Positions 1 to 64,000 of a stretch of DNA of 64,000 bases are shown one piece after another. This DNA comes from Candidatus Saccharicenans sp. (GTDB lineage: Bacteria > Acidobacteriota > Aminicenantia > Aminicenantales > Saccharicenantaceae), in contig DAOLNQ010000001.1 of the NCBI GenBank assembly GCA_035416665.1, positions 158,733 to 222,732 on the forward strand, given 5' to 3'. Made by a program: the position numbers and the translations under genes. Below the pieces are notes generated by a model. The model had not been told where the DNA came from. It did no database searches and was given only the letters and a program-made list of their open reading frames with translations. Position 1 is the stretch's first letter. The number at the start of each line of letters is the position of its first letter.

Positions 1-286
1 CAGCCAGCTGGTGGCCGGACAACTTCTTTACCCTTTCCACCACATAATCAAGGGCCTCTTCATAAGAGACAGGCTTGAAACTGGTACCGTCTTTAATGAG
101 GGGCTGGGTAATTCTATCTTCTGTCTGAAGTAGCTCGTGAATATGCCAGCCGCGAACACACAGCCGGCCACGACTCAATGGATGACCGGACACAGGATAA
201 ACACCTCTTACCCGGTTGCCTTCCACCCGCAGCAGATGGCCACAACCAGTACCGCAGAAGTTACATATACCTCGATAATAAGGCAA
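1..286 (-). CDS. Molybdopterin (Mo-bisPGD) oxidoreductase catalytic subunit, N-terminal fragment (gene continues past the window start)
   Basis: The minus-strand translation MPYYRGICNFCGTGCGHLLRVEGNRVRGVYPVSGHPLSRGRLCVRGWH carries the Cys-x2-Cys-x3-Cys...Cys [4Fe-4S] N-terminal motif of formate-dehydrogenase, nitrate-reductase and related enzymes. A TTG start at 286..284 is preceded by GAGGAG with 7-nt spacing. No twin-arginine signal is present, so the protein is cytoplasmic. Confidence 0.6.
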   Translation of the reverse strand, partial: MPYYRGICNFCGTGCGHLLRVEGNRVRGVYPVSGHPLSRGRLCVRGWHIHELLQTEDRITQPLIKDGTSFKPVSYEEALDYVVERVKKLSGHQLA

Positions 287-364
287 TCTTTTTCTCCTCG
301 GCAGTCAGGTTTTGAGACTTATATTTTTTCTCTTGCGTTTTAAAATCAAAAATACCAGAAAAAG

Positions 365-877
365 CTAATCTTGTAAACCGTGTGAGCTCAGGCGTGAAAT
401 AAAAATGCTCAGAAGATACCTGGTGTTGTAAAGAGTTGAGATCCCTCCCAGGAACCTTTCTTTAATCATACCCTTGGGCAATTCGTCGATGGCCGCTTTC
501 AGTTCGTCCAGTGAAGCCTGCAGACGATTGAAAGAAGAAACGAGAAGCGGCAGGTCTCCCGAACGCCGGTAATCATCCAGGAGGCTGGCTATTAATTCAG
601 GCTGATCAAAAGCCCGCCTGAAAAAATCCTTAACTGCAGCCGGCAGCCCGGCCAGGGCCTTTTCCAGCAGACAGCATCTGGCCAGTTGATAACCAAGCCT
701 GACTTCATCCAGGTCTCTTTTCACAAATTTCTCTGGATGAAGTTCAAAATAAGCCTGCCCCAGGGCTTCCATTTGCCGGCTGTCCAGATCAAAATCACCG
801 CCCAGCTTTCTGACCTCCTGGCAAAAGACTTCCAGATCTGAATTTTGCCGAAAAAGGTCAGCCAGAGAAATACTCAT
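365..877 (-). CDS. Hypothetical protein, 170 aa, lying between the receiver gene and the Mo-oxidoreductase gene
   Basis: Intact ORF on the same strand as both flanking genes. No motif recognised. Confidence 0.5.
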   Translation of the reverse strand: MSISLADLFRQNSDLEVFCQEVRKLGGDFDLDSRQMEALGQAYFELHPEKFVKRDLDEVRLGYQLARCCLLEKALAGLPAAVKDFFRRAFDQPELIASLLDDYRRSGDLPLLVSSFNRLQASLDELKAAIDELPKGMIKERFLGGISTLYNTRYLLSIFISRLSSHGLQD

Positions 878-906
878 TTTCCAATTGGTAAATGGGCCAG
901 GAGGCC

Positions 907-1284
907 TCAGGACTTTTTTCTGTGTTTTTCAATTACACCGAGCAGCAAATCGAAATTGACCGGCTTCTGAAAAACTCCATTAAAACCTAACTCGTCAAGA
1001 CCAATAGTTCGGGCGGTGGCATCACCGATAGTACTTAACAGAAAAACTGGCAGCTCAGGTTGTTCTTTCTTGATCACCCCGGCCACTTTTGCCCCGGCAT
1101 CTATGTCTTCCATCATCATATCGCATAGAACAATATCTGGATGAACCTGACGGAAAAGCTCAAGCCCTTCCTTCCCACTTAAGGCTGTGAACACCTCATA
1201 GCCACTGGCTTCCAGAATAGCTTTAACTGAAACACAAATAGCCGGATCGTCATCTATCACCAGAATTTTGGTTTTATCAGGCAT
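907..1284 (-). CDS. Single-domain response regulator (CheY-like receiver)
   Basis: KILVIDDD...VLCDMMM...KP is the receiver signature with the acidic pocket and a conserved Lys. The protein is 125 aa. Confidence 0.8.
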   Translation of the reverse strand: MPDKTKILVIDDDPAICVSVKAILEASGYEVFTALSGKEGLELFRQVHPDIVLCDMMMEDIDAGAKVAGVIKKEQPELPVFLLSTIGDATARTIGLDELGFNGVFQKPVNFDLLLGVIEKHRKKS

Positions 1285-1466
1285 TGGTTCCTCCTGAATT
1301 TATTAGACTTATATATAACACACAAAAAGGATTAAAGAAAGAGGAAGCTGGCAGCTATCTCTGGCTGAGCGGGAAGCCAGAGGAGCAAGTCAAACAGATA
1401 GCCAGTTTTGCCTCTACCGGGGAAAGCTTAAAATATCAGAAAGAAAAGATTGATGAAATAAAAAAA

Positions 1467-1543
1467 TGGCGGGGCCGACGAGGCTCGAACTCGCGACCTC
1501 CGGCGTGACAGGCCGGCGTTCTAACCAGCTGAACTACGACCCC
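1467..1543 (-). tRNA. tRNA-Asp (GTC)
   Basis: The reverse complement folds as a cloverleaf: acceptor GGGGTCG/CGGCCCC, D arm GTTC..GAAC, anticodon loop CTGTCAC, T arm GCGAG-TTCGAGC-CTCGT. CCA is encoded. Confidence 0.85.
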
Positions 1544-1685
1544 GCCCAGGGCGACTAAATTATAAACAAAGACAACTTAAGTTGCAAGCCGTGGCCCGGC
1601 CTGGAACCTAACCTTTAAGCCCGATCCTCAGGTCAGAAAAATACCTGACTTTGTTCTAGCCATTGCCTTGAAATCAAAATTAACC

Positions 1686-2594
1686 TCAAACTTTTTCAAA
1701 AGACATTTTTTCCAGCGCAGCAATCCGCTCTTCAATTGGGGGATGAGTGCTGAATAATTTGTTGACCCGGCCTTTTACATTTTTCAGAGGGTTAACAATG
1801 TAAAGATGCGCCGTCGCCTTGTTGGCCACTTCCAGTGGTTCAGGATCAGCAGCCAGCTTTCTGAGGGCAGAAGCCAGACCAGCAGGATATCTGGTCAGCA
1901 TAGCCCCGTTAGCGTCAGCCAGGAATTCTCGCCGCCTGGAAATAGCCAGCTGAATTAGCTGAGCAACGAGCGGAGAAAGAATGGCCAGAACCAGGCCGAT
2001 GCCAAAAATAATCAGGCCGACACCGCCTCCACCTTTCTCCCGGTCTCTTTTCCGGCCACCACCCCACCAGAAGCTCCTCATCATCCAGTCCGAAAGCAAC
2101 GCTACAACGCCCACCATCACCACGGCTACAGTCTGAAGAAGGACGTCATAATTTTTTATATGGGACATCTCATGGGCAATAACACCTTCCAGCTCGAGAC
2201 GATTTAACTTCTGCAGCAGGCCGGTGGTAACACAAATAACCGAATGCTGGGGATTACGGCCGGTAGCAAAAGCATTAGGTGCTGAGTCATCAATAAGATA
2301 ACAACGCGGAGCAGGGATACCGGCGGCCAGAGCCAGCCCTTCGACGGTATGATAAAGATAAGGATATTCCTCTTTGCTTACCGGGCGAGCCCCGCTGATG
2401 GCCAGAACAATTTTATCGCTGGAATAATATCCGCCGATGGCTGCAGCCAGGGAAATGATCAGAGCCAGCGCCAACCCGCCTTCGCCCCAGCCTGTAACCT
2501 GTTCAAAGGCCCAGACTACCACGAAAACAAAGGCTATAAAAAACAGGACCAGAAAAATGGATTTGACTTTGTTAGCAGTTATCTGTTCATACAT
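1686..2594 (-). CDS. htpX: Zinc metalloprotease HtpX (M48 family)
   Basis: N-terminal transmembrane helices and the HEMSH zinc-binding motif. 302 aa. Confidence 0.85.
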   Translation of the reverse strand: MYEQITANKVKSIFLVLFFIAFVFVVVWAFEQVTGWGEGGLALALIISLAAAIGGYYSSDKIVLAISGARPVSKEEYPYLYHTVEGLALAAGIPAPRCYLIDDSAPNAFATGRNPQHSVICVTTGLLQKLNRLELEGVIAHEMSHIKNYDVLLQTVAVVMVGVVALLSDWMMRSFWWGGGRKRDREKGGGGVGLIIFGIGLVLAILSPLVAQLIQLAISRRREFLADANGAMLTRYPAGLASALRKLAADPEPLEVANKATAHLYIVNPLKNVKGRVNKLFSTHPPIEERIAALEKMSFEKV

Positions 2595-2656
2595 TGGATA
2601 AGGCTACTTTGTAATCAGGTAAAAAGAACCTGGCCCCAACTACTTCTGTCAGGATT

Positions 2657-3211
2657 TCAGAAAGAAACTTTTACCGGCCCACGGGCTTCCGGTTCTTCTA
2701 TTTCAAAATATTCTTTAGGTTTGAATCCGAACAGGCTGGCAATAATATTAGAAGGAAATACCTGTTGTTTCATATTGAATTTCATAACAGTATCATTGTA
2801 AAACTGCCGGGCATAAGCAATTTTGCTTTCAGTGCCAGCCAGTTCTTCCTGCAGCAGAAGAAAATTCTGATTGGCCTTGAGCTCGGGATAATTCTCCACG
2901 ACAGCAAAAAGCGACTTCAAAGCACCGGTCAGCATATTCTCAGCTTCCCCCTGCTCTTTAACCGTCTGAGCATGGATAGCCTTAGCCCTGGCCTCTGTTA
3001 CTTTTTCAAAAACTTCTCTTTCATGTTTGGCATATCCCTTAACCGTCTCCACCAGATTCGGGATAAGGTCATAGCGCCGTCTGAGCTGAACATCAACCTG
3101 AGCCCAGGCATTATCGCAGCGATTCCTCAGAACGACCAGGCTATTGTAAATAGCAATGCCCATAATGACCAGCAGCCCTAGAATTATCAAAAGAATAACC
3201 ACCGCACTCAT
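2657..3211 (-). CDS. lemA: LemA family membrane protein
   Basis: N-terminal transmembrane helix followed by a LemA-like sequence ([31 protein letters not shown]). It sits in the typical position next to htpX. Confidence 0.8.
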
Positions 3212-3321
3212 TGATTTCTCCTTTCTGAACTCAATTCCATACCCAAAAAGATTGGCTGAAAAGAAGGATATTAGGCTTAAGCAAAAAAATCAAGCTTTTA
3301 AAAGCTGATAAAAAAATCTAA

Positions 3322-3350
3322 TTGACTTGAATTTATTTTAAATGTTATAT
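3322..3350 (+). promoter_or_regulatory. Candidate sigma70-type promoter upstream of citrate synthase (TTGACT-17-TTATAT)
   Basis: Read directly: TTGACT at 3322-3327, a 17-nt spacer, then TTATAT. The GGAGG RBS and ATG follow about 70 nt downstream. Confidence 0.3.
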
Positions 3351-3420
3351 TCTGGCTCGAATACATGGTTAGGCTTATTGCAATAATAATAGCAATTTAT
3401 AGCCCGAAGGAGGTTTCTGA

Positions 3421-4743
3421 ATGGCTAATTTAAAGGAAAAGTTTGTTTCCAAACTGATGCCCATGCGTGACCGGATTCAGAAGATCCAGAAAGAGCATGG
3501 GGAACTCAAAATTTCAGATGTCACCATCGGTCAAACATATGGTGGCATGCGCGGAGTGAAATGCATGATCTGGGAATGCTCATCGCTCGATCCGAATGAA
3601 GGTATTCGCTTCCGCGGTTTTACTATTCCCGAGGTCAGGGAAAAACTGCCGAAAGCCCCCGGTAGTGAAGAACCCCTGCCAGAAGGAATGTTTTATCTTC
3701 TGCTGACGGGTGATATCCCGACTTATGAAGACTGCCAGGAAATAACCGAAGACTGGCGAAAGAGAAGTGAACTACCTAAATATCTAATTGATGTTCTCCG
3801 GAGCTTACCTGTTGAGACTCATCCCATGACTCAATTTGCTATAGCTATCATGCAGCTTCAAAAAGATTCCGTTTTTGCTGAAAGATATCGGCAGGGGATT
3901 CACAAGCTTGATTACTGGGACCCAATGTATGAAGACACGATGAACATTCTGGCTAAATTGCCAGCTATCGCCTCCTACATTTACCGCCGCACCTATAAAG
4001 GCGATAAGCATATCCCGGCTGATCCAAAATTAGACTGGGGCGCCAATTTTGCTCACATGCTGGGCGTAACCGATGATCCCGCTTTTAAGGATTTAATGAG
4101 GCTCTATCTTGTTCTTCACTGCGACCATGAAGGCGGCAATGTTTCCGCTCATACCTGCCGTCTCGTTGGTTCAGCTCTTTCCGATGCCTATTATTCTTTA
4201 TCCGCTTCCATGGCCGGTCTGGCCGGACCGCTGCACGGCCTGGCCAACCAGGAAGTCCTGCGCTGGATCATGGAACTGATGGAAAAGCTCGGCAACACCC
4301 CGACCAGGGAACAGATCAGCCAGTACATCTGGGATACACTGAATGCTGGTAAGGTCGTTCCTGGCTATGGTCACGCTGTTCTCCGCAAAACCGACCCGAG
4401 ATTTATAGCTCAGAGGGAATTTGCTCTCAAACACCTGCCTGATGATGAAATCTTTAAGGTTGTCAGCCTGGTTTTTGAAGTTGCCCCTGACATCCTGACG
4501 AAACATGGCAAAGCTAAAAATCCCTGGCCTAACGTTGATGCTCATTCTGGTTGTCTGCTCTGGCATTATGGGGTAAGAGAATACGATTTTTACACTGTTT
4601 TCTTCGGTGTATCGAGGGCTATGGGAGTTCTGGCTCAGCTGGTCTGGGACAGAGGCCTTGGCCTGCCAATTGAAAGACCAAAGAGTGTCACCACCGAGTG
4701 GGTAGAAGAATTTATTGCTTCTCAGCAAGCACCTAAAGCCTGA
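3421..4743 (+). CDS. gltA: Citrate synthase
   Basis: Motifs GMRG..., HCDHEGGNVSAHT and GYGHAVLRKTDPR are diagnostic of citrate (Si)-synthase. 440 aa. Confidence 0.9.
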   Translation: MANLKEKFVSKLMPMRDRIQKIQKEHGELKISDVTIGQTYGGMRGVKCMIWECSSLDPNEGIRFRGFTIPEVREKLPKAPGSEEPLPEGMFYLLLTGDIPTYEDCQEITEDWRKRSELPKYLIDVLRSLPVETHPMTQFAIAIMQLQKDSVFAERYRQGIHKLDYWDPMYEDTMNILAKLPAIASYIYRRTYKGDKHIPADPKLDWGANFAHMLGVTDDPAFKDLMRLYLVLHCDHEGGNVSAHTCRLVGSALSDAYYSLSASMAGLAGPLHGLANQEVLRWIMELMEKLGNTPTREQISQYIWDTLNAGKVVPGYGHAVLRKTDPRFIAQREFALKHLPDDEIFKVVSLVFEVAPDILTKHGKAKNPWPNVDAHSGCLLWHYGVREYDFYTVFFGVSRAMGVLAQLVWDRGLGLPIERPKSVTTEWVEEFIASQQAPKA

Positions 4744-4766
4744 GTTCATATTACCAACTGACGATC

Positions 4767-4800
4767 AAGGGCTGCCCCGGCGGGCAGCCCTTTTTATTTC
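4767..4800 (+). terminator. Rho-independent terminator after gltA
   Basis: A GC-rich hairpin (AGGGCTGCCCCGGCGGGCAGCCCT) is followed by TTTTTATTT. Confidence 0.6.
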
Positions 4801-4925
4801 TCTATTGGGATAGAATTATACGTTGGAGAAGTTCCACCTTTTTATTTCCTGTTTAATTTAAACAGCTCCTCCTCTCATCCCAATCACAGTTTGAATTTTC
4901 CTCCCAGCTAAACTAAAATCGGGGC

Positions 4926-6230
4926 ATGGAAGCTTTGAGAATCTATACGGAAAAGCCATACTGCTTACAGGGCGAGGTGACTGTCAGCGGAGCTAAAAAC
5001 GCTGTTTTGCCGGCCATAGCCGCCTGCCTGCTGACCGAAGATGCTCTAGAACTGAACAATGTGCCTCTGGTTAAAGATGTTCAGACCATGCTAACCCTTA
5101 TCAGCGAGCTGGGGGCCAGCTGTGCCCTCGACGAAAAGCACAGAACTCTAACTCTTCAAGCCAAAAAAATTAAATCGACTGAGGCTCCTTATAAGCTGGT
5201 CAGAGCCATGAGAGCTTCTATTCTTGTCCTCGGTCCGTTGCTGGCCAGAAGCGGCCGGGCCACTGTCGCCTTGCCAGGTGGCTGCGCCATTGGTACCAGG
5301 CCGGTTGATCTCCACATTAGTGGCCTGCAGAAACTCGGGGCCAGTCTGAAGATTGAACACGGTTATATCATCGCTGAGGCCAGAAGACTGAATGGCACAG
5401 AAATTGAATTCGAAAAAAAGACAGTGACTGGAACAGAAAATCTGGTCATGGCTGCCTGTCTGGCCAGGGGTGAAACTGTGCTTAAGAATTGCGCTCTCGA
5501 GCCAGAAGTGGTTAATCTGTGCGAACTGCTGGTTAAGATGGGAGCTAAGATAGATGGCATCGGAGAAGAAACATTAAGAATTACCGGTAGCAGAGAGCTA
5601 GGTGGGGCGAAACATCGCATTATTCCTGACCGGATAGAAACCGGCACCTTCATGGTGGCTTCAGCGCTGACCAGGGGTGATTTAATTCTAAAAGAGGTTG
5701 AACCACGACACATCGAAGCTATCACTGATAAGCTGATTATCGCTGGCAGCCAGGTCGAACAGGTCAGTCCTAATATCATACGGGTCAGAGGCTCCGAAGA
5801 AATAAAACCACAGGATATAACGACTGCTCCCTATCCTGGCTTTCCGACTGATATGCAAGCTCAGTTTATGGTATTAATGACTCAGGCCAATGGCCGCTCT
5901 ATAATTACCGAAACCATCTTTGACCGGCGCTTTGCTCATGCTAATGAGCTGCTGCGATTAGGGGCTTCGATCGAAATTGAAGGAGACAAAGCCATTATAA
6001 AGGGGAAGACTTCTCTTTCCGGGGCAGAAGTCATGGCGACTGATTTACGGGCTTCAGCTTGTCTGGTTCTGGCCGGTCTGATCGCTACCGGTCAGACAAC
6101 CATTAATGATATTGAGCATCTTGACCGTGGATATGAGAGAATTGAAGAAAAACTTCGTCAGCTCGGGGTCAGAATAGAGCGTTTTATAAGCAATAATAAC
6201 AACCATAGAAAGGTGGAGGTAAAATCATGA
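4926..6230 (+). CDS. murA: UDP-N-acetylglucosamine 1-carboxyvinyltransferase
   Basis: Colinear with MurA throughout: LQGEVTVSGAKNAVLP, LPGGCAIGTRPVDLHI, PYPGFPTDMQAQF and MATDLRASA. 434 aa. Confidence 0.9.
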   Translation: MEALRIYTEKPYCLQGEVTVSGAKNAVLPAIAACLLTEDALELNNVPLVKDVQTMLTLISELGASCALDEKHRTLTLQAKKIKSTEAPYKLVRAMRASILVLGPLLARSGRATVALPGGCAIGTRPVDLHISGLQKLGASLKIEHGYIIAEARRLNGTEIEFEKKTVTGTENLVMAACLARGETVLKNCALEPEVVNLCELLVKMGAKIDGIGEETLRITGSRELGGAKHRIIPDRIETGTFMVASALTRGDLILKEVEPRHIEAITDKLIIAGSQVEQVSPNIIRVRGSEEIKPQDITTAPYPGFPTDMQAQFMVLMTQANGRSIITETIFDRRFAHANELLRLGASIEIEGDKAIIKGKTSLSGAEVMATDLRASACLVLAGLIATGQTTINDIEHLDRGYERIEEKLRQLGVRIERFISNNNNHRKVEVKS

Positions 6231-6571
6231 CTGATTGTCTTTTCTGCCGCATTGTCAATAAAGAAATCCCTTCCAGATTGGTCTACGAAGATGAAAAGGT
6301 GCTGGCTTTTGAGGACATTAAACCACAGGCCCCGGCTCATATTTTAATAATACCCAAAAAACATCTGGCTTCGCTCAAAGAAGCGGATGAAAATGACCAG
6401 AACCTTCTTGGCTACCTTCTTCTGACGGCCAGGAAGATTGCCCAGGACAAAGGACTGGCTGAGAGCGGCTTTAGACTGGTCATCAACAGCGGTCCAGATT
6501 CAGGGCAGGAAGTATATCATCTTCATGTCCATCTGTTAGGAGGTCGCCGTTTTGGCTGGCCGCCGGGTTAA
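6227..6571 (+). CDS. HIT-family (histidine triad) nucleotide hydrolase
   Basis: HLHVHLLGG is the histidine-triad motif. The start overlaps the murA stop by 4 nt. Confidence 0.8.
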   Translation: MTDCLFCRIVNKEIPSRLVYEDEKVLAFEDIKPQAPAHILIIPKKHLASLKEADENDQNLLGYLLLTARKIAQDKGLAESGFRLVINSGPDSGQEVYHLHVHLLGGRRFGWPPG

Positions 6572-6631
6572 GCCGTTTGCTGTTGACCAAAAACGACTGA
6601 CAGATAAGTCCGGTTAAAGGCGACTGATATT

Positions 6632-7105
6632 ATGGCTTATTTGATTGATGGCAACAATTTGATGGGTCAGGCTGATCCTTATTTTAAATTCAATAGTTCG
6701 AGCCGCAGTCAGCTTATCGGCCGGCTCCTTCTCTTCCAGAAAGCAACCAGAGCAAGACTGTTCCTGGTTTTCGACGGGCGTCCTCCGGAAGATGACCGGG
6801 CGATTAAACTTAACCCCAAGTTTACTGTTTTGTTTCCTGAGCCAGGACAGTCTGCTGATGAACTCATTGAAGAATTGCTCAACTGTAAAAAAGATAGACG
6901 TTATTATCAAGTAGTCAGCTCCGACCGAGGAGTAAGAGAAATCGCCCGGCAGCATGGGGTAAAATCAATGACCTGTCAGGAATTCTGGAAAGAGCTAAAA
7001 AAGATTTTAAAGGACAGCCGTGCTAGCCGGGAACTCGAAAAACAGACTGAGGCTTCGACTCCCCTTGAGATTTCGCTCTGGGATGAGCTTTTTGGCCGAA
7101 AATGA
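6632..7105 (+). CDS. NYN/YacP-like predicted RNA-binding nuclease domain protein
   Basis: AYLIDGNNLMG at the N-terminus and a later acidic cluster match the YacP/NYN family. Confidence 0.65.
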   Translation: MAYLIDGNNLMGQADPYFKFNSSSRSQLIGRLLLFQKATRARLFLVFDGRPPEDDRAIKLNPKFTVLFPEPGQSADELIEELLNCKKDRRYYQVVSSDRGVREIARQHGVKSMTCQEFWKELKKILKDSRASRELEKQTEASTPLEISLWDELFGRK

Positions 7106-7962
7106 AAAGTTTTTCTATTATCGGAGCAGGAAAAGTAGGGGTCGCGCTGGGGCTGGCCCTGGTCAATAAAGGTTTAAGACTAAAATACATATCAGATTGT
7201 AATCCAGATGCCGCCCGCCGGGCAGAAAAATTAATAAAAATGGGGAAGACGACACAGAATAATCGGCTGGCAACACAGGCGGCAGAGATAAGTTTTATCT
7301 GCGTCCCGGATGGGTTGATAAGGAAAGTAGTCAGGGAACTGTCGGAGCTGGCCCTCGACGGACACTATATTTTCCATACGAGCGGGGCAGTTACTTCCAG
7401 GGTTCTCCGCCCGTTGTCCAGACAGGGGGCCGTCGTTGCTTCCTTACATCCGATACAGACTTTCGCCACAACCTGCCCTGACCCGGATATTTTCCGCGGT
7501 ATTTTTTTTAGCCTGGAGGGAGATGAGAAGGCTATCGAGCTCGGTCAGTCTCTGGCTGGAAAACTTCAGTCCGGGGTTATTTTGATTTCGCCTGCCAATA
7601 AACCTTTATATCATCTGGCTTGCTCTATGGCTTCCAATTTTATGGTCGTTCTGCTGGCCGAAGTTAAAAACCTGTTTGAACTCCTTGGGCTGGACGAAAA
7701 AGCCTGTCTGGAAGTCATTTATCCTTTGCTGAGCAGAACCCTTCTTAATGTTAAAGAACTTGGCTGTGAACAGAGCTTGACCGGACCCATTTTAAGAGGC
7801 GATCTGAAGACGGTAAAGGGACATCTAAAGGCCCTGTCATCACAACCTGATCTGGAAAAACTCTACCGCTTGATGTCTCTGGAAGCCCTAAAAATGGCTG
7901 AGAAAAGAGGGCTCAGCGCCTCAAAGGTTAAAGCATTGAAGCGTCTGCTGGTACAAAAATAA
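7102..7962 (+). CDS. Rossmann-fold NAD(P)-binding protein (DUF2520 / ProC-like)
   Basis: The N-terminus has a dinucleotide-binding loop (FSIIGAGKVGVALG). The start overlaps the preceding stop. Confidence 0.6.
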   Translation: MKSFSIIGAGKVGVALGLALVNKGLRLKYISDCNPDAARRAEKLIKMGKTTQNNRLATQAAEISFICVPDGLIRKVVRELSELALDGHYIFHTSGAVTSRVLRPLSRQGAVVASLHPIQTFATTCPDPDIFRGIFFSLEGDEKAIELGQSLAGKLQSGVILISPANKPLYHLACSMASNFMVVLLAEVKNLFELLGLDEKACLEVIYPLLSRTLLNVKELGCEQSLTGPILRGDLKTVKGHLKALSSQPDLEKLYRLMSLEALKMAEKRGLSASKVKALKRLLVQK

Positions 7963-8869
7963 CTTCTTCTTCCAGCCAGAGGCCAAAATTTTGATGCACC
8001 ATCTCCTGCAGGCGATGGGCTAATTCCTTAACGTCCCGGGCGGTTGCTCCGCCTAGATTGATGATAAAATTGCAGTGGCCGTGAAAGACTGCCGCGCCGC
8101 CCACCTGCATTCCTCTGGCTCCGGATTTTTCAAGCAACAAGCCGGCCGCCACTTTTTGACCGTCAGGCAGTACAGGATTTTTAAAATAGCTACCAGCGCA
8201 GGCCACCGAACGTGGGGGGTGCTTGCGCTCACGCTGCTCAAGATAGTCTTTAACTTGGCGCTCAATCTCACTTTTATCACCGGGTTCAACGGCTAAAAAA
8301 ACTTTAAGAACGACCTGATGATCCTTTTTTAAATTAGAAAACCGGTAGCCAAATCCCAGCTCCGATTGTTTTAGAGTAATAAGGCGTCTGTCCCGGCTGA
8401 AAATTAGAACCTCAGATACTTTCTCTCCAATAGACTGTCCGAAGGCCCCGGCGTTGCCATAAATGGCTCCTCCTACTGTTCCCGGAATACCAGCCAGAAA
8501 TTCCAGCCCCTTTAATCCCTTAGAAATTGCAAATCTGACCACCTGTTGAAGATCGCTACCCGAATCGATTTCCAGCAGACCTTGCTCAGTGTGAAAATTA
8601 ATAGCTAAAGCTTTGTTTCTGATAATCAGTCCATTAAAGCCTATATCATCAAATAGAAGATTATAACCACCACCAATAAGGTAAAAAGGAAACCGGCGAG
8701 AGCTGACTGCTGAGACAGCTTTAATCAGCTGATCAGTACTGGTAACTTCAATAAAATAACGGGCCAGTCCACCTATTTTAAAACTTGAATAATCAGATAG
8801 GGCTACATCCTTTTTGAGCTTCAATCCAGTCTCAGCCTGAAAAAATTGTTCAAAATCAAAATCTTGCAT
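7928..8869 (-). CDS. murB: UDP-N-acetylenolpyruvoylglucosamine reductase
   Basis: FAD-binding PCMH-type domain (SFKIGG...YLIGGGYNLL) followed by a C-terminal MurB domain. 313 aa. Confidence 0.85.
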   Translation of the reverse strand: MQDFDFEQFFQAETGLKLKKDVALSDYSSFKIGGLARYFIEVTSTDQLIKAVSAVSSRRFPFYLIGGGYNLLFDDIGFNGLIIRNKALAINFHTEQGLLEIDSGSDLQQVVRFAISKGLKGLEFLAGIPGTVGGAIYGNAGAFGQSIGEKVSEVLIFSRDRRLITLKQSELGFGYRFSNLKKDHQVVLKVFLAVEPGDKSEIERQVKDYLEQRERKHPPRSVACAGSYFKNPVLPDGQKVAAGLLLEKSGARGMQVGGAAVFHGHCNFIINLGGATARDVKELAHRLQEMVHQNFGLWLEEEVIFVPADASML

Positions 8870-9047
8870 CTTTTTTTCTTTTTTTTAGTTTTTTATTATA
8901 TATAAGTGAGATGGTTAAGTCTAACCCTGCCTGTCTGGAAAGCGGTACCAGGCAAGTTCGATTTCAAGGCAGGTTAATTAATAATTGACTTTTTAGTTGA
9001 TTAAGGGCAAGATAATTAGCAAATTAATTTAAATGAGAGGTTTAGAG

Positions 9048-10226
9048 ATGAAAAGAATCCAGCTGATGTTTTTACTTTTAGTTTTGGCCAGCAGCCTGGC
9101 TCTGGCTCAAAACCCAGCTGACGAAGCTTATATTAAAGCCATGCAAACGAGTGACCCCTGCCAGCGAGTTCAATTATTAAAAAATTATATCAATACTTAC
9201 GCTGGAAAAGGCACAACCTATGAGAACTACGCCTATGCCAACCTTTGCCTGACACCCTGTAAGACCAAGACGGTGGAAGAAACGATTACTTATGGCGAAA
9301 AAGCCCTGAGCCTAGGCGGCCTCGATGATACCACTAAGTGCCAGGTCTTATTAACCCTGAGCGGTATCTATGCCTATCAGGGTCAGAATCTGGATAAAGC
9401 TAAAAATTATGCTAACCAGGTGATTGAGATAGCTAAAACAAACAAAAATAAAGAGGGAGCTAATCCTGACCAGTGGAATAAAATGATCGGTGCTGGCTAT
9501 CTGACCCTGGCCAGTGCAGCCGAAAAGGCTAAGGACACCAATGGAGCCATTGAGGCCTATCTGACAGCCTATTCATTCCTCAAGGACCCCAAGGTTCTGG
9601 CTCCCTTGAAGAAAATGGGCAAAGAACTTTACGACGCTAAAAACTATACTGAAGCGGAAAAAGTCTTCCGGGCAATTTATAATCAGAGCAAAGACCCCAA
9701 CGATGCTCTGCTCCTCGGTCAGTTATTGGTCAAAGCGAACAAAAATGATGAAGCCCTAACCTTCCTGAAGGAAGCCTACAGCAAGAAAAGGAGCGGAGAA
9801 GTGGCCTTTTCTATTGCCGTTATACTGGCCAAAAAAGCCCAGAGTGATTCGTCTGTCGTGAATGAGGCTATCCGCTACTCACTGGAAGCGGCTCTTCTTC
9901 CCAATCCTAATTCCCAGCAGGCCATGAAGATGGCTGAAAGCCTTTTTTACACGATGAACAAAGATCTTAAATATAACGAGACCGTCCTGGCTATACAGAA
10001 TAAGGCTAAAGAGCTGGAAGAGCTAACTCAGATTTTCAATGAACGATTCGGCGGTAAAAGCGAAGAAGAATTATCAGATAGAGATAAACAAAAGATGAAA
10101 GAGTTTCTGGGAGATATTGAAGCCAAGAAAGCCGAAATTGAAGGCCTCAAGAAGCAGCAACAGGTAGCTATTGACAAATTCAATCAGCTCATCGAGGAAA
10201 CAAAAAGAAGACTCGGTGTGAAATAA
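9048..10226 (+). CDS. Secreted TPR-like repeat protein
   Basis: Signal peptide MKRIQLMFLLLVLASSLALAQ, then helical repeat content and a C-terminal coiled coil. The ATG at 9048 with an upstream GAGAGG is preferred over 9033. Confidence 0.55.
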   Translation: MKRIQLMFLLLVLASSLALAQNPADEAYIKAMQTSDPCQRVQLLKNYINTYAGKGTTYENYAYANLCLTPCKTKTVEETITYGEKALSLGGLDDTTKCQVLLTLSGIYAYQGQNLDKAKNYANQVIEIAKTNKNKEGANPDQWNKMIGAGYLTLASAAEKAKDTNGAIEAYLTAYSFLKDPKVLAPLKKMGKELYDAKNYTEAEKVFRAIYNQSKDPNDALLLGQLLVKANKNDEALTFLKEAYSKKRSGEVAFSIAVILAKKAQSDSSVVNEAIRYSLEAALLPNPNSQQAMKMAESLFYTMNKDLKYNETVLAIQNKAKELEELTQIFNERFGGKSEEELSDRDKQKMKEFLGDIEAKKAEIEGLKKQQQVAIDKFNQLIEETKRRLGVK

Positions 10227-10345
10227 TCAGTGAACAAGAAATAAAAGGAACTCTGTCATTTTTTGATTACCAGCAAAAAGTAAAATGCTATCGTGGCTGG
10301 CTTAACTCCCGCTCTTTTTTTTTGTAAAATATCCTTAAATTGTGA

Positions 10346-12364
<2,019 letters not shown>

Positions 12365-12365
12365 A

Positions 12366-13814
12366 TTATTTTTTCTTTTTGAATAGATCAGAAAAATCAA
12401 GATTTAAAAATGACTTAAGCCCGGTCTTCTTTTCCTGCTTATCAAGTTCAGCCAGTAGGTCTCTGGTCTGCTGGCGTTCGGGATCTATCTCCAGTGCCTT
12501 CTCCAGTTGCTTTCTGGCTTTTATTTTCAATCCTTCATTCATATAAAGCATACCCAGCCCGAGGTAAGCCTCGGCATTCCAGGGCTGCAATTCAATAGCA
12601 TGGAGAAAATCCTGCTCGGCTTTTTTCTTATAAGCGGGAAGCTTCGATTCCACCATTGCCAGCAATAAGAAATAATCAGCCTTATCCCGACGAAGGCGAA
12701 TAGCCTCTTCCAGAAAAATAATAGCTTCTTCATACATTCCCTGATTAAACAAAGTCCTGGCCTGACGGAACTTAGTGTCTGCTTTTTTCCCCTGATCCTC
12801 GAGGGAATCCTGACTGCCGCTACCCAGCTGAGAATCATACTGTTTACGATTTTGAGGATCAATCAAAACCCGGTAGGCATTGGTGAGGCTGTTAAAGATT
12901 TCATTGATAAGAGAAGTATCTTTAACCTGCTGGTTAAAACGATCTGGATGATATTTACGGGCAAGGTTGAAATAAGCTCGCTTTATTTCTTCTTCTGTTG
13001 CCGTCCGGCTGACCCCCAGCAGCTCATAAAAATTTTTAGTTTTCAGACTGGCTTTAATCTCTTTAAGTTCCTCCAGGCGGTCTTCTATTCCCTCCATGTC
13101 CCGCTCCTGATCTTTCCCTTTGCCCAGATTGTCCTGTCTGAAAGTCGAGGTGAAATCAGAAACTTCAATCATCCCCAGGCAATAAAAAAGATAAAGGAAG
13201 CGGAAAAAAGACTCAGAAGAAAATCCGGGCGGCAAAGACATTCTGTTTATTTCCTGCCTGGTAGAAAAACGCTGAAGTAATTCCTTCTCATCGTCAGTCA
13301 AAAGGTAGGCATAACTGGTATTGGCCAGAATGGCTGCTTTCCCCGTGAAAAATTTCTGGAGCGAAGGTTCATATTTCATCCGGCGAATGCCATAATCGAT
13401 TATAAAGGGAATATCAACGGTGGGGAATTCGGCCGGCGCTTTCAGGTCTGATCGCTCCTGAAAGGAAAGGTCAGCGTCAAAATAATTAAAGACATTTAAA
13501 AGCGCTTCTCTGATCTGGAAAGCTAAGGCCTCTCTCAGATCAGTTTCTTTAATCACCCCACTCTTTTTTAAGCTTTCACCCAGGGGCTGGTTAGCTTCGA
13601 TAAAATCATCTATCCTGGAAAAAGTTTCCTGTTGAATTTTCTGAAGTTTGAACAGGATTTCGCCCAGTCTTTCTGATTTTACATTAGTCTTGACCTGATA
13701 TGGCTTGCCCTGAATGAAAAAAATATATTTTTCAATCTCTTTTCTTTTTATAGATAGACGGCCACTTTTCTCCTGAAAATAGATATCTTTTAAAAAAAGC
13801 GCAATATGTTGCAC
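12366..13814 (-). CDS. J-domain (DnaJ-like) protein with C-terminal TPR repeats and an uncharacterised N-terminal domain
   Basis: The J domain reads YELLGVSRTATEEEIKRAYFNLARKYHPDR, with HPD present. TPR-like repeats follow. The stop is convergent with ligA. Confidence 0.75.
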   Translation of the reverse strand: MQHIALFLKDIYFQEKSGRLSIKRKEIEKYIFFIQGKPYQVKTNVKSERLGEILFKLQKIQQETFSRIDDFIEANQPLGESLKKSGVIKETDLREALAFQIREALLNVFNYFDADLSFQERSDLKAPAEFPTVDIPFIIDYGIRRMKYEPSLQKFFTGKAAILANTSYAYLLTDDEKELLQRFSTRQEINRMSLPPGFSSESFFRFLYLFYCLGMIEVSDFTSTFRQDNLGKGKDQERDMEGIEDRLEELKEIKASLKTKNFYELLGVSRTATEEEIKRAYFNLARKYHPDRFNQQVKDTSLINEIFNSLTNAYRVLIDPQNRKQYDSQLGSGSQDSLEDQGKKADTKFRQARTLFNQGMYEEAIIFLEEAIRLRRDKADYFLLLAMVESKLPAYKKKAEQDFLHAIELQPWNAEAYLGLGMLYMNEGLKIKARKQLEKALEIDPERQQTRDLLAELDKQEKKTGLKSFLNLDFSDLFKKKK

Positions 13815-13942
13815 TGATTATACCTGACTGCCTTTTTTATAGTTTATAAGTTTAGTCCTATTTTTTCAACTTTTTAAGGACAAAAATGAGATCAAGGCAG
13901 AACTATTGGACAGAAGACTTTATTTTATGTTATTTTTTACTC

Positions 13943-14809
13943 ATGAAAGTCGCCATTGCTCAAATAAGTTCAGTCCTGGGCCGGGTTGATAAGAATTTAG
14001 ACAGACATCTCGAGCTTATAGAAAAAGCCGCCAGCCAGAAGGCGGACCTGGTTATTTTCCCTGAGCTCAGCCTGACTGGCTACTCTCTTCAAGATCTGGT
14101 ACCGGAAGTAGCAATTAGACCAGATTGTTCAGAAGTTATGTCAAGGTTGCTGGTTGCTTCCAGAAATATTGACGTGGTGGTCGGTCTGGTTGAAGAAAGA
14201 AAGGAAAATCCCGGTATTTTTTATAACTCCGCTGCCTACCTGAGCCGTGGCAAAATCACTCACCTGCATCGTAAGGTTTTCCTCCCCACTTCCGGCATGT
14301 TTGAAGAAGGCCGCTTTTTTGCCGGCGGCCGGGAATTCCGAGCTTTTCCGGCAGGTTCAAACCGGGTCGGACTGCTTATTTGCCGGGACTTTCTCCATTA
14401 CAGCTCCAGCTATTGTTTGCTGGCTGATGGGGCCGGACTGATCATCGTTATTTCGGCCGCACCAGGTCGCGGGATAATCAATGAGGACAGCCAGGGCTTT
14501 GAGTCCAGTCGAAGCTGGGAATTGATGGGTCAGACTATTTCCTATTTTTCAAGTGCCTATGTAATTTATTGCAATCGGGTCGGACTGGAAAATGGAGTAA
14601 CTTTCGCCGGGGGGTCCTTCATTTACAACCCTGACGGTCAGCTCCAGTTTAAAGCGCCCTATCTCGAGGCTGACTTTTCAATCCAGGAGATTGACCTCGA
14701 CCTGATAAGAAAAGCCAGAAAGAACAGGCCTTATAAACGTGACGACAGGCCGGATGTCATCCGCTACTCTCTTAGCCGTTTGCTCAGGAAACAAGATGAT
14801 GAAGATTAA
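13943..14809 (+). CDS. Carbon-nitrogen hydrolase (nitrilase superfamily); probable glutaminase partner of NadE
   Basis: MKVAIAQ...FPELSLTGY...LICRDF matches the Glu-Lys-Cys triad context of the family. The 3' end overlaps nadE by 14 nt. The internal ATG at 13943 is preferred. Confidence 0.75.
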   Translation: MKVAIAQISSVLGRVDKNLDRHLELIEKAASQKADLVIFPELSLTGYSLQDLVPEVAIRPDCSEVMSRLLVASRNIDVVVGLVEERKENPGIFYNSAAYLSRGKITHLHRKVFLPTSGMFEEGRFFAGGREFRAFPAGSNRVGLLICRDFLHYSSSYCLLADGAGLIIVISAAPGRGIINEDSQGFESSRSWELMGQTISYFSSAYVIYCNRVGLENGVTFAGGSFIYNPDGQLQFKAPYLEADFSIQEIDLDLIRKARKNRPYKRDDRPDVIRYSLSRLLRKQDDED

Positions 14810-15611
14810 CTGCCAGCTCGTCACCAGAGTTTTAACCAGTTTTATCAGGGAAGAAAGCAATAAGGCCGGTTTTGAACGTAATATTATTGGAGTGTCGGGT
14901 GGCCTGGATTCTACGGTTTGTGCTTACCTGGCAGCCAGGGCTGTTGGGCCACAGAATATCTTTGGACTGATTATGCCTTTTAAAGATTATGATCAGGAAG
15001 GGGTTCAGCTGGCTGAGGAGTGCTGTCGCCTCCTGGGAATAAATTTCGAAAAGATTGACCTTTCCCCTCAGATAGAAGCCTATTTTTCCAGGCATCCGGT
15101 TGAGCTGCCAGTTCTTCGCGGCAACAAGATGGCCAGGGAGAGGATGTCTATCCTTTATGATTATTCAGCCCGTCTGAAGGCTATGATTCTCGGGACGAGC
15201 AACAAATCAGAATTATTAATTGGTTATGGAACAATTCATGGTGATCTGGCCTGTGGGATAAATCCAATGGGAGATCTGTACAAGACTCAAGTCCGCCAGC
15301 TGGCCCGGTACCTGGAAGTGCCAGAAAAAATTATCAGCCGGAAACCAACGGCAGGCCTCTGGCCTGGCCAGACTGACGAAGACGAGATTGGCCTTAGCTA
15401 TGAAGAACTGGACGAGATCCTTTTTAAACTGGTAGACGAACGGCTGACCCCGGATGAAGCCATAAAAGCCGGCCTTGAAGAGAAAAAAGTTCGCCAGGTA
15501 TCCGAATTAATCAGGAAATCTGAATATAAGAGAAAGATGCCGCCCATAGCCAAATTATCAGAACGGACAGTCGGACACGATTTTCTTTACCCTTATGACT
15601 GGGGAAAGTAG
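14796..15611 (+). CDS. nadE: NH3-dependent NAD+ synthetase (single-domain NadE)
   Basis: SGGLDS P-loop of the N-type ATP pyrophosphatases, followed by NadE-like sequence. The ATG at 14796 is chosen and overlaps the upstream gene. Confidence 0.85.
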   Translation: MMKINCQLVTRVLTSFIREESNKAGFERNIIGVSGGLDSTVCAYLAARAVGPQNIFGLIMPFKDYDQEGVQLAEECCRLLGINFEKIDLSPQIEAYFSRHPVELPVLRGNKMARERMSILYDYSARLKAMILGTSNKSELLIGYGTIHGDLACGINPMGDLYKTQVRQLARYLEVPEKIISRKPTAGLWPGQTDEDEIGLSYEELDEILFKLVDERLTPDEAIKAGLEEKKVRQVSELIRKSEYKRKMPPIAKLSERTVGHDFLYPYDWGK

Positions 15612-15631
15612 CCCGGGCCAGGGGCAGGCAG

Positions 15632-16309
15632 ATGAGCCAGAAAGGGCGGTTATTCGTCGTCAGCACGCCGATTGGCAATCTCGAGGATATTAGCCAGCGG
15701 GCGCGGAGAGTGCTGGGTGAGGTTGAGGCTATTGCCTGCGAGGATACCCGTCAGACAATCAAATTGTTGAATTTTCTTGGCCTGAAAAAAAGGCTCATTT
15801 CCTATTTTCAGCCTCGTGAACGCCAGAAGATACCCCTAATTATTTCTCTGCTCGAAGAGGGCAAGGATGTAGCCCTTGTTTCAGATGCCGGCACGCCAGG
15901 CATCTCCGACCCCGGTTTCCCCCTGATCAGAGCAGCTATTGACCAGGGAATCCAGGTTGTGCCTATTCCCGGTCCCAGCGCTCTGACGGCTGCTTTATCA
16001 GCCGCTGGACTGCCAACTCATAGGGTGCTTTTTCTGGGCTTCCCACCGCCTAAGAAAGTAGCCTTAAAAAACTTTTTACAAAAAATAGCGGAAGAGGAAG
16101 CTACACTGGTTTTTTTCCTTCCGATGAGAAAGTTTAACCAGTTTATAGAGGTGGCTCTGGAAGTACTGGGTCCAAGAGAAGCAGTCCTCGCCAGGGAAAT
16201 AACCAAGGTTCACGAAGAATTCATCCGAGGAAAACTTGATAATCTGGCACTAAAAATCACAGAAGATAAAATTAAAGGAGAGGCTACCCTTATTATAAGG
16301 GGAAAATAA
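15632..16309 (+). CDS. rsmI: 16S rRNA (cytidine1402-2'-O)-methyltransferase
   Basis: Tetrapyrrole-methylase-fold sequence LFVVSTPIGNLEDIS...DAGTPGISDPG typical of RsmI. Confidence 0.85.
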   Translation: MSQKGRLFVVSTPIGNLEDISQRARRVLGEVEAIACEDTRQTIKLLNFLGLKKRLISYFQPRERQKIPLIISLLEEGKDVALVSDAGTPGISDPGFPLIRAAIDQGIQVVPIPGPSALTAALSAAGLPTHRVLFLGFPPPKKVALKNFLQKIAEEEATLVFFLPMRKFNQFIEVALEVLGPREAVLAREITKVHEEFIRGKLDNLALKITEDKIKGEATLIIRGK

Positions 16310-16325
16310 TTTTTTTGGTAAATAC

Positions 16326-16354
16326 TTGACAAAATGATGCTATGATATTATATA
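16326..16354 (+). promoter_or_regulatory. Near-consensus sigma70 promoter for the hsp20 gene (TTGACA-17-TATATA)
   Basis: Read directly at 16326-16354. A GGAGG RBS and ATG follow about 45 nt downstream. Confidence 0.45.
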
Positions 16355-16370
16355 TATAAGTGACTAAAGG

Positions 16371-16388
16371 ATTTAAGAAATTTAAGAA
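16371..16388 (+). repeat. Perfect tandem 9-nt repeat (ATTTAAGAA x2) immediately 5' of the hsp20 Shine-Dalgarno
   Basis: Read directly. It lies in the 5' UTR between the promoter and the RBS. Confidence 0.4.
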
Positions 16389-16400
16389 GGAGGTTAAACC

Positions 16401-16895
16401 ATGGCTAACAGTGATATCACCAGATGGGATCCTTTCCGGGACTTAACTGTTTTGCGTGACAGAATGAACAGATTGTTTGAGGACGTTTTTCCTTCACTGC
16501 GTCTTGAGGATTCAGAATTAATGCAGACAACCTGGTCTCCAGCTGTTGACATCTATGAAACTGAGAATGAGCTGGTCCTGACGGCTGAACTTCCTGGTGT
16601 TAATGAAAAAGACGTCGAAATCAGGGTTGAGGACAATACTCTCTCCATTAAAGGCGAAAGAAAGCTGGAAAAGGAGACCAAGGAAGAAAATTATCATCGA
16701 ATCGAACGGGCTTATGGCTCTTTCTACAGGTCATTCACTTTGCCCAATTATATAGATTACGACAACATTCAAGCTGAATTTGAGAATGGCCTGTTAAGAG
16801 TCCATATGCCAAAGAAACCAGAAGTCAAACCCAAAAAGGTTAAAATCCTCAAGCCCGCCAGTGAAGCCAAATCTGAAGAAAAGTCCTCCAAATAA
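16401..16895 (+). CDS. Hsp20/alpha-crystallin family small heat-shock protein
   Basis: Alpha-crystallin domain (AVDIYETENELVLTAELPGV...GLLRVHMPK). 164 aa. Confidence 0.9.
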   Translation: MANSDITRWDPFRDLTVLRDRMNRLFEDVFPSLRLEDSELMQTTWSPAVDIYETENELVLTAELPGVNEKDVEIRVEDNTLSIKGERKLEKETKEENYHRIERAYGSFYRSFTLPNYIDYDNIQAEFENGLLRVHMPKKPEVKPKKVKILKPASEAKSEEKSSK

Positions 16896-16920
16896 AGGCT
16901 AAATGAAGCTTTGATCTTCC

Positions 16921-16958
16921 GGGGTCTTTGCCCGGCGGGGCAAAGACCCTTTTTTATT
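16921..16958 (+). terminator. Rho-independent terminator after hsp20, shared 3' region with convergent comF
   Basis: The hairpin GGGGTCTTTGCCC-GGCG-GGGCAAAGACCC is followed by TTTTTTATTT. Confidence 0.7.
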
Positions 16959-17695
16959 TAGGCCTTGGCCAGAGTCAGAGCTCTTATTTCCCGGGCTCCT
17001 GCTTTTTTAAGGACGAGAGCACATTCCTTTATGGTCGAGCCAGTGGTATAAACATCGTCAACGAGCATTAAAACCCGCTGTCGAACAAATTCCTTTTTTC
17101 TGACAGCCAGAGCTCCTCTCAGGTTCAATTCCCTCTCTTTAGCTTCAAGCGAGACCTGAGCAGGCGTATTTCTCGTTTTAATTAAAATATCACGGTTAAG
17201 TGGACAACCGGTCAGTCTGGCCAGCCGCCGGCCTATCAGCTCGGCCTGATTAAAGCCCCGTTCTCTCTCTTTTTTCGGATGGAGCGGGACGGGCAGAATA
17301 AAATCAATTCCTGCCAGAATTCCCTGTGGATTAAACTGCCTGTAGAGTTGTTCAGCCAGAGAAGAAGCCAGCGGTTCATTTCCCTTATATTTGAGAAGAA
17401 TGATCATCTCTTTCAGATGCCCTGAATAGGGTCCCAGAGAGCGATGGAGCTCATAGGGAGGAGGGTCGTCTTGACACTCCGAGCAGAGTGAACCCAAATC
17501 GTTTTCCCCGGAAATAAACCGACCGCAGACCCGGCAAACCGGGCCATGATGGATATCGATTTTAGTCAGGCACTGGTTACAAACTATTTTTTCTTCAGGT
17601 TCAAGAAGCAAGCGGCCGCAGAGCTCACAAAAAGAAGGGAAAACAGCCAGCTTAACCGGCAGAGTCAACCGGTTAATCAATTTGGAAATGGTCAC
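16958..17695 (-). CDS. comFC: ComF-family phosphoribosyltransferase-domain protein
   Basis: N-terminal Cys-rich zinc ribbon (CELCG...CNQC..CRVCG...CSEC) and a C-terminal PRTase motif (VLMLVDDVYTTGST). Confidence 0.8.
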   Translation of the reverse strand: MTISKLINRLTLPVKLAVFPSFCELCGRLLLEPEEKIVCNQCLTKIDIHHGPVCRVCGRFISGENDLGSLCSECQDDPPPYELHRSLGPYSGHLKEMIILLKYKGNEPLASSLAEQLYRQFNPQGILAGIDFILPVPLHPKKERERGFNQAELIGRRLARLTGCPLNRDILIKTRNTPAQVSLEAKERELNLRGALAVRKKEFVRQRVLMLVDDVYTTGSTIKECALVLKKAGAREIRALTLAKA

Positions 17696-18069
17696 TTAGC
17701 CGAAACCCCACGCTCTATTTTCTCCTGACAGTTTATACAATATGGCGTCCAGGGAATAATCTGGAGACGCTTTTTCCCGATTTCCTGGTGACAGACCTGA
17801 CAAAGGCCATATTCTCCTTTTTCCAGTCTTTCGAGTGCCTGGTCAATCAGTTGCAACTGCTCCCGCTCGCTATCAGTTAATCCCAGGAGAAACTCTTTGG
17901 TATAAGAAGTCTCTGCCTTATCAGCCACGTCCAGGGCTGTATCAGTTTCAATTTCTTTGCTTTCATGGTAAAACTGACTCAACTTCCTGATAATGCTGTT
18001 TTTCCTCTCGAGGAGCAGTTTTCTGTATTCTTCTTTCTCTTTTTTGGATAACTTTAATTTTTCAGGCAT
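17692..18069 (-). CDS. DksA/TraR-family C4 zinc-finger protein
   Basis: The C-terminal CQVC...17...CINC zinc finger follows a coiled-coil N-terminus. Confidence 0.7.
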   Translation of the reverse strand: MPEKLKLSKKEKEEYRKLLLERKNSIIRKLSQFYHESKEIETDTALDVADKAETSYTKEFLLGLTDSEREQLQLIDQALERLEKGEYGLCQVCHQEIGKKRLQIIPWTPYCINCQEKIERGVSAK

Positions 18070-18080
18070 ATAACCCCCTG

Positions 18081-18548
18081 TTATTTAGGATAAGCATAAC
18101 CTTTGATCAAACTTAAAGCTCTATATATCTGCTCAAGGAGAACTGTTCGGGCCAGTTCATGAGAAAAGGTCATCCTCGACAGCGACAATTTCAGATGAGC
18201 TTTTTCCATTATTCTCGGCGATAGACCAAGAAAACCACCAACTAGAAAAACCAGCTGGCAGCCCTGATTCATTCCTTTTACCTCAATCAAATCGGCAAAT
18301 TCCTTTGAGTTTAATTCTTTTCCCGTATCGGAAAGGCAGATAATATATCCATCCTCAGCATATTTTTCAAGCCCCCTGGCTTCTTTCTCCAGAATTTTGT
18401 CCGCCCATTTTTCCTCCAGTCCCCTGGCCTCCGGCGTCTCTATCAAGCTAACCTGGGCCCATGGCCTTATTTTCTCCAGATAGTCGCGCTGCAGAGTCCA
18501 GTAGTTGACATTCCTGGTTTTTCCCGGCCAGACCAGCGAAATTTTCAT
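18081..18548 (-). CDS. rlmH: 23S rRNA (pseudouridine1915-N3)-methyltransferase
   Basis: SPOUT fold, about 155 aa, and the typical position after rsfS and nadD. Confidence 0.8.
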   Translation of the reverse strand: MKISLVWPGKTRNVNYWTLQRDYLEKIRPWAQVSLIETPEARGLEEKWADKILEKEARGLEKYAEDGYIICLSDTGKELNSKEFADLIEVKGMNQGCQLVFLVGGFLGLSPRIMEKAHLKLSLSRMTFSHELARTVLLEQIYRALSLIKGYAYPK

Positions 18549-18610
18549 TCTAAACGGTCTCCATTAAATAAATATTTATCGGCTAAAAGTCAAGAAGAAA
18601 AATAGAATCG

Positions 18611-18979
18611 TCAATAATCGAGTCTGGGAGCATCAGCCCAGAGTTTTTCTAGAGCATAATGCTCTCTCGTTTTTTTAGAAAATATATGGATAACCAAAGA
18701 GCCATAGTCAATAAGAATCCAGTCAGCCCTTTCCAAACCTTCTACCCCGAAAGGACTTATGTTCTCTTTTTTTAACTGCTCTTCAATATTTTGATAGATA
18801 GCTATATTCTGGCGAGAAGAGTTGCCGTTCATGATGATAAAATAATCGGTGAAGCTGGTAAGCTCCCGCAAATCCAGCACGCACAATCCCTCCGCTTTTT
18901 TGGCCTGGCTGGCCTTGATAGTTAACTTAACTTCTTTTGGCAAACTACGTTTGCTAAATTTTTTTTCTGCGTCTTTCAA
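18611..18979 (-). CDS. rsfS: Ribosome silencing factor RsfS (Iojap)
   Basis: About 120 aa with conserved LDLRE...DYFIIMNGNSSRQ, in the nadD-rsfS arrangement. Confidence 0.8.
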   Translation of the reverse strand: MKDAEKKFSKRSLPKEVKLTIKASQAKKAEGLCVLDLRELTSFTDYFIIMNGNSSRQNIAIYQNIEEQLKKENISPFGVEGLERADWILIDYGSLVIHIFSKKTREHYALEKLWADAPRLDY

Positions 18980-19003
18980 TTTTTCTTTTTATCTCCTTTC
19001 CTG

Positions 19004-19651
19004 TCAAACATATAAACGATTCTTCATAATATAATCTTCAACCCCAGGCGGAACGAGGCCCGTTATTGGCAGTCCAGCTCGCAATCTGTGCCTTATCTCA
19101 GAAGAAGAAATATCGAGGGCATTAATCTCTAAAAGATAAAGGCCGGGCCGGTCGTCCTTCACTTCAGTCTTTTCTCTCTTATCTATCTCTACCAGTAGCT
19201 CAGGCTTTATTTTATCAATGACTTTGTCGAGCTTTTCCAGTTCGGAGCCAGGGCGCGTGACTACAATAAAAGAACATTCTCTGAGGAGTTGATTATAATC
19301 TTTCCAGGTTTCAATCTCCAGAAAAGCGTCAGAACCAACGATAAACCAGAAAGTATCGTCCGGAAAAAGCTCTTTTAGCTTCCTTAAAGTAAGAATCGAA
19401 TAGGATGGGCCGGGACTTTTGACTTCCAGATCAGAAGGGATAAATTTTTGATGTCCCTGACAGGCTATCTCCACCATCCGCCACCGATGGCAGGCTGGCA
19501 CAACTTCTTTTTGATCTTTGTGAGGTGGGATATAAGAGGGAATAAACAAAATTCTATCCAGAGGAAAATATTTTATGACTTCCTCAGCAGCCCGTAGATG
19601 TCCATTGTGAATTGGGTTAAACGTGCCGCCAAAAAGTCCGGTTAAAGCCAT
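19004..19651 (-). CDS. nadD: Nicotinate-nucleotide adenylyltransferase
   Basis: GGTFNPIHNGH is the (H/T)xGH nucleotidyltransferase motif. 215 aa. Confidence 0.85.
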   Translation of the reverse strand: MALTGLFGGTFNPIHNGHLRAAEEVIKYFPLDRILFIPSYIPPHKDQKEVVPACHRWRMVEIACQGHQKFIPSDLEVKSPGPSYSILTLRKLKELFPDDTFWFIVGSDAFLEIETWKDYNQLLRECSFIVVTRPGSELEKLDKVIDKIKPELLVEIDKREKTEVKDDRPGLYLLEINALDISSSEIRHRLRAGLPITGLVPPGVEDYIMKNRLYV

Positions 19652-19681
19652 CTGCTATTCACTTTCACCCTGTTAAACATT

Positions 19682-20710
19682 TTAATCTTTTTCTGATTTC
19701 TCTTCCTTTTCTTCTTTCAGCATTCTGGCCAGCAAGCCAACCAGTTCAGACAAGCCATCGCCTCTCGCCGCGGAGATAGCCACAAACGGCTTCTTTTCTC
19801 TCCTGGCCAGTCTTCTGACCGCTGTCAGCCGCTCTTGCTTATTTCCATCCAGTAAATCTATTTTATTGGCAGCAATAATCTGCTTTCTGGCCACCAGATC
19901 AGGATTGAAGGCCTTTAGCTCATTCTGAATGACCTCATAATCACGAACAGGATCTCGCCCCGTCAAAGGTGAAACATCAATCAGATGGACCAGTATTTTG
20001 GTCCTTTCTATGTGTCGGAGAAACTGGATACCGAGGCCGTGCCCCTCATGAGCACCTTCAATTAGACCAGGTATATCGGCCACCACCAGACTTTCATTTT
20101 CTCCCACATCAACCACCCCCAGAGTCGGGATCAAAGTGGTAAAGGGGTAATCGGCAATGACAGGCCGCGCCGCTGATATTCTGGAAATCAAAGTGGATTT
20201 TCCGGCATTGGGGTAGCCAACCAGGCCAACGTCAGCGATCAGTTTCAATTCAAGAATGATTTCTATTTCTTCCCCCGGCTGGCCTTTCTCAAATTCTCTG
20301 GGAACTTGATGGGTAGAAGTAGCAAAGCTGGCGTTGCCACGCCCTCCCCGGCCTCCTCTGGCTGCTAAATAAATTTCTCCCGGTTTTAGAAAATCATGAA
20401 GGATTCGACCGGTCGAAGCTTCCTTGACCACTGTACCAACCGGAACTCTAAGATAAAGGTCCTGACCCTTTTTCCCCCGTCGATTTGATCCCTCGCCCTG
20501 GGCTCCCTTTCTGGCTTTATTAATCGGATGAAAACGAAAGAAAGCCAGAGTATTAAGGTTCGGATCGCTCACCAGGTAGATATGCCCGCCATCGCCACCG
20601 CGCCCACCATCGGGTCCGCCTTTGGGCACCCGATATTCCCGCCGGAAGCTGACACAGCCATTGCCTCCTTTGCCGGCGATCAGTTGAACTTTTACGCTAT
20701 CAATAAACAA
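19682..20710 (-). CDS. obg: GTPase Obg
   Basis: Obg fold N-terminus (FIDSVKVQLIAGKGGNGCVSFRRE, glycine-rich), then G1 GYPNAGKST and G3 DIPG. The TTG start at 20710 gives the canonical MFID N-terminus. The ORF track's alternative is a GTG at 20761. Confidence 0.85.
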   Translation of the reverse strand: MFIDSVKVQLIAGKGGNGCVSFRREYRVPKGGPDGGRGGDGGHIYLVSDPNLNTLAFFRFHPINKARKGAQGEGSNRRGKKGQDLYLRVPVGTVVKEASTGRILHDFLKPGEIYLAARGGRGGRGNASFATSTHQVPREFEKGQPGEEIEIILELKLIADVGLVGYPNAGKSTLISRISAARPVIADYPFTTLIPTLGVVDVGENESLVVADIPGLIEGAHEGHGLGIQFLRHIERTKILVHLIDVSPLTGRDPVRDYEVIQNELKAFNPDLVARKQIIAANKIDLLDGNKQERLTAVRRLARREKKPFVAISAARGDGLSELVGLLARMLKEEKEEKSEKD

Positions 20711-20813
20711 TTTATTACCTGCAGGTGGGAGAACTGGAGACCGGCAGAGATAATCCCCCACTGGTCGTTTCTTACCTGGTTGGAATTAAGAGCGCAGGGA
20801 ACCTGTCCCATGA

Positions 20814-21083
20814 TTACGAAGTGGCTTCGGTCTTTTCCTCCAGAGGTAAAACCGAAACGAATTTTCCCATCCTTCCTTTGTCTTCAAATTTAACCCGGCC
20901 GGGTATCAGAGCGAAAAGTGTGTCATCACCACCCCGCCCGACATTCAGGCCTGGTTTCAATCTCGTTCCCCTTTGCCTGACCAGAATTGAACCGGCTTTA
21001 ACCACCTCTCCACCGAAACTTTTAACTCCCAGATACTTGGGATTAGAATCTCTTCCGTTAACACCTGATCTCTTATGAGCCAT
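20814..21083 (-). CDS. rpmA: 50S ribosomal protein L27
   Basis: [21 protein letters not shown] is the canonical L27 N-terminus. Confidence 0.9.
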
Positions 21084-21085
21084 GC

Positions 21086-21583
21086 TCAATTCTCCTTGCT
21101 TTCTTCCTTATTTTGAACCTTCTTAGCTGTCCTGGGCGTTTTTTTTGTTGGCGTTTTTTCCGCCTCTGCCACCTCCGGACCGGTGGCCTTTCTGGCTCTC
21201 GTCCTGACAGCTTTTTCCACTGGTTTCTGAGCTTCCTCCTCAGCTGGTTTTCTCTCTACATGACCTGACCACTCTGGATATATGCCATCTATTTTGATTT
21301 TGGTCAGCATCTGCCGGTGACCTTTTGTCCGACGATAACCTTTCCTTCTTTTCTTTTTAAAAACAGTAACTTTATCATCCTTATAGGTCTCGATTACTTC
21401 ACCGGTCACAGCGGCCTTTTCCAGATATGGACTACCTACCAGAATACGGTCCTCAGCTTCTATCAGCAAGACCTGATCAAAGGTGACCGCTTCTCCAGGA
21501 GCAGCCTCTACTTTTTCTATGGAGAGGACATCTCCTTCTTTCACTCGGTACTGCTTGCCGCCTGTTTTGATAACTGCAAACAT
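21086..21583 (-). CDS. rplU: 50S ribosomal protein L21 with a roughly 60-aa Lys/Ala/Glu/Pro-rich C-terminal extension
   Basis: [20 protein letters not shown] is canonical L21. The protein is 165 aa against the usual ~103. Confidence 0.85.
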
Positions 21584-21620
21584 AGCTTTTCACCTTTCCG
21601 GGGATAAAAATTGAGCCTTA

Positions 21621-21649
21621 AATTTAACATATAAGCCATTTTATGTCAA
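21621..21649 (-). promoter_or_regulatory. Candidate sigma70 promoter of the rplU operon (minus strand TTGACA-17-TAAATT)
   Basis: Read on the reverse complement: TTGACATAAAATGGCTTATATGTTAAATT. The rplU ATG lies about 35 nt downstream. Confidence 0.4.
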
Positions 21650-21676
21650 CCAGATAGCCTGGCCTGTTACTGCTGG

Positions 21677-24600
21677 TTAACTCAGATGCTTGACCAGAGT
21701 TCCCCACCTTTTATCAAGAACAAAACCTTCTTTCATAAAAAACTGAGGAATGAGATAGTGAGTCATGATAAGCTTGATGCCTGAATTTCGCATTCGTTCA
21801 ATAAAATCCCTCAACATAGCCCGGCCCAGACCTCTTTGCTTATAACCTTTGGCCACCACTATTCCCTCCATAAAAACCACTTCTGAAGACAGGTTACGGA
21901 AGCAAATACCCCCAACCACCAATCCATCCTCATCAACCAGGACCAGGTTATGATTTAGCTGAGAAATAACCCGGGGATAATTATCCAGCAGGAAAAGGTG
22001 ATACAGCTGCCCGATTTCAGCTGGTTCATAACTTTCCCGGAATGTAAACTGATTTCCCTGCCGATCGGTTATGGTTGATTTTATGATCAGCCTTTCCCGT
22101 CCCGATTCGCCTGTCTTGGTCAGGTCAAGATCTTTAGTTTCTGTTGCTCTGGGGAAAACCATTCGACTGAATACCTGACGGTCTTCTTCCGACTCCAGAT
22201 TTGATTGGATTTCCGACAGTTCAACAAACTGGATAGCCATCTTATCAGGCTGGCTCTTCATTTTATCAAGTAATTTTTCAAAAGCCATGATCACTTCAGC
22301 TGAGGCTGAAGAAAAATAGGTATGACGGTAAACATAAAATCGGAGCAGCTCTGGACGGGAATTCAGATGGAATTCATTGATAAGTTCGATAACTTTTTTC
22401 TCGCGCTCAAAAGGAGTAGCTTGCCCGTTGGCTATTTCCCATTCTTTATATTTGCGGATAGCAGTTAAAACCGAAACGGGCATAACTGGATTCTGGCGAA
22501 TTTCGCCTAAATAGCTTTCCAGCTGAAAGCGGAATGAGCCAAAACCCTCTACCTCAATATCTTCACACTCGAGCTCATGGAAAAGCTCTTCCAGGAAGTT
22601 CAGGGCCCGTTTTTCTTCCCAGACTTCAAAACAGGCATCAAATATCCAGCTTAGATCTATTATCTTCCGGGACCAGGGATAGGCAGCCGCCACCTTCAGG
22701 TAGAAGTTCTCGATTATAAGGCGTACCAGGGACAGAGGCCCCCTATAAGGTTTTATTTCCCCTATTTCAATCAAGCCGGGATGTTCTCCATCCACACAAA
22801 TATTCTCCGGTAAGGCCTGACCGGGGATAATACGGTAGTCTGAAGCGGCTACCGCCCTGAGAATCACTCCGATGGCTTCAATATAAAGCATCCGCCATTC
22901 CTGTGGAGTAACAAGAGAAATCGGCCCGCCAGGACGAGTGGCAAAATCTCTGATCCTTTCACTAACATTGAGACGGCTGAAAAAGCGGTAACTGATAGCT
23001 TTCAGATCCGGCCGCCAGCTGGCCAGGCGGGGTAAAAGACGCGGATAATTAAAATCCTCAGAAAGACATAAATGCCATAAAATTTTGTCTATGAGTCGCT
23101 GGCCAAAACGTCCTTTTAAAATTTCCACTCTTAGGTCATAATGCTCTCCCTGAGAAGTGTTGAGGCAAACCCGGAGGTGAAGTCCCGGGTAAATAGAAGC
23201 TACTCTTGAAACCCTGATTTCACCAGAAGCCAACCCTTCGGGACTGAAGGAGTTAAAGCCATAGGCAAAAGCAACACTTTCGGCCAGAAAAGTCGGTTCC
23301 GACAGAACCTGGCTGATCAATCTTCTTTCTGATTGAGAAAAATCACTGGCAATCTGGAGCTTCTCAAGAATTCTGGCTTTGATATCCTCAGGCAGCCTGA
23401 CTTTTAGCCGCAGTCTAAAAAGGTTATATAGATTTTCCATTATTTTAAAAGATTCAGAAGCGAGAACCGGATCTTTCCGGTGAAGGGACCAGCTGGCCAG
23501 TTCAGCTGTCACCTGCGGAAAAAACTCGGGATGGATAGTGGCAAAGTCGGCCAGAAGTTTAAAAATATGAAGAAATTGATTGATCGTCCCCTCTGCTGCA
23601 GGCCATTTCAGAGATTGACGGTAATTAGCTAATCTGCGGCGTAGAGCCTCAAATTGCCCGCCACCCAGGGCCGATGAGGAAATTTCCTCAATGGACTCTT
23701 CATTAAGAAAAGTTAGCCCCGACTCAACGAAAGCCTCGAGAGAAGGTGTATATTCAGGTAGTGGCTGATCAAGGAGTAGAAGCCGGTAAGCCCAGCAACG
23801 GACTTTCTCTAAAGGATGACTGGCCAGAGCTTCCAATCTGAGTCTGATGAGAATAGATACCCTGAGATTTTCAGCCTGATTGAAAAGTTTTTCATAATCA
23901 CTCATTGCTCCGAGAGCTGCTTCTTCTGGACCGAAGTACAGTCTGGAAATCAGGTCATGGACCCTGACCAGCGTCAGATCAGTTATTCCTCTTGGCGGCG
24001 GGAAATCCTGCTGACCGGACAGAGCTCTCTCAGCCGGTAGCCAGATTCGATTAGAAACGTTACCCAGAGGTGTATCCCAGCCTTCCCGACAGACCAGAAA
24101 TTTCACCAGTGATGGATTACCGCACCATAAAAGTGGTTGACGAGCAAACAAACCCAGATCTATCGTCCTGTCTTTGATTTCATAGTAGAGATCGCCAATA
24201 AGGAATTTATGATTCTGTTGTTCATGACGAATGGCCAGAGAAGCCTCCCGACCGGCAATAACCAATCTGTCTCCTTCCAGGCGAAAATCTTCTTCAATCA
24301 AACCAAGGTCTCTTATCAGCCAGAACGGAAGCTTTAGATTGAAATCCCTGGCATTCAGGCCGAGATAATCTTTTTTATACAGCTGTTCAATCACATCAGA
24401 GAAATTAGCCACAATTTTTTTTCGATTGAACGAACCTTTAGCCGTCAGTTCGCCCTTCTCACGAGAAAAATCTCTATCCAGAAGGGCGAACTTAATTACC
24501 CGCTCATAAGGAGCCAGGCTCAGGTTAGCTGCTTCTATGATTCTCTTATAATATTCCCTTTCCCCTTCTACGGCGGGTAAGCTGCTCAGTTCAGGAGCAC

Positions 24601-26299
24601 TGGTGTCGGGCACGATAAGCAGCGCATTATAGGGCTTGCCATCTCCTACCAGAAAAACATTCTTAAAACCAGGCACAGATTTAAATTTGTCTTCAATTTT
24701 TCGAGGGGCAATGGTTTGCCCGCGGTTGTTTTTATAAATATCCTTTATCCGGTCAACCAATCGATAATAGCCATTGGGCAAAACTTCGAAGATATCACCG
24801 GTTCTAAGCCAGTAATCGGAACCAGGCGTACCAGGATAAGGGATGTCATCGCCAGGTCCTTTATCTTCCAGATAACGGGCAATATAGTGACCCCTGGCCA
24901 GCAGTTCCCCCTCCGGGCTCAACTTCAGCTCGACACCGGGTAAGGCACAACCCTGAGTATCGTCTACATAACGGCCGGGCAGAGTCATGGTCAATCCACC
25001 CGTCGCCTCGGTTAGACCGAAACCGGAAATCAAATCAATCCCATATCTGGCAAAAAAATGGAAGACACGAGGCTCCAGATAACCGGCAGCAGAAATTCCC
25101 CAGTGCAGTCTGGAGCCAACGATTTTTCTAACCGCTGCTTTTTTTTCATCATCGGTTCTGGCACCAGCAACGGCCTCCCGGCATCTTTCATAGATCTGTA
25201 CCCAGCGGATAGGCACACTGACCAGACCCGTCGGGTTAACTCTGGGAAACAGACTTAAAAGGGTATCGATAGATGGATTTCCGGAGAAAACATAGGTGCC
25301 GCGCCAGAAAATAGAACCAAGAAGCTCGAAATAGCGACCGAAAGTATGGTACAAAGGCAAAAAACTGAGCAGAACTTCATCCTGCCCAACTTCAGGTAAA
25401 GCTGCCGCCCGGGCGAATCTCTTGGAAATAAGATTGTAAGTTGAGAAGGAAACCCCCTTGGGAACACCGGTACTGCCCGAAGTATACATGACGGTTGAAA
25501 CCTGGGTCAGACGAAAGCGGGGTCTTTGAGCCAGAACCTGATCTATCTCTTTGGGATTGAGCGTTCTGATCTGCTCACCGAGATAGAGCGAACTTCCTGC
25601 CGGTTCAATTCTCTGCAGGGTAAGAATGGCAAAATTCAGACCAGCTTTTTGCTTTAGCTGCTCGAGCAGTTTCAATCTTTCCAGGTTATCAGTAATAACG
25701 ATGTTTATTTTCAGCTGGTTAAAAATCATCTCCAGATTTTCTAAATTAAAAGTTGGATTGAGCGGTGTCACCAGAATGTCATAGAAAAGGCAGGCCAGAT
25801 CGCTGCAGGCCGAATCAAGATGATTTTCACTGAAAATAGCTACCCGCGGCTCAAGTGGAGAGGCCAGTAGATAAAAGTAGCCAGCCAGCATTTTCAGGTA
25901 GGAAGCGATTTCTGAATAGGTCCAATTTCCCCCTTTTAAAGTAGACAGGTCAAGGAAAAGTATCCGATCTGGATTTTCTTTGACTCTATCTTCAAATAAG
26001 TCCAGAAGGTTATAATTTATTTTCTGGATGAAGCCAAAACAGGTTTCAGCCCATTCCCAGTTTTTCTGGGGATAAGGCAGACATCTAAGGAAGGTTGAAG
26101 TTGAGGTCAGGTTTAAATAGGTTCTGATTATTTCCGGGCTAAGACTTTCGACCTGCCCCCCAGCCAGAAGTCTGGAGGCCAGGGTCACTATGTCCTCAGC
26201 CAGGCGCGGGTTGGTGGCGGGCAGCTGGGCAACCCAGGAATTTAAAAGTTCCTGCAGAGAAACTTTCGATCCTGGTCGAAGATCTTTTGCTTCTGTCAT
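21677..26299 (-). CDS. 1540-aa multidomain protein: N-terminal region, AMP-forming acyl/aryl-CoA ligase domain, ~700-aa uncharacterised region, C-terminal GNAT acyltransferase
   Basis: Adenylation motifs: YTSGSTGVPKGV (A3), GFGLTEATGG (A5), YWLRTGDIFEVLPNGYYRLVDRIKD (A7/A8), ELTAKGSFNRKKI (A10 Lys). The last ~130 aa form a GNAT fold (IVVAKGYKQRGLGRAMLRDF). Confidence 0.8.
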   Translation of the reverse strand: MTEAKDLRPGSKVSLQELLNSWVAQLPATNPRLAEDIVTLASRLLAGGQVESLSPEIIRTYLNLTSTSTFLRCLPYPQKNWEWAETCFGFIQKINYNLLDLFEDRVKENPDRILFLDLSTLKGGNWTYSEIASYLKMLAGYFYLLASPLEPRVAIFSENHLDSACSDLACLFYDILVTPLNPTFNLENLEMIFNQLKINIVITDNLERLKLLEQLKQKAGLNFAILTLQRIEPAGSSLYLGEQIRTLNPKEIDQVLAQRPRFRLTQVSTVMYTSGSTGVPKGVSFSTYNLISKRFARAAALPEVGQDEVLLSFLPLYHTFGRYFELLGSIFWRGTYVFSGNPSIDTLLSLFPRVNPTGLVSVPIRWVQIYERCREAVAGARTDDEKKAAVRKIVGSRLHWGISAAGYLEPRVFHFFARYGIDLISGFGLTEATGGLTMTLPGRYVDDTQGCALPGVELKLSPEGELLARGHYIARYLEDKGPGDDIPYPGTPGSDYWLRTGDIFEVLPNGYYRLVDRIKDIYKNNRGQTIAPRKIEDKFKSVPGFKNVFLVGDGKPYNALLIVPDTSAPELSSLPAVEGEREYYKRIIEAANLSLAPYERVIKFALLDRDFSREKGELTAKGSFNRKKIVANFSDVIEQLYKKDYLGLNARDFNLKLPFWLIRDLGLIEEDFRLEGDRLVIAGREASLAIRHEQQNHKFLIGDLYYEIKDRTIDLGLFARQPLLWCGNPSLVKFLVCREGWDTPLGNVSNRIWLPAERALSGQQDFPPPRGITDLTLVRVHDLISRLYFGPEEAALGAMSDYEKLFNQAENLRVSILIRLRLEALASHPLEKVRCWAYRLLLLDQPLPEYTPSLEAFVESGLTFLNEESIEEISSSALGGGQFEALRRRLANYRQSLKWPAAEGTINQFLHIFKLLADFATIHPEFFPQVTAELASWSLHRKDPVLASESFKIMENLYNLFRLRLKVRLPEDIKARILEKLQIASDFSQSERRLISQVLSEPTFLAESVAFAYGFNSFSPEGLASGEIRVSRVASIYPGLHLRVCLNTSQGEHYDLRVEILKGRFGQRLIDKILWHLCLSEDFNYPRLLPRLASWRPDLKAISYRFFSRLNVSERIRDFATRPGGPISLVTPQEWRMLYIEAIGVILRAVAASDYRIIPGQALPENICVDGEHPGLIEIGEIKPYRGPLSLVRLIIENFYLKVAAAYPWSRKIIDLSWIFDACFEVWEEKRALNFLEELFHELECEDIEVEGFGSFRFQLESYLGEIRQNPVMPVSVLTAIRKYKEWEIANGQATPFEREKKVIELINEFHLNSRPELLRFYVYRHTYFSSASAEVIMAFEKLLDKMKSQPDKMAIQFVELSEIQSNLESEEDRQVFSRMVFPRATETKDLDLTKTGESGRERLIIKSTITDRQGNQFTFRESYEPAEIGQLYHLFLLDNYPRVISQLNHNLVLVDEDGLVVGGICFRNLSSEVVFMEGIVVAKGYKQRGLGRAMLRDFIERMRNSGIKLIMTHYLIPQFFMKEGFVLDKRWGTLVKHLS

Positions 26300-26440
26300 A
26301 AAATGAAAATTAAGGCAATTTAATTCTGGCTATTCAATCTCGACTTTCATTCTAATATATATAGACGGCTTAGTCAAAAATGAACCTGGCTGGCTTGACA
26401 ACAGAGTTTCTTTCTCTTAATTTAATCTTAAGTTCTGGCT

Positions 26441-26515
26441 GGGCGGTTAGCTCAGGGGCAGAGTGTCGGTCTTACAAACCGGAGGTCACTGGTTCGAACC
26501 CAGTACCGCCCACCA
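26441..26515 (+). tRNA. tRNA-Val (TAC)
   Basis: Cloverleaf: acceptor GGGCGGT/ACCGCCC, anticodon loop CTTACAA, T arm ACTGG-TTCGAAC-CCAGT. CCA is encoded. A plausible TTGACA-17-TAATTT promoter lies at about 26394-26422. Confidence 0.85.
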
Positions 26516-26779
26516 GTAAAAATGGCATAGCAGATTATATTTCCTATTTTTGATCCAGGTTGGTGGCTCTAATTTTTTGTATCTATAACTCAATCCGAAG
26601 CGGGCCCAGAATTCAGCTAAAGGCAGGACTGAGCCAGGAGCGAGGGGTTGCCCGTCAGTATCAGTATTAGAGAAGGGGGAAAAACAAGCTCTGTTGCCAG
26701 CTAAGCCAGTCTAAATATACCTTTATAAATAGGTTGCAGGATCTGTTGTTAACCTATAAAATGGCCGCGGAGGGTTAGA

Positions 26780-28123
26780 ATGGCTAAAGCCAGAATTCTG
26801 ATTGTTGAGGACGAAGCACTGGTAGCCAGAGACCTGGTTAATATGATCAAGTCTCTCGGTTATGAGGTAACTGATCTCATTCAGAACGGCGAAGCAGTTG
26901 TCCAGAGCGTCGAGAAAAACCGCCCAGATCTGGCTATCATGGATATTGTTCTCAAGGGCCGCGTTGATGGAATCGAGGCAGCCGCTATCCTCTGGGAAAA
27001 ATATTCTATACCGGTAGTTTATATAACTTCATTCGCCGATGACCTGACCTTCGAGCGAGCCCGGTTAACCGAACCCTTTGGCTATTTAATCAAACCTTAT
27101 GAAGAAAGAGAACTGGAATTGACCATTGAAATAGCGCTTTATAAAGCCAGAAGGGAGCGGCTGGTGAAGGAAAGGGAAAAATGGCTATCGACTATACTAA
27201 AGGGCATAGATGATGGCATCATTGTCACTGATAACAGAGGTAAAGTTACTTTTATAAATCCATCAGCGCAAAAAATCACGGGCTGGAATGAACCGGATGC
27301 GATTGACCAACCCGTGGACAGGATATTGGAACTAAAGGAAAACCTGAATTTTGATCCTGATTCTGCCCTGCCCGTGCCAGGGGAAACCAATCTTATAACC
27401 AGAACTGGCCTGGAAATTCCCGTTGAACTGACAGTCTCCACTCTACCTGAGGAAAGTGGCCAACCGAGCGGTCAGGTGATAGTTTTTAAAGATGAGACCT
27501 CTCGTCGACAGGCTGAACAAGAACTACAGGAAAGCTGGGCAAAACTCCGGCGAGCGCTGAAAGGTACCATTCAGGCCATTTCTACCACGATTGAGATGCG
27601 CGATCCTTACACGGCTGGCCACCAGCGGCGAGTTGCTCAACTGGCTAAAGCTATTGCTCAGGAAATGAGTTTACCTGAAGTCAAAATTGAAGGTATCATA
27701 TTTGCAGCTCAAATCCATGATATCGGGAAAATTTATGTTCCAGCGGAAATTCTGAGTAAGCCCACAAAATTAACCGATCTTGAATACACAATTATCAAAA
27801 CTCATCCTCAAGCTGGCTATGAAATTTTAAAGAATATCGAATTCCCCTGGCCAATTGCCGAGGTCGTTTTACAGCATCACGAACGACTCAACGGCTCGGG
27901 CTACCCGGCTGGATTGAAAGACGGGGAAATTTTACTGGAAGCCAGAATTCTGGCAATTGCTGATGTGGTCGAAGCTATGTCTTCCCACCGGCCTTACCGC
28001 CCCTCCTTCGGGATAGATAAAGCTCTGGATGAGATCAGGCTTAATAACGGTCTTCTTTATGAACCAGAAGCAGTGGCTGCCTGCCAGCGGCTGTTTTTAG
28101 AGAAAGCCTTTTCATTCGAATGA
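26780..28123 (+). CDS. Response regulator with PAS and HD-GYP domains (probable c-di-GMP phosphodiesterase)
   Basis: Receiver (ILIVEDEALVARDL...LAIMDIV...KP), then a PAS-like segment, then an HD-GYP domain (HDIGK, HHERLNGSGYP). Confidence 0.85.
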   Translation: MAKARILIVEDEALVARDLVNMIKSLGYEVTDLIQNGEAVVQSVEKNRPDLAIMDIVLKGRVDGIEAAAILWEKYSIPVVYITSFADDLTFERARLTEPFGYLIKPYEERELELTIEIALYKARRERLVKEREKWLSTILKGIDDGIIVTDNRGKVTFINPSAQKITGWNEPDAIDQPVDRILELKENLNFDPDSALPVPGETNLITRTGLEIPVELTVSTLPEESGQPSGQVIVFKDETSRRQAEQELQESWAKLRRALKGTIQAISTTIEMRDPYTAGHQRRVAQLAKAIAQEMSLPEVKIEGIIFAAQIHDIGKIYVPAEILSKPTKLTDLEYTIIKTHPQAGYEILKNIEFPWPIAEVVLQHHERLNGSGYPAGLKDGEILLEARILAIADVVEAMSSHRPYRPSFGIDKALDEIRLNNGLLYEPEAVAACQRLFLEKAFSFE

Positions 28124-28176
28124 ACAGCGATCCTGGTCTCGCTGCCCATAGTTTGATCATCCCTGCAAAAAAGTAG

Positions 28177-28251
28177 CGCCCCCGACGGGATTCGAACCCG
28201 TGTTGCCGCCTTGAAAGGGCGATGTCCTAGGCCGGGCTAGACGACAGGGGC
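28177..28251 (-). tRNA. tRNA-Glu (TTC)
   Basis: Reverse complement: GCCCCTG...anticodon loop CTTTCAA...T arm ACGGG-TTCGAAT-CCCGT...CGGGGGC-G. No CCA is encoded. Confidence 0.8.
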
Positions 28252-28256
28252 GCAAG

Positions 28257-28328
28257 TGAGCCGTGCTGGACTCGAACCAGCGACACCCGGCTTAAAAGGC
28301 CGGTGCTCTCCCTCTGAGCTAACGGCCC
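28257..28328 (-). tRNA. tRNA-Lys (TTT)
   Basis: Reverse complement: GGGCCGT-TA-GCTCAGAGGGAGAGC...anticodon loop CTTTTAA...T arm GCTGG-TTCGAGT-CCAGC-ACGGCTC-A. No CCA is encoded. Confidence 0.8.
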
Positions 28329-28425
28329 CTCATCCTGACCGCATGAAAGGTTATTTATAGCTAAAAATCGAAAATTGTCAATAAGACGGCTTATAATTTT
28401 CCTGCAGCTTAAAATTTAACTGGAA

Positions 28426-29118
28426 TCAGGCTACTGGCTCAAACTTGACAATAATCCACCGCCCGGTATTGGGCTTACCAGCCTGATCTTTCAAAATATA
28501 CCTTTTTAAAAGGACGTCATATTTTTTCTCGGCTCCAGACTTAGTCTTGACACTAATCTGAACGGTTTTGGAGTGAACTTCTCCACTCATTTCTCTGATA
28601 CCAGGCAATGATTTAACACCGAGAGAAAATAAAGCAACTTGTTCTTCTTTAGCTGCGGCTTCTTTAGCTGCACTATATTGAGCCTGCAATTCTTTGTGCG
28701 CGTTATACTCTTCATCATATTTAGCCTGAAGCTCGGCTACTTTCTTTTTCAGAGCTGCTCGGGCGCCGGATGTTCTGGCATTGTCTAATTCTTCCTGAGC
28801 CGCATCTAAAGCATCCTTGGCCTCGACAACGGGGCCGACATGATCGTCCATTTTTTTCTTGGCTTCAATTTCTGCTTGATTGAGCTCTGGCAACCTGAAG
28901 GGCTCAACTGCTTCTGGTGAAATGCTCAATACCTTGTGGCTAACAGCTTCTATAGCCAGTGGTTCAACCGCCATGGCAGCCATCGTCTGATTATCATTCA
29001 TAGATACTGCGTGAAAATATTTGTCCAGAAGAGTTTTCTCCGGGCTTGATGAACAGGCGGTATAAGCCAGTACTGCCAGCAGAGCTAAACCTAGAATCCA
29101 AAGATTTTTATGTTTCAT
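28426..29118 (-). CDS. Putative lipoprotein with a coiled-coil middle region
   Basis: Signal peptide with lipobox-like LAYTAC, followed by an Ala/Lys/Glu-rich helical region. The gene is co-directional with gatA and its start overlaps the gatA stop. Confidence 0.55.
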   Translation of the reverse strand: MKHKNLWILGLALLAVLAYTACSSSPEKTLLDKYFHAVSMNDNQTMAAMAVEPLAIEAVSHKVLSISPEAVEPFRLPELNQAEIEAKKKMDDHVGPVVEAKDALDAAQEELDNARTSGARAALKKKVAELQAKYDEEYNAHKELQAQYSAAKEAAAKEEQVALFSLGVKSLPGIREMSGEVHSKTVQISVKTKSGAEKKYDVLLKRYILKDQAGKPNTGRWIIVKFEPVA

Positions 29119-30587
29119 ACTTCCTCCTCCCTAACGGTTGTAATTCCATCTATATTATTTTTGAAATCAAAAGTTTTTTCAAGCAAAAAAGCAAGTTTAA
29201 ATAATTCCAGCTCAGAAAAAGCTGGACCAAGGAGCTGGAGACCCAGTGGTAAGCCCTTTGAAGTCAAACCAGAAGGTAATGACAGACCGGGAATTCCTGC
29301 CAGATTGGCAGTAACTGTAAAGTAGTCCTGCCGATACATCGATAGAGGATCCTGTTTTTCCCCGAGTTTGAAGGCTGGCTCAGGAGTAGTTGGAGTCAGG
29401 ATAAAATCGACCTGTCGAAAGGCTGACTGAAACTCCCTGGCTATAGCTCGCCTGGCCCGTGCCGCCCGGGCATAATAAGCATCATAATAGCCAGAACTCA
29501 GGGCAAAAGTTCCAACGAGAATACGCCTCTTGACCTCAGGCCCAAAACCCAGAGTCCTGGTCTTGATATACATGTCAGATAAATCAGATGAGTCCGCCCT
29601 GAAACCGTAACGAACACCGTCATAGCGAGCCAGATTGGAACTGGCCTCAGACGGAGCAATAATATAATAACAAGGAAGAGCATATCGCCAGGTGGGAAAA
29701 GAGAGAGAAGTCAGCTTAAAACCCAGTCCGGTGAGAAGCTGAATAGCTTTTTTATAGTTAGCTAACACTTCTTCATTAACTTCAGACAGTGAGTCTTCAT
29801 CCAGTATACCTATCTGCTTTTTATCCAGAGGCAATTCCAGGCCGGCCATAAAATCTGGAATAGGCAGATTGGCTGAGGTCGAGTCGCGACGGTCAAAACC
29901 GAATATTACTGAACTTACCAGAGCACAGTCTCTGACATTTCTGGCGAGAGGGCCTATTTGATCAAGAGACGAAGCAAAAGCTACCAGACCGTAACGGGAA
30001 ACCCGACCATAGGTTGGCTTAAGGCCAACCAGCCCGCAGAAGGCAGCTGGTTGCCGGACTGAACCGCCTGTCTCAGAGCCAAGAGCAGCCGCTGCCTCAC
30101 GGGCCGCCACCGCTGCTGCCGAACCACCGCTGCTGCCTCCTGGCACCCGGCTCAGGTCCCAGGGGTTTCTGGTGGTGAAAAAAGCAGAATTCTCGGTGGA
30201 AGAGCCCATGGCAAATTCATCCAGATTAGTCTTGCCAATAATAATAGCATCCTCATCTTCGAGTTTTTCCACCACGGCGGCGTTATATGGCGGAATAAAG
30301 TGTTCTAATATCCTGGAGCCACAGGTCGTTCTGACCCCTTTGGTTACAATATTATCTTTAAGCGCCACCACCGCCCCGGCCAGCCTGCCTTTTTGTGATT
30401 TTGAATCAATTTCTCTGGCTCTGATCAGAGCCGACTCAAAATTGCAGGTTAGGTAAGCTTTGACCTCCTTATCTATTTTCTCAATCCAGTCTATATAATC
30501 TTCAACCACCTCGACGAGACGGACCTCGCCGCTTCTGACCAGATTGATAGCCTCATTCAGACCAAGTTCGTGGAGCTTTTGGGGCAT
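29115..30587 (-). CDS. gatA: Glu-tRNA(Gln)/Asp-tRNA(Asn) amidotransferase subunit A
   Basis: Amidase signature (GGSSGGSAAAVAA...GSETGGSVRQPAAFCG). 490 aa. Confidence 0.9.
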   Translation of the reverse strand: MPQKLHELGLNEAINLVRSGEVRLVEVVEDYIDWIEKIDKEVKAYLTCNFESALIRAREIDSKSQKGRLAGAVVALKDNIVTKGVRTTCGSRILEHFIPPYNAAVVEKLEDEDAIIIGKTNLDEFAMGSSTENSAFFTTRNPWDLSRVPGGSSGGSAAAVAAREAAAALGSETGGSVRQPAAFCGLVGLKPTYGRVSRYGLVAFASSLDQIGPLARNVRDCALVSSVIFGFDRRDSTSANLPIPDFMAGLELPLDKKQIGILDEDSLSEVNEEVLANYKKAIQLLTGLGFKLTSLSFPTWRYALPCYYIIAPSEASSNLARYDGVRYGFRADSSDLSDMYIKTRTLGFGPEVKRRILVGTFALSSGYYDAYYARAARARRAIAREFQSAFRQVDFILTPTTPEPAFKLGEKQDPLSMYRQDYFTVTANLAGIPGLSLPSGLTSKGLPLGLQLLGPAFSELELFKLAFLLEKTFDFKNNIDGITTVREEEV

Positions 30588-30592
30588 TTGAG

Positions 30593-30886
30593 TTATTTTC
30601 CTGTCAGGACACGGGGGACCTTGAAGAAGTCGCCCTCTTTCTCCGGTGCCATGGCCAGAACCTCAGCCAGTGGTAAAGATTGGCCCGGCTCATCAGGCTC
30701 GAGTCTCAAAGCAAAGTCAACGGGAGTAAAATTCTCTCCCTCTGCTTCTTCTGCTTCTATCTCCAACTGGGCCAGCTGGCCTACCCAGTCAATGATTTTA
30801 TCCAGCTGGGCTGGTAGCTGTCTTTCTTCTTCTTCAGTAAGTTTTAGATTGGCCAGCCTGCTTAAATAATTTACATCAGATTTCAT
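30593..30886 (-). CDS. gatC: Glu-tRNA(Gln)/Asp-tRNA(Asn) amidotransferase subunit C
   Basis: About 97 aa, MKSDVNYLSRLANLKLTEEE, immediately upstream of gatA. The internal Met is preferred over the track start at 30922. Confidence 0.75.
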   Translation of the reverse strand: MKSDVNYLSRLANLKLTEEEERQLPAQLDKIIDWVGQLAQLEIEAEEAEGENFTPVDFALRLEPDEPGQSLPLAEVLAMAPEKEGDFFKVPRVLTGK

Positions 30887-30991
30887 GACTACAATTATAG
30901 GCAATCGCCCGGTGGTTAACAAGGAAAGTTTCTTTTTTAATTTTTTTTGATTTATGGTATATATAATTCTATTTTTTGACAGGGGAAGCCT

Positions 30992-32794
30992 ATGGACTCA
31001 GTAAAAAAAATAATCTCCAAATACAAAAAGGATCGGACGAGGCTCATTGATATCCTGAAAGATATTCAGGCCGAAGAAGGCCATATCTCTGAACAGACAA
31101 TTAGAGCTCTCGCCACTTCTCTTAAAATCTCCAGGGCTGAGATTGAAGGGGTTATCTCTTTTTACCATTTTCTAGCCGAGCGTCCCCTGGGGAAATATGT
31201 GCTCTATCTCAACAATTCAATTACTTCTGAAATGGCCGGCCGGGAAAAGGTGGCCAAGACCCTGGAGAAAGAGGCTGGCTGCCACTTTGGCGAGACCTCT
31301 CCTGATGGCCTGATCACCCTTCTGGAGACTTCCTGTATCGGTATGAACGACCAGGAGCCGGCGGCCATTATCAATGGTGTGATTTTTACCTCATTAACTG
31401 AAGAAAAGGCGAGAAAAATAATCACCAGGATGAAAGAGAAGCAGGATGTACAGTCCATGATTGAGGAATATGGCGACGGTGCCAACCAGCATGAGCTGGT
31501 CAGGGCGATGGTTAAGAATAATATCAGAAAAAAGGGACCGGTTATCTTTGGAGATTACAAGGCAGGTGAAGCTATTGATAAGGCTTTAAGAATGACGCCA
31601 GAAGCGGTTATTGATGAAGTTAAAAAGGCCAATCTCATGGGTAGAGGCGGGGCAGGTTTTCCGACCGGATTGAAATGGGAGCTCTGCCGTAAGGAAAAGA
31701 ATCCCAACCACTATGTTGTCTGCAATGCGGATGAAGGTGAGCCCGGCACCTTTAAGGACCGGGTCCTTTTGACCGAAAGGCCAGAAATGGTATTTGAAGG
31801 TATGGTCATTGCCGGTTATGCCGTCGGAGCAAGACTTGGCGTTTTTTATCTCCGGTACGAATACAGCTACCTGCGAAAATACCTTGACTTTATTCTGGAC
31901 AGAATGCGCCGGCAGGGTCTTCTGGGGAAAAACATTGCCGGTATGAATTTTGATTTTGATATTGAGATTAGATCCGGAGCTGGAGCTTATGTCTGCGGTG
32001 AGGAATCGGCACTGATCGAATCAGCCGAAGGCAAGCGGGGCGACCCGCGAGACCGGCCTCCTTTCCCGGTCCAGAACGGCTATCTGGGCTGCCCGACTAC
32101 GGTCAACAATGTCGAGACCCTGGCCACTGCTACCCAAATTCTTAATCGAGGAGCAGCCTGGTTTAGATCCATGGGCACACAGGTTTCAGCCGGAACTAAG
32201 GTGCTCAGTATTTCTGGCGACTGTAAGTCACCTGGAATTTACGAAGTCGAATGGGGATTAACCATCCGGGAGCTTCTGGACATGGTCGGGGCCAGGGACA
32301 CCCTGGCCGTTCAGGTCGGTGGAGCCTCCGGCCAGTGTCTGGCTGAGAGTAGCTTTAACCGTAAACTCTGTTATTCTGATCTGCCCACCGGCGGTTCAAT
32401 CATCATCTTCAATAAAAGTCGGGATATTTTTTCCATCGTGCGGAATTTCCTGGACTTCTTTATTGAAGAAAGCTGCGGGTGGTGTGCCCCTTGCCGGGCA
32501 GGCAATGTTCTTCTCAAGAAGAAATTCGAAAAAATCGTCTCCGGCCTGGGCACCGCTCAGGACCTGGCTGAGATTGAGTCCTGGGGGAAATTAATAAAAT
32601 CAACCAGTCGCTGTGGTCTCGGTCAAACCAGTCCCAATCCGATTCTGACCACACTCACCAATTTCCGCGAACTCTATGATAAAAAGATCAATAAGGAAAC
32701 CGATTTCGTTTCTGAATTTGACCTGAAGCGAGCTGTGGAGGACGCCTGCAAGGTGACCGGAAGAAAATTCCAGGAGGAAAGACAAGATGCCTGA
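30992..32794 (+). CDS. hoxF: NAD(P)-linked hydrogenase diaphorase subunit HoxF (NuoF-like 51-kDa module with a fused NuoE-like N-terminal domain)
   Basis: GRGGAGFPTG (NADH/FMN site) and ESCGWCAPCR ([4Fe-4S]). The N-terminal ~150 aa resemble NuoE/HoxE but keep only 2 of the 4 Cys. Confidence 0.85.
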   Translation: MDSVKKIISKYKKDRTRLIDILKDIQAEEGHISEQTIRALATSLKISRAEIEGVISFYHFLAERPLGKYVLYLNNSITSEMAGREKVAKTLEKEAGCHFGETSPDGLITLLETSCIGMNDQEPAAIINGVIFTSLTEEKARKIITRMKEKQDVQSMIEEYGDGANQHELVRAMVKNNIRKKGPVIFGDYKAGEAIDKALRMTPEAVIDEVKKANLMGRGGAGFPTGLKWELCRKEKNPNHYVVCNADEGEPGTFKDRVLLTERPEMVFEGMVIAGYAVGARLGVFYLRYEYSYLRKYLDFILDRMRRQGLLGKNIAGMNFDFDIEIRSGAGAYVCGEESALIESAEGKRGDPRDRPPFPVQNGYLGCPTTVNNVETLATATQILNRGAAWFRSMGTQVSAGTKVLSISGDCKSPGIYEVEWGLTIRELLDMVGARDTLAVQVGGASGQCLAESSFNRKLCYSDLPTGGSIIIFNKSRDIFSIVRNFLDFFIEESCGWCAPCRAGNVLLKKKFEKIVSGLGTAQDLAEIESWGKLIKSTSRCGLGQTSPNPILTTLTNFRELYDKKINKETDFVSEFDLKRAVEDACKVTGRKFQEERQDA

Positions 32795-33485
32795 GAAATT
32801 AAAATTCAGTATAGATGGTCGGGAATGCCTGGGCGAGCAGGGGATGACCATTTACGAGGCAGCCAAAGCCAATGGGGTTTATATTCCTGTTCTTTGCCAC
32901 TATGAAGGGCTTAAGCCAGTTGGCAGCTGTCGGATATGCTCGGTTATGGTCAACGGCCGATGGATGGCTTCCTGCACGCAACCGCTGTCCGAGGGCATGG
33001 CTATAGAAAACGATACCCCTCAGGTCAATGAATACCGCCGGGCGATTGTGGAGATGCTGCTGGCCGAAGGCAACCATTTCTGCCCGGCCTGTGAAAAAAG
33101 CGGCAACTGTGAGCTTCAGGCTTTAGCTTACCGTTTAGGAATTCTGGTGCCACGTTTCCCCTATCAGTTTCCAAAACGAAAGATAGAGGCCTACCCTGGC
33201 TTTTTGCTCGAGCACAATCGTTGCATTCAATGTCAGCGTTGTGTGCGTGGTATTCAGGCTGAGGGTGGGCTGAAAATATTCGCTATGAAAAATCGCTCCA
33301 GTGCAGTCAAGGTCAATGTGGACAGGAAACTGGCTGCTAAATTAAGCGAGGAACAGATTCAGAAAGCTATGGACCTCTGTCCGGTTGGAGCTATTCTCAA
33401 AAAAGAGGTCGGTTTCATTCGTCCCATCGGCCAGAGAAAATATGATCACCAGCCCATCGGCAGTGAGATCGAAGGTCAAAAGTGA
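32787..33485 (+). CDS. hoxU: Hydrogenase diaphorase FeS subunit HoxU (NuoG N-terminal-like)
   Basis: [2Fe-2S] CHYEGLKPVGSCRICSV plus CPACEKSGNCELQ and CIQCQRCVRGI cluster motifs. Confidence 0.8.
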   Translation: MPEKLKFSIDGRECLGEQGMTIYEAAKANGVYIPVLCHYEGLKPVGSCRICSVMVNGRWMASCTQPLSEGMAIENDTPQVNEYRRAIVEMLLAEGNHFCPACEKSGNCELQALAYRLGILVPRFPYQFPKRKIEAYPGFLLEHNRCIQCQRCVRGIQAEGGLKIFAMKNRSSAVKVNVDRKLAAKLSEEQIQKAMDLCPVGAILKKEVGFIRPIGQRKYDHQPIGSEIEGQK

Positions 33486-33494
33486 GGTTTGAAG

Positions 33495-34043
33495 ATGAGC
33501 GGTAAACCAGTAATTGCCACGGCTTCGTTAGCCGGTTGTTTCGGCTGTCATATGTCCTTTCTTGATATAGATGAAAGGCTGCTCGAACTCATTGAACTGG
33601 TGGAGTTTGATAAGTCACCAATTGACGATCTAAAGCACTTCACCCGACCGGTTGATATTGGCTTAATTGAAGGCGGCTGCTGCAATGCCGAAAACGTCGA
33701 GGTTCTGCGCTCATTCCGCCAGAACTGTCGGATTCTCGTTTCTGTTGGAGAATGCGCGGTCATGGGTGGGCTGCCAGCCATGCGGAACACTATTTCTCTT
33801 CAAGAATGTCTGGAAGAAGCCTACCTGAATTCTCCTACGGTCGCTCCGGAAGACAGGGTCATCCCCAATGATGAGGATCTGCCTCTTCTGCTGGATCGGG
33901 TTTATCCCTGCCACGAAATAGTCAAAATTGATTATTTTCTGCCGGGCTGTCCGCCGTCGGCCGATCTTATCTGGGAAGCCCTGACCGCTCTGGTGCAGAA
34001 CAGGCCCATGAAGCTTGAATATCAACTGATTAAATATGATTGA
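33495..34043 (+). CDS. hoxY: [NiFe] hydrogenase small subunit (group 3, HoxY-type)
   Basis: ASLAGCFGCHMSFLD proximal-cluster motif. Length is about 180 aa. ATG at 33495 with an upstream GAGG. Confidence 0.85.
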   Translation: MSGKPVIATASLAGCFGCHMSFLDIDERLLELIELVEFDKSPIDDLKHFTRPVDIGLIEGGCCNAENVEVLRSFRQNCRILVSVGECAVMGGLPAMRNTISLQECLEEAYLNSPTVAPEDRVIPNDEDLPLLLDRVYPCHEIVKIDYFLPGCPPSADLIWEALTALVQNRPMKLEYQLIKYD

Positions 34044-34054
34044 GGTTTAAGACC

Positions 34055-35503
34055 ATGGCCAGAAAAATAACGATAGAACCGGTAACGAGAGTCGAGGGAC
34101 ACGGTAAGGTCACCATCCATCTTGATGATGAGGGGCGCGTTTCTCAAGCCCGTTTTCATGTGGTGGAGTTCCGTGGCTTCGAGCGTTTTGTTCAAGGGCG
34201 ACCTTACTGGGAGATTCCTGTTCTTGTCCAGCGCCTGTGCGGTATCTGTCCGGTAAGCCATCACCTGGCCGGAGCCAAGGCCATGGATATCATTGCCGGC
34301 GTACCGCCTGAAAAGCTTACCCCGACCGCTGAAAAAATAAGACGCCTGATGCATTATGGACAGATGCTCCAGTCCCATGCACTTCATTTCTTTCATTTGG
34401 CTTCGCCTGACCTTCTTTTCGGTTTTGACGCTGATCCGGCCTTGCGCAACATAATTGGTGTGGCTAAGTTCCACCGGGAGCTGGCTGTCCATGGCGTTAT
34501 TCTCAGAAAATTCGGGCAGGAAATAATTAAAGCCACAGCCGGGAAGAGAATCCATGGCACCGGGGCTATCCCGGGAGGTGTCAATAAAAGTCTGACCCCG
34601 GAAGAAAGAGATTATTTCCTCAAGTCACCGGCTCCCTACAATATTGACACCATCATTGATTGGGCTCAGGAAGCTATTGAGGTCTTTAAAAAATTGCACC
34701 AGGAAAACAAGGACGTCCTGGATAATTTCGCTGCTTTTCCTTCCAACCACCTGAGCCTGGTGCGGAAGGATGGAGCTCTGGACTTTTACCATGGTGTCCT
34801 GAGAGCAGTAGATGCGGAGGGCCGCAAAATCCTCAATGATGTTGATTACCAGGATTACCTCAAATATATCGGAGAAGAAGTCAGACCATGGAGTTATATG
34901 AAATTTCCCTATCTAAAAAAATTGGGAAAAGAGAAAGGCTGGTACCGGGTTGGGCCGATTGCCAGACTCAACACCTGCGATTACATTCCCAGCCCTCGAG
35001 CCCAGCAGGAATTCGAAATCTATAAAGCCTATACCGGCGGTAAGCCCAATAATATGACCCTTCACAGCCACTGGGCCCGCCTGATTGAACTCCTCCATGC
35101 AGCTGAAGTGATTAAAGACCTGCTCAATGACCCGGACATTACCGGCAGCAAACTGGTGAAAAAAGGTAAAAAACAACTGGAGGGAGTGGGCCTGGTCGAG
35201 GCACCACGCGGCACACTTTTCCATCATTACCGGATAAACAAGGATGACCAGGTGACCATGGCTAATTTGATTGTCTCCACGACCAATAATAATGAAGCCT
35301 ACAATCAGGCTGTCCGCTGGGTAGCAGACAAATACATTTCAGAAAAACCGGAAATAACTGAAGGCATGCTTAACCGGGTGGAAGTAGCCATCCGGGCTTA
35401 CGATCCCTGCTTGAGCTGCGCGACACATGCCCTGGGTCAGATGCCACTTGAGGTTGACCTTTATGATGCTAAAGGCCAGCTCATTGACAGTAAAAGAAAA
35501 TAG
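34055..35503 (+). CDS. hoxH: [NiFe] hydrogenase large subunit (HoxH)
   Basis: N-terminal RVEGHG (L1), RLCGICPVSH, and C-terminal DPCLSCATHALG (L2 Ni-binding Cys pair). Confidence 0.9.
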   Translation: MARKITIEPVTRVEGHGKVTIHLDDEGRVSQARFHVVEFRGFERFVQGRPYWEIPVLVQRLCGICPVSHHLAGAKAMDIIAGVPPEKLTPTAEKIRRLMHYGQMLQSHALHFFHLASPDLLFGFDADPALRNIIGVAKFHRELAVHGVILRKFGQEIIKATAGKRIHGTGAIPGGVNKSLTPEERDYFLKSPAPYNIDTIIDWAQEAIEVFKKLHQENKDVLDNFAAFPSNHLSLVRKDGALDFYHGVLRAVDAEGRKILNDVDYQDYLKYIGEEVRPWSYMKFPYLKKLGKEKGWYRVGPIARLNTCDYIPSPRAQQEFEIYKAYTGGKPNNMTLHSHWARLIELLHAAEVIKDLLNDPDITGSKLVKKGKKQLEGVGLVEAPRGTLFHHYRINKDDQVTMANLIVSTTNNNEAYNQAVRWVADKYISEKPEITEGMLNRVEVAIRAYDPCLSCATHALGQMPLEVDLYDAKGQLIDSKRK

Positions 35504-36060
35504 TGAGCCCGCGTAAAGATAGAGGCCTTAGAATTCTGATCTTCGGTATTGGTAACCCGGCACGTCAGGATGATGGATTGGGACCGGCTTTCATTAGCCG
35601 CCTGGAAAAAGCCAGAATACACAGTTTGACCTTAGAAGCTGATTATCAACTGCAGGTAGAAGATGCCCTTCTTTTTTCTGAACATCAACTCGTCGTGGTT
35701 GTTGATGCTATAAAATCAGGCCGCAAGCCTTTTGTTGTCAAAAGAATAGAGCCCGCTGAGGATTCGAGTTTTACCACTCACCACCTTTCTCCGGAAGCTC
35801 TTCTTTACCTGACCCAGATCCTCTATGAGAGAAGTCCCGAAGTCTGGCTTCTGGGCATCAGAGGCTATAAATTCTCGCTCGGGGAAAAGCTCAGCCCGAA
35901 AGCCCGGGCCAACTTTGATCAAGCCTATAAGTGTTTTATTAAGTTTTTAAAAATCGTAACAACTTCTGGGCTGGCTTCTGCTATAATTGATTTTCAACCA
36001 CTAACATCATCTCGAGGTAAAAGACATGGAGCAAAAGAAAAAAGAATTGCTGGTTCTTGA
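35503..36060 (+). CDS. hoxW: Hydrogenase maturation endopeptidase (HoxW/HycI family)
   Basis: ILIFGIGNPARQDDGLG is the signature start of hydrogenase C-terminal processing proteases. GTG start overlaps the hoxH stop. Confidence 0.75.
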   Translation: MSPRKDRGLRILIFGIGNPARQDDGLGPAFISRLEKARIHSLTLEADYQLQVEDALLFSEHQLVVVVDAIKSGRKPFVVKRIEPAEDSSFTTHHLSPEALLYLTQILYERSPEVWLLGIRGYKFSLGEKLSPKARANFDQAYKCFIKFLKIVTTSGLASAIIDFQPLTSSRGKRHGAKEKRIAGS

Positions 36061-36703
36061 GGATATCCTCGGCTCAAATAAAAAGATAGCCGGTCAGATC
36101 AGAAAGAAGCTGGAAGAGCATGGCATCCTGGCAGTTAATCTGCTGAGTGCGCCCGGATCAGGAAAAACCTCGCTTCTCGAAAAAATCGGGTTAAAACTTA
36201 AAGATAACTACCGGCTGGGGGTGATTGAAGGCGATATAGAAACAGAAAGGGATGCCGAAAGAATCAGAAAAATCGGTCTTCCAGCCTGGCAGATTACGAC
36301 TCACGGTGCCTGCCACCTGGAAGCCAAAATGCTGGCTCAAATTTTTGATCAAATACCGGCTGACCTCGATTTTTTATTTATAGAAAACGTGGGCAATCTT
36401 GTTTGTCCGGCCAGCTTTGACCTGGGCGAAGGGCTGCGTTTTGTTTTGCTCTCGGTACCGGAAGGTGATGATAAGCCCAAAAAATATCCTGAAGCTTTTC
36501 TCACCTCACAGGTTCTCGTTCTGACTAAATGTGACCTTTTGCCCTATTTGCCCTTTGACACTGACCGTGTCATCAAAGAAGCTCTGGAAATTAATCCTCA
36601 TCTTAAAGTTTTTAAAACTTCTGCCACGACGGGAGAAGGTCTGGACGAGCTTTGTGCCTTTTTAGAAGCAGAACTCAAAGAGAGGCGCAGTCAGCATGCA
36701 TGA
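36026..36703 (+). CDS. hypB: Hydrogenase nickel-incorporation GTPase HypB
   Basis: P-loop LLSAPGSGKTSLL plus a G-domain. Confidence 0.85.
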   Translation: MEQKKKELLVLEDILGSNKKIAGQIRKKLEEHGILAVNLLSAPGSGKTSLLEKIGLKLKDNYRLGVIEGDIETERDAERIRKIGLPAWQITTHGACHLEAKMLAQIFDQIPADLDFLFIENVGNLVCPASFDLGEGLRFVLLSVPEGDDKPKKYPEAFLTSQVLVLTKCDLLPYLPFDTDRVIKEALEINPHLKVFKTSATTGEGLDELCAFLEAELKERRSQHA

Positions 36704-37055
36704 GCTGTCACTCGTCGCTGACCTTTTTACTATCATTGAGCAACAGGCTAACCAGGCCGGCGCCAAAAAAGTCACTAAAGTAGTTGTTTCAGTTGGCGAG
36801 TTGTCTGGAGTTGTACCGGAGCTTTTTAGGTCAGCTTTTCAGAGTTACAAAAAGGGAACTATCGCCGACAAAGCCAGGTTGCAGCTCAAAATGGTTAAAA
36901 TCAAATTTAAATGCCGGAGTTGCGGCCACGAAATTACTGCCAGAAATATCATGGACGAATCTTTTTCTTATCTCTGCCCGGCCTGCGGTTCAAAAGAGAT
37001 GGAGCTCATCGCCGGGCGTGACCTTTACCTGGAAAAACTGGAAATAGAAACCTGA
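36696..37055 (+). CDS. hypA: Hydrogenase nickel-insertion protein HypA
   Basis: MHELSL... N-terminal Ni site (His2) and a CxxC...CxxC zinc finger (CRSCGH...CPACGS). Confidence 0.8.
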   Translation: MHELSLVADLFTIIEQQANQAGAKKVTKVVVSVGELSGVVPELFRSAFQSYKKGTIADKARLQLKMVKIKFKCRSCGHEITARNIMDESFSYLCPACGSKEMELIAGRDLYLEKLEIET

Positions 37056-37070
37056 GGTACCACCAGAGTC

Positions 37071-37907
37071 TCAAAAATAGCGGGAGGCAGCAGGGTGGTG
37101 GAGAATAAGGGCTGTCGTCGTCAGTTCTGGTACCAGCTGAAAAGTTTCTGTCAATGAGACGCCTATTCCCTTGCCGTCTAATAGCTCCAGAATCTTTTTC
37201 TGATCCTCAAGGCGCGGAAAAGAAGGGTAGCCAGGGCTGATTCTACGACCGCGGTATTTTTTCTTCAGGCAGGCATCATAATCCGGACTGCCTTCAGATT
37301 CCAGACCCAGTTCCTGCCTTATTCTAAAATGGAGATATTCTGCCAGAGCTTCGGTTAACTCCGCACCCAGACCATGCCAGAGAAAATAATCAGCATACTC
37401 GCCGCTAGTCCATTTTTCTTTAATAAAGGCCTCAAGTTTATGGCCCGTGGTCACCAGAGAAAAGGCCACGACATCCTTTTTTTCTGCTTCTCGGGGCAAA
37501 AAGAAATCAGCAGCACTTATCTCTGGAAAAGACTTAAGCAAAGGGAAACTGAAGACAAAGGGTGCCTCGTCACTCTCGTCCCTAAAGACCAGAAGCTTAT
37601 TTTTCTGGCGGCAGGCCGGAAAATAGCCATAGGCGGCCTGAAATTGTAGTAGCTTTTTGTGGCGAGCTTCTTCTAAAAAACCGGAAAGAAGTGCATCCGG
37701 AATGAGATGGGCGTTGACCGGCAGGCTGGTTTTGTCCTTCAACTGCCAGCGGGTGGAAATAAGGACTTTGACATTAAGGAAAGGCAGAACTTTCTCTGGC
37801 GATATTTTCTTTAAATGGCGGCTCCCCCAGAATGGTGGGTGTGGTATTTCCTCGGGGGCTAACCGCCTGATTTTAATCTCTTCTTTTGTCATTTCCCTGC
37901 TGTTCAT
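37071..37907 (-). CDS. Stand-alone methionine-synthase reactivation (AdoMet-binding) domain protein
   Basis: The C-terminus RRISPGYPSFPRLEDQKKILELLD...GVSLTETFQLVPELTTTALILHHPAASRYF parallels the MetH activation domain (...RVSPGYPACPDH...LTESFAMWP...SHP...YF). Confidence 0.75.
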   Translation of the reverse strand: MNSREMTKEEIKIRRLAPEEIPHPPFWGSRHLKKISPEKVLPFLNVKVLISTRWQLKDKTSLPVNAHLIPDALLSGFLEEARHKKLLQFQAAYGYFPACRQKNKLLVFRDESDEAPFVFSFPLLKSFPEISAADFFLPREAEKKDVVAFSLVTTGHKLEAFIKEKWTSGEYADYFLWHGLGAELTEALAEYLHFRIRQELGLESEGSPDYDACLKKKYRGRRISPGYPSFPRLEDQKKILELLDGKGIGVSLTETFQLVPELTTTALILHHPAASRYF

Positions 37908-38178
37908 CCTGTCATCCTTACTTCTGGCCTTTTGCCCTTTTAAATAATTCGCCTGGCTGAAGGGCTTGTCTTCTTTCCATTTCTTGCCTTTTTCTTGCCT
38001 TTACTCTCTTGAGCATGATATCCATTGTCCTCCACTAAGCCGGATCAGCCGGCATCATTCTCAGCCTGATAAAGAATTGACCAGAAAAATCAAAAGCAGA
38101 GACACAGACTCAAAAAGTTTACCCTCTATCCAACTTTTTTCCTCGTTCATAATCATAAGCTCTAACCTCGTTGAGCTT

Positions 38179-40746
38179 CTAGACATTAGCCCTGCCGGCT
38201 GATTTTTCTTTTTTCCCTGATAGATTTTTCATAATTTCTAAAGCGGCCATGGCATCCCGGCCATAATAAACCTCGCCTCCGTAGGCTGGTTTTAGAACTT
38301 TCTCCACAAAGCTCCGGTCCAGAGCTGCCCCGCCGCATAGAACCGGAACTTTAAGCCCATGTTCTCTTAACGTCTCCAGATAATCTTTCATCACCCAGCA
38401 GGATTTTACCAGCAAGCCACTCAAACCGACGGCCTGTGGTCTGAATTCTTCTATGGCTTTGATAATCTCTTCCACCTTCTGATTTATACCAAGATTAATA
38501 ACTTCAAAGCCATTGGCTTCAAGAATCAAAGCGACGAGATTCTTGCCGATATCATGGACATCACCCTGAACCGTAGCCAGGACAATTTTACCTTTTCTTT
38601 CTTCGCCGCTCCCCGCCGGAAGATATGGTTTGAGAACAGTCAAAGCTTTTTTAACCGTTTCAGCTGATTTAAGAACAAAGGGCAGCGGTAAATTCTGCTG
38701 GCTGAAAAGTTCACCGACTATGTCCATGCCTTTTAAAAGAAAATTATTGATTATCTCCAGCGGTGAATATTTTTTAAGAAGCTCCTGGATAAGGACCTCC
38801 ATTTGAACTGATTCTCCATTTACCACTGCTTCTACCAGGGCTTTCTCCGGTCGGACAGCCTGCCGTGAAGCTGACGGAGTTGTTGAAGTCAGCAAAAATT
38901 TTTCGCCCAGAAGCTCAGTGAGAGGGTCATAACCGGGGCGGCGGTGGTTTAGAATTAAATCCTGGCCCAGCTTTAAAATTTTCTCGGGTATTCTCTGAAG
39001 CGGCATTATTTTCGAATGATGAATAATCGCTGCATCGAGACCGGCCTTTAGCGCCAGGGATAAAAAAATAGAGTTTATATAAGGCCTGAGCTCGGCCGGC
39101 AAACCGTAAGAGACATTGCTTATGCCCAGAATCGTCTGACACTCTGGAAATCTTTCCTTAAGAAGCCTGATGGCAGTTAAAGTCTCCCGGGGAGCGTCAG
39201 CATAGTGATGGTCTCCGCTAGCCAGCGAAAGAGTCAGCGGATCAAAGAAAATATCAGAAGGCTTGAAATTATTTTTATTAACCAGAAGATCATAAAGTCT
39301 CAAAGCAACGCGCAGTTTTTCTTCGGCCTTAAGCGCCAGCCCATTCTCATCAATGGTCAGGGCAACGACTGCCGCCCCGAATTCCTTAGCCAGGTCTATC
39401 GTCTCCTGCGCCCGCTTCCCTCCATCTTCCAGGTTAATCGAGTTAATGATGACTTTACCACCGTAGTTTTTAAGCGCAGTCTCCAGAGCCGAAATATTAC
39501 TGCTATCAATCATGACGGGAATTTTGAGCTGGAGATTTAATGTCGGCATAAAAATTTTCCAGTCCGCTGCTTCCTCCCGGCCGGATGTGGCCAGAGCCAC
39601 ATCGGTCAGATGAGCTCCTTCCCGCTCGGCCTCGACTGCCACTTCCATCATCCCCTGAAAATTTTCTGAGAGCAGCAGTCGCCGGAAGGCCTGGCTCCCA
39701 TTGACATTGGTTCTCTCGGCAATAATTAAAGGCCGCGGCTTGACCCGAAAAGGCTGAGCTCTGAAGGTCGAAGCACAGCCGGGGGAAAAGCGGTAATGTC
39801 TCCGGACCGGATGAAGACCGTCAACTTCTCTTACCACCGCTTTTAAATGCTCGGGTGTTGTTCCGCAACAGCCGCCGACCAGACGCACCCCGAACTCCTC
39901 CACAAATCTTTTAATGTCCGTAGCTAGCTCTTCCGGAGAAAGATCATAGATGTATTTTCCCTCTTCTAGAACCGGACGTCCGGCATTGGGCAGAGCCGAA
40001 AGAAGAAAAGGTGAATTCTTTTTTAACTGCCGCAGCGCCTCAACCATAGCCTGCGGACCATCGCCGCAATTCAGTCCTAAAGAAAAAAGAGGAAAACTGG
40101 AAAGAGCCGTGATGAGGGTCAGCATGTCTGTTCCCAGAAGAAGACACCCCGCCTTATCCACCGTCACCGTGACCATCACCGGCAGTCGCTGATTTTTTTC
40201 TTTTTGAACCCTGAAAATAGCAGCCAGTGCGGCTTTTATCTGGAGAAGATCCTGGGCAGTTTCGATCTGAAGAAGATCCACCCCACCTTCGACGAGACCC
40301 GAGACCTGCTCGTAATAAGAATCTTTCAATTTATCAAAACCGATCTGTCCCAGGCTGGGCAACTTTTTCCCCGGTCCAATTGAGCCCGAAACAAATCTCG
40401 GGCGCGAAGCGGTGGTAAAAGAAGAGGCAATTTCCTTAGCCAGCCGGGCGGCGGCCAGATTAATCTCGTAAGCTTTATCCCCGAGGCCGTATTCTTCCAG
40501 GACAGCGCGATTAGCTCCAAACGTATTGGTTTCAATAACTTCACAACCGGCTTCAAGAAAAGAAGCATGGACTTCACCTACCACCTGCGGCCGGGAAAGG
40601 TTAAGAATTTCATAGCAACCTTCCTTTCCGCGGAAATCGTCTGGCGTTAGACTGAATTTCTGGAGACTGGTGCCCATAGCGCCATCAAAAATTATGACCT
40701 TCTCTTTAGCTATATTTTCAATCCGGCTCTGTTTTCTTTTTCTCAT
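38179..40746 (-). CDS. metH: Cobalamin-dependent methionine synthase core (Hcy, pterin and B12 domains; no reactivation domain)
   Basis: Hcy-binding N-terminus (IIFDGAMGT), pterin-binding TIM barrel, and a B12 cap plus Rossmann fold with GDVHDIGKNLV (DxHxxG). At 855 aa it is about 370 aa shorter than E. coli MetH. Confidence 0.9.
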   Translation of the reverse strand: MRKRKQSRIENIAKEKVIIFDGAMGTSLQKFSLTPDDFRGKEGCYEILNLSRPQVVGEVHASFLEAGCEVIETNTFGANRAVLEEYGLGDKAYEINLAAARLAKEIASSFTTASRPRFVSGSIGPGKKLPSLGQIGFDKLKDSYYEQVSGLVEGGVDLLQIETAQDLLQIKAALAAIFRVQKEKNQRLPVMVTVTVDKAGCLLLGTDMLTLITALSSFPLFSLGLNCGDGPQAMVEALRQLKKNSPFLLSALPNAGRPVLEEGKYIYDLSPEELATDIKRFVEEFGVRLVGGCCGTTPEHLKAVVREVDGLHPVRRHYRFSPGCASTFRAQPFRVKPRPLIIAERTNVNGSQAFRRLLLSENFQGMMEVAVEAEREGAHLTDVALATSGREEAADWKIFMPTLNLQLKIPVMIDSSNISALETALKNYGGKVIINSINLEDGGKRAQETIDLAKEFGAAVVALTIDENGLALKAEEKLRVALRLYDLLVNKNNFKPSDIFFDPLTLSLASGDHHYADAPRETLTAIRLLKERFPECQTILGISNVSYGLPAELRPYINSIFLSLALKAGLDAAIIHHSKIMPLQRIPEKILKLGQDLILNHRRPGYDPLTELLGEKFLLTSTTPSASRQAVRPEKALVEAVVNGESVQMEVLIQELLKKYSPLEIINNFLLKGMDIVGELFSQQNLPLPFVLKSAETVKKALTVLKPYLPAGSGEERKGKIVLATVQGDVHDIGKNLVALILEANGFEVINLGINQKVEEIIKAIEEFRPQAVGLSGLLVKSCWVMKDYLETLREHGLKVPVLCGGAALDRSFVEKVLKPAYGGEVYYGRDAMAALEIMKNLSGKKEKSAGRANV

Positions 40747-40787
40747 TTATCATCTCCTCTTTTTCCTGCCTTCCCTATTTGCTTTAT

Positions 40788-41741
40788 TTACTTTTTGAAC
40801 AAGATTCTTAACAAGTCTATCACCGGGTCCTTCTGACTCATGGTAAAAATATGAATTCCGGGAGCGCCTGCCTCCAGTAATTTTTCAGCCAGTTCCAGAC
40901 CAAACTTCAAGCCGGTTTTCTTCTCCTCTTCAGCCGTCCGGCAGGCTTCGAAAGCCTCGACCATGGCCGGTGGCAGGCTGACTCCAAAAGTGGCTGGTAT
41001 TTTTGCCAGCTGCTTTTGATTATAGAGCAGTTTAAAACCAGGTATAACCGGCACCTTTATCCCGGCTTTCTTTAAACGGCCAAGATAATTTTGATAAGTT
41101 TCGGCTGAAAAAAACATCTGGGTAATAATAAATCGGGCGCCGGCCTCAACTTTCTCCTGGAGATGTAACAGATCAAACTCCACGCTCGGCGACTCAGGAT
41201 GCTTTTCCGGATAACCAGCAACGCCGCAGCAAAAATCAGTCGCCGCCGCTGGTTTCGCTCCTTCCAGGTAATAACCGTGATTTAAATTATCAATCTGCCT
41301 GACCAGTTCACAGGCATGGGCGTGGCCGCCAGGCTCCGGTCTGAATTCTTTTTCCCCTGGTTGCGGATCGCCGCGGATGACAAATATATTCTCGAGTCCC
41401 AGATAGTGAAGTTCAAGCAGAGCATCTTCGAGTTCATAGCGGTTAAAACCGGCACAGATCAGATGCGGCACCGTTTCTACCCCGAATTTGTGCTTCAGGC
41501 TGGCCGAAATGGCTACTGTCCCCGGTCTTCGCTGGCGGCGGATCTTAATTTCCTGACCATTTTCGACCGACCACCCATTTTGAGGCTGGTGAAAAGTCAC
41601 ACTGATAAAGAGAGGATCAAATTCAAGAAAAGGATCAATCAGGTGATAGAGTTCCTCGACATTTGAACCTTTATCGGGCGGTAGAATTTCGAGCGACAGA
41701 ACTGGCTTTTTTCTGCCGATCAGGGCTTCGCTTACTTTCAT
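40788..41741 (-). CDS. metF: 5,10-methylenetetrahydrofolate reductase
   Basis: MetF-family TIM barrel (LSLEILPP..., FISVTF..., HLICAG). AGGAGG RBS. Confidence 0.85.
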   Translation of the reverse strand: MKVSEALIGRKKPVLSLEILPPDKGSNVEELYHLIDPFLEFDPLFISVTFHQPQNGWSVENGQEIKIRRQRRPGTVAISASLKHKFGVETVPHLICAGFNRYELEDALLELHYLGLENIFVIRGDPQPGEKEFRPEPGGHAHACELVRQIDNLNHGYYLEGAKPAAATDFCCGVAGYPEKHPESPSVEFDLLHLQEKVEAGARFIITQMFFSAETYQNYLGRLKKAGIKVPVIPGFKLLYNQKQLAKIPATFGVSLPPAMVEAFEACRTAEEEKKTGLKFGLELAEKLLEAGAPGIHIFTMSQKDPVIDLLRILFKK

Positions 41742-42080
41742 TTCGCCTCCTGCTTTGAGATTCTAAAAAGAGAGAAATAAAACCGGTGCAAAAACTTATG
41801 GAGGGAATCCCGAACGCAGGAATGGCCGTTAAAGAAAGCCTTAGAAAGCCGCTGACAACAGACGAAAGCAGAATTTCAGGCTAATACAACCTGGGAAAGG
41901 AACCCGGCACAGGCTCTATTTTCAAGCCATTCCCGTGCCCGGGTTAGACATTATCATGGAGGAGCAAAATTCTTTGATTTTATAAGAAAAGAAGCGCTCT
42001 TTGGATGGAAAGTACATCAGGCTTCTTAAGATTTTTTCACCAAGGGAGTATTTACTCATGGTGGTTTTTAATTAACACAA

Positions 42081-42155
42081 GTTAGATTACCTGTCAAGAG
42101 GGCTTCCCCTGAATACGCAGAATTGACGGAATCTATTTAAAATGTTAGATTATCT
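42081..42155 (+). repeat. Two direct copies of GTTAGATTA(C/T)CT 63 bp apart, flanking a TTGACG-17-TAGATT promoter-like element upstream of the ALDH-like gene
   Basis: Read directly: copies at 42081-42092 and 42144-42155, with TTGACG at 42123-42128. Confidence 0.25.
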
Positions 42156-42195
42156 CTTCAACAAATATTAATTCAGCGAGCCAAATTAAGATAAA

Positions 42196-43869
42196 TTGAA
42201 AAAACAGGCCTATAATTTTCTAAAGCTTCAGGCCGAGCGAGACAAGGCGAGTAAGCAGGAGAGAGGAGAGCTTATTCAGCTGTTTCCGTCCGAGTCTGAT
42301 ATTCCCGAAAAATTCCGCCTGAATTCTAATCTCGACCAGCACCGGGTTCTCATCGATGGGCAGATTATTCCCTGGAAGGGGGCTCTAGCTGAGGTATTTT
42401 CTCCTATTTATATCAAAAACGGTGATTCCTTAGACAGAAAAAGGATTGGCTCGTATCCTGCAATGACCCGCCAGGCGGCACTGAAGGCACTGGATTCCGC
42501 CAGAAGGGCTTTTTCTTCTGGAAACGGAACATGGCCTTCATTTCCTCTCTCCAGGCGGATCGAATCGATTGAAAAGTTTCTGGAACGATTAGAAAACCAG
42601 AAAGAAAACATTCTCAGAACTCTGCTGTGGGAAATCGCCAAGCCTTACCATGAACTGGAAGATGAATTTGAAAGAACCAGGCAATATATTGAACAGGTAA
42701 TCAAGGTTGCCGGTCAGAAAGAAAAAGATTCCTTTCTGCTAAAAAAGGAAAAAGGAATCTTAGGCCTTATCCATAATGAACCCTATGGAATCGCTCTGTG
42801 TCTGGGACCGTATAACTATCCCCTTTTTGAAACTTTCAGCCTGGTTTTACCTGCTCTCTTAGCGGGTAATGTGGTGATAATCAAACCCCCCAAATTTGGA
42901 GTGTTGTTTTTTGACTTTTTGTTAGAAGCTTTTCAGGACTGCTTCCCGCCGGGTGCAGTGAACATCATTTCTGGCGATGGTAAAAAGATTATTGAACCGC
43001 TGATGAAAAGTGGAGAGGTAGATGTTCTGGCTTTTATCGGTTCAGCTGAGACTGCTAACCGCTTGATCAGTCTGCACCCCAGAAAAAATAGATTACATAG
43101 CTTATTGGGTCTCGGTGCAAAAAACGCGGCGATAGTTTTGCCTGATGCCGACCTCGATGTGGTTGTCGCGGAATCGGTTTTAGGAGCACTGGCTTTCAAC
43201 GGCCAGCGCTGTGCAGCTTTGAAAATATTTTTTGTGCATAAAGAAATTGAGGCAACTTTCAGAAAACGGCTGCTTGATGCCGTGAGCAAAATTAACCTGG
43301 GAATGCCCTGGATGGAAAGGGTAAGGATCACACCGATAGTTGACCCCGAGCGGCTTCCCTATCTGCATGAACTGGTCAGGGAGGCCCTCAATAAAGGAGC
43401 CAGGATAGGTAACAAAAATGGTGGAAGATCACTCGAATCAATTTTTGTCCCGGCTGTTTTGTATCAAGTCAATTCAAAAATGAGGATTTACTGGGAAGAA
43501 CAATTCGGACCAATTATACCCGTTGTCTCTTACCACGATATAAAAGAACCGGTAACTTATATCAGTAATTCTCCCTTCGGACAGCAGTTGAGCATTTTTG
43601 GTACAAAAACCAAGACATTGATAGAGCTGATTGATCTGGTCAAAAACCAGGTATCACGGGTAAATATTAATACCAAATGCCAGCGCGGTCCTGATCTTTT
43701 CCCTTTCACCGGTAAAAAAGATTCGGCTCACGGAGATTTTTCAATTTTGAATATCCTCGATTATTTCTCATCGCAAGCTGTCGTAGCAGCAAGAGAAACT
43801 GAGCTCAGCGAAGCTCTCTTCCAAAGCCTTCAACAACCAAAACATTTAGATATAAACCAGGGATCATGA
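42196..43869 (+). CDS. GapN-like aldehyde dehydrogenase-family protein (557 aa) with the general-base Glu of the ELGGK motif apparently replaced by Gly
   Basis: Colinear with non-phosphorylating GAPDH/ALDH: GPYNYP, AGNVVIIKPP, catalytic Cys in FNGQRCAALK, EEQFGP, and INTKCQRGPDLFPFTGKKDSAHG. The segment aligned to xLELGGKxxxIV reads SLLGLGAKNAAIV. Confidence 0.8.
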   Translation: MKKQAYNFLKLQAERDKASKQERGELIQLFPSESDIPEKFRLNSNLDQHRVLIDGQIIPWKGALAEVFSPIYIKNGDSLDRKRIGSYPAMTRQAALKALDSARRAFSSGNGTWPSFPLSRRIESIEKFLERLENQKENILRTLLWEIAKPYHELEDEFERTRQYIEQVIKVAGQKEKDSFLLKKEKGILGLIHNEPYGIALCLGPYNYPLFETFSLVLPALLAGNVVIIKPPKFGVLFFDFLLEAFQDCFPPGAVNIISGDGKKIIEPLMKSGEVDVLAFIGSAETANRLISLHPRKNRLHSLLGLGAKNAAIVLPDADLDVVVAESVLGALAFNGQRCAALKIFFVHKEIEATFRKRLLDAVSKINLGMPWMERVRITPIVDPERLPYLHELVREALNKGARIGNKNGGRSLESIFVPAVLYQVNSKMRIYWEEQFGPIIPVVSYHDIKEPVTYISNSPFGQQLSIFGTKTKTLIELIDLVKNQVSRVNINTKCQRGPDLFPFTGKKDSAHGDFSILNILDYFSSQAVVAARETELSEALFQSLQQPKHLDINQGS

Positions 43870-46800
43870 GTAAAGAGAAAACAACTGAAAATTTACAGTC
43901 AGCAATGAGCATTTCATCCGGGGGTGCTGGTGGAATAACCATTCCAGCCAGGCATCTCAGTCTTCTGGACTTGTTCACTGACTTTTATGGAACTCATAAG
44001 CGGCTAAAAGAATTTCTGGAAAAGTTTCATCAACCGCACACTCAGAGCGACCAGCTGGCAGAAGAACTCAGGGGAATCAGCCTCGGAGATTTCTACAAAT
44101 ACAACTTTAACGACCAGGGGCAGCTGGCCCTGCAAATCCTGGCTGAAATTTATGCCGAACTAATTAATCGGGAAAACAGCGGGCCGGTTAAAGAAAAAAT
44201 TATCGGCTATTTTTTTGAATATCTAAGGAAAATACTGGAGGACAGTAGAGAGCATCTCTCCCGAAATATCCCGGTTGTCCTCTGGGCTCTGGATTTCCTG
44301 CGGCAGAGACCTGAGGAAGAATCCGGATCGATGAAAAAAATCACCAGAGACCTGAAAGCTATTCTTAAATTTTTTATTGATGCCGGTCTGCAAGTTCCGG
44401 TCTATAATCTGGCAGAGCTAAGCTATCGCGCCTTTCGGGCATCTTTTAACTTCTGGCTGCAGCAGCCTGATCCGCTTCGTGAATTTATTGAGTTCAATGG
44501 GCAGGCCGAGGCCCGGGCCAGATATCAATCACTGGTCGCCCCGATCAGCCATGATCATCTACGGTTACTGTTGAGGCGGTTGGAAGAGGCTTTTCCCCCG
44601 GCCAGTTTGGAAAACTATGAGGCCTTTAAAATTTATTTAGAACTTCCCGATTACTATCAAATCGCCGACGGCTATCTAAGAATCGCCCACGAGCTAGAGG
44701 TGGCCCCCTTAGATAACCAGCGAGGAGAATCTTTCCATGTTGATTTCCTGTTAAAAATCATCAGCTTACCTGCCCTCCAGGACATTCATCGTGAAGCGCT
44801 GATGGAAATCAACCGTTCATTCGGCCGTGCCCTGGCAGAGAAATCCGCACCAGAAGCCGAAGAATTTATCAGAAAGATGTTCCAGGTGCTGCGGGAAAAC
44901 ACTGCCTCCAGCCACCATACTGAGACCATTTTTAGCTTTATTAATGCTGCCGCCCGGGAGGTCTTTAAGCTCAACCAGCATTCCCTGGTCAATACTCTTA
45001 TCGAGGAAATTATTCTTTTCGGATTTCAATCACCCAATATTCAAGGTACAACAACTGATTGGGAAGTAAAATTTAATCCTTGGCATATCAAGAATATTCG
45101 TTCCTGGCTCGAGATTATTAGGCTGAAGCCCCGCTGGACAAAACAGCTGCTATCAGCCTTGATCATCAACCTTAAAATCGGAGGCGTCTTTGTCCGGGAT
45201 ACTGATCTTTTGCAGAAAGATATTTCTGCCCTTCTAAATTCAGATATCACTCCTGCCTTTAACCTGATCATGCAACTGGCCAGACTGCTTCCGATTTTTT
45301 TCAATGAAATCAATGCTGAAGGCGAACTGCGGGAGGTCTCGATCCGCATGGATGACATTACTGGCCGCCGCGATCCCCTGATTCATTTTGTCAGAAAACA
45401 ATCTCATGTAGAAAGTAACAGTAGGCTTATTCCTTTTGTTGAGGCTATTGTTCGCTACTGGTATTCTGGAAACAAAGAAGACATCCGCCCCTTCCTGCCC
45501 GAGGAGGTTTATGAACAAATTGAAGGCTGTTCAGAGATATACGAAGGGATGCATAAAATCTTTAGGGTGCTCTACAAGGAGGTCCATCAGAATCCGCGCC
45601 TTTTTCTGCAGTGGGAACCATCTAAAATTCAGAGGATTATCCAGAAAATCCCCAAGGTAACAGACGACGATAAGGAAAAGGCTATTCTGGTCCTGCGTTT
45701 TTATCAATTGCTCTATAAAAAATACAACATTCATTATCAGGATGTGATCAAAAGCCTGCAATCTTCATATATTTTTGACCAACAGAAGCTGACCTCCTTG
45801 CAGAAAGCCCTCTTACGGAAAGATTATTACCAGAGTCTGGTTATACTTATGGATTTTCTGAGTCTCTTAAAAGAGCGTATTGTTTCTCCGGAAAAAACAG
45901 AAGCCTTTGAAGATATTTATCATAAAAGACACATTGCGGCCGGCATCCCGTCCATGTATGGTGTCTATCGTGAGCCCAAATTCGATGCTCTTGGCCTTTA
46001 TCTCAGGTTACAATGTCTGGCCAACGTCCTTCTGGAACAGCTCATCAATTCCCTCAATATCCAGTTCATCACCAAAACCACTCTGGTAAAAATTGATAAA
46101 TATCTTCGTCTGTTTATCAAGGCCCTTCAACTGGAAGGGATTTCCACAGAAGGGCTTGAATCAAAGACGAAATATCTCCAGGGAGCTCTCCAAATCAAAC
46201 GTTTTAGCCTCGATCAATACATTGATATCTTCCGTTTCATTTCCAGGGGTATCCAGGATATCATCCGGCTCTACTACATAGACCCTCATCAGGCCAATCT
46301 CCGGATAGTAATTCGGCAGTTTCTGGCCAGACAGTATGGTGATAAAATGACCAGCCTGTCCAGAGAGGAAGAGGAAGCAGCAGTCTATATGCAGACCGAG
46401 AATTTTCTGCGCTCAATTATTGCCTCAAGTTTTGGGCTGCAGACGCTCGATAACTTTATCAGCAATATTCTCAAAACACTTTGCGCTGAACAAGAGAAAT
46501 TCAAAACTCACAGCCACATGTTGAATATTCTGATGAGTTACAATCCAGAGATAATCATCACGCCTCTTTACAAGAAGCCACAAAAAAAAGATGACCAAAT
46601 TCTTCTTGGTAATAAAGGCTATTTTCTCAAGCAACTTTATTCTCTCAGTTTCCCCGTTCCCCCGGGCTTTGTGCTGACCACAGAAATTTTTAGATGCCTG
46701 GAGGCTATTCTTGGTTACCAGGAAATTTACCAGGATATGAACATGAGGCTCAAGCGCGAACTTAAAAAGCTGGAAAAAATAACCCGCCGGCGCTATGGTC

Positions 46801-48086
46801 ACCCTCAAAATCCTTTACTGCTGTCCGTGAGAAGCGGCTCGGCCATCTCTCTGCCAGGCATGATGAGCTCATTTCTGAATGTCGGTATCAATGAGGAAAT
46901 TGCTGAAGGTTTGAGTCAGAAAAAGGGCTATGCCTGGGCCGCCTGGGATTGCTACCGCCGTTTTCTTCAGTTCTGGGGTATGTCAGAGGGCCTGGACCGT
47001 GATTTCTTTGATGAAATCATCGATGATTTTAAGGAAAAATATAACGTCTCCAAAAAGCTATATTTCACTCCCGATCAAATGCGCGAGATCGCCCTTGCTT
47101 ATAGAAAAGCGCTCGAGGATAGTGGAATCGCGGTTGAAGATGACCCGCCTGAACAGCTGAGAAAAGCTATTTTCAAAGTAATTGAGTCCTGGCATTCTCC
47201 TCGAGCCAAATTGTACCGACAAGAAATGAACATTTCAGACAAGTGGGGGACAGCTGTTGTTGTTCAGTCGATGGTCTTCGGTAATCTGGACGAATGGTCT
47301 GGTTCAGGAGTTACCTTTACCCGTGATCCTAAGGGCCTGTCAAGTTCTGTTCTTCTTTCAGGTGATTTCATTTTCGGAGGTCAGGGTGACGATATAGTAG
47401 CCGGACTGGTAGAAACATATCCTATTTCCGAAGCTCAAAGGAAAAGCGAAAAAAGAGACAGCGAAATTTCTTTAGAAAACAAGTTTCCAGCTGTTTATGC
47501 CGAGTTGAAGCGCCTGGCAGAAATATTGATTTACGACCAGGGTTTCGGTCACCAGGAGATTGAATTTACCTTTGAAAATAATTCCAGGGAAGGACTGTAT
47601 ATCCTGCAGACTCGTGATATGCCGCCGCCGGAACGCTTCAAGTTGAAGTCTTTCACCAGAACACCCAAGCTGGAGAAGTCTCTGATCGGATATGGCATCG
47701 GTATTGGCGGCGGAGCGCTGTGCGGAAGAGCTGTTTTCTCCGAGCAGGAAATCAAATTTTTCAGCCAGAAAGAACCTCAGACCCCTTTAATTTTAATTCG
47801 CCCGGACACTGTTCCCGACGACATCGGACTCCTGCGGCAGGTTGACGGATTACTGACCGCTAAAGGAGGAAGCACTTCCCATGCTGCAGTTATAATTCCT
47901 CAGCTAAAAAAAGTTGGCGTAGTTGGTCTCAGGAACCTGAAAGTCTATGAGAAGAACGGCTACAGCCTGATCAACGGATACAAGATCAATAGCGGCGATT
48001 TTATCGGCATTGATGGCTGGAGCGGCTCTGTTTACCTCGGCAAGCACCAGATTGAAGAAAAAGCAATAACTCCCGCCCGAATATGA
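43866..48086 (+). CDS. 1406-aa protein with an N-terminal ~870-aa uncharacterised helical region and a C-terminal pyruvate-phosphate-dikinase-like ATP-grasp domain plus phosphohistidine swivel domain; the PEP/pyruvate TIM barrel is absent
   Basis: From about nt 46600 the protein is colinear with the PPDK N-terminus: LLGNKGYF, PLLLSVRSGSAISLPGMMSSFLNVGINEE, YRRFLQFWG, WHSPRAKLYRQEMNISDKWGTAVVVQSMVFGN, SGSGVTFTRDP, GLYILQTRDM. The His domain is at GLLTAKGGSTSHAAVI. The ATG overlaps the upstream TGA (ATGA). Confidence 0.8.
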   Translation: MSKEKTTENLQSAMSISSGGAGGITIPARHLSLLDLFTDFYGTHKRLKEFLEKFHQPHTQSDQLAEELRGISLGDFYKYNFNDQGQLALQILAEIYAELINRENSGPVKEKIIGYFFEYLRKILEDSREHLSRNIPVVLWALDFLRQRPEEESGSMKKITRDLKAILKFFIDAGLQVPVYNLAELSYRAFRASFNFWLQQPDPLREFIEFNGQAEARARYQSLVAPISHDHLRLLLRRLEEAFPPASLENYEAFKIYLELPDYYQIADGYLRIAHELEVAPLDNQRGESFHVDFLLKIISLPALQDIHREALMEINRSFGRALAEKSAPEAEEFIRKMFQVLRENTASSHHTETIFSFINAAAREVFKLNQHSLVNTLIEEIILFGFQSPNIQGTTTDWEVKFNPWHIKNIRSWLEIIRLKPRWTKQLLSALIINLKIGGVFVRDTDLLQKDISALLNSDITPAFNLIMQLARLLPIFFNEINAEGELREVSIRMDDITGRRDPLIHFVRKQSHVESNSRLIPFVEAIVRYWYSGNKEDIRPFLPEEVYEQIEGCSEIYEGMHKIFRVLYKEVHQNPRLFLQWEPSKIQRIIQKIPKVTDDDKEKAILVLRFYQLLYKKYNIHYQDVIKSLQSSYIFDQQKLTSLQKALLRKDYYQSLVILMDFLSLLKERIVSPEKTEAFEDIYHKRHIAAGIPSMYGVYREPKFDALGLYLRLQCLANVLLEQLINSLNIQFITKTTLVKIDKYLRLFIKALQLEGISTEGLESKTKYLQGALQIKRFSLDQYIDIFRFISRGIQDIIRLYYIDPHQANLRIVIRQFLARQYGDKMTSLSREEEEAAVYMQTENFLRSIIASSFGLQTLDNFISNILKTLCAEQEKFKTHSHMLNILMSYNPEIIITPLYKKPQKKDDQILLGNKGYFLKQLYSLSFPVPPGFVLTTEIFRCLEAILGYQEIYQDMNMRLKRELKKLEKITRRRYGHPQNPLLLSVRSGSAISLPGMMSSFLNVGINEEIAEGLSQKKGYAWAAWDCYRRFLQFWGMSEGLDRDFFDEIIDDFKEKYNVSKKLYFTPDQMREIALAYRKALEDSGIAVEDDPPEQLRKAIFKVIESWHSPRAKLYRQEMNISDKWGTAVVVQSMVFGNLDEWSGSGVTFTRDPKGLSSSVLLSGDFIFGGQGDDIVAGLVETYPISEAQRKSEKRDSEISLENKFPAVYAELKRLAEILIYDQGFGHQEIEFTFENNSREGLYILQTRDMPPPERFKLKSFTRTPKLEKSLIGYGIGIGGGALCGRAVFSEQEIKFFSQKEPQTPLILIRPDTVPDDIGLLRQVDGLLTAKGGSTSHAAVIIPQLKKVGVVGLRNLKVYEKNGYSLINGYKINSGDFIGIDGWSGSVYLGKHQIEEKAITPARI

Positions 48087-48099
48087 AACTCAGGCCATC

Positions 48100-49377
48100 T
48101 TATTTCATCATTTTGTGAACATAGACGGCTAAATCGCCCATCCGGTTGGTATAGCTTCCGTATTCATTGTCGTACCAGCCAAAAATCTTGGCATGAACTA
48201 CCGGAATCTTCAGGGTCTTAAGAGGAAAAGAATCCAGAACCTCCGGGGAAAGCCCGGGAATATGGGCGAGGTTAACATCAATAAAAGCCGTTCTGGTATG
48301 ATTAAATTGGCCCTCAATAACGATCGAAGCATTAATACCAGCTACGTCCGCTGAAACATTTTGTTCTTCCGAGTAAACAAGCAGGCGCTCCGGATCCTTA
48401 GCTTCAGCCTGTTTATAAATATCATTAATGGTCTCAGTATCAATATGGCTGATTTCCCCATCCTGTCCCATCTGGCTTTGAAAAGTCACGTTTAAGATAA
48501 TCAGTGACTCAGTCTTGGTAGGTATTCTGATAGAATCGGCCATGAACCCAATCTCTTTCACTTCTGGTATGGCCAGGGCCAGGGCTTCAGCCGCATTGGT
48601 GGAAGTCAGAATGATATTGTCCAGGATGCTCCTTGATTTTCTCAAATCTTTGGCTCCGGCCTTCGGAACGCTGTCCAGGACGCACTGAGAGTTTGTAACC
48701 GCATGCACGGTGGACATGGAGGCTGTCAGCATACAACGGGTCTTTTCATTTTCCAGAAGGGGTTTTATCATATGGGCCAGACCCGTAGTCGTACAGGAAG
48801 CAGCCGAAATCAGGGTATGCTGACCAGGATTGAAGGCCTGGTGATTTATTCCATAAATCAAGGTTACCGCATCTTCAGGCATCGGCAAAGCTTTATTTTT
48901 AATCTTGAAGGCAGCTGAATTGATGACTACCTTCGCTCCAGCCAGATGATGACCGCGGATGGCACCTTTTTCGCTATCCGGACTGGCGGTCGGGTCAAGG
49001 AATTCACCCGTGCACTCAGCCACCAGCTCAACTCCATAGTCCCGCCAGGAAATATCCTTAGGATTCCGGGCCTTCCTTAAAACTGTAACCGGGATTCCGT
49101 CTATAAGTAGTTTCCCCTCCTTTTCGTCAGCGATTTTGACGATCGGCTGGGCATTGATCCCGTATAAAAAGGTATGGATCAGCCCATAAGTTGAATCCTT
49201 CTCGATGGTTTGAGCCACTGCCTCCATGCCCATTCCGATTTCCCGGCCCTGATTGACAACGATTTCCTTAAAATATTTTCTCCCGACGTGATGCCACAAA
49301 GTAAGCTTGCCAATCCTTCCTAACCCGTTGATTCCCAGGACGGGTTTCTTCTCAGCAAAAAAATCAGTCCCGTTCAT
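48100..49377 (-). CDS. Divergent glyceraldehyde-3-phosphate dehydrogenase-family protein (425 aa, ~90 aa of insertions)
   Basis: GINGLGRIGK NAD loop, catalytic SAASCTTTGLAH, STVHAVT (His176 equivalent), RKSR (Arg231 region), and C-terminal WYDNEYGSYTNRMGDL. AGGAG RBS 7 nt before the ATG. Confidence 0.8.
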   Translation of the reverse strand: MNGTDFFAEKKPVLGINGLGRIGKLTLWHHVGRKYFKEIVVNQGREIGMGMEAVAQTIEKDSTYGLIHTFLYGINAQPIVKIADEKEGKLLIDGIPVTVLRKARNPKDISWRDYGVELVAECTGEFLDPTASPDSEKGAIRGHHLAGAKVVINSAAFKIKNKALPMPEDAVTLIYGINHQAFNPGQHTLISAASCTTTGLAHMIKPLLENEKTRCMLTASMSTVHAVTNSQCVLDSVPKAGAKDLRKSRSILDNIILTSTNAAEALALAIPEVKEIGFMADSIRIPTKTESLIILNVTFQSQMGQDGEISHIDTETINDIYKQAEAKDPERLLVYSEEQNVSADVAGINASIVIEGQFNHTRTAFIDVNLAHIPGLSPEVLDSFPLKTLKIPVVHAKIFGWYDNEYGSYTNRMGDLAVYVHKMMK

Positions 49378-49547
49378 TAACCTCTCCTTACAATATTTTT
49401 CCAGTCATGTCAGACTGGCTATTTTGCTATTTATAATAAAAAAATCAAACCATCTGTGAGGCACAGACCCAAAAATCCTTTTAGCAACACCACTGCCTTG
49501 AAAGACTATTTTCTTCTGGTATTGCTGCTGTCATCATTCTAACGGGA

Positions 49548-49564
49548 GACAGTTATTATAACTG
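49548..49564. promoter_or_regulatory. Perfect 8-1-8 palindrome ACAGTTAT-T-ATAACTGT about 170 bp upstream of the GAPDH-like gene (candidate operator)
   Basis: Read directly. It is embedded in an AT-rich putative promoter region. Confidence 0.3.
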
Positions 49565-49651
49565 TATAAACATCCTGAAAACAAGCAAAATCTATCTAAA
49601 CAATCCCTGTTGAAATTTTTGATAAAAATAATATTACAGGGATACAACCAG

Positions 49652-50626
49652 TTAAAGAGCGGGAAGCCAGAGATAGTAAAAGCCGGTTTTAAGCTCTGAG
49701 ACGATTTTCTCCACCGGTTCGCTCATAAACTCGGTGCCAGCGAGCGAGGTAGCATAGAGATTATTCTGCCTTTTGGGATAATAGGTGTAAGCCACAACTC
49801 TGGCCTCTTTTAAACCGGCTCGTGATAAAACCTCATCGAGTGCAGTCTGGAAATAGCCGACCTTATCGACAAGCCCAAACTCCAGAGCTTGCTCAGCAGT
49901 ATAAACCCGCCCGTCAGCTAGCTTCCTTATCTCTTCAAGCGAAGGACCATTTTCCTTTCGCGCCGCCACCACCTTCAGGAATTTCTCATAATGCTCATCT
50001 ATGATTTTCTGGAAAAGCTGCTTTTCTTCTTCAGTCATACCGCGAAACGGGCTACCGGCATCTTTCATCTGGCCTGATTTGACCACGGTGGTTTTTACCC
50101 CGACTTTGTTCATCAAGCCTTCGACATCAGGGAAAACTGAAATCACCCCGATGCTGCCGGTAAGAGTCGAAGGATGGGCGACAATCATCTCGCAGGCGGA
50201 GGCTACATAATAACCGCCGGAGGCAGCTACCCCCATCATCAGAGCGACCACTGGGACTCTGGTCTTCTGGCGAAAGCGGAGAATCTCGTGATAGAGAATA
50301 TCACTCGAAGTAACATCGCCACCTGGTGTATCGAGTCTCAGGATGATTCCTTTAACCTGCGGGTCGGAGGAAGCTTTTTCCAGACGCTGATAAACTCTGG
50401 AAAGAGCATCGCCTTCTCTTGAAAAAAGTCCGCCTTGACTCGAGCTGATGACTCCTTCCAGATCAATAACAGTAATTTTCGCTTTAGCCTGGCTCGGGAC
50501 CAGCACCACTTCCTGCAGCTTATCCTCACCGAGAAAGTCGAGGTGGAAATGGGGAGAACAGGCAGCTAAATAAAAAAGCATAAGCAGGATTAGCCCGAAC
50601 CAGTATTTTTTCTTAATCATTTTCAT
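49652..50626 (-). CDS. sppA: Signal peptide peptidase SppA (36K type, S49 family)
   Basis: N-terminal membrane anchor, then a ClpP/crotonase fold with the GGYYVASACE Ser-containing motif and conserved catalytic Lys region. Confidence 0.85.
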   Translation of the reverse strand: MKMIKKKYWFGLILLMLFYLAACSPHFHLDFLGEDKLQEVVLVPSQAKAKITVIDLEGVISSSQGGLFSREGDALSRVYQRLEKASSDPQVKGIILRLDTPGGDVTSSDILYHEILRFRQKTRVPVVALMMGVAASGGYYVASACEMIVAHPSTLTGSIGVISVFPDVEGLMNKVGVKTTVVKSGQMKDAGSPFRGMTEEEKQLFQKIIDEHYEKFLKVVAARKENGPSLEEIRKLADGRVYTAEQALEFGLVDKVGYFQTALDEVLSRAGLKEARVVAYTYYPKRQNNLYATSLAGTEFMSEPVEKIVSELKTGFYYLWLPAL

Positions 50627-50832
50627 CCTCCTCCTGGCTATCTATTTTATTGCCTTTATCGCTCTTCCATTTTACCCCATTTTGCCCATTAACCATTTAT
50701 CCAGCCTGACTTTCATTCTAAGAAATAGTCAGGTAAATATCTGGTCCAAATTTTTATGGGTATTGTGACTTGTAATCAATACTAGCTTTCTACGGGTAGA
50801 AATTCGAAAATCTAAAACCGTTATTCAGGTAT

Positions 50833-51174
50833 TCAGGAAGGGAGAACTCTCGATAGAATCCAGCTTACAATGCTGATCAAAACCGAACCAAACACCGCTC
50901 CCCAAAAACCATTGACATAAAACCCCTTGACTAAAGCTGAGACCAGCCAGAGCATCAACCCGTTGATAACCAGCAAGAAAAGTCCCAGAGTCAACACCGT
51001 GATGGGAAAGGTCAAAAAAACCAGGATGGGTTTGATGATGGCATTGACGATCCCCAGTAGAAAAGCAGCCACCAGAGCGGCCAAAAAGCCATCAACCCGG
51101 ATCATCTTTGGAAAGAGATATGAGATGATCAGGACGGCCACCATGTTAATGATTAAACGTACGATGAAAGGCAT
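50833..51174 (-). CDS. Small four-TM membrane protein of the phage-holin-like (DUF360) family
   Basis: 113 aa, almost entirely hydrophobic helices. No phage neighbours. Confidence 0.55.
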   Translation of the reverse strand: MPFIVRLIINMVAVLIISYLFPKMIRVDGFLAALVAAFLLGIVNAIIKPILVFLTFPITVLTLGLFLLVINGLMLWLVSALVKGFYVNGFWGAVFGSVLISIVSWILSRVLPS

Positions 51175-51427
51175 AATACCTCCTTATTCAGAATGGCTTC
51201 TATCTCTTAGAGTAGTCCATCCCCTCAGAGACTAATATGCTTATGACTTCAAAATATAACACACAAAGTATATAAGATATATGGTTTTTTGTGCGCTTTT
51301 GTCAAGGAATCAACTCAATCGGGATAAGACATAGTATCCAGGGGAGAGAAGGAAATACCAGGGTATGATCCTGATGCCGAGGACAGCGGAGCCGGACTTC
51401 CATAATTTCTCTTTGGATAATCCAGGT

Positions 51428-52213
51428 CTAGAGGCAAATCTCACCTTTGGCATACAGAGCAGCCTGACCTGATATTTTTACGCGTTCTCCCTGGTAATGG
51501 CAAAATATTTCCCCTCCCCGTTTTGAAAGTTGATAGGCTCGGAGATGTTCCTTCCCCAGCTTCTCAGACCAGTATGGAACTAAAGTACAATGGGCAGAAC
51601 CGGTAACCGGGTCTTCCGGGACGCCAATACCGGGAGCAAAATACCTGGAAACAAAATCGTATTCCCTGCCTCTGGCGGTCACAATAATTCCAAAAACATC
51701 TTTAAGCTGCTTTAATTTTTCAAAATCAGGCTTCATCTCCTTTATGGTCTCTTCGTCCTTAAAGACCGCCATCAGGTCTCTGGAACTTAAAACCTCAAGA
51801 GGAGTTTCTCCGAGTGCCTGGCTAAGGAGGGGTGGAGCTGCGGCTGGTTCTGGCTTTCGGGACGGAAAATCCATCGATAGTAACTCTCCCGACCTGGTAA
51901 CTGGAAGCTGACCACTTATGGTCTCAAAGTCAACTGAAGGCCAAGCCGGCTCTACAAAAGATAAAATTACAAAGGCACTGGCCAGAGTGGCATGCCCGCA
52001 GAGGTCAACTTCAACTGCCGGAGTGAACCACCTCAAGGCATACTTGCTTTTTCCTTTGGGCACCAGAAAGGCAGTTTCCGAAAGATTATTCTCTGCAGCT
52101 ATGGCCTGGAGGATCTCATCCTCTAGCCAGGACTGAAGCAAACAGACAGCAGCCGGATTGCCTCCGAATACCCGGCTGGAAAAAGCATCTACCTGATAAA
52201 AAGGAATCTTCAT
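51428..52213 (-). CDS. PhzF-family isomerase-like protein
   Basis: MKIPFYQVDAFSSRVFGGNPAAVC... and the later GSAHCTLVPYW are typical of PhzF/DAP-epimerase-fold proteins. Confidence 0.8.
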   Translation of the reverse strand: MKIPFYQVDAFSSRVFGGNPAAVCLLQSWLEDEILQAIAAENNLSETAFLVPKGKSKYALRWFTPAVEVDLCGHATLASAFVILSFVEPAWPSVDFETISGQLPVTRSGELLSMDFPSRKPEPAAAPPLLSQALGETPLEVLSSRDLMAVFKDEETIKEMKPDFEKLKQLKDVFGIIVTARGREYDFVSRYFAPGIGVPEDPVTGSAHCTLVPYWSEKLGKEHLRAYQLSKRGGEIFCHYQGERVKISGQAALYAKGEICL

Positions 52214-52322
52214 CTTTTAAACTCCTCTCTTATATCCCTTCAATGCATCATAATTATAGGTAAATAGAGGAAATGAATAAACTGACCAATATCCTGGTAC
52301 TTAAATTATATGGAGAAAGACA

Positions 52323-52862
52323 ATGATGACCATCTACGTTGTACCTAAAGACGATTCATATCTAGAGAAAAAGATCAGGTTATTGGCACCTGAACCGTGC
52401 TGCACCATTTCGAGAGATGATCTGGTGATATGGGGAGAGACAACAAAATACGAACTTCAGATTCTTAATCCCGAAGGGAAACTGATCAAAAAAATAATAC
52501 GTAGCTGTAAACGGGTCAGACTTTCAGACAGAGATAAGAAGGAACTCGAAGAAAGACATAAGCGGACGATTGTGGGTCAAGCTGGTTATAAACCGATCTT
52601 TCCGAAGTACTTTCCATATTTTCGAGATATCTCGGTTGATGAACAGGGACGGATATTTGTCTTTACCTTTGAACGAGAGAAAGAAAAGCCAGGTTTTTAT
52701 TATATTGATATCTATGATCCTGAAGGACGGTATATAGGACAACTTTTATCCGCTATAAGGGCCAGTAACTTAGTCTGGGAAAATAATAAGCTTTACACAA
52801 TTGAGAGGGACGAGGAAGGATTTTATGTTATCAAAAGATATAGGCTCCGCTGGAATTACTGA
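52323..52862 (+). pseudogene. Truncated paralog of the downstream beta-propeller-like protein (no signal peptide; matches only the C-terminal part)
   Basis: The YYIDIYDPEGRYIGQL / YTIERDEEGFYVIKRYRL segments echo the C-terminal repeats of the 52940-54025 protein. AT-rich coding. Confidence 0.4.
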
Positions 52863-52939
52863 AACGTTAGCTTCCTGTTTTATATGTTATATACTTCAAG
52901 AAAAGAGGGATTAAGAAAACGGCGAAAAAAGATTTTCTT

Positions 52940-54025
52940 ATGTATCTAAAGGTAATAGCAGCTTTGTTTCTGCTATGTTTTTGCTCACTCAATAAATTAG
53001 CTTCAAAGGAAGTGGAGACTGTTTTCTTCAAGGAGAAGGATAAGGTCGCTCAAAAATGGGATGAATTATTTACAGACCACACGCTGATTAATTTCACCTA
53101 CAAAAACCAACCGCTCTCAGGATTTGGGTTACTCGGAATTAATTCTAAGGGGGATTATTTCTTGTTCAGTCCAGTAGAGCAAAAAATTATGCAATTTGAT
53201 AACAGCGGGAATTTCATCAGATTCATTGGCTCCATCGGACAGGGCCCTGGCGAGTATCAGGGGATTACAAATTCGTTTTTCGATGCGCAAGATAATTTAT
53301 ATCTTTATGATGCTCCGGTTCGAGGGGTGAGCATCTTTGCCTCCCCGGATTATCACTTTCTAAAACAGATACACTTAAAATCAGGTGTAAATAAAATCTT
53401 TATTGACAGTCAGGGCAATTTCATCACTTTTTCACTTTATAATATTTCTAACTTATTAAAAAAATACAATAAATCCGGTGAGCTTCTAGCCGAGACTTTT
53501 AAGGCAGGAGATGACAGGCTGAGAGCAGCCATGGCTCGATTTAATCCGGGAGGATTGGCCAATGTTCCTGACCTCGGTTTTCTATTTGTTTATCCTGATA
53601 AATACCATATCTATTTTTATGATTATGATTTGACCTTAAAAAAAATCTTTAAGCCCAGGCATTTCTCAAAGTTTTATCCTGAAGCAGATAGTTTCCCACA
53701 GGATCTTGATCCTCGAGATCCAGCCTATGAGGATAGTAACTGGTGGGATAAATTTCTTCACCCCGGTGATATATATTTTCTTAAAGATAAATTCTTTCTG
53801 GTTTCTCTGTGGGAATCAAAAGGAGAATTTGGAAAAAACTATATAAACCTGCACGATTTAAATGGGGTGACCTACGCCAGAGGATTGGAAATTCCCCACG
53901 AGGGGAGAATTAGTTGTGCCCGGGGCGATTACGTTTATATCACCGAAGAAGAAAAACTGGCCGGACAAGACGAATTCATTCCAGCCAAACTACATAGATA
54001 TAAGTTGTCTGTGCCTGAAAAGTAA
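52940..54025 (+). CDS. Secreted beta-propeller-like (NHL/6-bladed-type) repeat protein
   Basis: Signal peptide MYLKVIAALFLLCFCSL, then repeated D/N-x-G-N-F-I/Y-type blade motifs. AT-rich coding. Confidence 0.55.
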   Translation: MYLKVIAALFLLCFCSLNKLASKEVETVFFKEKDKVAQKWDELFTDHTLINFTYKNQPLSGFGLLGINSKGDYFLFSPVEQKIMQFDNSGNFIRFIGSIGQGPGEYQGITNSFFDAQDNLYLYDAPVRGVSIFASPDYHFLKQIHLKSGVNKIFIDSQGNFITFSLYNISNLLKKYNKSGELLAETFKAGDDRLRAAMARFNPGGLANVPDLGFLFVYPDKYHIYFYDYDLTLKKIFKPRHFSKFYPEADSFPQDLDPRDPAYEDSNWWDKFLHPGDIYFLKDKFFLVSLWESKGEFGKNYINLHDLNGVTYARGLEIPHEGRISCARGDYVYITEEEKLAGQDEFIPAKLHRYKLSVPEK

Positions 54026-54290
54026 AGGGATGCCAGGCCACTATCTGACCAAAAAAGTGCTCTTGATTGAGTCTGGTCATAAAGGGGAGCTTTCGCCTGG
54101 CTGACCTTGAAATTCACGTTAGTTTTGAAATCCAACGAGACTTTTCTAATTCTTTATCACTTGCTGTACCACTTTGAGTCACTCTGATTGTGTGTTGCTT
54201 TCTGTGTCACCCTGGGTCACTGTGCTTAATGTCAGCCTGACCGTTTTGCCATGCCTTGAAGCTGGATTAGCCCTCTGCTAAAATCCATCT

Positions 54291-55823
54291 ATGAATAAAG
54301 CCCTCATCCTTGATTTTGGGTCGCAGTATACCCAGCTCATTGCCAGAAAAGTCCGTGAACTCGGCGTTTACTCTGAGATCCACCCCTATAACCTTCCCCT
54401 CGAGAGAATAAAAGCCCTCAGCCCGGGAGCCATTATCCTGTCCGGCGGGCCAAAAAGTGTCTATGAGCCTGACTCGCCCCACCCTGATCCGGGCCTCTTC
54501 CAGCTGGGCATCCCCATCCTGGGTATCTGTTACGGACTCCAGCTTATCGCTCATCACCTGGGGGGAAAGGTTGAAAAAGCTCCTCGCAAAGAATATGGTT
54601 TTGCCTCGCTTCGGATTCTGGATAGACAGGGGCTTCTCCATGGTTTAAAGGATAAAACTCAGGTCTGGATGAGCCACGGCGATCGCCTCGAGGCGATTCC
54701 GGAAGGTTTCGCTATTACCGCCAGGACCTCAAACTCAAGGGCTGCCGTCATAGAAAATCCGCGCCTTAAAATCTACGGGGTTCAATTTCACCCGGAAGTG
54801 GCTCACACCTCCGGGGGCAAAAAAGTGCTGGCCAATTTTCTCTTTCGCCTCTCAGGCCTTAAAGCTGACTGGAACATGAAGTCTTTTATTGAGCAAAAAG
54901 TAAGAGAAATTCGCCAGCAGGTCGGCCGGGAAAAAGTCATCTGCGGCCTGAGCGGTGGTATTGACTCACTGGTCACCTCACTCCTCATTCAGAAAGCAGT
55001 TGGCCGCCAGCTTTACTGCATCTTTGTCAACAACGGGCTTCTTCGCCTGGGTGAATATGAAAATCTCCTTCAGGAATTCCGTCAGAAATTCTCTCTTCAG
55101 GTCATAGGTGTCGAGGCCCAGGACAGGTTTCTTGACCGGTTAAAGGGAGTGATAGCCCCGGAAAAGAAGCGCCAGATAATCGGCCAGGTTTTTATTGAGA
55201 TTTTTGAAGAAGAAGCTAAAAAGCTGGGCGGGGTTAAATTCCTGGCCCAGGGCACAATTTATCCCGATGTGATCGAAAGCACCTCGGTTAAAGGTCCTTC
55301 TCATCGCATAAAGTCTCATCACAATGTGGGCGGCCTGCCTGCTAACCTTAAATTCGAGCTGGTTGAGCCGCTGCGGGAACTCTTCAAAGATGAAGTCCGG
55401 ACACTCGCTCTTGAGCTGGGGATAAGCCGGGAGCTTGTGCATCAGCATCCTTTTCCCGGACCAGGCCTGGCCGTAAGAATTATCGGCGAAGTTAACCAGG
55501 ACAGCCTGCGGATGGTCAGAGCAGCTGACGCTATTGTCCTCGAAGAAGTTCACCGGGCGAGAATTTATAACAAGCTGTGGCAGGCTTTTGCTGTGCTTCT
55601 TCCTGTACGTTCAGTCGGAGTCATGGGCGACCAGCGCACCTATCAGCAGGTCGTGGCGATTCGTCTGGTCGAAAGCTCGGACGGCATGACAGCCAGCTGG
55701 TATCAGGCTCCCCCCGAACTTTTGAAGAAAATTTCCACCAGAATCGTCAATGAGGTTGACGGCATCAACCGCGTGGTTTACGATATAACTTCAAAGCCAC
55801 CGGGAACAATTGAATGGGAATAA
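54291..55823 (+). CDS. guaA: GMP synthase (glutamine-hydrolysing)
   Basis: Class-I GATase (GICYGLQ, catalytic Cys), SGGIDS PP-loop, and a C-terminal dimerisation domain ending ...PPGTIEWE. Confidence 0.95.
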
Positions 55824-55858
55824 GTCCCTCTTTGCCCGCTTAATAAAGGCCGCTTATC

Positions 55859-58800
55859 ATGGATAACTCTTTTATTCATCTTCATGTCCACACCGAATAC
55901 AGCCTTCTGGATGGAGCCCTGCGGATTTCTGACCTGGTTAAAACGGCCAGCCAGCTCAACATGCCGGCCGTAGCCATCACCGACCATGGAAATGTTTTTG
56001 GCGCTATTGAATTTTTCAAAACGGCCAGAAGCCAGGGGTTAAAGCCTATCCTGGGCTGCGAAGTCTACGTCGCTCCGAAATCCAGGCTGGAGAAAAAAAC
56101 AGGAAATGGCGATGAGGGTGGAAACTACCATCTGATTCTTCTGGTTAAGGATGAAAAGGGTTATCGTCATCTCTGCCAGCTTATTACCAGTGCTTACCTG
56201 GAAGGCTTTTATTACCGGCCGCGAATTGACAAGGACATTTTGCGCGAACATTCCTCCGGGCTAATTGCTCTTTCCAGTTGTCTCAAGGGCGAGATCAACG
56301 ATTTTCTGGTCAAGGACATGGATGATAGAGCTGAGGCCGCCGCCCGTCAGTATCTTGAGATTTTTGGCGAAGGAAATTTTTACCTCGAAATCCAGGACCA
56401 TGGCCTCCCTGACCAGAAAAAAATCCTGCCGAAAATAGTTGACCTGGCCCGCCGGCTTGGTATTCCACTGGTTGCCACCAATGACGTCCATTTTCTCCAG
56501 AAAGAAGATGCGCAGATTCAGGATATTCTCCTCTGCATTCAGACCGGGAAGAAACTGTCTGACCCGGACCGGATGCATTTTTCGAGCGACCAGTTTTATC
56601 TTAAATCGTCGGCTGAAATGCGGGAGCTATTCAAGGATTATCCTGAAGCGCTGGATAATACCAGGCATATTGCGGCCCGCTGCAACTTTGAATTCCCATT
56701 CGGTAGCCATTTCCTGCCCAATTTTGAGGCACCTGGCCATAAAAATCTCCGCGACTACTTTGAAGAAATAGCCAGACAGGGGTTTGAGGAGCGCCTCCCT
56801 CTCATCAAGGAAAAGATAAATAACGGGCAGAGCGCTCACACCCTGGAAGAATATCAGCAGCGATTCGAGCGAGAAATAAAGCTGATCGAGGAGATGGGCT
56901 TCGAAGGCTATTTTTTGATTGTCTGGGACATGATCAAAGCAGCCCGCGATCGCGGTATTCCGGTAGGACCAGGACGAGGCTCAGCTGCCGGCAGCCTGAT
57001 CGCTTATTGCCTGGGCATTACCCAGATTGATCCAATTGAATATGATCTTCTCTTTGAGCGCTTTTTAAACCCGGAGAGAATCAGCCTGCCCGATATTGAT
57101 ATAGATTTCTGCGGGCGCCGCCGCCAGGAAATAATTGATTATGTCACCGAAAAATATGGCCGGGAAAATGTCTGCCAGATTGTGACCTTCGGGACGATGG
57201 CCGCTCGCCAGGCTATCCGGGATGCCGGCCGCGTAATGGAAATCCCGCTGAATGAAGTGGACCGGGTAGCCAAGCTCATTCCAGCCCAGGGCCCGGAGGC
57301 CAATATTGAAGGTGCTTTAAAATCCGTCCCGGAGCTAAAAGAGATTTATCAGAAAAACGAGCGCATGGCCAGGCTCCTCGATGTGGCCCGTAAACTCGAG
57401 GGACAGGTGCGTCATCCTTCCATTCATGCCGCCGGTATCGTTATTACCCCTAAACCTCTGGTCGAGTTTATCCCGCTTTATCAGTCAACCCGGGGTGAAA
57501 TAACGACCATGTTTCCCATGGGCGATATTGAAGCTATCGGGCTGCTCAAGATGGATCTTCTCGGGCTGCGCAACCTGACGGTTATAACCGATGCCCTGAC
57601 CCTGATTGAGCAGGCAACAGGGGAAAGAGTTGACCTGGATAAAATTCCTTTAACTGACCCGGAGACTTTTAGCATTTTTCAGCAGGGGGCTACAGACGGG
57701 GTTTTTCAGTTTGAAAGCTACGGCATGAAAGAGCTGCTGCGGCGTTTTAAGCCAGAGCAGTTTCGTGACCTGATTGCCCTCAATGCTCTTTACCGACCAG
57801 GACCACTAAAAAGCGGTATGACTGAAGAATTTATCCAGAGAAAGCACCATCCGGAAAAAATTAACTATGAGGTGCCGCAGCTTGAGCCCATCTTAAAAGA
57901 AACACTGGGCATCATCGTTTATCAGGAACAGGTCATGCGCGTCGCCACTGATCTGGCCGGCTTTACCCTGGCTGAGGCCGATGTGCTGCGCAAGGCTATG
58001 GGGAAAAAGGTCAAGGAAATAATGAAAGCCCAGCGCGACAGATTCATTCAGGGGGCACGAAAAAAAAGTATCCCTGCTGCTAAGGCAGAAAAAATATTCG
58101 ACCAGATTGCTCAATTTGCCGAATATGGCTTTAATAAATCACACAGTGCTGCCTATGCCTACTTAGCTTACCAGACAGCCTATCTTAAGGCTCATTATCC
58201 GGCTCATTTCATGGCGGCTCTGCTGACCTCAGAGGCGGAAAAGGGAGATACCGACCAGATCATTAAGTACGTCAATGAGTGCCGTGAGCTGGGAATAAAT
58301 GTTCTCCCGCCTGACATCAATTACAGTCACTACCATTTTTCGGTCGAGGGGCAGAACATCCGCATGGGATTGTCAGCTGTAAAAAATGTCGGTGAAAATA
58401 CGGTTAAAGAAATAATTGCCCTGAGGGAAAAGAAAGGCGGTTTTAAAAACCTGTTTGATCTCTTCGAAGAATATGACTCGCGGATTTTGAACCGTAAGGC
58501 CCTGGAAAGCTTGATCAAGGCCGGAGCTTTTGATTCTCTGGGCTGGAAGCGTTCCCAGCTTTATGAGCTGATTGATACTCTCCTGGAATATGGCCGCCAG
58601 AAGCAGAAGGCCAGAGAAGAAAGTGCTCTTTCTCTTTTTGGCGATGAATACCTCCCACCGCCAGAAATTCCATCCGATCTGCAGGCGATTAACGAGTGGG
58701 AAGATGAGCTCCGCCTGGCCTACGAAAAAGAGGTCCTGGGCACTTATGTTTCGAGCCATCCGCTGGCTTCTTATAAATCCAGGCTGCAGGCCATAACCAG

Positions 58801-59341
58801 CCATCTCATTGAAGCTCTTGATCCAGAAAAGGATTTCGACCGGGAAGTCAGGCTGGCCGGGATAGTTGTTTCGGTTAAGATCATTAAGACCAAAAAGGAA
58901 GAAAGAATGGCGACACTGGTACTGGAAGACCTGACCGGCCAGGTGGATGTAACGGCTTTTCCTGATGCTTTCAGCAAATTCAATCCTTACCTTAAAGAAG
59001 GACAGATCATCTGGCTCAAAGGTAAGATGTCCGCAGATAGCTTTGAATCAAAAAAAATCATAGTCTCGCAGGTTATGCCCCTCTCAGAGGCTTTTGAAAA
59101 ACTGGCCAGAAAGATAACGGTTAAAATTCCGCTGGAGACAATAGCAGAAGACACAGTTGAACATTTGAAACAAATTCTCTCCGCCTTTCCGGGGGAATGC
59201 CCGCTTTATCTGGAACTCGAAAATTCTACCTCTGATTATCTTGTTCAGTCAGCAGAGTTCCAGTCAGTTTTCCCTTCGCAGCTTTTAATTGACCAGCTGG
59301 AGGCCCTGCTGGGCGAGGGGACTGTTTTTCTGGAATATTGA
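55859..59341 (+). CDS. dnaE: DNA polymerase III alpha subunit
   Basis: PHP domain (FIHLHVHTEYSLLDGA), polymerase core, and OB fold. 1160 aa. Confidence 0.95.
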   Translation: MDNSFIHLHVHTEYSLLDGALRISDLVKTASQLNMPAVAITDHGNVFGAIEFFKTARSQGLKPILGCEVYVAPKSRLEKKTGNGDEGGNYHLILLVKDEKGYRHLCQLITSAYLEGFYYRPRIDKDILREHSSGLIALSSCLKGEINDFLVKDMDDRAEAAARQYLEIFGEGNFYLEIQDHGLPDQKKILPKIVDLARRLGIPLVATNDVHFLQKEDAQIQDILLCIQTGKKLSDPDRMHFSSDQFYLKSSAEMRELFKDYPEALDNTRHIAARCNFEFPFGSHFLPNFEAPGHKNLRDYFEEIARQGFEERLPLIKEKINNGQSAHTLEEYQQRFEREIKLIEEMGFEGYFLIVWDMIKAARDRGIPVGPGRGSAAGSLIAYCLGITQIDPIEYDLLFERFLNPERISLPDIDIDFCGRRRQEIIDYVTEKYGRENVCQIVTFGTMAARQAIRDAGRVMEIPLNEVDRVAKLIPAQGPEANIEGALKSVPELKEIYQKNERMARLLDVARKLEGQVRHPSIHAAGIVITPKPLVEFIPLYQSTRGEITTMFPMGDIEAIGLLKMDLLGLRNLTVITDALTLIEQATGERVDLDKIPLTDPETFSIFQQGATDGVFQFESYGMKELLRRFKPEQFRDLIALNALYRPGPLKSGMTEEFIQRKHHPEKINYEVPQLEPILKETLGIIVYQEQVMRVATDLAGFTLAEADVLRKAMGKKVKEIMKAQRDRFIQGARKKSIPAAKAEKIFDQIAQFAEYGFNKSHSAAYAYLAYQTAYLKAHYPAHFMAALLTSEAEKGDTDQIIKYVNECRELGINVLPPDINYSHYHFSVEGQNIRMGLSAVKNVGENTVKEIIALREKKGGFKNLFDLFEEYDSRILNRKALESLIKAGAFDSLGWKRSQLYELIDTLLEYGRQKQKAREESALSLFGDEYLPPPEIPSDLQAINEWEDELRLAYEKEVLGTYVSSHPLASYKSRLQAITSHLIEALDPEKDFDREVRLAGIVVSVKIIKTKKEERMATLVLEDLTGQVDVTAFPDAFSKFNPYLKEGQIIWLKGKMSADSFESKKIIVSQVMPLSEAFEKLARKITVKIPLETIAEDTVEHLKQILSAFPGECPLYLELENSTSDYLVQSAEFQSVFPSQLLIDQLEALLGEGTVFLEY

Positions 59342-59452
59342 TTTCCCTGATCTCCCTGGCCTTCTGCCCACCTGATTGACAGAAAAAGGCTAAAAATGTA
59401 GAGTAAATTATCAAATTTCACATTTTTAGAGCTAATTGCATCGAGGACAAGA

Positions 59453-60070
59453 GTGGCTTATAACCTGATAATTGCCTCTGACAGCCCGGTTTTAAAGAAG
59501 CTCTGTCAGTCTATTTTCCCCGAGGAGACATATCATCTTCATCTGGCCGGCAATCTGGATGAAATCAATCGTTTTCTTGATAGTTTTACACCCGAAGCCA
59601 TCATCCTGGAACAATCCATTCTTGAGTCAACTGAAAATGCCCTTAATCTCAACAACCGCTTAACCGCCGCCGGCCGGGTGCCGCTTTTTCTGGTAGCCGG
59701 AACCTTTGAGCCTCTGGGCAGCGAATTTCTGCCGGTTCTCAGACCGGAGCAGGTCTTTTACAGGCCTTTTTATTCAGAAAATCTGGCTGAAGCCATCAGG
59801 GAAGCCATCGAAAAAAACAAGGTCCCTGACACCTTACCGGAGGAACTGCCTGAAATTAAGCCCGGTCAGGAGAAGCTCGCTGCCGCCAGCCTGCCTTCAG
59901 ATTTAAGACGGGAGATTCGACTGCTTGTCCAGCAAGAACTTAAAACGGCAGAAAAGGAACTCGAAGAAAAAATCAGGCAGAGCCTGATGCCGGAAATTAA
60001 AGGACTTTTCAACCAGCAGGAGCCTGGTACCAATAATAATCTTATCCACAATCAGGGGAGAAAAAGTTAG
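59453..60070 (+). CDS. Hypothetical protein with a degenerate receiver-like N-terminal domain
   Basis: The N-terminus is receiver-like (LIIASDSP...AIILEQSIL), but the phospho-acceptor position appears to be Glu/Gln rather than Asp. The C-terminus is a charged coiled coil. Confidence 0.5.
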   Translation: MAYNLIIASDSPVLKKLCQSIFPEETYHLHLAGNLDEINRFLDSFTPEAIILEQSILESTENALNLNNRLTAAGRVPLFLVAGTFEPLGSEFLPVLRPEQVFYRPFYSENLAEAIREAIEKNKVPDTLPEELPEIKPGQEKLAAASLPSDLRREIRLLVQQELKTAEKELEEKIRQSLMPEIKGLFNQQEPGTNNNLIHNQGRKS

Positions 60071-60071
60071 C

Positions 60072-62708
60072 ATGATGACAGAAGAGAAGAAAATCCTGGA
60101 AAAATCCTATGACCCCAAACCAGTCGAAGCCAGGTGGTCAAAATTCTGGCTGGATAGCAGGCTATTTGAAGGCCAGGTAAGGTCCAGCAAGCCCAAATTT
60201 TCTATGGTTTTGCCCCCACCGAATGTCACCGGCGTACTGCATATGGGCCATGCTCTATGTTTTACCCTGCCCGATATTATTGTTCGCTGGAAGAAAATGC
60301 AGGGTTACAACACGATGTGGTTGCCGGGAACAGATCATGCCTCGATCGCCGTTCACAATGTCATCGAGCAGAATTTAAAAGAGAAAGGGCTGAGTCGGGA
60401 ACAGGTCGGCCGGGAGGAGTTCCTCCACCTCGCCTGGGAATGGAAGAAAAAATACGGTGGAGTGATTACTGAACAGCTCAAGCGTCTGGGCTGTTCTCTG
60501 GACTGGTCGCGGGAAAGATTTACTCTCGATGAAGGTTTTTGTAAGGCTGTCAATTATGTCTTCGTCTCACTTTACAACGAAGGCCTTATTTATCGTGATT
60601 ACTATCTGGTCAATCGCTGTCCTCGCTGCCAGACCGTCCTTTCTGATATTGAGATTGAGCATCAGGATGTAAAGGGCCATCTCTGGTATATAAGGTATCC
60701 CTTACCTGACTCCAATGAGGAAATAGTGGTGGCCACCACCAGACCCGAGACCATGCTGGGTGATACGGCCATCGCTGTCCACCCCGATGATGAGCATTAC
60801 AAAAAGTTTCATGGAAGGAAAGTTCTGCTGCCACTCCAGAACCGCCTTATCCCGGTCATCACTGATGAACAGGTCGAAAGAGATTTCGGAACTGGAGCGG
60901 TTAAAGTTACACCTGCTCATGATCCGGTTGACTTTGAACTGGGCAAAAAGCATGGCCTGGAGCAGATTATTGTCATCGACGGCAGCGGCCATATGACTGA
61001 AGCAGCCGGTGAGGAATTCAAAGGTCTGGATCGTTTCGTCTGCCGGGAAAAAGTAGTTGAAAAGCTCAAAGAACTTGGCTATCTGGTTAAAGTTGAGGAT
61101 TACAGCCACGCGGTCGGGCACTGTTACCGCTGCAAAACGATTATTGAACCCTATCTTTCCTGGCAGTGGTTTGTCAAAATTGAGCCACTGGCCAAAGAAG
61201 CTATCAAAGCAGTGGAGGACGGAAGAATCGTTTTCATTCCCGAAAACTGGACTAAAACCTATTTTGACTGGATGTATAAAATTCATGATTGGTGTATTTC
61301 ACGGCAACTGTGGTGGGGCCATCGCATTCCTGCCTATTACTGCCAGAATTGCCAGCATATCATGGTCTCAATGGACAAACCCGCCGCCTGCGAGAAATGT
61401 GGTGGACCGGTCGTTCAGGATGAAGATGTTCTTGACACCTGGTTCTCTTCTGCTCTGTGGCCCTTCGCCACCCTGGGCTGGCCAGAAGAAACTGAAGATC
61501 TCAAAGTTTTCTATCCGACTGACCTGATGTCAACCGGTTTTGACATCATTTTCTTCTGGGTAGCCAGAATGATTATGATGGGCCTCAAGTTTATGAAGGA
61601 AGTTCCTTTTAAAGAGGTTTTCATCAATGGTCTGGTCCGGGATGTGAAGAAAAGGAAAATGAGTAAATCCGAGGGTAATATTATCGACCCGCTGGAGATG
61701 ATCGACAAATACGGGACAGACGCCCTGCGCTTTACCTTAGCTTCTTTAGCTGTCCCCGGTATGGATATTGCTCTATCTGAAGAAAGAATGGCTGGCTATC
61801 GGGCCTTTGCCAATAAAATCTGGAATGCCTCCCGTTTTGTTTTGATGAATCTCGGCCAGGAAAAAACGGCTGTTGTTGAGGAGCCGCTGACTCTTCCTAA
61901 CCGCTGGATTCGCAGCCGTCTGACCAGGGTTATTGAGCAACTGAATGATTCTCTGAAAAATTATAGATTCTACGAGGCAGCCGAGACTATTTACCATTTT
62001 ATCTGGCATGAATTCTGCGACTGGTATATCGAATTTATCAAACCTGAGCTCAAGCAGGGCAACAAGAATACCGAAGCGGTGATGGTTGAGACACTCGATC
62101 AAATCTTAAGACTCCTCCATCCTTTTATGCCCTTTATTACGGAGGAAATCTGGCATCACCTGCCGGGCAGTGGCTTATCGCTGCTCACCGAGAGCTGGCC
62201 TGTGGCTGAGGAGCAATGGCTGGATGAGGAAGCAGAAGAGACGATGAGGTTTTTGCAGGAGCTTATTTCTGAAGTGAGAAGAATCAGGGCGGACAATCAA
62301 CTGCCTGTCAAAGAAAAGGTAAACCTCTGGATAAGCGACCGCGACAGAAGCCAGAAACTGACTGGCTCACACGAAGAGGCAATCAGACTTCTGGCCGGTG
62401 TAGAGAGAATCGAATATGTGATGGAAATGCCATCTGCTGAACACCTTCTTAAAGGAGTCGCCGGGACAACCGAAATCGGCCTGCAGCTGGCCAGAGCCAT
62501 AGACCATGAACAGGAAAGGGAGCGACTCCAGAAGGAGCTGGTTCGCCTGGAGGAAGATCTGGCCAAAATCCGGGTGCGTCTGGAAAATCTTGATTTCAAA
62601 CAGAAAGCACCCCAAAAAGTGGTGGCAGAACATGAACAGCGCCGGCAGGAACTTGAGCTTAAAAAAGAAAAACTACTGAAAAGCTTATCAGAGCTGCAAG
62701 AGCTTTAA
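60072..62708 (+). CDS. valS: Valine--tRNA ligase
   Basis: HMGHAL (HIGH), KMSKS, and a C-terminal coiled coil. 878 aa. Confidence 0.95.
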   Translation: MMTEEKKILEKSYDPKPVEARWSKFWLDSRLFEGQVRSSKPKFSMVLPPPNVTGVLHMGHALCFTLPDIIVRWKKMQGYNTMWLPGTDHASIAVHNVIEQNLKEKGLSREQVGREEFLHLAWEWKKKYGGVITEQLKRLGCSLDWSRERFTLDEGFCKAVNYVFVSLYNEGLIYRDYYLVNRCPRCQTVLSDIEIEHQDVKGHLWYIRYPLPDSNEEIVVATTRPETMLGDTAIAVHPDDEHYKKFHGRKVLLPLQNRLIPVITDEQVERDFGTGAVKVTPAHDPVDFELGKKHGLEQIIVIDGSGHMTEAAGEEFKGLDRFVCREKVVEKLKELGYLVKVEDYSHAVGHCYRCKTIIEPYLSWQWFVKIEPLAKEAIKAVEDGRIVFIPENWTKTYFDWMYKIHDWCISRQLWWGHRIPAYYCQNCQHIMVSMDKPAACEKCGGPVVQDEDVLDTWFSSALWPFATLGWPEETEDLKVFYPTDLMSTGFDIIFFWVARMIMMGLKFMKEVPFKEVFINGLVRDVKKRKMSKSEGNIIDPLEMIDKYGTDALRFTLASLAVPGMDIALSEERMAGYRAFANKIWNASRFVLMNLGQEKTAVVEEPLTLPNRWIRSRLTRVIEQLNDSLKNYRFYEAAETIYHFIWHEFCDWYIEFIKPELKQGNKNTEAVMVETLDQILRLLHPFMPFITEEIWHHLPGSGLSLLTESWPVAEEQWLDEEAEETMRFLQELISEVRRIRADNQLPVKEKVNLWISDRDRSQKLTGSHEEAIRLLAGVERIEYVMEMPSAEHLLKGVAGTTEIGLQLARAIDHEQERERLQKELVRLEEDLAKIRVRLENLDFKQKAPQKVVAEHEQRRQELELKKEKLLKSLSELQEL

Positions 62709-62737
62709 GTTCGAGCCAACCGCTAAAAGCATAAACC

Positions 62738-63490
62738 ATGAATGAAATAAATTTCGGCGAGCTGGCCTTTAGGTTTACGACCATTGACTCGACCATGAAT
62801 TTTGGTCGCCTGCTGGCCAGACTCGGCTTTCCGGAAGGAACGGCCGTGCTGGCCGATGAGCAAACTGCCGGTCGAGGAACCAAAGGCAGGCGCTGGCATT
62901 CACCAGCCGGGAAAGGACTTTATGTATCATTTCTGCTCAGGCCACCTGCCCCCCTTTTACATCTTCTACCGCTGGCAGCCGGGGTAGCAACAACAGAGAC
63001 CATCCGTCAGCTGAGCGGAGTGGAAATTGACCTGAAATGGCCTAATGATCTTCTCTTTAAAGGTAAAAAGATCGGTGGGATTTTGTGCGAGGCAGAGACC
63101 GCAGAGAAAGACAGACCTTATGTTATAGCCGGATTCGGGCTTAATCTTAATCATCACCTGGAAGATTTCCCGGAAGAAGTGGTCGGGCGGGCCACCTCAC
63201 TTCTTCTTATCACCGGAAAAAGCTTTCCGACTGAAGACTTTCATCAGCTGCTTGGTCAGGAGTTTCAATTCTGGTATAATAAGCTAAAAGAAGGGCAGGT
63301 TAATTCTATAATCAAAATTGTGGAAGACAGACTAACTTTCTCTACAGGTCAGGCTCTGATTATCAAAGAGAGAGAAGGAGAGGTCTCCGGCCGATTTGGT
63401 GGACTTGCTCCGGATGGAAGTTTAATTCTTCAAATCGGTCAGGATAGAAAAAAATTTTACGCTTCAGAAATAATTAAAGTTATAAGCTAA
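62738..63490 (+). CDS. birA: Biotin--[acetyl-CoA-carboxylase] ligase (group I, no HTH domain)
   Basis: GRGTKGRRWHSP is the BPL signature. 250 aa. Confidence 0.85.
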   Translation: MNEINFGELAFRFTTIDSTMNFGRLLARLGFPEGTAVLADEQTAGRGTKGRRWHSPAGKGLYVSFLLRPPAPLLHLLPLAAGVATTETIRQLSGVEIDLKWPNDLLFKGKKIGGILCEAETAEKDRPYVIAGFGLNLNHHLEDFPEEVVGRATSLLLITGKSFPTEDFHQLLGQEFQFWYNKLKEGQVNSIIKIVEDRLTFSTGQALIIKEREGEVSGRFGGLAPDGSLILQIGQDRKKFYASEIIKVIS

Positions 63491-63530
63491 ATTGAACCGG
63501 AAAAGTATAATGAGCACTCAGGAGAAAAAG

Positions 63531-64000
63531 ATGATCATGGCCTTTGATATCGGCAATACCACTATGGCCCTTGGTGTTTATCAGGCAAAAAAACTGATTG
63601 CTAACTGGAGAATTAAAAGTGATCGCGAAAAAACCCCAGACGAATACGGGTTGATTCTCTGTGACCTGCTGGAACACGAAAAGCTTTCCTCCCGCAAAAT
63701 TAAGGGAGCTATTATTTCCTCCGTGGTTCCACCAATTACTCCTGTTATTGAACAAGCGGTGGAGAAATTCTTCGGGGTCAAACCACTGCTGGTTGGACCG
63801 GGACTTAAAACCGGCATACCAATTCTTTATGAGAACCCGGCCGAGGTTGGTCCAGACCGCATTGTGGCTGCTTACGCCGCCTATAAAAAGTATAGGGGAC
63901 CCTGCCTTATCGTTGATTTCGGGACAGCCACCACCTTTGATGCTATCTCAGCCGCCGGCGAATATCTGGGTGGATCAATTGCTCCCGGCATTCAAATCTC
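63531..64000 (+). CDS. coaX: Type III pantothenate kinase (5' portion; continues beyond the window)
   Basis: MIMAFDIGNTT (ASKHA N-terminus), ...VDFGTATTFD... AGGAG RBS 7 nt upstream of the ATG at 63531. An in-frame ATG also occurs at 63510. Confidence 0.8.
   Translation, partial: MIMAFDIGNTTMALGVYQAKKLIANWRIKSDREKTPDEYGLILCDLLEHEKLSSRKIKGAIISSVVPPITPVIEQAVEKFFGVKPLLVGPGLKTGIPILYENPAEVGPDRIVAAYAAYKKYRGPCLIVDFGTATTFDAISAAGEYLGGSIAPGIQI

What the first reader, a model, noticed from the sequence alone, without database searches (positions are those of the whole stretch)
21677..26299. 1540-aa fusion of an AMP-forming acyl-CoA ligase domain and a C-terminal GNAT acyltransferase, with ~700 aa of unknown sequence between them
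All core adenylation motifs of the ANL superfamily are present in the AMP-ligase domain. The C-terminal ~130 aa show the GNAT acyl-CoA-binding fold.

Known Pat-type protein acetyltransferases fuse a GNAT to an NDP-forming, not AMP-forming, CoA-ligase-like domain. An AMP-ligase fused to a GNAT suggests self-contained synthesis of an acyl-CoA or acyl-AMP and its direct transfer to an amine acceptor, as in N-acyl amino acid, aminolipid or protein acylation.

The ~200-aa N-terminal region and the ~700-aa central region have no motif I can name. The gene sits directly upstream of, and co-directional with, the rplU-rpmA-obg operon, and is bounded on the other side by tRNA-Val.
Basis: partly seen in the sequence, partly recalled or inferred. 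Interest (0 to 1): 0.7.

Follow-up and report, generated by a model that had tools for sequence, protein, structure and literature searches.

The report
Acyl-CoA ligase–pseudokinase–GNAT fusion enzyme
This is one intact 176-kDa enzyme that joins an ATP-dependent acid-activating domain, a catalytically dead kinase-like scaffold and an acyl-transferring GNAT domain; the family occurs in hundreds of mostly uncultured bacterial species and I found no studied member.

Summary
Window 21677..26299 (-) is one uninterrupted 1540-aa ORF. It has an ACSL/FadD11-type AMP-forming ligase domain (aa 101-645, motifs A3, A5, A7, A8 and A10 intact) and a GCN5-like GNAT (aa ~1390-1540, acyl-CoA loop intact).

The full fusion is conserved in at least 463 species genomes (Aminicenantes, Zixibacteria, Bacteroidales, Ignavibacteria, Calditrichota and others). 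I found no genuinely split form. There is no conserved partner gene, no family-specific Pfam or NCBIfam model, no solved relative of the middle region, and no paper on it.

Adjacency to rplU-rpmA-obg holds only in the four closest relatives, and rplU has its own promoter-like site.

The solenoid and pseudokinase would act as docking or allosteric scaffold. This is a new variant of known kinds (Pat-type, Aas-type) and is biochemically untested.

The parts
21677..26299 (-). Whole gene: 1540-aa, 176-kDa protein with pI 6.3 and no hydrophobic segment of transmembrane strength.
   Evidence: Full-length homologues.
26000..26299 (-). N-terminal extension (aa 1-100). No known family. It is the least conserved part (mean pairwise identity 0.31), with a few near-invariant Leu and Trp residues.
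24875..25999 (-). ANL adenylation domain, N-terminal subdomain (aa 101-475). Carries A3 TSGSTGVPKG (aa 273) and A5 GFGLTE (aa 426).
   Evidence: Pfam PF00501, 160.5 bits. Motifs. PDB relatives are the carboxylic acid reductase A-domain, malonyl-CoA synthetase and luciferases.
24365..24874 (-). ANL C-terminal subdomain of the ACSL/FadD11 type (aa 476-645). Carries A7 TGD (aa 500), A8 DRIKD (aa 516) and A10 LTAKGS with invariant Lys621.
   Evidence: PF23562, 49 bits. Invariant columns. Most conserved part of the protein (0.64).
24035..24364 (-). Beta-rich domain (aa 646-755) with a very conserved patch: IDLGLFARQPxLWxGNPxLxxFxPCKEGWD. No known family.
   Evidence: AF2 models. Conservation.
23360..23977 (-). 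Alpha-helical solenoid (aa 775-980). Within the window's subfamily it has invariant Arg, His and Tyr residues: R821, H828, R834, Y838, R889, Y893, R894.
22550..23242 (-). Protein-kinase-like domain (about aa 1020-1250), degenerate. The catalytic loop is IIPGQALPEN, with Gln1161 in place of the catalytic Asp. Asn1166 is kept. The DFG-type Asp is absent, and 4 residues are deleted in this clade. R1043, D1055 and N1166 are conserved. I read it as a pseudokinase.
22145..22549 (-). Helical region (aa 1251-1385) that follows the kinase-like core and leads into the GNAT.
   Evidence: AF2. Conservation 0.45.
21680..22132 (-). GCN5-like GNAT domain (aa 1390-1540). Contains GGICFR, the Asp/Glu1478 candidate base, the acyl-CoA loop RGLGRA (aa 1489-1494), H1514 and D1529.
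26349..26377 (-). Sigma-70-like promoter match upstream of the gene (TTGACT-17-TAGAAT). This is a consensus match only.

Best explanation
The gene encodes a single soluble multidomain enzyme.

Shown: it has an intact ACSL-type AMP-forming adenylation domain, an intact GCN5-like GNAT, and between them a beta domain, a helical solenoid and a kinase-fold domain. That kinase-fold domain has lost the residues needed for phosphotransfer.

Inferred mechanism:
1. The ligase domain uses ATP to turn a free carboxylic acid (most likely a fatty or other organic acid) into acyl-AMP and then acyl-CoA.
2. The GNAT on the same polypeptide uses that acyl-CoA to N-acylate an amine and releases CoA for the next cycle. 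The net reaction is ATP-driven amide formation with catalytic CoA.
3. The acceptor is most likely a protein amino group. A small amine or a lipid head group is not excluded.
4. The solenoid plus pseudokinase acts as the acceptor-docking and/or nucleotide- or CoA-sensing scaffold. This would be analogous to the regulatory domain that shapes the substrate pocket in PatZ.
For: Every ANL catalytic motif, including the A10 Lys621, is invariant or nearly so across two subfamilies that share only 25-29% identity. The ANL is the most conserved part of the protein, at 0.58-0.64. That argues for an active enzyme rather than a relic.

The GNAT acyl-CoA loop and an acidic residue on beta4 are conserved in 47 of 47 sequences.

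The domain order never varies in at least 463 species genomes or in the ~250 cluster representatives of the central region. Apparent short forms start inside ANL motifs, so they are fragments.

No partner gene recurs in the neighbourhood: the most frequent Pfam family appears in 3 of 89 neighbours. This fits a self-contained unit.

By sequence the GNAT is nearest to GCN5/PCAF and Sulfolobus Pat. By fold it is nearest to Naa40, GCN5, Pat and the Nat enzymes.

The ANL belongs to the ACSL/FadD11/CAR-like group that carries the PF23562 C-terminal domain.

Precedents for the logic: Aas fuses an ANL to an acyltransferase (own knowledge; the ANL matches NF006386), and the PatZ regulatory domain is required for GNAT activity (PMC12184503).
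Against: - There is no biochemical data for any member.
- Coupling of the two active sites is inferred only from the fusion. No model of the full-length protein was made (limit 1200 aa), so no channel or juxtaposition has been shown.
- The HMMER alignment puts the GCN5 catalytic Glu two residues before the conserved Asp/Glu1478.
- The GNAT pocket is of ordinary acetyl-CoA size by sequence, whereas the ANL looks long-chain. The acyl group therefore cannot be named.
- The role of ~750 aa of scaffold is a guess.
Confidence: 0.4

Rival explanations
1. Built-in autoregulation. The GNAT acetylates the catalytic A10 lysine (Lys621) of its own or a neighbouring ligase domain. This would be the Pat/AcuA-Acs switch fused into one chain, with the real job of the protein being acyl-CoA synthesis.
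Against: The A10 context here is GELTxKGSxNRK, not the PX4GK motif I recall as the Pat recognition site (recalled from my own knowledge, not checked). A regulator would not need ~750 aa of strongly conserved scaffold. No deacetylase recurs nearby.
Confidence: 0.2
2. A Pat-like acetyltransferase with a new sensor. The GNAT uses free acetyl-CoA on external targets. The ligase and pseudokinase only sense fatty acid, ATP/AMP or CoA levels, as the NDP-forming-synthetase-like domain does in PatZ.
For: The layout matches class I lysine acetyltransferases: a large N-terminal regulatory part and a C-terminal GNAT (PMC6456759, PMC12184503). The pseudokinase keeps pocket residues R1043, D1055 and N1166 across both subfamilies. 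In Bacteroidales the gene sits next to icd, acn and gltA, and a GNAT is known to acetylate isocitrate dehydrogenase in M. tuberculosis (PMC5428333).
Against: The full set of ANL catalytic residues is invariant and the ANL is the best-conserved domain, unlike a sensor relic. The TCA synteny is seen almost only in Bacteroidales/Bacteroidota loci.
Confidence: 0.15
3. A small-molecule or lipid N-acyl synthase. The acceptor is an amino acid, amino alcohol, sphingoid base or polyamine, held with help from the APH/choline-kinase-like domain.
For: The kinase-like domain is structurally nearest, apart from Bud32, to small-molecule kinases: homoserine, aminoglycoside, choline/ethanolamine and amino-sugar kinases. 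GNAT plus APH fusions acting on small amines exist, for example AAC(6')-APH(2'') (own knowledge). The family is concentrated in FCB-group bacteria, which are rich in N-acyl lipids (own knowledge).
Against: The protein has no membrane segment. The GNAT is GCN5/Nat-like rather than OlsB-like by Pfam. No lipid or biosynthetic genes recur nearby.
Confidence: 0.2
4. Translation-linked function. The enzyme acylates a ribosomal protein, Obg or a tRNA, because it lies between tRNA-Val and rplU-rpmA-obg.
For: The adjacency is real in the window and in L001, L002, L003 and L005. No terminator-like site follows the ORF. RimI-type GNATs appear among the fold neighbours.
Against: The adjacency is absent in the other 76 loci, including a 65%-identical Saccharicenans orthologue. 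A TTGACA-17-TAAATT promoter-like site lies in the 93-bp gap before rplU.
Confidence: 0.03
5. Artefact: two or three genes joined by a frameshift or a misassembly.
For: None found.
Against: The same length and domain order appear in hundreds of independent assemblies down to 20-25% identity.
Confidence: 0.01

Closest known systems
Pat / PatZ (YfiQ), class I-alpha (type I) bacterial lysine acetyltransferases
   Same: A large multidomain protein with one C-terminal GNAT. The N-terminal part is related to an acyl-CoA synthetase. The GNAT is similar in fold. In PatZ the regulatory part is needed for GNAT function (PMC12184503).
   Different: Pat's N-terminal part is an NDP-forming (ATP-grasp/CoA-binding) synthetase-like domain that is not an active ligase. 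Here it is an AMP-forming ANL domain with all catalytic motifs, followed by a solenoid and a pseudokinase that Pat lacks.
Aas, bifunctional 2-acyl-GPE acyltransferase / acyl-ACP synthetase (NF006386)
   Same: An ANL domain fused to an acyltransferase, so that a free fatty acid is activated and transferred by one polypeptide. The ANL matches this model at E 2.6e-16.
   Different: Aas uses a PlsC-type O-acyltransferase and ACP and is membrane-bound (own knowledge). Here there is a GNAT, no carrier-protein similarity and no membrane segment.
ACSL/FadD11-type long-chain acyl-CoA synthetases and carboxylic acid reductase A-domains
   Same: Best sequence relatives of aa 100-645. Same C-terminal subdomain family, PF23562.
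   Different: Scores are far below the NCBIfam family cut-offs (119.6 against 950 for FadD11), so it is not an orthologue of these. Those enzymes also lack the ~900 aa that follow.
Bud32/Rio and APH/choline-kinase-like small kinases
   Different: The catalytic Asp, the DFG Asp and the beta3 Lys are not conserved in the window's subfamily. There is no sequence-level match to any kinase family: no kinase family in Pfam, and a best PDB E-value of 0.13.
AAC(6')-Ie/APH(2'')-Ia bifunctional aminoglycoside-modifying enzyme
   Same: A GNAT and an APH-like kinase fold on one chain (own knowledge).
   Different: The domain order is opposite and both sites are active. It has no ANL domain and acts in antibiotic resistance.
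AcuA-AcsA complex
   Same: A GNAT physically coupled to an AMP-forming CoA ligase (PMC11255334).
   Different: These are separate proteins. The GNAT inhibits the ligase by binding it and by acetylating its A10 Lys. Here the two are fused covalently through a large scaffold.

Membership tests
ANL superfamily (AMP-forming adenylating enzymes) | Pfam AMP-binding above the gathering score. | tested here: met
   160.5 bits against a cut-off of 29.9.
ANL superfamily (AMP-forming adenylating enzymes) | Core motifs: A3 P-loop, A5, A7 TGD, A8 hinge and the A10 catalytic Lys. | tested here: met
   Positions 273, 426, 500, 516 and 621. Invariant or at least 90% conserved.
FadD11 / long-chain acyl-CoA synthetase orthologue | NCBIfam family score cut-off. 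| tested here: not met
   NF038343: 119.6 bits against 950. PRK06187: 118.7 against 476.
FadD11 / long-chain acyl-CoA synthetase orthologue | Long-chain fatty acid substrate and a CoA thioester product. | not testable with these tools
   The only support is the PF23562 C-terminal domain and an ACSL-like linker motif.
GNAT superfamily | Pfam GNAT model above cut-off, and a GNAT fold. | tested here: met
GNAT superfamily | Acyl-CoA pyrophosphate loop R/Q-x-x-G-x-G/A. | tested here: met
   RGLGRA at aa 1489-1494. G1490 in 45/47, G1492 in 42/47, A1494 in 42/47 sequences.
GCN5/Pat-type protein lysine acetyltransferase | General-base Glu at the GCN5 position. | tested here: inconclusive
   Asp/Glu1478 is conserved in 47/47 sequences, but HMMER aligns the Tetrahymena GCN5 Glu with F1476, two residues earlier on the same strand.
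GCN5/Pat-type protein lysine acetyltransferase | Acetylates protein lysines. | not testable with these tools
   Nearest neighbours are mostly protein acetyltransferases, but small-molecule GNATs score similarly.
Pat/PatZ class I-alpha KAT | NDP-forming acyl-CoA synthetase-like regulatory domain. | tested here: not met
   No CoA_binding, ATP-grasp or ligase-CoA Pfam hit. An AMP-forming domain is present instead. Classification from PMC6456759.
Protein-kinase-like superfamily | Bilobal kinase fold. | tested here: met
Protein-kinase-like superfamily | Catalytic-loop Asp and metal-binding DFG-type Asp (active kinase). | tested here: not met
   Position 1161 is variable (R/E/L/A/Q). The D/E-F/Y segment is deleted in the window's clade. 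The motif register was set from secondary-structure order and from the subfamily-2 alignment, not from a superposition.
Aas-type bifunctional acyltransferase/synthetase | PlsC-type acyltransferase domain and use of ACP. | tested here: not met
   No PlsC or PP-binding hit. hhalign against E. coli AcpP gives probability 0.4%.

The most novel reading that the evidence does not exclude
A new, sixth type of bacterial protein acyltransferase: a self-sufficient "writer" that makes its own acyl-CoA from a free acid and ATP and places it on protein amino groups, with substrate choice or activity set by a pseudokinase-solenoid adaptor. In the paralogous subfamily, which keeps the kinase Asp and Asn motifs, phosphorylation and acylation might be combined on one chain.
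Probability: 0.2. Interest if true: 0.8.

Novelty: new variant of a known kind. Interest (0 to 1): 0.55.

Why it matters
If the two catalytic domains are coupled, this would be the first bacterial enzyme that writes an acyl mark, or builds an N-acyl compound, directly from a free acid without drawing on the cellular acyl-CoA pool. It would also add an AMP-forming type with a pseudokinase to the five recognised architectures of bacterial GNAT acetyltransferases.

The family is large: at least 463 species genomes and two subfamilies. It is common in poorly studied anaerobic lineages such as Aminicenantes, Zixibacteria, KSB1, Calditrichota, Ignavibacteria and environmental Bacteroidales. About 770 aa of it have no Pfam or NCBIfam model.

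It also gives a clean natural series of a kinase fold losing its catalytic residues step by step.

Tried and rejected
1. Hidden carrier-protein (ACP/PCP) domain in the middle, around the conserved FVxSGLxFLNEES. hhalign against AcpP gives probability 0.4% and there is no PP-binding hit. Rejected.
2. Conserved operon partners. I clustered all neighbouring ORFs from 80 loci and ran Pfam on 89 immediate neighbours. Nothing recurred beyond a Bacteroidales-only synteny with icd, acn and gltA. Three further long contigs gave nothing consistent.
3. Functional link to rplU-rpmA-obg. Found in only 4 of 80 loci. No Rfam leader is present.
4. Naturally split versions. Short hits start inside ANL motifs and are fragments.
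5. Sequence-level kinase membership. Pfam at E<=10 returned no kinase family, and a subfamily-2 profile against PDB gave STK10 at only E 0.13, although in a sensible register.
7. Literature. Six searches found no paper on an AMP-forming ligase-GNAT fusion.
8. The afdb50 fold library was unavailable.
9. A full-length model could not be made because of the 1200-aa limit.
Full report
**1. What is there**

Window 21677..26299 (minus strand) is one ATG-started ORF of 1540 codons with no internal stop. The protein is 176 kDa, has pI 6.3, and has no segment hydrophobic enough to span a membrane.

Pfam finds AMP-binding at aa 102-471 (E 6.9e-47), AMP-binding_C_3 at aa 526-643 (E 9.9e-13), and GNAT models over aa 1422-1527 (Acetyltransf_1, E 6.9e-9). 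It finds nothing between aa ~650 and ~1420, even at E<=1. No NCBIfam model reaches its family cut-off. The best are FadD11 and long-chain-fatty-acid-CoA ligase models at about 119 bits, against cut-offs of 476-950.

**2. It is a real, conserved fusion**

A search of 5.8 billion proteins returned more than 100 hits of 1486-1592 aa (plus one 1146-aa fragment) at 41-93% identity, covering 96-100% of the query. They are named only "GNAT family N-acetyltransferase", "AMP-binding protein" or "long-chain acyl-CoA synthetase".

The window itself is 99% identical to a contig of an Acidobacteriota (Aminicenantes-lineage) MAG. Other carriers are Zixibacteria, Bacteroidales/Prolixibacteraceae/Draconibacterium, Ignavibacteria, Kapabacteria, Calditrichota, Krumholzibacteriota, Fibrobacteraceae, Gemmatimonadaceae, NC10 and a few Gammaproteobacteria.

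I then searched the central 771 aa alone against 1.84 billion cluster representatives. It gave only 250 hits. Virtually all lie at positions ~640-1420 of 1500-1640-aa proteins. The distant ~1600-aa ones have the same ANL...GNAT architecture. The shorter hits begin inside ANL motifs (for example DFSREQGEITAK or MGVALCSGFGMT), so they are gene fragments and not split genes.

A second search showed that the ~1590-aa proteins form a large sister subfamily in KSB1, Calditrichota and Ignavibacteriaceae, 25-29% identical to the window protein.

**3. Catalytic competence of the two ends**

*Ligase domain.* A3 TSGSTGVPKG (aa 273), A5 GFGLTE (426), A7 TGD (500), A8 DRIKD (516) and the A10 lysine in LTAKGS (Lys621) are all present. 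They are invariant or at least 90% conserved, and Lys621 is invariant across both subfamilies. The closest solved relatives are carboxylic acid reductase A-domains, malonyl-CoA synthetase and luciferases. The ANL is the most conserved part of the protein, with mean pairwise identity 0.58-0.64.

*GNAT domain.* The acyl-CoA loop RGLGRA (aa 1489-1494) is conserved. Position 1478 is Asp or Glu in 47 of 47 sequences. H1514 is nearly invariant (45 of 47) and D1529 is invariant.
- The best PDB sequence matches are Tetrahymena GCN5 (E 5e-5, sharing GGICFR), Sulfolobus Pat and KAT2A/PCAF.
- HMMER places the GCN5 catalytic Glu two residues before E1478, so the base assignment is tentative.

**4. The middle region**

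Two AlphaFold2 models were built with a 47-sequence alignment. The model of aa 640-1540 has pLDDT 85.7 and pTM 0.75. The model of aa 640-1390 has pLDDT 89.0 and pTM 0.86. They show four parts:
- a beta-rich domain (aa ~646-755);
- a helical solenoid (aa ~775-980);
- an alpha/beta domain with the strand-helix order of a kinase;
- further helices leading into the GNAT.

After the helix that corresponds to alphaE, the family has P-G-x-x-x-P-x-N. Pro1164 and Asn1166 match the "P-x-N" of HRDLKPxN. The catalytic Asp position (aa 1161) is R, E, L, A or Q, and the DFG position carries no Asp.

The sister subfamily reads HGK[ST]VYR in the Gly-loop region and x-D-P-x-P-x-N-[VI]-I-V-P-x-H-D-Y-Q. It therefore keeps both the loop Asp and a D-Y-Q that looks like a DFG equivalent. 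Most of subfamily 1 keeps only a D/E-F/Y. The window's own clade has deleted those four residues.

The window protein thus carries the most degenerate version, a pseudokinase. It still conserves R1043, D1055 and N1166 with the sister subfamily, which could mean a retained nucleotide- or CoA-type pocket.

A profile of the subfamily-2 domain finds a Ser/Thr kinase N-lobe as its top PDB hit, in a sensible register but at E 0.13. Pfam returns no kinase family.

There is no carrier-protein similarity.

**5. Genomic context**

tRNA-Val (26441..26515, + strand) is divergent from the gene. rplU, rpmA, obg, nadD, rsfS and rlmH follow on the same strand (identified by eye).

tblastn of these neighbours against 80 related loci finds them next to the gene only in L001, L002, L003 and L005. 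They are absent from a 65%-identical Saccharicenans locus.

The 93-bp gap before rplU contains TTGACA-17-TAAATT with an extended -10 TG. The gene has its own TTGACT-17-TAGAAT upstream. No terminator-like site or Rfam leader was found. Read-through into rplU is possible, but a functional link is not supported.

Clustering of all neighbouring ORFs shows only one recurrent pattern. In Bacteroidales/Bacteroidota loci the gene lies between a divergent aconitase-citrate synthase pair and a co-directional isocitrate dehydrogenase (22, 16 and 13 loci). Elsewhere no Pfam family recurs in more than 3 of 89 immediate neighbours, and three long contigs add nothing consistent. The gene behaves as a stand-alone unit.

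**6. Interpretation**

Shown: an intact adenylation domain, an intact GNAT and a dead kinase fold, always together.

Inferred: the ligase converts a carboxylate to acyl-CoA, and the GNAT spends it on an amine, recycling CoA. I favour a protein acceptor because the GNAT's nearest relatives are GCN5, Pat and the Nat enzymes. I read the solenoid and pseudokinase as a docking or allosteric scaffold, by analogy with the PatZ regulatory domain, which is required for catalysis and shapes the substrate pocket (PMC12184503).

My confidence in this coupling is about 0.4. The alternatives are:
- autoregulatory acetylation of Lys621, the Pat/AcuA-Acs logic (PMC11255334, PMC4053389, PMC11619455), about 0.2;
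- a Pat-like enzyme in which the ligase only senses metabolites, about 0.15;
- small-molecule or lipid N-acylation, about 0.2;
- a translation-linked role, about 0.03;
- an assembly or frameshift artefact, about 0.01.

**7. Comparison with what is known, and novelty**

Published classifications list five types of bacterial GNAT lysine acetyltransferases. Their accessory domains are NDP-forming synthetase-like, ACT, cAMP-binding or NADP-binding (PMC6456759, PMC12184503). None has an AMP-forming ligase or a kinase fold.

The logic "ANL fused to an acyltransferase" exists in Aas. "GNAT plus APH fold" exists in AAC(6')-APH(2''). Both statements are from my own knowledge.

The protein fails the defining features of Pat (no NDP-forming domain), of Aas (no PlsC domain, no ACP) and of an active kinase. 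It meets those of the ANL, GNAT and kinase-fold superfamilies.

I rate it a new variant of known kinds. It is widespread and unstudied, and I give it moderate interest (0.55). It is not a mechanistic surprise yet, but it is a well-defined target whose biochemistry is directly testable.

Noticed in passing
window 43866..48086 (+): A 1406-aa ORF in which Pfam finds only PPDK_N (aa 914-1202) and the PEP-utilizers mobile domain (aa 1307-1386). About 900 N-terminal residues have no match. Its start overlaps the stop of an aldehyde dehydrogenase gene (42196..43869).
   Followed up: no
window 21086..21583 (-): Ribosomal protein L21 (rplU) is 165 aa. It carries a ~60-aa Lys/Glu/Ala/Pro-rich C-terminal tail beyond the usual ~103 aa. 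The close relatives L001-L003 and L005 have similar lengths of 160-167 aa.
   Followed up: partly
loci L022-L080 (Bacteroidales), e.g. L037:2351-12112: In Bacteroidales the family gene is embedded in the oxidative TCA-branch cluster: citrate synthase and aconitase are divergent upstream, and isocitrate dehydrogenase lies 34-210 bp downstream on the same strand. This could hint at a link to acetyl-CoA or TCA control, or it could simply be inherited synteny.
   Followed up: partly
proteins P0213, P0221, P0271-P0386 (sister subfamily, ~1590 aa): A paralogous subfamily in KSB1, Calditrichota and Ignavibacteriaceae keeps kinase-like motifs (HGK[ST]VYR; DPxPxN; HDYQ) that the window's subfamily has lost. 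Its kinase-fold domain may still bind or hydrolyse ATP.
   Followed up: partly
window 13886..15611 (+): Two ORFs overlap by 71 nt: a 307-aa nitrilase/CN-hydrolase-like ORF and a 290-aa NAD-synthase-like ORF (both identified by eye). Together they resemble a split glutamine-dependent NAD synthetase.
   Followed up: no
window 26780..28123 (+): A response regulator with PAS and HD-GYP-type HD domains lies divergent from the gene, beyond tRNA-Val. It is conserved at this position in L001-L003 only.
   Followed up: partly

Follow-up and report, generated by a model that had tools for sequence, protein, structure and literature searches.

PPDK carries out two steps on its nucleotide side: ATP and a histidine give His-PP and AMP, and His-PP and Pi then give His-P and PPi. 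VadK (Rv1127c) of M. tuberculosis is a PPDK without the PEP/pyruvate domain that autophosphorylates on His; its gene adjoins methylcitrate-cycle genes and the protein binds PrpC and PrpD (PMC13400623). Among aldehyde dehydrogenases (ALDHs), GAPN uses Glu268 as its base for deacylation, and mutating this residue to Ala (E268A) leaves the enzyme trapped in its thioacyl form (PDB 2ESD); in RlGabD, the corresponding E261A change lowers activity 63,000-fold (PMC10599462).

Here we analysed a 64,000-nucleotide stretch of DNA from Candidatus Saccharicenans sp. (the window), which harbours an ALDH gene, a giant PPDK-like gene and a divergent GAPDH paralogue (GAPL). The giant and GAPL genes are neighbours in hundreds of anaerobe genomes, and this pairing points to a step of lower glycolysis or gluconeogenesis that has yet to be described.

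Locus organisation

42196..43869, + strand: ALDH gene (ORF1), GapN-like aldehyde dehydrogenase, 557 aa, TTG start
43866..43869, + strand: ATGA stop/start overlap of the ALDH and giant genes
43866..48086, + strand: giant dikinase gene (ORF2), 1,406 aa, ATG start
48087..48099, no strand: 13-nt spacer that separates the stop codon of the giant gene from that of GAPL, the two genes being convergent
48100..49377, - strand: GAPL gene, 425-aa divergent GAPDH paralogue, Pfam Gp_dh_N and Gp_dh_C

The ALDH/giant junction reads ...CAG GGA TCA TGA, with ATG AGT AAA in the +1 register, confirming by sequence read the overlap that the original prediction had placed between both ORFs. An identical ATGA overlap was present in loci L004, L007-L009 and L029. 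No terminators fit in the 13-nt spacer between the giant and GAPL. As full-length homologues were found in the hundreds for each of the ALDH, the giant and GAPL, none of the three is a chance ORF.

The giant protein

43866..46550, + strand: N-terminal domain (aa 1 to ~895), all-alpha with one beta hairpin, proposed acceptor domain or third active site
45003..46025, + strand: most conserved core of the N-terminal domain (aa 380-720)
45924..45962, + strand: invariant loop K687-R-H-I-A-A-G-I-P-S-M-Y-G699, at the tip of the sole beta hairpin
46551..47630, + strand: PPDK-type ATP-grasp nucleotide/PPi domain (aa ~896-1255), aligning with residues 17-338 of C. symbiosum-type PPDK
47679..48071, + strand: phosphohistidine swivel domain (aa 1272-1402), Pfam PEP-utilizers E 1.8e-12, aligning with PPDK residues 390-518
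47880..47882, + strand: codon of the catalytic His1339, in GGSTSHAAV of the swivel domain

ORF2 had been predicted to end in an ATP-grasp domain of PPDK type and a His swivel domain, without a TIM barrel, and both Pfam and the PDB alignments agree. Pfam placed PPDK_N at residues 914-1202 and PEP-utilizers at 1307-1386 and found no PEP-utilizers_C (PEP/pyruvate) barrel in the giant; PDB PPDKs aligned only to residues 912-1251 and 1272-1402 (E 9e-71). An ordinary split PPDK was also considered, and none of the 92 giant loci examined harboured a separate ORF for a PEP/pyruvate domain. The kinase half scored 355 bits on the PPDK model TIGR01828 (cutoff 843) vs. 55 bits on the PEP synthase model, and K917, R989, E1231, E1233, Q1248, R1250 and H1339 were invariant across the giant family. 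Homology shows that the giant is a swivelling-histidine dikinase, with an ATP-grasp domain that keeps all of the PPDK residues for both nucleotide-side partial reactions and with His1339 carried on a mobile domain.

The N-terminal region, originally described as 870 unrecognisable residues, is nearer 895 aa long and was indeed unrecognisable by all methods tried: residues 1 to ~895 gave no match in Pfam, NCBIfam, PDB sequences or by fold. Identity between phyla was 45-50% and the predicted model had a pLDDT of 83.5 (92.6 in the core), which mark the domain as a conserved, folded unit. Fourteen polar residues (H407, D445, D447, R489, D496, R510, K511, H514, K619, Y620, K687, R688, H689 and S696 of the core) were invariant among 80 sequences, including relatives only 33-39% identical. 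The strands of the beta hairpin span residues 681-687 and 696-702, and the model of the full N-domain gives the K687-G699 loop a pLDDT below 50, in keeping with a mobile loop. Weak fold matches were to helical solenoids and bundles, which usually serve as scaffolds.

Such solenoid- or bundle-like matches fit the main rival to our preferred reading. Here the giant would be a VadK-like, PPDK-derived histidine kinase that autophosphorylates and makes no metabolite, its helical N-domain docking and controlling GAPL or other glycolytic enzymes. VadK provides the precedent of a PPDK without the PEP/pyruvate domain (PMC13400623), the kinase half scored 273 bits on NF004531, the NCBIfam model of VadK-type truncated PPDK (below its 456-bit cutoff), and some giant homologues bear an N-terminal hemerythrin sensor domain. 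However, the 14 invariant charged/polar residues cluster in mobile loops (a DxD pair, a KRH triplet), in a pattern typical of a catalytic phosphoryl-transfer site and not of a binding surface, and for a scaffold, 45-50% identity between phyla along 900 aa would be high. We consider this regulatory role improbable.

The ALDH

43108..43110, + strand: codon of ALDH Gly305 (motif LLGLGAK), at the general-base Glu position (Glu268, GAPN numbering)
43210..43212, + strand: codon of the catalytic Cys339 (GQRCAA), from alignment to GapN and orthologues

ORF1 matched Pfam Aldedh (E 7e-90), and its best solved relatives in the PDB sequence search were the GapN structures 9dla, 3prl and 2esd (E 4e-66 to 5e-58). 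In the phmmer alignments to 9dla and 3prl, 'LGLGAKNAA' of ORF1 pairs with 'LELGGKDAA' of GapN without gaps, and therefore Gly305 occupies the general-base position; a GapN-like ALDH with its catalytic Cys and without the general-base Glu is thus what the original prediction had described. The protein keeps Cys339, Asn207 (PYNYP) and the EEQFGP motif, and its TTG start and N-terminal sequence are conserved among orthologues. The general-base position was Gly in 120/120 of the closest homologues (59 GLGAK, 41 GLEAK, the remaining 20 mostly GLDAK), evidently under purifying selection. Single positions suggest a preference for NADP.

The wider ~540-aa family has Glu or Asp at +2 (LGLEAK or LGLDAK). 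As the relatives with this acidic residue stand alone, in unrelated gene contexts, the family may hydrolyse normally via a shifted base. The ALDH could then be an ordinary hydrolytic, non-phosphorylating GapN with a different base or water-activation route, lying beside the kinase simply through a shared role in lower glycolysis; stand-alone 'GapN' proteins occur in many genomes, and the remaining catalytic and GapN-like substrate-site residues are all kept. We find this account of the ALDH rather unlikely. The clade of the window (LGLGAK, 59 sequences) has Gly at both 0 and +2, the +2 acidic residue being lost as well, Glu loss traps the GAPN thioacyl enzyme and costs more than 10^4-fold in a related ALDH (PMC10599462), and the stop/start overlap with the kinase gene suggests stoichiometric co-production.

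GAPL

48793..48795, - strand: codon of GAPL Cys195
48703..48705, - strand: codon of GAPL His225
49240..49260, - strand: cofactor-specificity position (VVNQGRE)
48190..48315, - strand: large family-specific insert

The GAPDH-like gene had been noted at these coordinates (48100-49377, minus strand), and our analysis bore this out. GAPL scored 282.6 on TIGR01534, under the 367.2 cutoff, and keeps the catalytic Cys195 and His225 together with Thr228, Arg284 and the DLRKSR motif, i.e. the thiol, the His and both anion sites of phosphorylating GAPDH. The GAPL-specific inserts are also conserved in distant deep-branch loci. Because the alignment shows that the NAD-specifying Asp is not kept, GAPL probably uses NADP(H), a preference suggested by a single position.

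Gene neighbourhoods

The neighbourhood survey covered 92 related giant loci, 83 of them clustered for the ALDH count and 69 evaluable for GAPL adjacency. GAPL was adjacent and convergent to the giant in 59/69 evaluable loci (spacer 10-600 nt) and lay within 6.4 kb in 6 more. In 5/6 deep-branch loci (L087, L088, L089, L095 and L175) the two genes were co-directional, with GAPL just downstream of the giant; one deep-branch giant homologue fused to hemerythrin had no adjoining GAPL. Reciprocal look-ups begun from GAPL found the giant gene in 3/3 cases. GAPL, not the ALDH, is the near-universal partner of the giant, in both gene orientations. Convergence speaks against simple operon stoichiometry, as a regulatory kinase would have it, but the deep branch has the giant and GAPL in a single operon and the survey found no conserved response regulator or other signalling partner near the giant.

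ALDH orthologues flanked the giant in 11/83 clustered loci, all from the Acidobacteriota/Aminicenantes branch and including the GLEAK form in L018, and were absent beside it in the other 72. The original prediction, which named the GAPDH paralogue only briefly, had taken the translationally coupled ALDH and kinase as the functional unit, with the kinase phosphorylating a carboxylate or other acceptor and the Glu-less ALDH reducing or oxidising the product via an acyl-enzyme; on that model the GAPDH paralogue would be incidental. The recurrent ATGA overlap, the conserved Gly at the general-base position and the 11 ALDH-bearing loci fit that model. However, the ALDH is confined to one phylum-level branch, it is GAPL that tracks the giant family-wide, and near relatives of the ALDH are found on their own in unrelated contexts. 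We therefore regard this model as very unlikely and the ALDH as a lineage-specific add-on, found only in that branch, beside a giant/GAPL core. The sequence observations behind the prediction all hold; the co-occurrence that it proposed to check was near-universal between giant and GAPL and rare between giant and ALDH, and the ALDH-centred module is not what is conserved.

Glycolytic genes formed a second group of neighbours: canonical gap lay near the giant at 19 loci, tpi at 16 and pgk at 9, with at least 4 different arrangements. In Syntrophales the giant/GAPL pair lies among gap, pgk and tpi, and in L087 a glycerate kinase gene is directly upstream. A calcineurin-like phosphoesterase gene was directly upstream in 14 loci. 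No conserved transporter, polymer-metabolism or cofactor-biosynthesis genes were found near the giant in the survey. These data bear on a dikinase with another acceptor (glycerate, another phospho-sugar acid, a cofactor or a polyanionic polymer), for which GAPL and the glycolytic neighbours would reflect shared regulation or precursor supply and not a consecutive reaction. The acceptor domain has no homologue and so leaves the substrate unconstrained, the N-domain has numerous conserved basic residues, barrel-less dikinases act on acceptors as diverse as rifampin (PMC4844700), hydroxyphenylethanones (PMC12167813) and prodiginine precursors, and the upstream phosphoesterase would fit. We nevertheless give another acceptor only a low probability: the sole universally linked gene encodes an enzyme with an acyl-phosphate product or substrate, the second-tier neighbours are gap, pgk, tpi and glycerate kinase, and genes for the other pathways are not conserved nearby.

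Proposed function

Our preferred reading, held tentatively and at somewhat less than an even chance, is that the giant combines a swivelling-histidine dikinase with a new acceptor domain and cooperates with GAPL at the 3-phosphoglycerate/1,3-bisphosphoglycerate/triose-phosphate node. The conserved core of the module would be the giant and the convergent GAPL. The 895-aa N-domain would replace the PEP/pyruvate barrel as a third active site, made up of the invariant Arg, Lys, His and Asp cluster that includes the D445-x-D447 pair and the mobile K687-R-H loop, and the phosphohistidine would hand its phosphoryl group to this site or collect one from it. Gene context suggests the reaction 3-phosphoglycerate + ATP + Pi <-> 1,3-bisphosphoglycerate + AMP + PPi, with GAPL interconverting the acyl phosphate and glyceraldehyde-3-phosphate, so that the pair would run alongside PGK/GAPDH as a PPi-linked route with AMP/PPi coupling. 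By textbook hydrolysis energies, 3-PG to 1,3-BPG would be ~15 kJ/mol more favourable by this route than by PGK. The data strengthen the idea of acyl-phosphate chemistry at a GAPDH-like step, already part of the original prediction. In the Aminicenantes branch, the ALDH would have no residue for thioacyl hydrolysis and would most plausibly exchange the thioacyl intermediate with phosphate, ProA-like chemistry on an ALDH fold, serving the giant as a second, NADP-linked acyl-phosphate oxidoreductase.

Several points stand against this reading. Only gene context points to the acceptor substrate. The giant/GAPL pair occurs together with PGK and canonical GAPDH, often side by side, and the pathway is therefore complete without it. 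For the binding of a C3 acid, a helical domain of 895 aa is large, and its weak matches are scaffold-like. Giant and GAPL are not co-transcribed in most genomes, as they are convergent there, and the fusion to a hemerythrin sensor domain hints at regulation.

Comparison with known systems

In PPDK (EC 2.7.9.1; Clostridium symbiosum 1KBL/1DIK) and the giant alike, the ATP-grasp domain comes first and the phosphohistidine swivel domain second, and the giant keeps all catalytic residues of the nucleotide and PPi sides as well as the T-S-H motif. Unlike PPDK, the giant and all neighbourhoods examined lack the C-terminal PEP/pyruvate TIM barrel, and the giant has the N-terminal domain of new fold instead. 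VadK likewise derives from PPDK, lacks the PEP/pyruvate domain and is encoded next to its presumed metabolic partner enzymes; it is ~490 aa long, has no added domain and is proposed to be regulatory (PMC13400623), whereas the giant bears a large and highly conserved additional domain whose invariant residues look catalytic.

RPH (PMC4844700), HpeHI (PMC12167813) and PigC/RedH share the logic of the giant, with ATP-grasp and His swivel domains feeding a non-barrel substrate domain. The original analogy with rifampin phosphotransferase stands at this general level and not as family membership: the giant scored 22 bits on NF041857 (cutoff 999), RPH has its substrate domain placed between ATP-grasp and His domains while that of the giant is N-terminal, and no sequence or fold similarity was found between RPH-type substrate domains and the N-domain. 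PEP synthase, to which RPH is related, uses water; the giant is PPDK-like, and PPDK uses phosphate.

GapN (S. mutans 1EUH/2ESD; 9DLA, 3PRL) and ORF1 have in common Cys302, Asn169, an EEPFGP-type motif, the Arg before Cys and the Arg in 'QRGPD'. ORF1 differs by Gly in place of Glu268 and by extensions of ~75 aa (N-terminal) and ~40 aa (C-terminal), and scored 201 bits on the archaeal GapN equivalog (cutoff 780). GAPL shares both Pfam domains, the catalytic Cys and His, Thr179, Arg231 and the SxCTT and WYDNE motifs with type I phosphorylating GAPDH (Thermus 1VC2, G. stearothermophilus 1GD1). It differs by ~90 extra residues distributed over at least 7 family-specific inserts, by replacement of Asp32 (VVN-x-GR) and by Arg195 -> Lys, is 28-35% identical to the canonical gap products encoded beside it in other genomes, and is labelled by NCBI only as 'NAD-binding domain-containing protein'.

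In proposed function, the pair would resemble PGK + GAPDH, ProB/ProA, Ask/Asd, ArgB/ArgC and carboxylic acid reductase: it would convert a carboxylate to an acyl phosphate and reduce this with NAD(P)H via a Cys-enzyme thioester. The giant kinase has no homology to PGK, ProB or Ask and, unlike them, would activate its substrate via phosphohistidine with release of AMP + PPi. Overall, the proposed pathway would consume ATP to AMP + PPi and then NADPH, a net stoichiometry similar to that of carboxylic acid reductase.

Organisation of the locus and its surroundings

The ORF list gave three features at the locus:
42196-43869, + strand: ORF1, a GapN-like aldehyde dehydrogenase (ALDH), 557 aa, TTG start
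43866-48086, + strand: ORF2, the dikinase-like giant protein, 1,406 aa, ATG start
48100-49377, - strand: GAPL, a divergent GAPDH paralogue, 425 aa, convergent with the giant gene

The junction sequence (CAG GGA TCA TGA / ATG AGT AAA) demonstrated that the ATGA overlap of ORF1 and ORF2 at 43866-43869 is real. Between the giant and GAPL stop codons lie only 13 nt (48087-48099), and this distance was 10-20 nt across the Aminicenantes clade (loci L007-L013), so that each transcript must either overlap the other or end within the coding sequence of its neighbour. Two phyla keep the convergent arrangement; the deep branches are co-directional. A defence system was rejected, as none of the PADLOC models matched the ALDH, the giant protein or GAPL. 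Rfam detected four tRNAs elsewhere in the window and no other RNA element. Promoter-like sites in the window were at chance level, and terminator-like sites were somewhat in excess (14 vs. 8.7 ± 2.8 by chance), none of them interpretable.

Several other features were observed in the window. Cobalamin methionine synthase is split (37071-41741, - strand) into an 855-aa MetH core without the activation domain (38179-40746) and a separate 278-aa ORF carrying Met_synt_B12 (37071-37907, - strand), with MTHFR directly upstream of the MetH core (40788-41741, - strand). A NAD(P)-linked [NiFe] hydrogenase cluster (30992-36703, + strand) encodes a NuoE/NuoF-like fusion subunit, a NuoG-like Fe-S subunit, both hydrogenase subunits (small and large), an unassigned 185-aa ORF and a HypB-like GTPase. 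An AMP-binding (adenylating) domain at the N-terminus and a GNAT acetyltransferase domain at the C-terminus are joined in a 1,540-aa ORF (21677-26299, - strand); the roughly 800 residues in between have no Pfam match. Between a PhzF-family gene and SppA lies a small membrane protein of 113 aa (50833-51174, - strand) that belongs to the Phage_holin_4_2 family (E 5e-36), and no further phage genes were seen close by.

The kinase half of the giant protein

Pfam identified PPDK_N (residues 914-1202; PF01326, E 1.3e-27) and PEP-utilizers (1307-1386; PF00391, E 1.8e-12) in the giant protein, and no further domain. Together with alignments to solved PPDKs, which matched residues 912-1251 and 1272-1402 (E 9e-71), this bore out the original prediction of a PPDK-type ATP-grasp domain and a His swivel domain without the PEP/pyruvate TIM barrel. 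The aligned part of the ATP-grasp domain corresponds to PPDK residues 17-338, and GGSTSHAAV (His1339) in the swivel domain aligns with PPDK GGMTSHAAV. The protein ends 4 residues past the swivel-domain alignment and has no match to the barrel (PF02896), which was also missing from the full-length homologues among the matches listed and from all six homologues scanned; the full-length ones listed carry both of the Pfam domains seen in the giant protein. A split PPDK was rejected: no PEP-utilizers_C ORF was present in the window, and no barrel ORF was conserved as a neighbour in any of the 92 neighbourhoods compared.

Lys22, Arg92, Asp321/Glu323, Gln335/Arg337 and the catalytic His, which we take to be the catalytic residues of C. 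symbiosum PPDK, align with K917, R989, E1231/E1233, Q1248/R1250 and H1339, all of them invariant across the giant family. Both nucleotide-side dikinase partial reactions are therefore very likely intact. The giant protein scored 355.1 bits against the PPDK model TIGR01828 (cutoff 843.45) vs. 55 bits against the PEP synthase model TIGR01418, so the kinase half is, by profile scores, PPDK-like and not PEP-synthase-like. It fell under all curated NCBIfam cutoffs, including those for truncated mycobacterial PPDK (NF004531, 273.1 bits vs. 456) and rifampin phosphotransferase (NF041857, 22 bits vs. 999).

A predicted new N-terminal domain

The region preceding the kinase half (N-domain) had been described as 870 aa of unrecognisable sequence; no homologue was found, and its size is about 895 aa. 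The N-terminal 900 residues gave a confident fold from a 90-sequence alignment (pLDDT 83.5, pTM 0.76), with about 47 helices and one beta hairpin (681-702); the invariant loop K687-R-H-I-A-A-G-I-P-S-M-Y-G699 forms the tip of the hairpin and was modelled with low confidence. Modelled alone, the most conserved core (380-720) reached pLDDT 92.6 and pTM 0.90. Foldseek gave a TM of at most 0.20, and a sequence profile matched none of the PDB sequences; on the evidence available, the N-domain thus appears to be a new domain.

Fourteen polar residues of the core (H407, D445, D447, R489, D496, R510, K511, H514, K619, Y620, K687, R688, H689 and S696) were invariant over 80 sequences, including relatives only 33-39% identical. 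With its many Arg, Lys, His and Asp residues, a DxD pair and a location mostly in low-confidence AF2 loops, this set would sooner suggest an active site for phosphoryl transfer than a passive scaffold.

Size and spread of the giant family

A 'PEP/pyruvate-binding domain-containing protein' of Candidatus Saccharicenans (Aminicenantes) matches the giant protein of the window with 100% identity. Full-length homologues of about 1,400 aa, with 45-50% identity in the N-domain, occur in Syntrophorhabdus, Syntrophus, Smithella and other Desulfobacterota. When 1.84 billion cluster representatives (50% clustering) were searched with a profile, the result was 704 members (255 at E <= 1e-30), full-length members being about 1,335-1,540 aa, and relatives were confirmed in 168 GTDB species genomes. 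The family ranges over Syntrophales, Syntrophorhabdia, Aminicenantes and deeper unnamed branches, and the only annotations its members carry are 'pyruvate phosphate dikinase' and 'PEP/pyruvate-binding domain protein'. Six members were scanned: PPDK_N was present in all six, the swivel domain in five, and an extra N-terminal hemerythrin (HHE cation-binding) domain in two (P0257, P0267). MAGs labelled Bathyarchaeia/Eubacteriales (L014, L011, L058) carried giant, GAPL or ALDH genes mostly close to those of the window (giant 73-75% and GAPL 88-89% identical in L014 and L011; giant about 50% and ALDH 53% identical in L058), and these are probably mis-binned contigs that do not reflect the true distribution.

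GAPL is the persistent partner of the giant gene

We compared 85 non-redundant giant loci, 5 from protein look-ups and 80 from the GTDB species-genome scan. GAPL (65-99% identical to that of the window) was directly downstream and convergent, at a stop-to-stop distance of 10-600 nt, in 59 of the 69 evaluable loci; it was on the opposite strand within 6.4 kb in 6 more, and was not seen within the flank in 4. Reciprocal look-ups from GAPL proteins found the giant gene adjoining in 3/3 cases. In the divergent loci L087, L088, L089, L095 and L175, where the giant protein is 33-39% and GAPL 49-55% identical to those of the window, GAPL follows the giant gene on one strand with short gaps. Loci L087-L090 and L095 came from a metagenome scan in which the GAPL alignment included canonical GAPDH, most of its 80 loci being ordinary gap. 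No GAPL was found near the hemerythrin-fused homologue of L174 (1166-5788). As the linkage persists through orientation change and deep divergence, gene order argues strongly for a joint role of the giant protein and GAPL.

By contrast with this linkage, the module of ALDH and kinase in the original prediction holds for one branch: the ALDH was upstream of the giant gene in just 11 of 83 clustered loci, all in the Acidobacteriota/Aminicenantes branch. Clustering of all ORFs of 92 neighbourhoods ranked the neighbours after GAPL as canonical gap of about 332 aa (19 loci), triosephosphate isomerase (PF00121, 16), a calcineurin-like phosphoesterase (14), the ALDH (11) and phosphoglycerate kinase (PF00162, 9). 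Gene order varied from locus to locus: for example, L077 and L079 have gap-giant / GAPL-tpi-pgk, L053 and L065 have giant / GAPL-tpi-pgk-gap, L049 has gap-pgk-tpi ... giant / GAPL, and L035 has tpi / giant / GAPL-pgk followed by canonical gap (tblastn). In L087, a deep-branch metagenome contig, the giant gene stands between glycerate kinase (PF02595, E 1e-161), directly upstream, and GAPL, all three on one strand (1547-8239); a MarR regulator and an MFS transporter come after GAPL. From these gap, tpi, pgk and glycerate kinase neighbours, the pair is placed in lower glycolysis or gluconeogenesis, at the triose-phosphate / 3-phosphoglycerate (3-PG) node. Replacement of PGK by the pair was ruled out, since pgk adjoins it in 9 loci and the two coexist.

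In the 14 loci with the calcineurin-like phosphoesterase (about 380 aa, PF00149), which are of the Syntrophorhabdus type (in L019 at 6699-7841), its gene immediately precedes the giant gene and shares its strand. The phosphoesterase could be a third, lineage-specific component, e.g. a phosphatase or pyrophosphatase.

The strongest rival to a metabolic enzyme is a regulatory histidine kinase of the VadK kind. VadK, a PPDK lacking the barrel, autophosphorylates and binds PrpC and PrpD, and its gene adjoins those of the methylcitrate cycle (PMC13400623). Hemerythrin fusions, a helical N-domain and the convergent giant/GAPL arrangement would suit a regulator, which accounts less well for the catalytic-looking invariant set and for the operon arrangement of the deep branches.

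GAPL, a GAPDH paralogue that probably uses NADP(H)

GAPL has the Pfam domains Gp_dh_N and Gp_dh_C. Cys195 (SAASCTTTG), His225 (TVHAVTN), Thr228 and Arg284 (SIRIP), equivalent to GAPDH Cys149, His176, Thr179 and Arg231, are invariant, and a DLRKSR motif has Lys for the second Arg of DLRRAR. At 425 aa vs. about 330 aa in canonical GAPDH, GAPL carries inserts of about 90 extra residues that are kept even in the deepest branch. The NAD-specifying Asp (VND) of canonical GAPDH, kept in the canonical gap genes neighbouring GAPL, is replaced in GAPL by a variable residue and Gly-Arg (VVN-x-GR), from which we infer that GAPL uses NADP(H). GAPL scored 282.6 bits with TIGR01534, under the cutoff of 367.2, and its NCBI name is merely 'GAPDH NAD-binding domain-containing protein'.

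The ALDH has lost the canonical general-base Glu

ORF1 belongs to the ALDH superfamily (Pfam Aldedh, PF00171, E 7e-90, residues 80-527, 302 bits vs. cutoff 23), and its best solved relatives are GapN structures (9dla, 3prl, 2esd and 1euh, E 4e-66 to 1e-57), in agreement with the GapN-like assignment made originally. The absence of the general-base Glu was likewise upheld. The segment 'mLELGGKDAAlVLeDADL' of GapN aligns with 'lLGLGAKNAAiVLpDADL' of ORF1 without gaps against 9dla and 3prl, which puts Gly305 (43108-43110) at the Glu268 position. An alternative alignment restoring the Glu was rejected, as the flanks are gap-free and the E/D at +2 in relatives is absent from the clade of the window. 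ORF1 retains Cys339 (GQRCAA; Cys302 equivalent), Asn207 (PYNYP; Asn169) and EEQFGP (the cofactor-ribose Glu399 motif). At what we take to be the cofactor-discriminating position it has Lys (KPPK vs. KPPT in GapN), which is compatible with NADP. Its score with the curated GapN equivalog NF040869 was 201.2 bits vs. a cutoff of 780. Neither a bacterial GapN equivalog nor a ProA model was among the best 25 of 40 NCBIfam matches; on these matches, ORF1 does not appear to be a ProA by sequence.

Gly occupied the Glu268 column in 120/120 closest homologues, and the 59 closest had LGLGAK. The wider ALDH family of about 540 aa (47-56% identity) has LGLEAK or LGLDAK, with the acidic residue two positions downstream, and on this pattern may use a shifted catalytic base; no characterised member was found. 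This 'GapN' family is large and its genes stand alone in unrelated contexts in Syntrophus, Cloacimonetes and other anaerobes (P0193-P0240; L167-L170); a member also lies next to the giant gene in L018. Comparison of LGLGAK with LGLEAK/LGLDAK indicates that neither the canonical base nor the shifted acidic residue survives in the clade of the window, and conservation of everything else at 55-99% identity speaks against decay. Hydrolysis of the thioacyl enzyme in GAPN relies on water activated by Glu268 (PMC10599462), E268A traps the thioacyl intermediate (PDB 2ESD), and the equivalent mutation in a related ALDH lowered activity 63,000-fold (PMC10599462).

A possible phosphoglycerate dikinase

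Homology shows the predicted giant protein to have ATP-grasp chemistry and a mobile phosphohistidine, the predicted GAPL to be a GAPDH paralogue with thiol, His and anion sites intact, and the predicted ALDH to be unable to hydrolyse by the standard route. The N-domain would be a third active site, and the simplest substrate joining it to its only universal neighbour would be the acyl phosphate 1,3-bisphosphoglycerate (1,3-BPG), in the reaction 3-PG + ATP + Pi <-> 1,3-BPG + AMP + PPi. Phosphorylation of a carboxylate by a phosphohistidine has a precedent in succinyl-CoA synthetase. Standard hydrolysis energies are -49 (1,3-BPG), -46 (ATP to AMP + PPi) and -62 kJ/mol (PEP). From textbook energies, the proposed reaction is near equilibrium (about 4 kJ/mol) vs. 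+19 kJ/mol for PGK in the gluconeogenic direction, so that the route might either pull gluconeogenesis at low energy charge or regain ATP from AMP + PPi in glycolysis. GAPL would interconvert 1,3-BPG and G3P, and its inserts might, speculatively, dock it to the giant protein and channel the labile intermediate. In Aminicenantes, the Glu-less ALDH might interconvert 1,3-BPG and G3P too, by phosphorolysis or formation of its thioester.

Our tentative proposal, which we regard as possible rather than probable, is that the giant protein is a '3-phosphoglycerate, phosphate dikinase' on a new fold, passing the acyl phosphate to a dedicated GAPDH of the NADP type and, within Aminicenantes, to a phosphorylating relative of GapN with the ALDH fold as well. 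Alternatively, it may act on a different acceptor substrate.

The steps from G3P to 3-PG are, to our knowledge, the only part of the Embden-Meyerhof trunk without a PPi- or AMP-linked variant in bacteria, and we found none in the literature searched. The host organisms degrade fatty acids, alkanes and aromatics syntrophically in methanogenic systems, where the bookkeeping of ATP, AMP and PPi decides whether they can grow at all. What makes the locus highly interesting is that an unrecognised reaction of central metabolism in syntrophs and Aminicenantes may lie behind it. If the proposal is true, energy-limited syntrophs and fermenters gain a PPi-coupled alternative to PGK/GAPDH, paralleling PPDK vs. 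pyruvate kinase and PPi-PFK vs. ATP-PFK, and assigning the giant enzyme would alter metabolic models of these organisms. Its acceptor domain would be new to the swivelling-histidine enzymes, and if the ALDH part holds, the GapN lineage gains a phosphorylating member. Were the giant protein a regulator, a conserved GAPDH-dedicated histidine kinase would still be new.

Comparison with known systems

A literature search found no phosphoglycerate dikinase, PPi-dependent PGK or PPi-linked PGK bypass, and no description of the giant family in Syntrophus, Smithella or Aminicenantes. Its domains place the giant protein among the swivelling-His dikinases, a known mechanistic class. It has the ATP-grasp and swivel domains with the T-S-H motif in common with PPDK, whereas the C-terminal barrel is found in PPDK only. 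VadK and truncated PPDK (NF004531, PRK05878) measure about 490-534 aa and have no domain besides the ATP-grasp and His domains, to which the giant protein adds one of 895 aa. Nor does it conform to the order of rifampin phosphotransferase (ATP-grasp / substrate domain / His domain). GAPL has its domains and Cys/His/anion sites in common with type I GAPDH, but is longer and under the equivalog cutoff. Glu268 is required in hydrolytic GapN and absent from ORF1; ProA also misses the general base, a resemblance only. What appears new is the acceptor domain, the partnership with a dedicated GAPDH subfamily and, in this genome, also the coupled Glu-less GapN relative.

Follow-up and report, generated by a model that had tools for sequence, protein, structure and literature searches.

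The question raised by this locus is whether a GAPDH-like gene of unusual length, found in a 64-kb stretch of DNA from Candidatus Saccharicenans (the whole of which is referred to below as the window), encodes the ordinary glycolytic enzyme or a specialised paralog, and what ties it to the dikinase and aldehyde dehydrogenase (ALDH) genes on its flank. For lower glycolysis the list of steps is considered complete (GAPDH/PGK, GapN and GAPOR). Automatic annotation today labels the long GAPDH simply 'GAPDH' and the dikinase 'pyruvate, phosphate dikinase', so that both are probably mis-assigned when the metabolism of Syntrophales, Syntrophorhabdales and Aminicenantes is reconstructed.

The long GAPDH gene and its product

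The gene and its translation signal were located as follows:

48100..49377, minus strand: GAP425, a long-form type-I GAPDH paralog of 425 aa (ORF call, Pfam, TIGR01534 and PDB alignments)
49381..49389, minus strand: Shine-Dalgarno sequence AAGGAGAGG, 3 nt 5' of the GAP425 ATG (read off the sequence)

The ORF, for which the ORF list gives ATG as the start codon, is a real gene: it is preceded by a strong ribosome-binding site and codes for the two domains of GAPDH (Pfam Gp_dh_N, E = 2.3e-15; Gp_dh_C, E = 1.7e-17). Alignment to TIGR01534 yielded 282.6 bits (E = 4e-84), below the curated cutoff of 367.2 bits, and 140 distinct GAPDH chain sequences in the PDB were matched at E ≤ 1e-3, with 1vc2 at the top (5e-32); the similarity of the predicted protein to GAPDHs is far beyond chance. 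An Rfam scan of the whole window returned four tRNAs only, with no riboswitch found near the GAP425/dikinase module, and a scan for promoters and terminators produced counts no better than those in shuffled sequence.

All three motifs picked out by the sequence-only reading were found, namely SAASCTTTG with the catalytic Cys (Cys195, corresponding to Cys149 of GAPDH), STVHAVT with the His (His225, corresponding to His176) and the C-terminal WYDNEYGSY, which stands in GAP425 as GWYDNEYGSY; Cys149, His176, Thr179, Arg231, Asn313 and Glu314 were all kept. The same reading had taken the arginine cluster and the NAD-binding residues to be retained, and here it was right in part: Arg194, Arg197 and Arg231 are present, but the substrate/phosphate-binding Arg195 is a Lys and the NAD-specifying Asp32 is a Gln. 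In the numbering of GAP425 its own substitutions are Asp32 to Gln43, Arg195 to Lys247 and Gly209 to Asn261.

These substitutions extend across the family, as judged from residue counts over 191 members. Cys149, His176, Thr179, Thr208, Arg231, Asn313 and Glu314 were invariant, whereas Asp32 was replaced by Gln, Ile, Leu or Val throughout (Asp in 0/191), Lys occupied the Arg195 position in 189/191 members and Asn the Gly209 position in 187/191. Further changes in the family were Asn152 to Thr and Pro205 to Leu. Canonical GAPDH sequences, by comparison, retained Asp32, Arg195 and Gly209. With its catalytic residues intact, GAP425 is apparently an active, Cys/His-dependent dehydrogenase of the GAPDH fold, belonging to a distinct subfamily of ~425 aa.

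An excess of about 90 aa, with insertions in both domains, had been noticed from the sequence, and alignment to canonical GAPDHs bore this out, resolving 96 extra residues into ten segments (residues 3–12, 44–48, 69–82, 135–142, 159–167, 213–215, 239–242, 279–281, 301–309 and 363–393) spread over the NAD-binding and catalytic domains. Mean conservation of the inserts within the long-form family was 0.67, compared with 0.83 for the core, and the invariant residues of the family include Gly44, Arg45, Phe157, His360, Arg362 and His395. An AlphaFold2 model of GAP425 built on a 55-sequence family alignment (pLDDT 58.5, catalytic domain below 50) was too poor to place the inserts.

A separate subfamily that coexists with canonical gap

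The subfamily is large and tight in length (421–429 aa), comprising thousands of metagenomic sequences; its carriers are dozens of anaerobic bacteria spread across phyla, with at least one in culture (Syntrophorhabdus aromaticivorans UI). GAP425 cleared none of the curated cutoffs among the GAPDH, Epd and ArsJ-associated GAPDH models, and ten more distant long-form representatives scored 90–319 bits against TIGR01534, all below 367.2. A score gap separated long forms (at least 140 bits) from canonical forms (at most ~115 bits), and in a neighbour-joining tree the long forms branched apart from canonical GAPDHs. By scores and tree alike, GAP425 groups apart from the ordinary glycolytic GAPDHs; grouping with them was one of two outcomes, the other being a sole gap gene in the genome, that had been named beforehand as together refuting a specialised paralog. 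For the most distant long forms, the cluster records gave one taxonomic label, 'Deltaproteobacteria'. Literature searches found nothing relevant on the long GAPDH family or its pairing with the dikinase, no characterised members, and no gene-level information on GAPDH in Saccharicenans and Aminicenantes.

Comparison with known enzymes placed the family more closely. GAP425 shares the Gp_dh_N/Gp_dh_C architecture and the conserved catalytic residues of type I GAPDHs (GapA; TIGR01534; Geobacillus stearothermophilus 1GD1, Thermus 1VC2), but is ~96 aa longer, is changed at positions 32, 152, 195, 205 and 209 and falls in its own clade. Assignment to Epd (TIGR01532/NF010058) was rejected at 95.2 and 89.3 bits against cutoffs of 530.55 and 539. 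ArsJ-associated GAPDH (NF033735), the second-best NCBIfam match, is likewise a paralog specialised through a genomic partner and performing unusual acyl-anhydride chemistry; it was rejected at 153.5 bits (cutoff 450). No arsJ adjoins GAP425, whose neighbours encode the dikinase, the ALDH and a peptidase resembling SppA; its partner is a dikinase rather than a transporter. The long GAPDH PRK08289 (NF006139, ~480 aa) likewise has the GAPDH fold and far exceeds 335 aa, but its excess is mainly an N-terminal extension of ~130 aa; GAP425 matched the model from profile position 133 and reached 97.6 bits, where the cutoff is 431.

Canonical gap genes (332–342 aa) lay within 10 kb of the long form in 15 related loci (14 genome loci and L082), and these nearby copies retain Asp32, Arg195 and Gly209. 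Eight loci had pgk near the long form and 11 had tpi; in two loci (L050 and L068) the gene order was gap > GAP425 > < DIK > tpi, DIK being the dikinase. Because of the 15 loci with canonical gap, the family is to be seen as a paralog and not as ordinary gap; in relatives, GAP425 is a paralog coexisting with canonical gap. The proposal of a specialised paralog is thereby upheld at the level of the family, by its tight lengths, sub-cutoff scores, separate branch and nearby canonical gap. For the window itself, clustering of the ORFs found no pgk, tpi or second gap, in agreement with the earlier remark that neither pgk nor tpi adjoins GAP425.

GAP425 could on that last count be the sole phosphorylating GAPDH of the Ca. 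Saccharicenans genome, a housekeeping enzyme of a saccharolytic fermenter whose inserts are lineage decoration. Such a role would agree with a window free of other gap, pgk and tpi genes, with the intact catalytic residues and with the adjacent GapN-like ALDH, which is without its hydrolytic base and therefore may not substitute for GAPDH. We nevertheless consider it very unlikely, as the family is common to several phyla and stands alongside canonical gap in related loci, and as GAP425 groups apart from canonical GAPDHs and scores well under the TIGR01534 cutoff.

The convergent dikinase and the upstream aldehyde dehydrogenase

Three further features complete the module:

48087..48099, no strand: spacer of 13 bp between the convergent stop codons of DIK and GAP425 (sequence)
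43866..48086, plus strand: DIK, a PPDK-derived dikinase of 1406 aa (domain, structure and family comparisons)
42196..43869, plus strand: GapN-like ALDH of 557 aa, its stop overlapping the DIK start (ATGA)

The convergence of GAP425 with a PPDK-like ORF had been seen correctly from the sequence, the stop codons being 13 bp apart and the GapN-like ALDH lying upstream of the PPDK-like ORF. No terminator hairpin fits into the 48087..48099 spacer, and none was predicted there. Of the 81 loci, 71 had DIK next to the long GAPDH, the two genes being convergent almost without exception and separated by a median of 78 bp (at most 222 bp in 65 of the 71). The second commonest neighbour family occurred in only 11 loci and the remaining neighbourhood was variable; DIK is the only conserved genomic neighbour of GAP425. 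Reverse look-ups anchored on DIK recovered the long GAPDH in 5 of 5 cases, and in a lineage of 72% GC the two genes stand in tandem on one strand. The pair is often situated among gap, pgk and tpi, and from its adjacency the two enzymes may act together in the central metabolism of sugar phosphates, as a pair so far undescribed.

An apparent natural DIK–GAPDH fusion (P0293) proved to be a frameshift-ridden tandem pair, and a defence or mobile-element context for GAP425 and DIK was unsupported. The two genes, being convergent, are not transcribed together, as those of closely coupled partners usually are; this weakens the case for direct coupling of the two proteins, as do the ~10 of 81 loci that have no adjacent dikinase and the presence of pgk close to the pair in some.

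DIK consists of a novel all-alpha N-terminal domain (residues 1 to ~900), a PPDK ATP/AMP-binding domain (~907–1251) and a phospho-His swivel domain with GGSTSHAAV (~1307–1386). The chain ends after the His domain, with no PEP/pyruvate TIM barrel, and PPDK_N and PEP-utilizers mobile were the only Pfam-type domains detected. Its score against TIGR01828 was 355 bits, short of the cutoff of 843, and it aligned to PPDK 1kbl with 248 bits over 1kbl residues 16–520 (blocks 16–337 and 389–517). GGSTSHAAV was nearly invariant across 51 homologs, and the ATP-grasp motifs are retained. PPDK (TIGR01828, 1KBL), its closest relative, thus shares with DIK the ATP-grasp fold and the phospho-His swivel (GGxTSHAAV), but has the PEP/pyruvate barrel and lacks the 900-aa helical N-terminus; without the PEP/pyruvate domain, DIK cannot be a PPDK. 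From its domains, DIK looks competent but is without an acceptor domain.

The N-terminal domain contains long, near-invariant motifs, e.g. KRHIAAGIPSMYG and RWTKxLLSALIINLK. A PDB sequence search with this domain gave no significant match, and its fold is solenoid-like, with protein-binding repeats of the HEAT/ARM type as its sole structural neighbours. Such a helical-repeat domain could serve in regulation or protein binding just as well as in catalysis.

A GapN-like ALDH joined the GAP425/DIK pair only in an Aminicenantes-type subset and one more distant lineage. Of the shared substrate class once suggested for GAP425 and both its neighbours, the link to the PPDK-like protein is thus sustained by the 71 of 81 loci, but that to the ALDH is confined to these few. 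In the genome-collection search, the same-strand gene 5' of DIK was a canonical gap in 8 loci and a GapN-like ALDH in 5, plus the window. Two of the DIK-anchored look-ups each supplied a further case, L082 with a canonical gap and L083 with an ALDH.

The top 11 PDB matches of the ALDH were all GapN. Aligned to the GapN structures (1EUH, 2ESD, 3PRL, 9DLA), its closest relatives, it retains Arg301-Cys302 (GQRCAA) and QRGPDLFPF, a form of the QRGPDxFPF motif (QRGxDxFPF in the wider comparison) that binds phosphate through an Arg459-type residue. It departs from GapN in an N-terminal extension of ~75 aa, in a score of 201 bits against NF040869 (cutoff 780) and in having Gly in place of the general base Glu268, LGLGAKN aligning with GapN LELGGKD; Gly was found at this position in every DIK-linked ALDH ortholog examined. 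In GapN-type ALDHs, Glu268 is the general base for hydrolytic deacylation (PMC8160307).

The flanking of DIK by three types of G3P dehydrogenase in different lineages invites the idea that it is a regulatory protein phosphotransferase, whose N-terminal domain docks GAP425, canonical Gap and the GapN-like ALDH and which phosphorylates or otherwise controls them, GAP425 being a target or sensor and not a partner in a pathway. In PTS Enzyme I the His domain hands its phosphate on to the protein HPr, and a 900-aa all-alpha domain resembling HEAT/ARM-type repeats only would suit docking. Near-invariant motifs are, however, what one would sooner expect at an active site or where a ligand binds than in a scaffold for docking, and we know of no precedent for protein phosphorylation by PPDK-type ATP-grasp enzymes; we regard this role as decidedly unlikely.

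Substrate, cofactor and possible coupling

Overall, the reading we favour, at slightly below even confidence, is that GAP425 is a distinct GAPDH-fold paralog that acts on a C3 phosphate, leans towards NADP(H) and is coupled to the dikinase. Since Thr179, Arg231, Ser148, Thr150 and Thr208 are kept, its substrate would still be glyceraldehyde-3-phosphate or a very similar phosphorylated aldehyde or acyl-phosphate. Loss of the acidic Asp32, together with the conserved Gly-Arg insert after strand beta-2, makes NADP(H) the probable cofactor, or at any rate a strict need for NAD improbable; substrate and cofactor are both read from a small number of residues. Lys195 and Asn209 point to a remodelled anion (Pi) site.

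The remodelled anion sites (Lys195, Asn209 and Thr152), together with inserts near the active-site region and scores under every G3P-specific model cutoff, would also suit an enzyme acting on another phosphorylated aldehyde or acyl-phosphate, be it erythrose-4-phosphate, as in Epd, or the product of the dikinase, and hence an acyl-phosphate reductase of a non-glycolytic pathway. This we consider highly improbable. The Epd models gave 95 and 89 bits against 283 for the GAPDH model, and the recurrent neighbours (gap, pgk, tpi and a GapN-like enzyme with G3P phosphate-binding arginines) point to C3 phosphates.

A C3-phosphate enzyme could also be an anabolic, NADPH-preferring GAPDH, as GapB is beside GapA in B. 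subtilis, working with an ordinary PGK, with the adjacency of the dikinase reflecting shared regulation or pathway context, e.g. gluconeogenesis from pyruvate/PEP. GapB-type enzymes are gluconeogenic and NADP(H)-dependent. GAP425 resembles them as a second GAPDH beside the canonical one (in relatives) and in the loss of Asp32, which by analogy suggests NADP(H), but GapB-type proteins are ~340 aa long and are not known to have such inserts or a dikinase partner. The whole catalytic set, the absence of Asp32 in all 191 members, the coexistence with canonical gap (and in some loci with pgk and tpi as well) and the origin of the dikinase from PPDK, a gluconeogenic/glycolytic switch enzyme, all speak for this role. 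It leaves unexplained, however, the ~96 conserved extra residues and the phosphate-site changes to Lys195 and Asn209; the dikinase, having no PEP/pyruvate domain, is not PPDK, and no real gluconeogenic gene accompanies the long GAPDH in more than 11 loci, against 71 of 81 for the dikinase. We judge it rather unlikely.

The favoured reading has GAP425 work with the dikinase, which itself lacks a domain for binding small molecules. Phosphate would be shuttled by the dikinase between ATP/AMP(+PPi/Pi), the swivel histidine and a 3-phosphoglyceroyl intermediate or 3-phosphoglycerate, so that the two would parallel the GAPDH/PGK couple but be linked to AMP. It might run as an irreversible reductive route driven by ATP, or as an oxidative route that scavenges PPi and yields ATP in energy-limited anaerobes. 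In its fullest form, which is speculative and which we hold to be unlikely, GAP425 and the PPDK-derived dikinase would be a previously undescribed two-protein system coupling G3P redox to AMP/ATP(+PPi/Pi) via phospho-histidine, joined in some lineages by a thioester-non-hydrolysing, GapN-derived ALDH; the dikinase would then be a '3-phosphoglycerate (or 3-phosphoglyceroyl-enzyme), phosphate dikinase' parallel to PGK.

A large GAPDH subfamily locked to a dikinase that has no PEP/pyruvate domain suggests an additional enzyme couple at the triose-phosphate node. Its carriers dominate anaerobic digesters and sediments, where they live near the thermodynamic limit, and if the two-protein system were true, energy-starved syntrophs and fermenters would either draw additional ATP from PPi or have a step of gluconeogenesis made irreversible. 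The dikinase is no simple replacement for PGK, since 8 loci or more have pgk in the vicinity of the pair.

The long-form GAPDH and its subfamily

The gene for GAP425, a long-form glyceraldehyde-3-phosphate dehydrogenase (GAPDH) paralog, was called as follows.

48100..49377, minus strand: GAP425 open reading frame, 425 aa, ATG start

Three nucleotides upstream of the ATG lies a strong Shine-Dalgarno sequence, AAGGAGAGG. The protein matched the Pfam domains Gp_dh_N (E = 2.3e-15) and Gp_dh_C (E = 1.7e-17) as well as the type-I GAPDH model TIGR01534 (E = 4e-84), and a PDB search returned 140 distinct GAPDH chain sequences, with Thermus 1vc2 as the best match (5e-32). Every GAPDH motif quoted in the sequence-only reading was found, and the extra length that it had put at about 90 residues was confirmed by alignment to canonical GAPDHs from related loci, which delimited 10 extra segments (96 residues in total) across both domains. 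The largest insert (31 residues, 363–393) sits directly ahead of the WYDNE motif. Mean conservation was 0.67 in the inserts versus 0.83 in the core, with some insert residues invariant; at the sequence level, the inserts read as functional parts rather than loose loops.

Residues of 191 family members were compared with those of 14 distant long forms and 22 canonical sequences, in the usual Geobacillus stearothermophilus numbering, assigned with the help of alignments. The GxGxxG loop, Ser148, Cys149, Thr150, His176, Thr179, Arg194, Arg197, Thr208, Arg231 and the WYDNE motif are invariant in the family. Since these catalytic and substrate residues are all preserved, GAP425 is predicted to be an active thiol dehydrogenase and should bind a phosphorylated substrate. 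The arginine cluster, previously described as retained, proved to be so only in part: Arg194, Arg197 and Arg231 are kept, but the key Arg195 is Lys in GAP425, as in 189/191 family members. Gly209 is replaced by Asn in 187/191, and other family-specific changes are Asn152 to Thr, Asp181 to Ser/Thr and Pro205 to Leu. Position 32, an Asp in canonical sequences, is Gln in GAP425 and Gln, Ile, Leu or Val in the family, acidic in none; directly after it comes a conserved insert, G-R-E-x-G. A missing Asp32 with Gly-Arg following strand beta-2 usually marks acceptance of NADP(H), and Lys195 and Asn209 would change the classical phosphate sites of GAPDH. Two less likely readings are that GAP425 is a plain GapB-like anabolic isoenzyme, or that it acts on another aldehyde-phosphate.

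A word-indexed search with GAP425 gave 7,925 significant matches, the best 120 of which were 421–429 aa long, 67–98% identical and named as Syntrophales, Syntrophus, Smithella, Syntrophorhabdus, Thermodesulfobacteriota or Aminicenantes. Exhaustive search of 50%-identity representatives yielded 85 matches at E ≤ 1e-30; full-length long forms among the representatives (377–451 aa, 31–55% identity) scored at least 140 bits, and scores of canonical ~335-aa GAPDHs started only at ~115 bits. Two entries from the representative search, P0269/P0354, were unrelated multi-domain curiosities: one of 2089 aa that combines four GAPDH units with a PGK domain, and one of 1455 aa in which two GAPDH units are joined to HEAT repeats. 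Neither GAP425 nor 10 distant long forms reached the curated NCBIfam cutoffs for GAPDH, Epd, ArsJ-associated GAPDH or PRK08289. A rough neighbour-joining tree, which carries no bootstrap support, placed canonical GAPDHs, including those encoded beside the long form, in one clade; the GAP425 family, rather than grouping with ordinary GAPDHs, branched as a separate tight clade. By sequence, GAP425 is a GAPDH-fold dehydrogenase with intact catalytic residues, belonging to a distinct subfamily and not a one-off. Its fold and core chemistry are already known; in the searchable literature we found no description of the subfamily, its conserved inserts or its altered cofactor and anion sites.

Pairing with a PPDK-like dikinase

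GAP425 is locked to a PPDK-derived dikinase (DIK, 1406 aa), often among gap, pgk and tpi. In 80 genome loci with GAP425 relatives at 66–99% identity (the closest, at 99%, in an 'Acidobacteriota bacterium' MAG), open reading frames were called and clustered. DIK itself is 100% identical to an NCBI protein assigned to 'Candidatus Saccharicenans sp.'; together these matches place the window in an Aminicenantes-type Acidobacteriota of anaerobic digesters (JGI samples). Counting the window, a DIK homolog adjoins the GAP425 homolog in 71/81 loci and is the only conserved neighbour family, other families occurring in at most 11 loci each. The two genes are nearly always convergent, with a stop-to-stop spacer of at most 222 bp in 65/71 cases (median 78 bp).

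43866..48086, plus strand: DIK open reading frame, 1406 aa
43866..46600, plus strand: DIK N-terminal domain, ~900 residues, all-alpha, confidently modelled (pLDDT 82)
48087..48099: DIK-GAP425 spacer, 13 bp between convergent stop codons

No terminator is present in this 13-bp spacer, and the DIK and GAP425 transcripts would overlap at their 3' ends. Close relatives, 88–89% identical, also turned up in MAGs that carry the names 'Eubacteriales' and 'Bathyarchaeia archaeon' (L003, L004); neither name fits a gene content of Acidobacteriota type, and mis-binning or mislabelling is the probable cause.

Look-ups from five DIK proteins (45–100% identity) found a long GAPDH convergent downstream in all five. 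On a 72%-GC metagenomic contig (L088, 2360..7753), DIK and long GAPDH stand in tandem on one strand, with each gene spread across three reading frames, through either long-read errors or decay into pseudogenes; the 682-aa 'protein' P0293 from this contig was discarded as parts of this tandem pair joined by the gene caller. Given the convergent loci, the DIK-anchored look-ups and the tandem high-GC lineage, the association is independent of gene geometry, and it spans at least two phyla. One cultured carrier is Syntrophorhabdus aromaticivorans UI. In 11 loci, the next gene upstream of DIK on the same strand encodes a calcineurin-like metallophosphoesterase of ~380 aa (e.g. L055, 15790..16932).

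The C-terminal 506 residues of DIK align to Clostridium symbiosum PPDK residues 16–337 and 389–517 (248 bits). Both the ATP-grasp motifs and GGSTSHAAV, the phospho-histidine motif, are conserved. DIK ends after the phospho-histidine domain and, unlike PPDK, has no PEP/pyruvate-binding domain. Pfam and PDB sequence searches with residues 1 to ~900 gave no match, and no specific structural or sequence relative of the N-terminal domain was found. This region occurs only within a fixed architecture of ~1,400 aa and carries long near-invariant motifs, e.g. KRHIAAGIPSMYG and RWTKxLLSALIINLKxGGVFVRDTDLLQKDISALLNSDI.

Triose-phosphate neighbours and possible chemistry

The window also holds a GapN-like aldehyde dehydrogenase (ALDH) upstream of DIK.

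42196..43869, plus strand: ALDH open reading frame, overlapping the DIK start by 4 bp

The link proposed earlier between GAP425 and both neighbours held for DIK; ALDH occupies the slot upstream of DIK in only 5 of 80 loci, the window and one DIK-anchored look-up (L083), and canonical phosphorylating Gap does so in 8 loci and in look-up L082. In a PDB search with ALDH, the top 11 matches were all non-phosphorylating GapN (195–227 bits), with other ALDH classes at 137 bits or less. The G3P-binding Arg301-Cys302 and QRGPDxFPF motif are retained, but the general base Glu268 (ELGGK motif), whose hydrolytic role is described in PMC8160307, has given way to Gly (LGLGAKN) in each of the DIK-linked orthologs compared, even the distant high-GC one (L083). 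With Glu268 replaced, the enzyme is probably unable to hydrolyse its thioester, which suggests a non-hydrolytic, acyl-transferring function. The presence of ALDH or Gap upstream is consistent with a dikinase acting on a product or intermediate of G3P oxidation.

As the sequence-only reading had noted, no pgk or tpi occurs among the window's open reading frames; neither does a second gap. That GAP425 is the housekeeping GAPDH of the Saccharicenans genome is an unlikely alternative. The earlier proposal of a specialised paralog gained support at family level, where a canonical gap (332–342 aa, with Asp32, Arg195 and Gly209) stands beside the long form in 14/80 loci and L082; of further copies, one is truncated at a contig edge (240 aa) and another was called as 361 aa. 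Eight of the loci also have PGK, and 11 have TIM. The order GAP425 > < DIK < gap recurs (L021, L042, L044, L049, L053, L058, L065, L082), and gap > GAP425 > < DIK > tpi is found in L050 and L068. In the latter two (8897..16500 and 8957..16495, respectively), the pair takes the position that pgk usually has in a gap-pgk-tpi cluster; neither locus was found to contain pgk. With canonical gap and PGK/TIM beside it, the long form is, at family level, an extra enzyme within triose-phosphate metabolism.

We consider it possible, if somewhat short of an even chance, that GAP425 uses NADP(H) in G3P and 3-phosphoglyceroyl chemistry and that the dikinase shuttles phosphate. In the specific scheme, which we regard as unlikely as it stands, DIK, without an acceptor-binding domain of its own, would use its swivel histidine to exchange phosphate between ATP/AMP(+PPi/Pi) and 3-phosphoglycerate, 1,3-bisphosphoglycerate or an acyl-enzyme; the pair would then resemble the GAPDH/PGK couple but be linked to AMP. 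Against such coupling, the genes are convergent instead of co-transcribed, PGK occurs alongside the pair, and DIK is not adjacent in ~10/81 loci. A less likely alternative is that GAP425 is the target of a regulatory, protein-directed phosphotransferase. A fixed partnership of a long GAPDH with a domain-swapped dikinase was not found described in the searchable literature, and there is a realistic chance that GAP425 and DIK form a new enzyme system.

Elsewhere in the window (37071..41741, minus strand), the methionine-synthase genes appear split, labels here being the Pfam labels of the identical locus L085. The activation domain is missing from MetH (855 aa) and forms a separate 278-aa Met_synt_B12 protein (37071..37907); MTHFR adjoins these genes, with [NiFe]-hydrogenase and maturation genes farther upstream.
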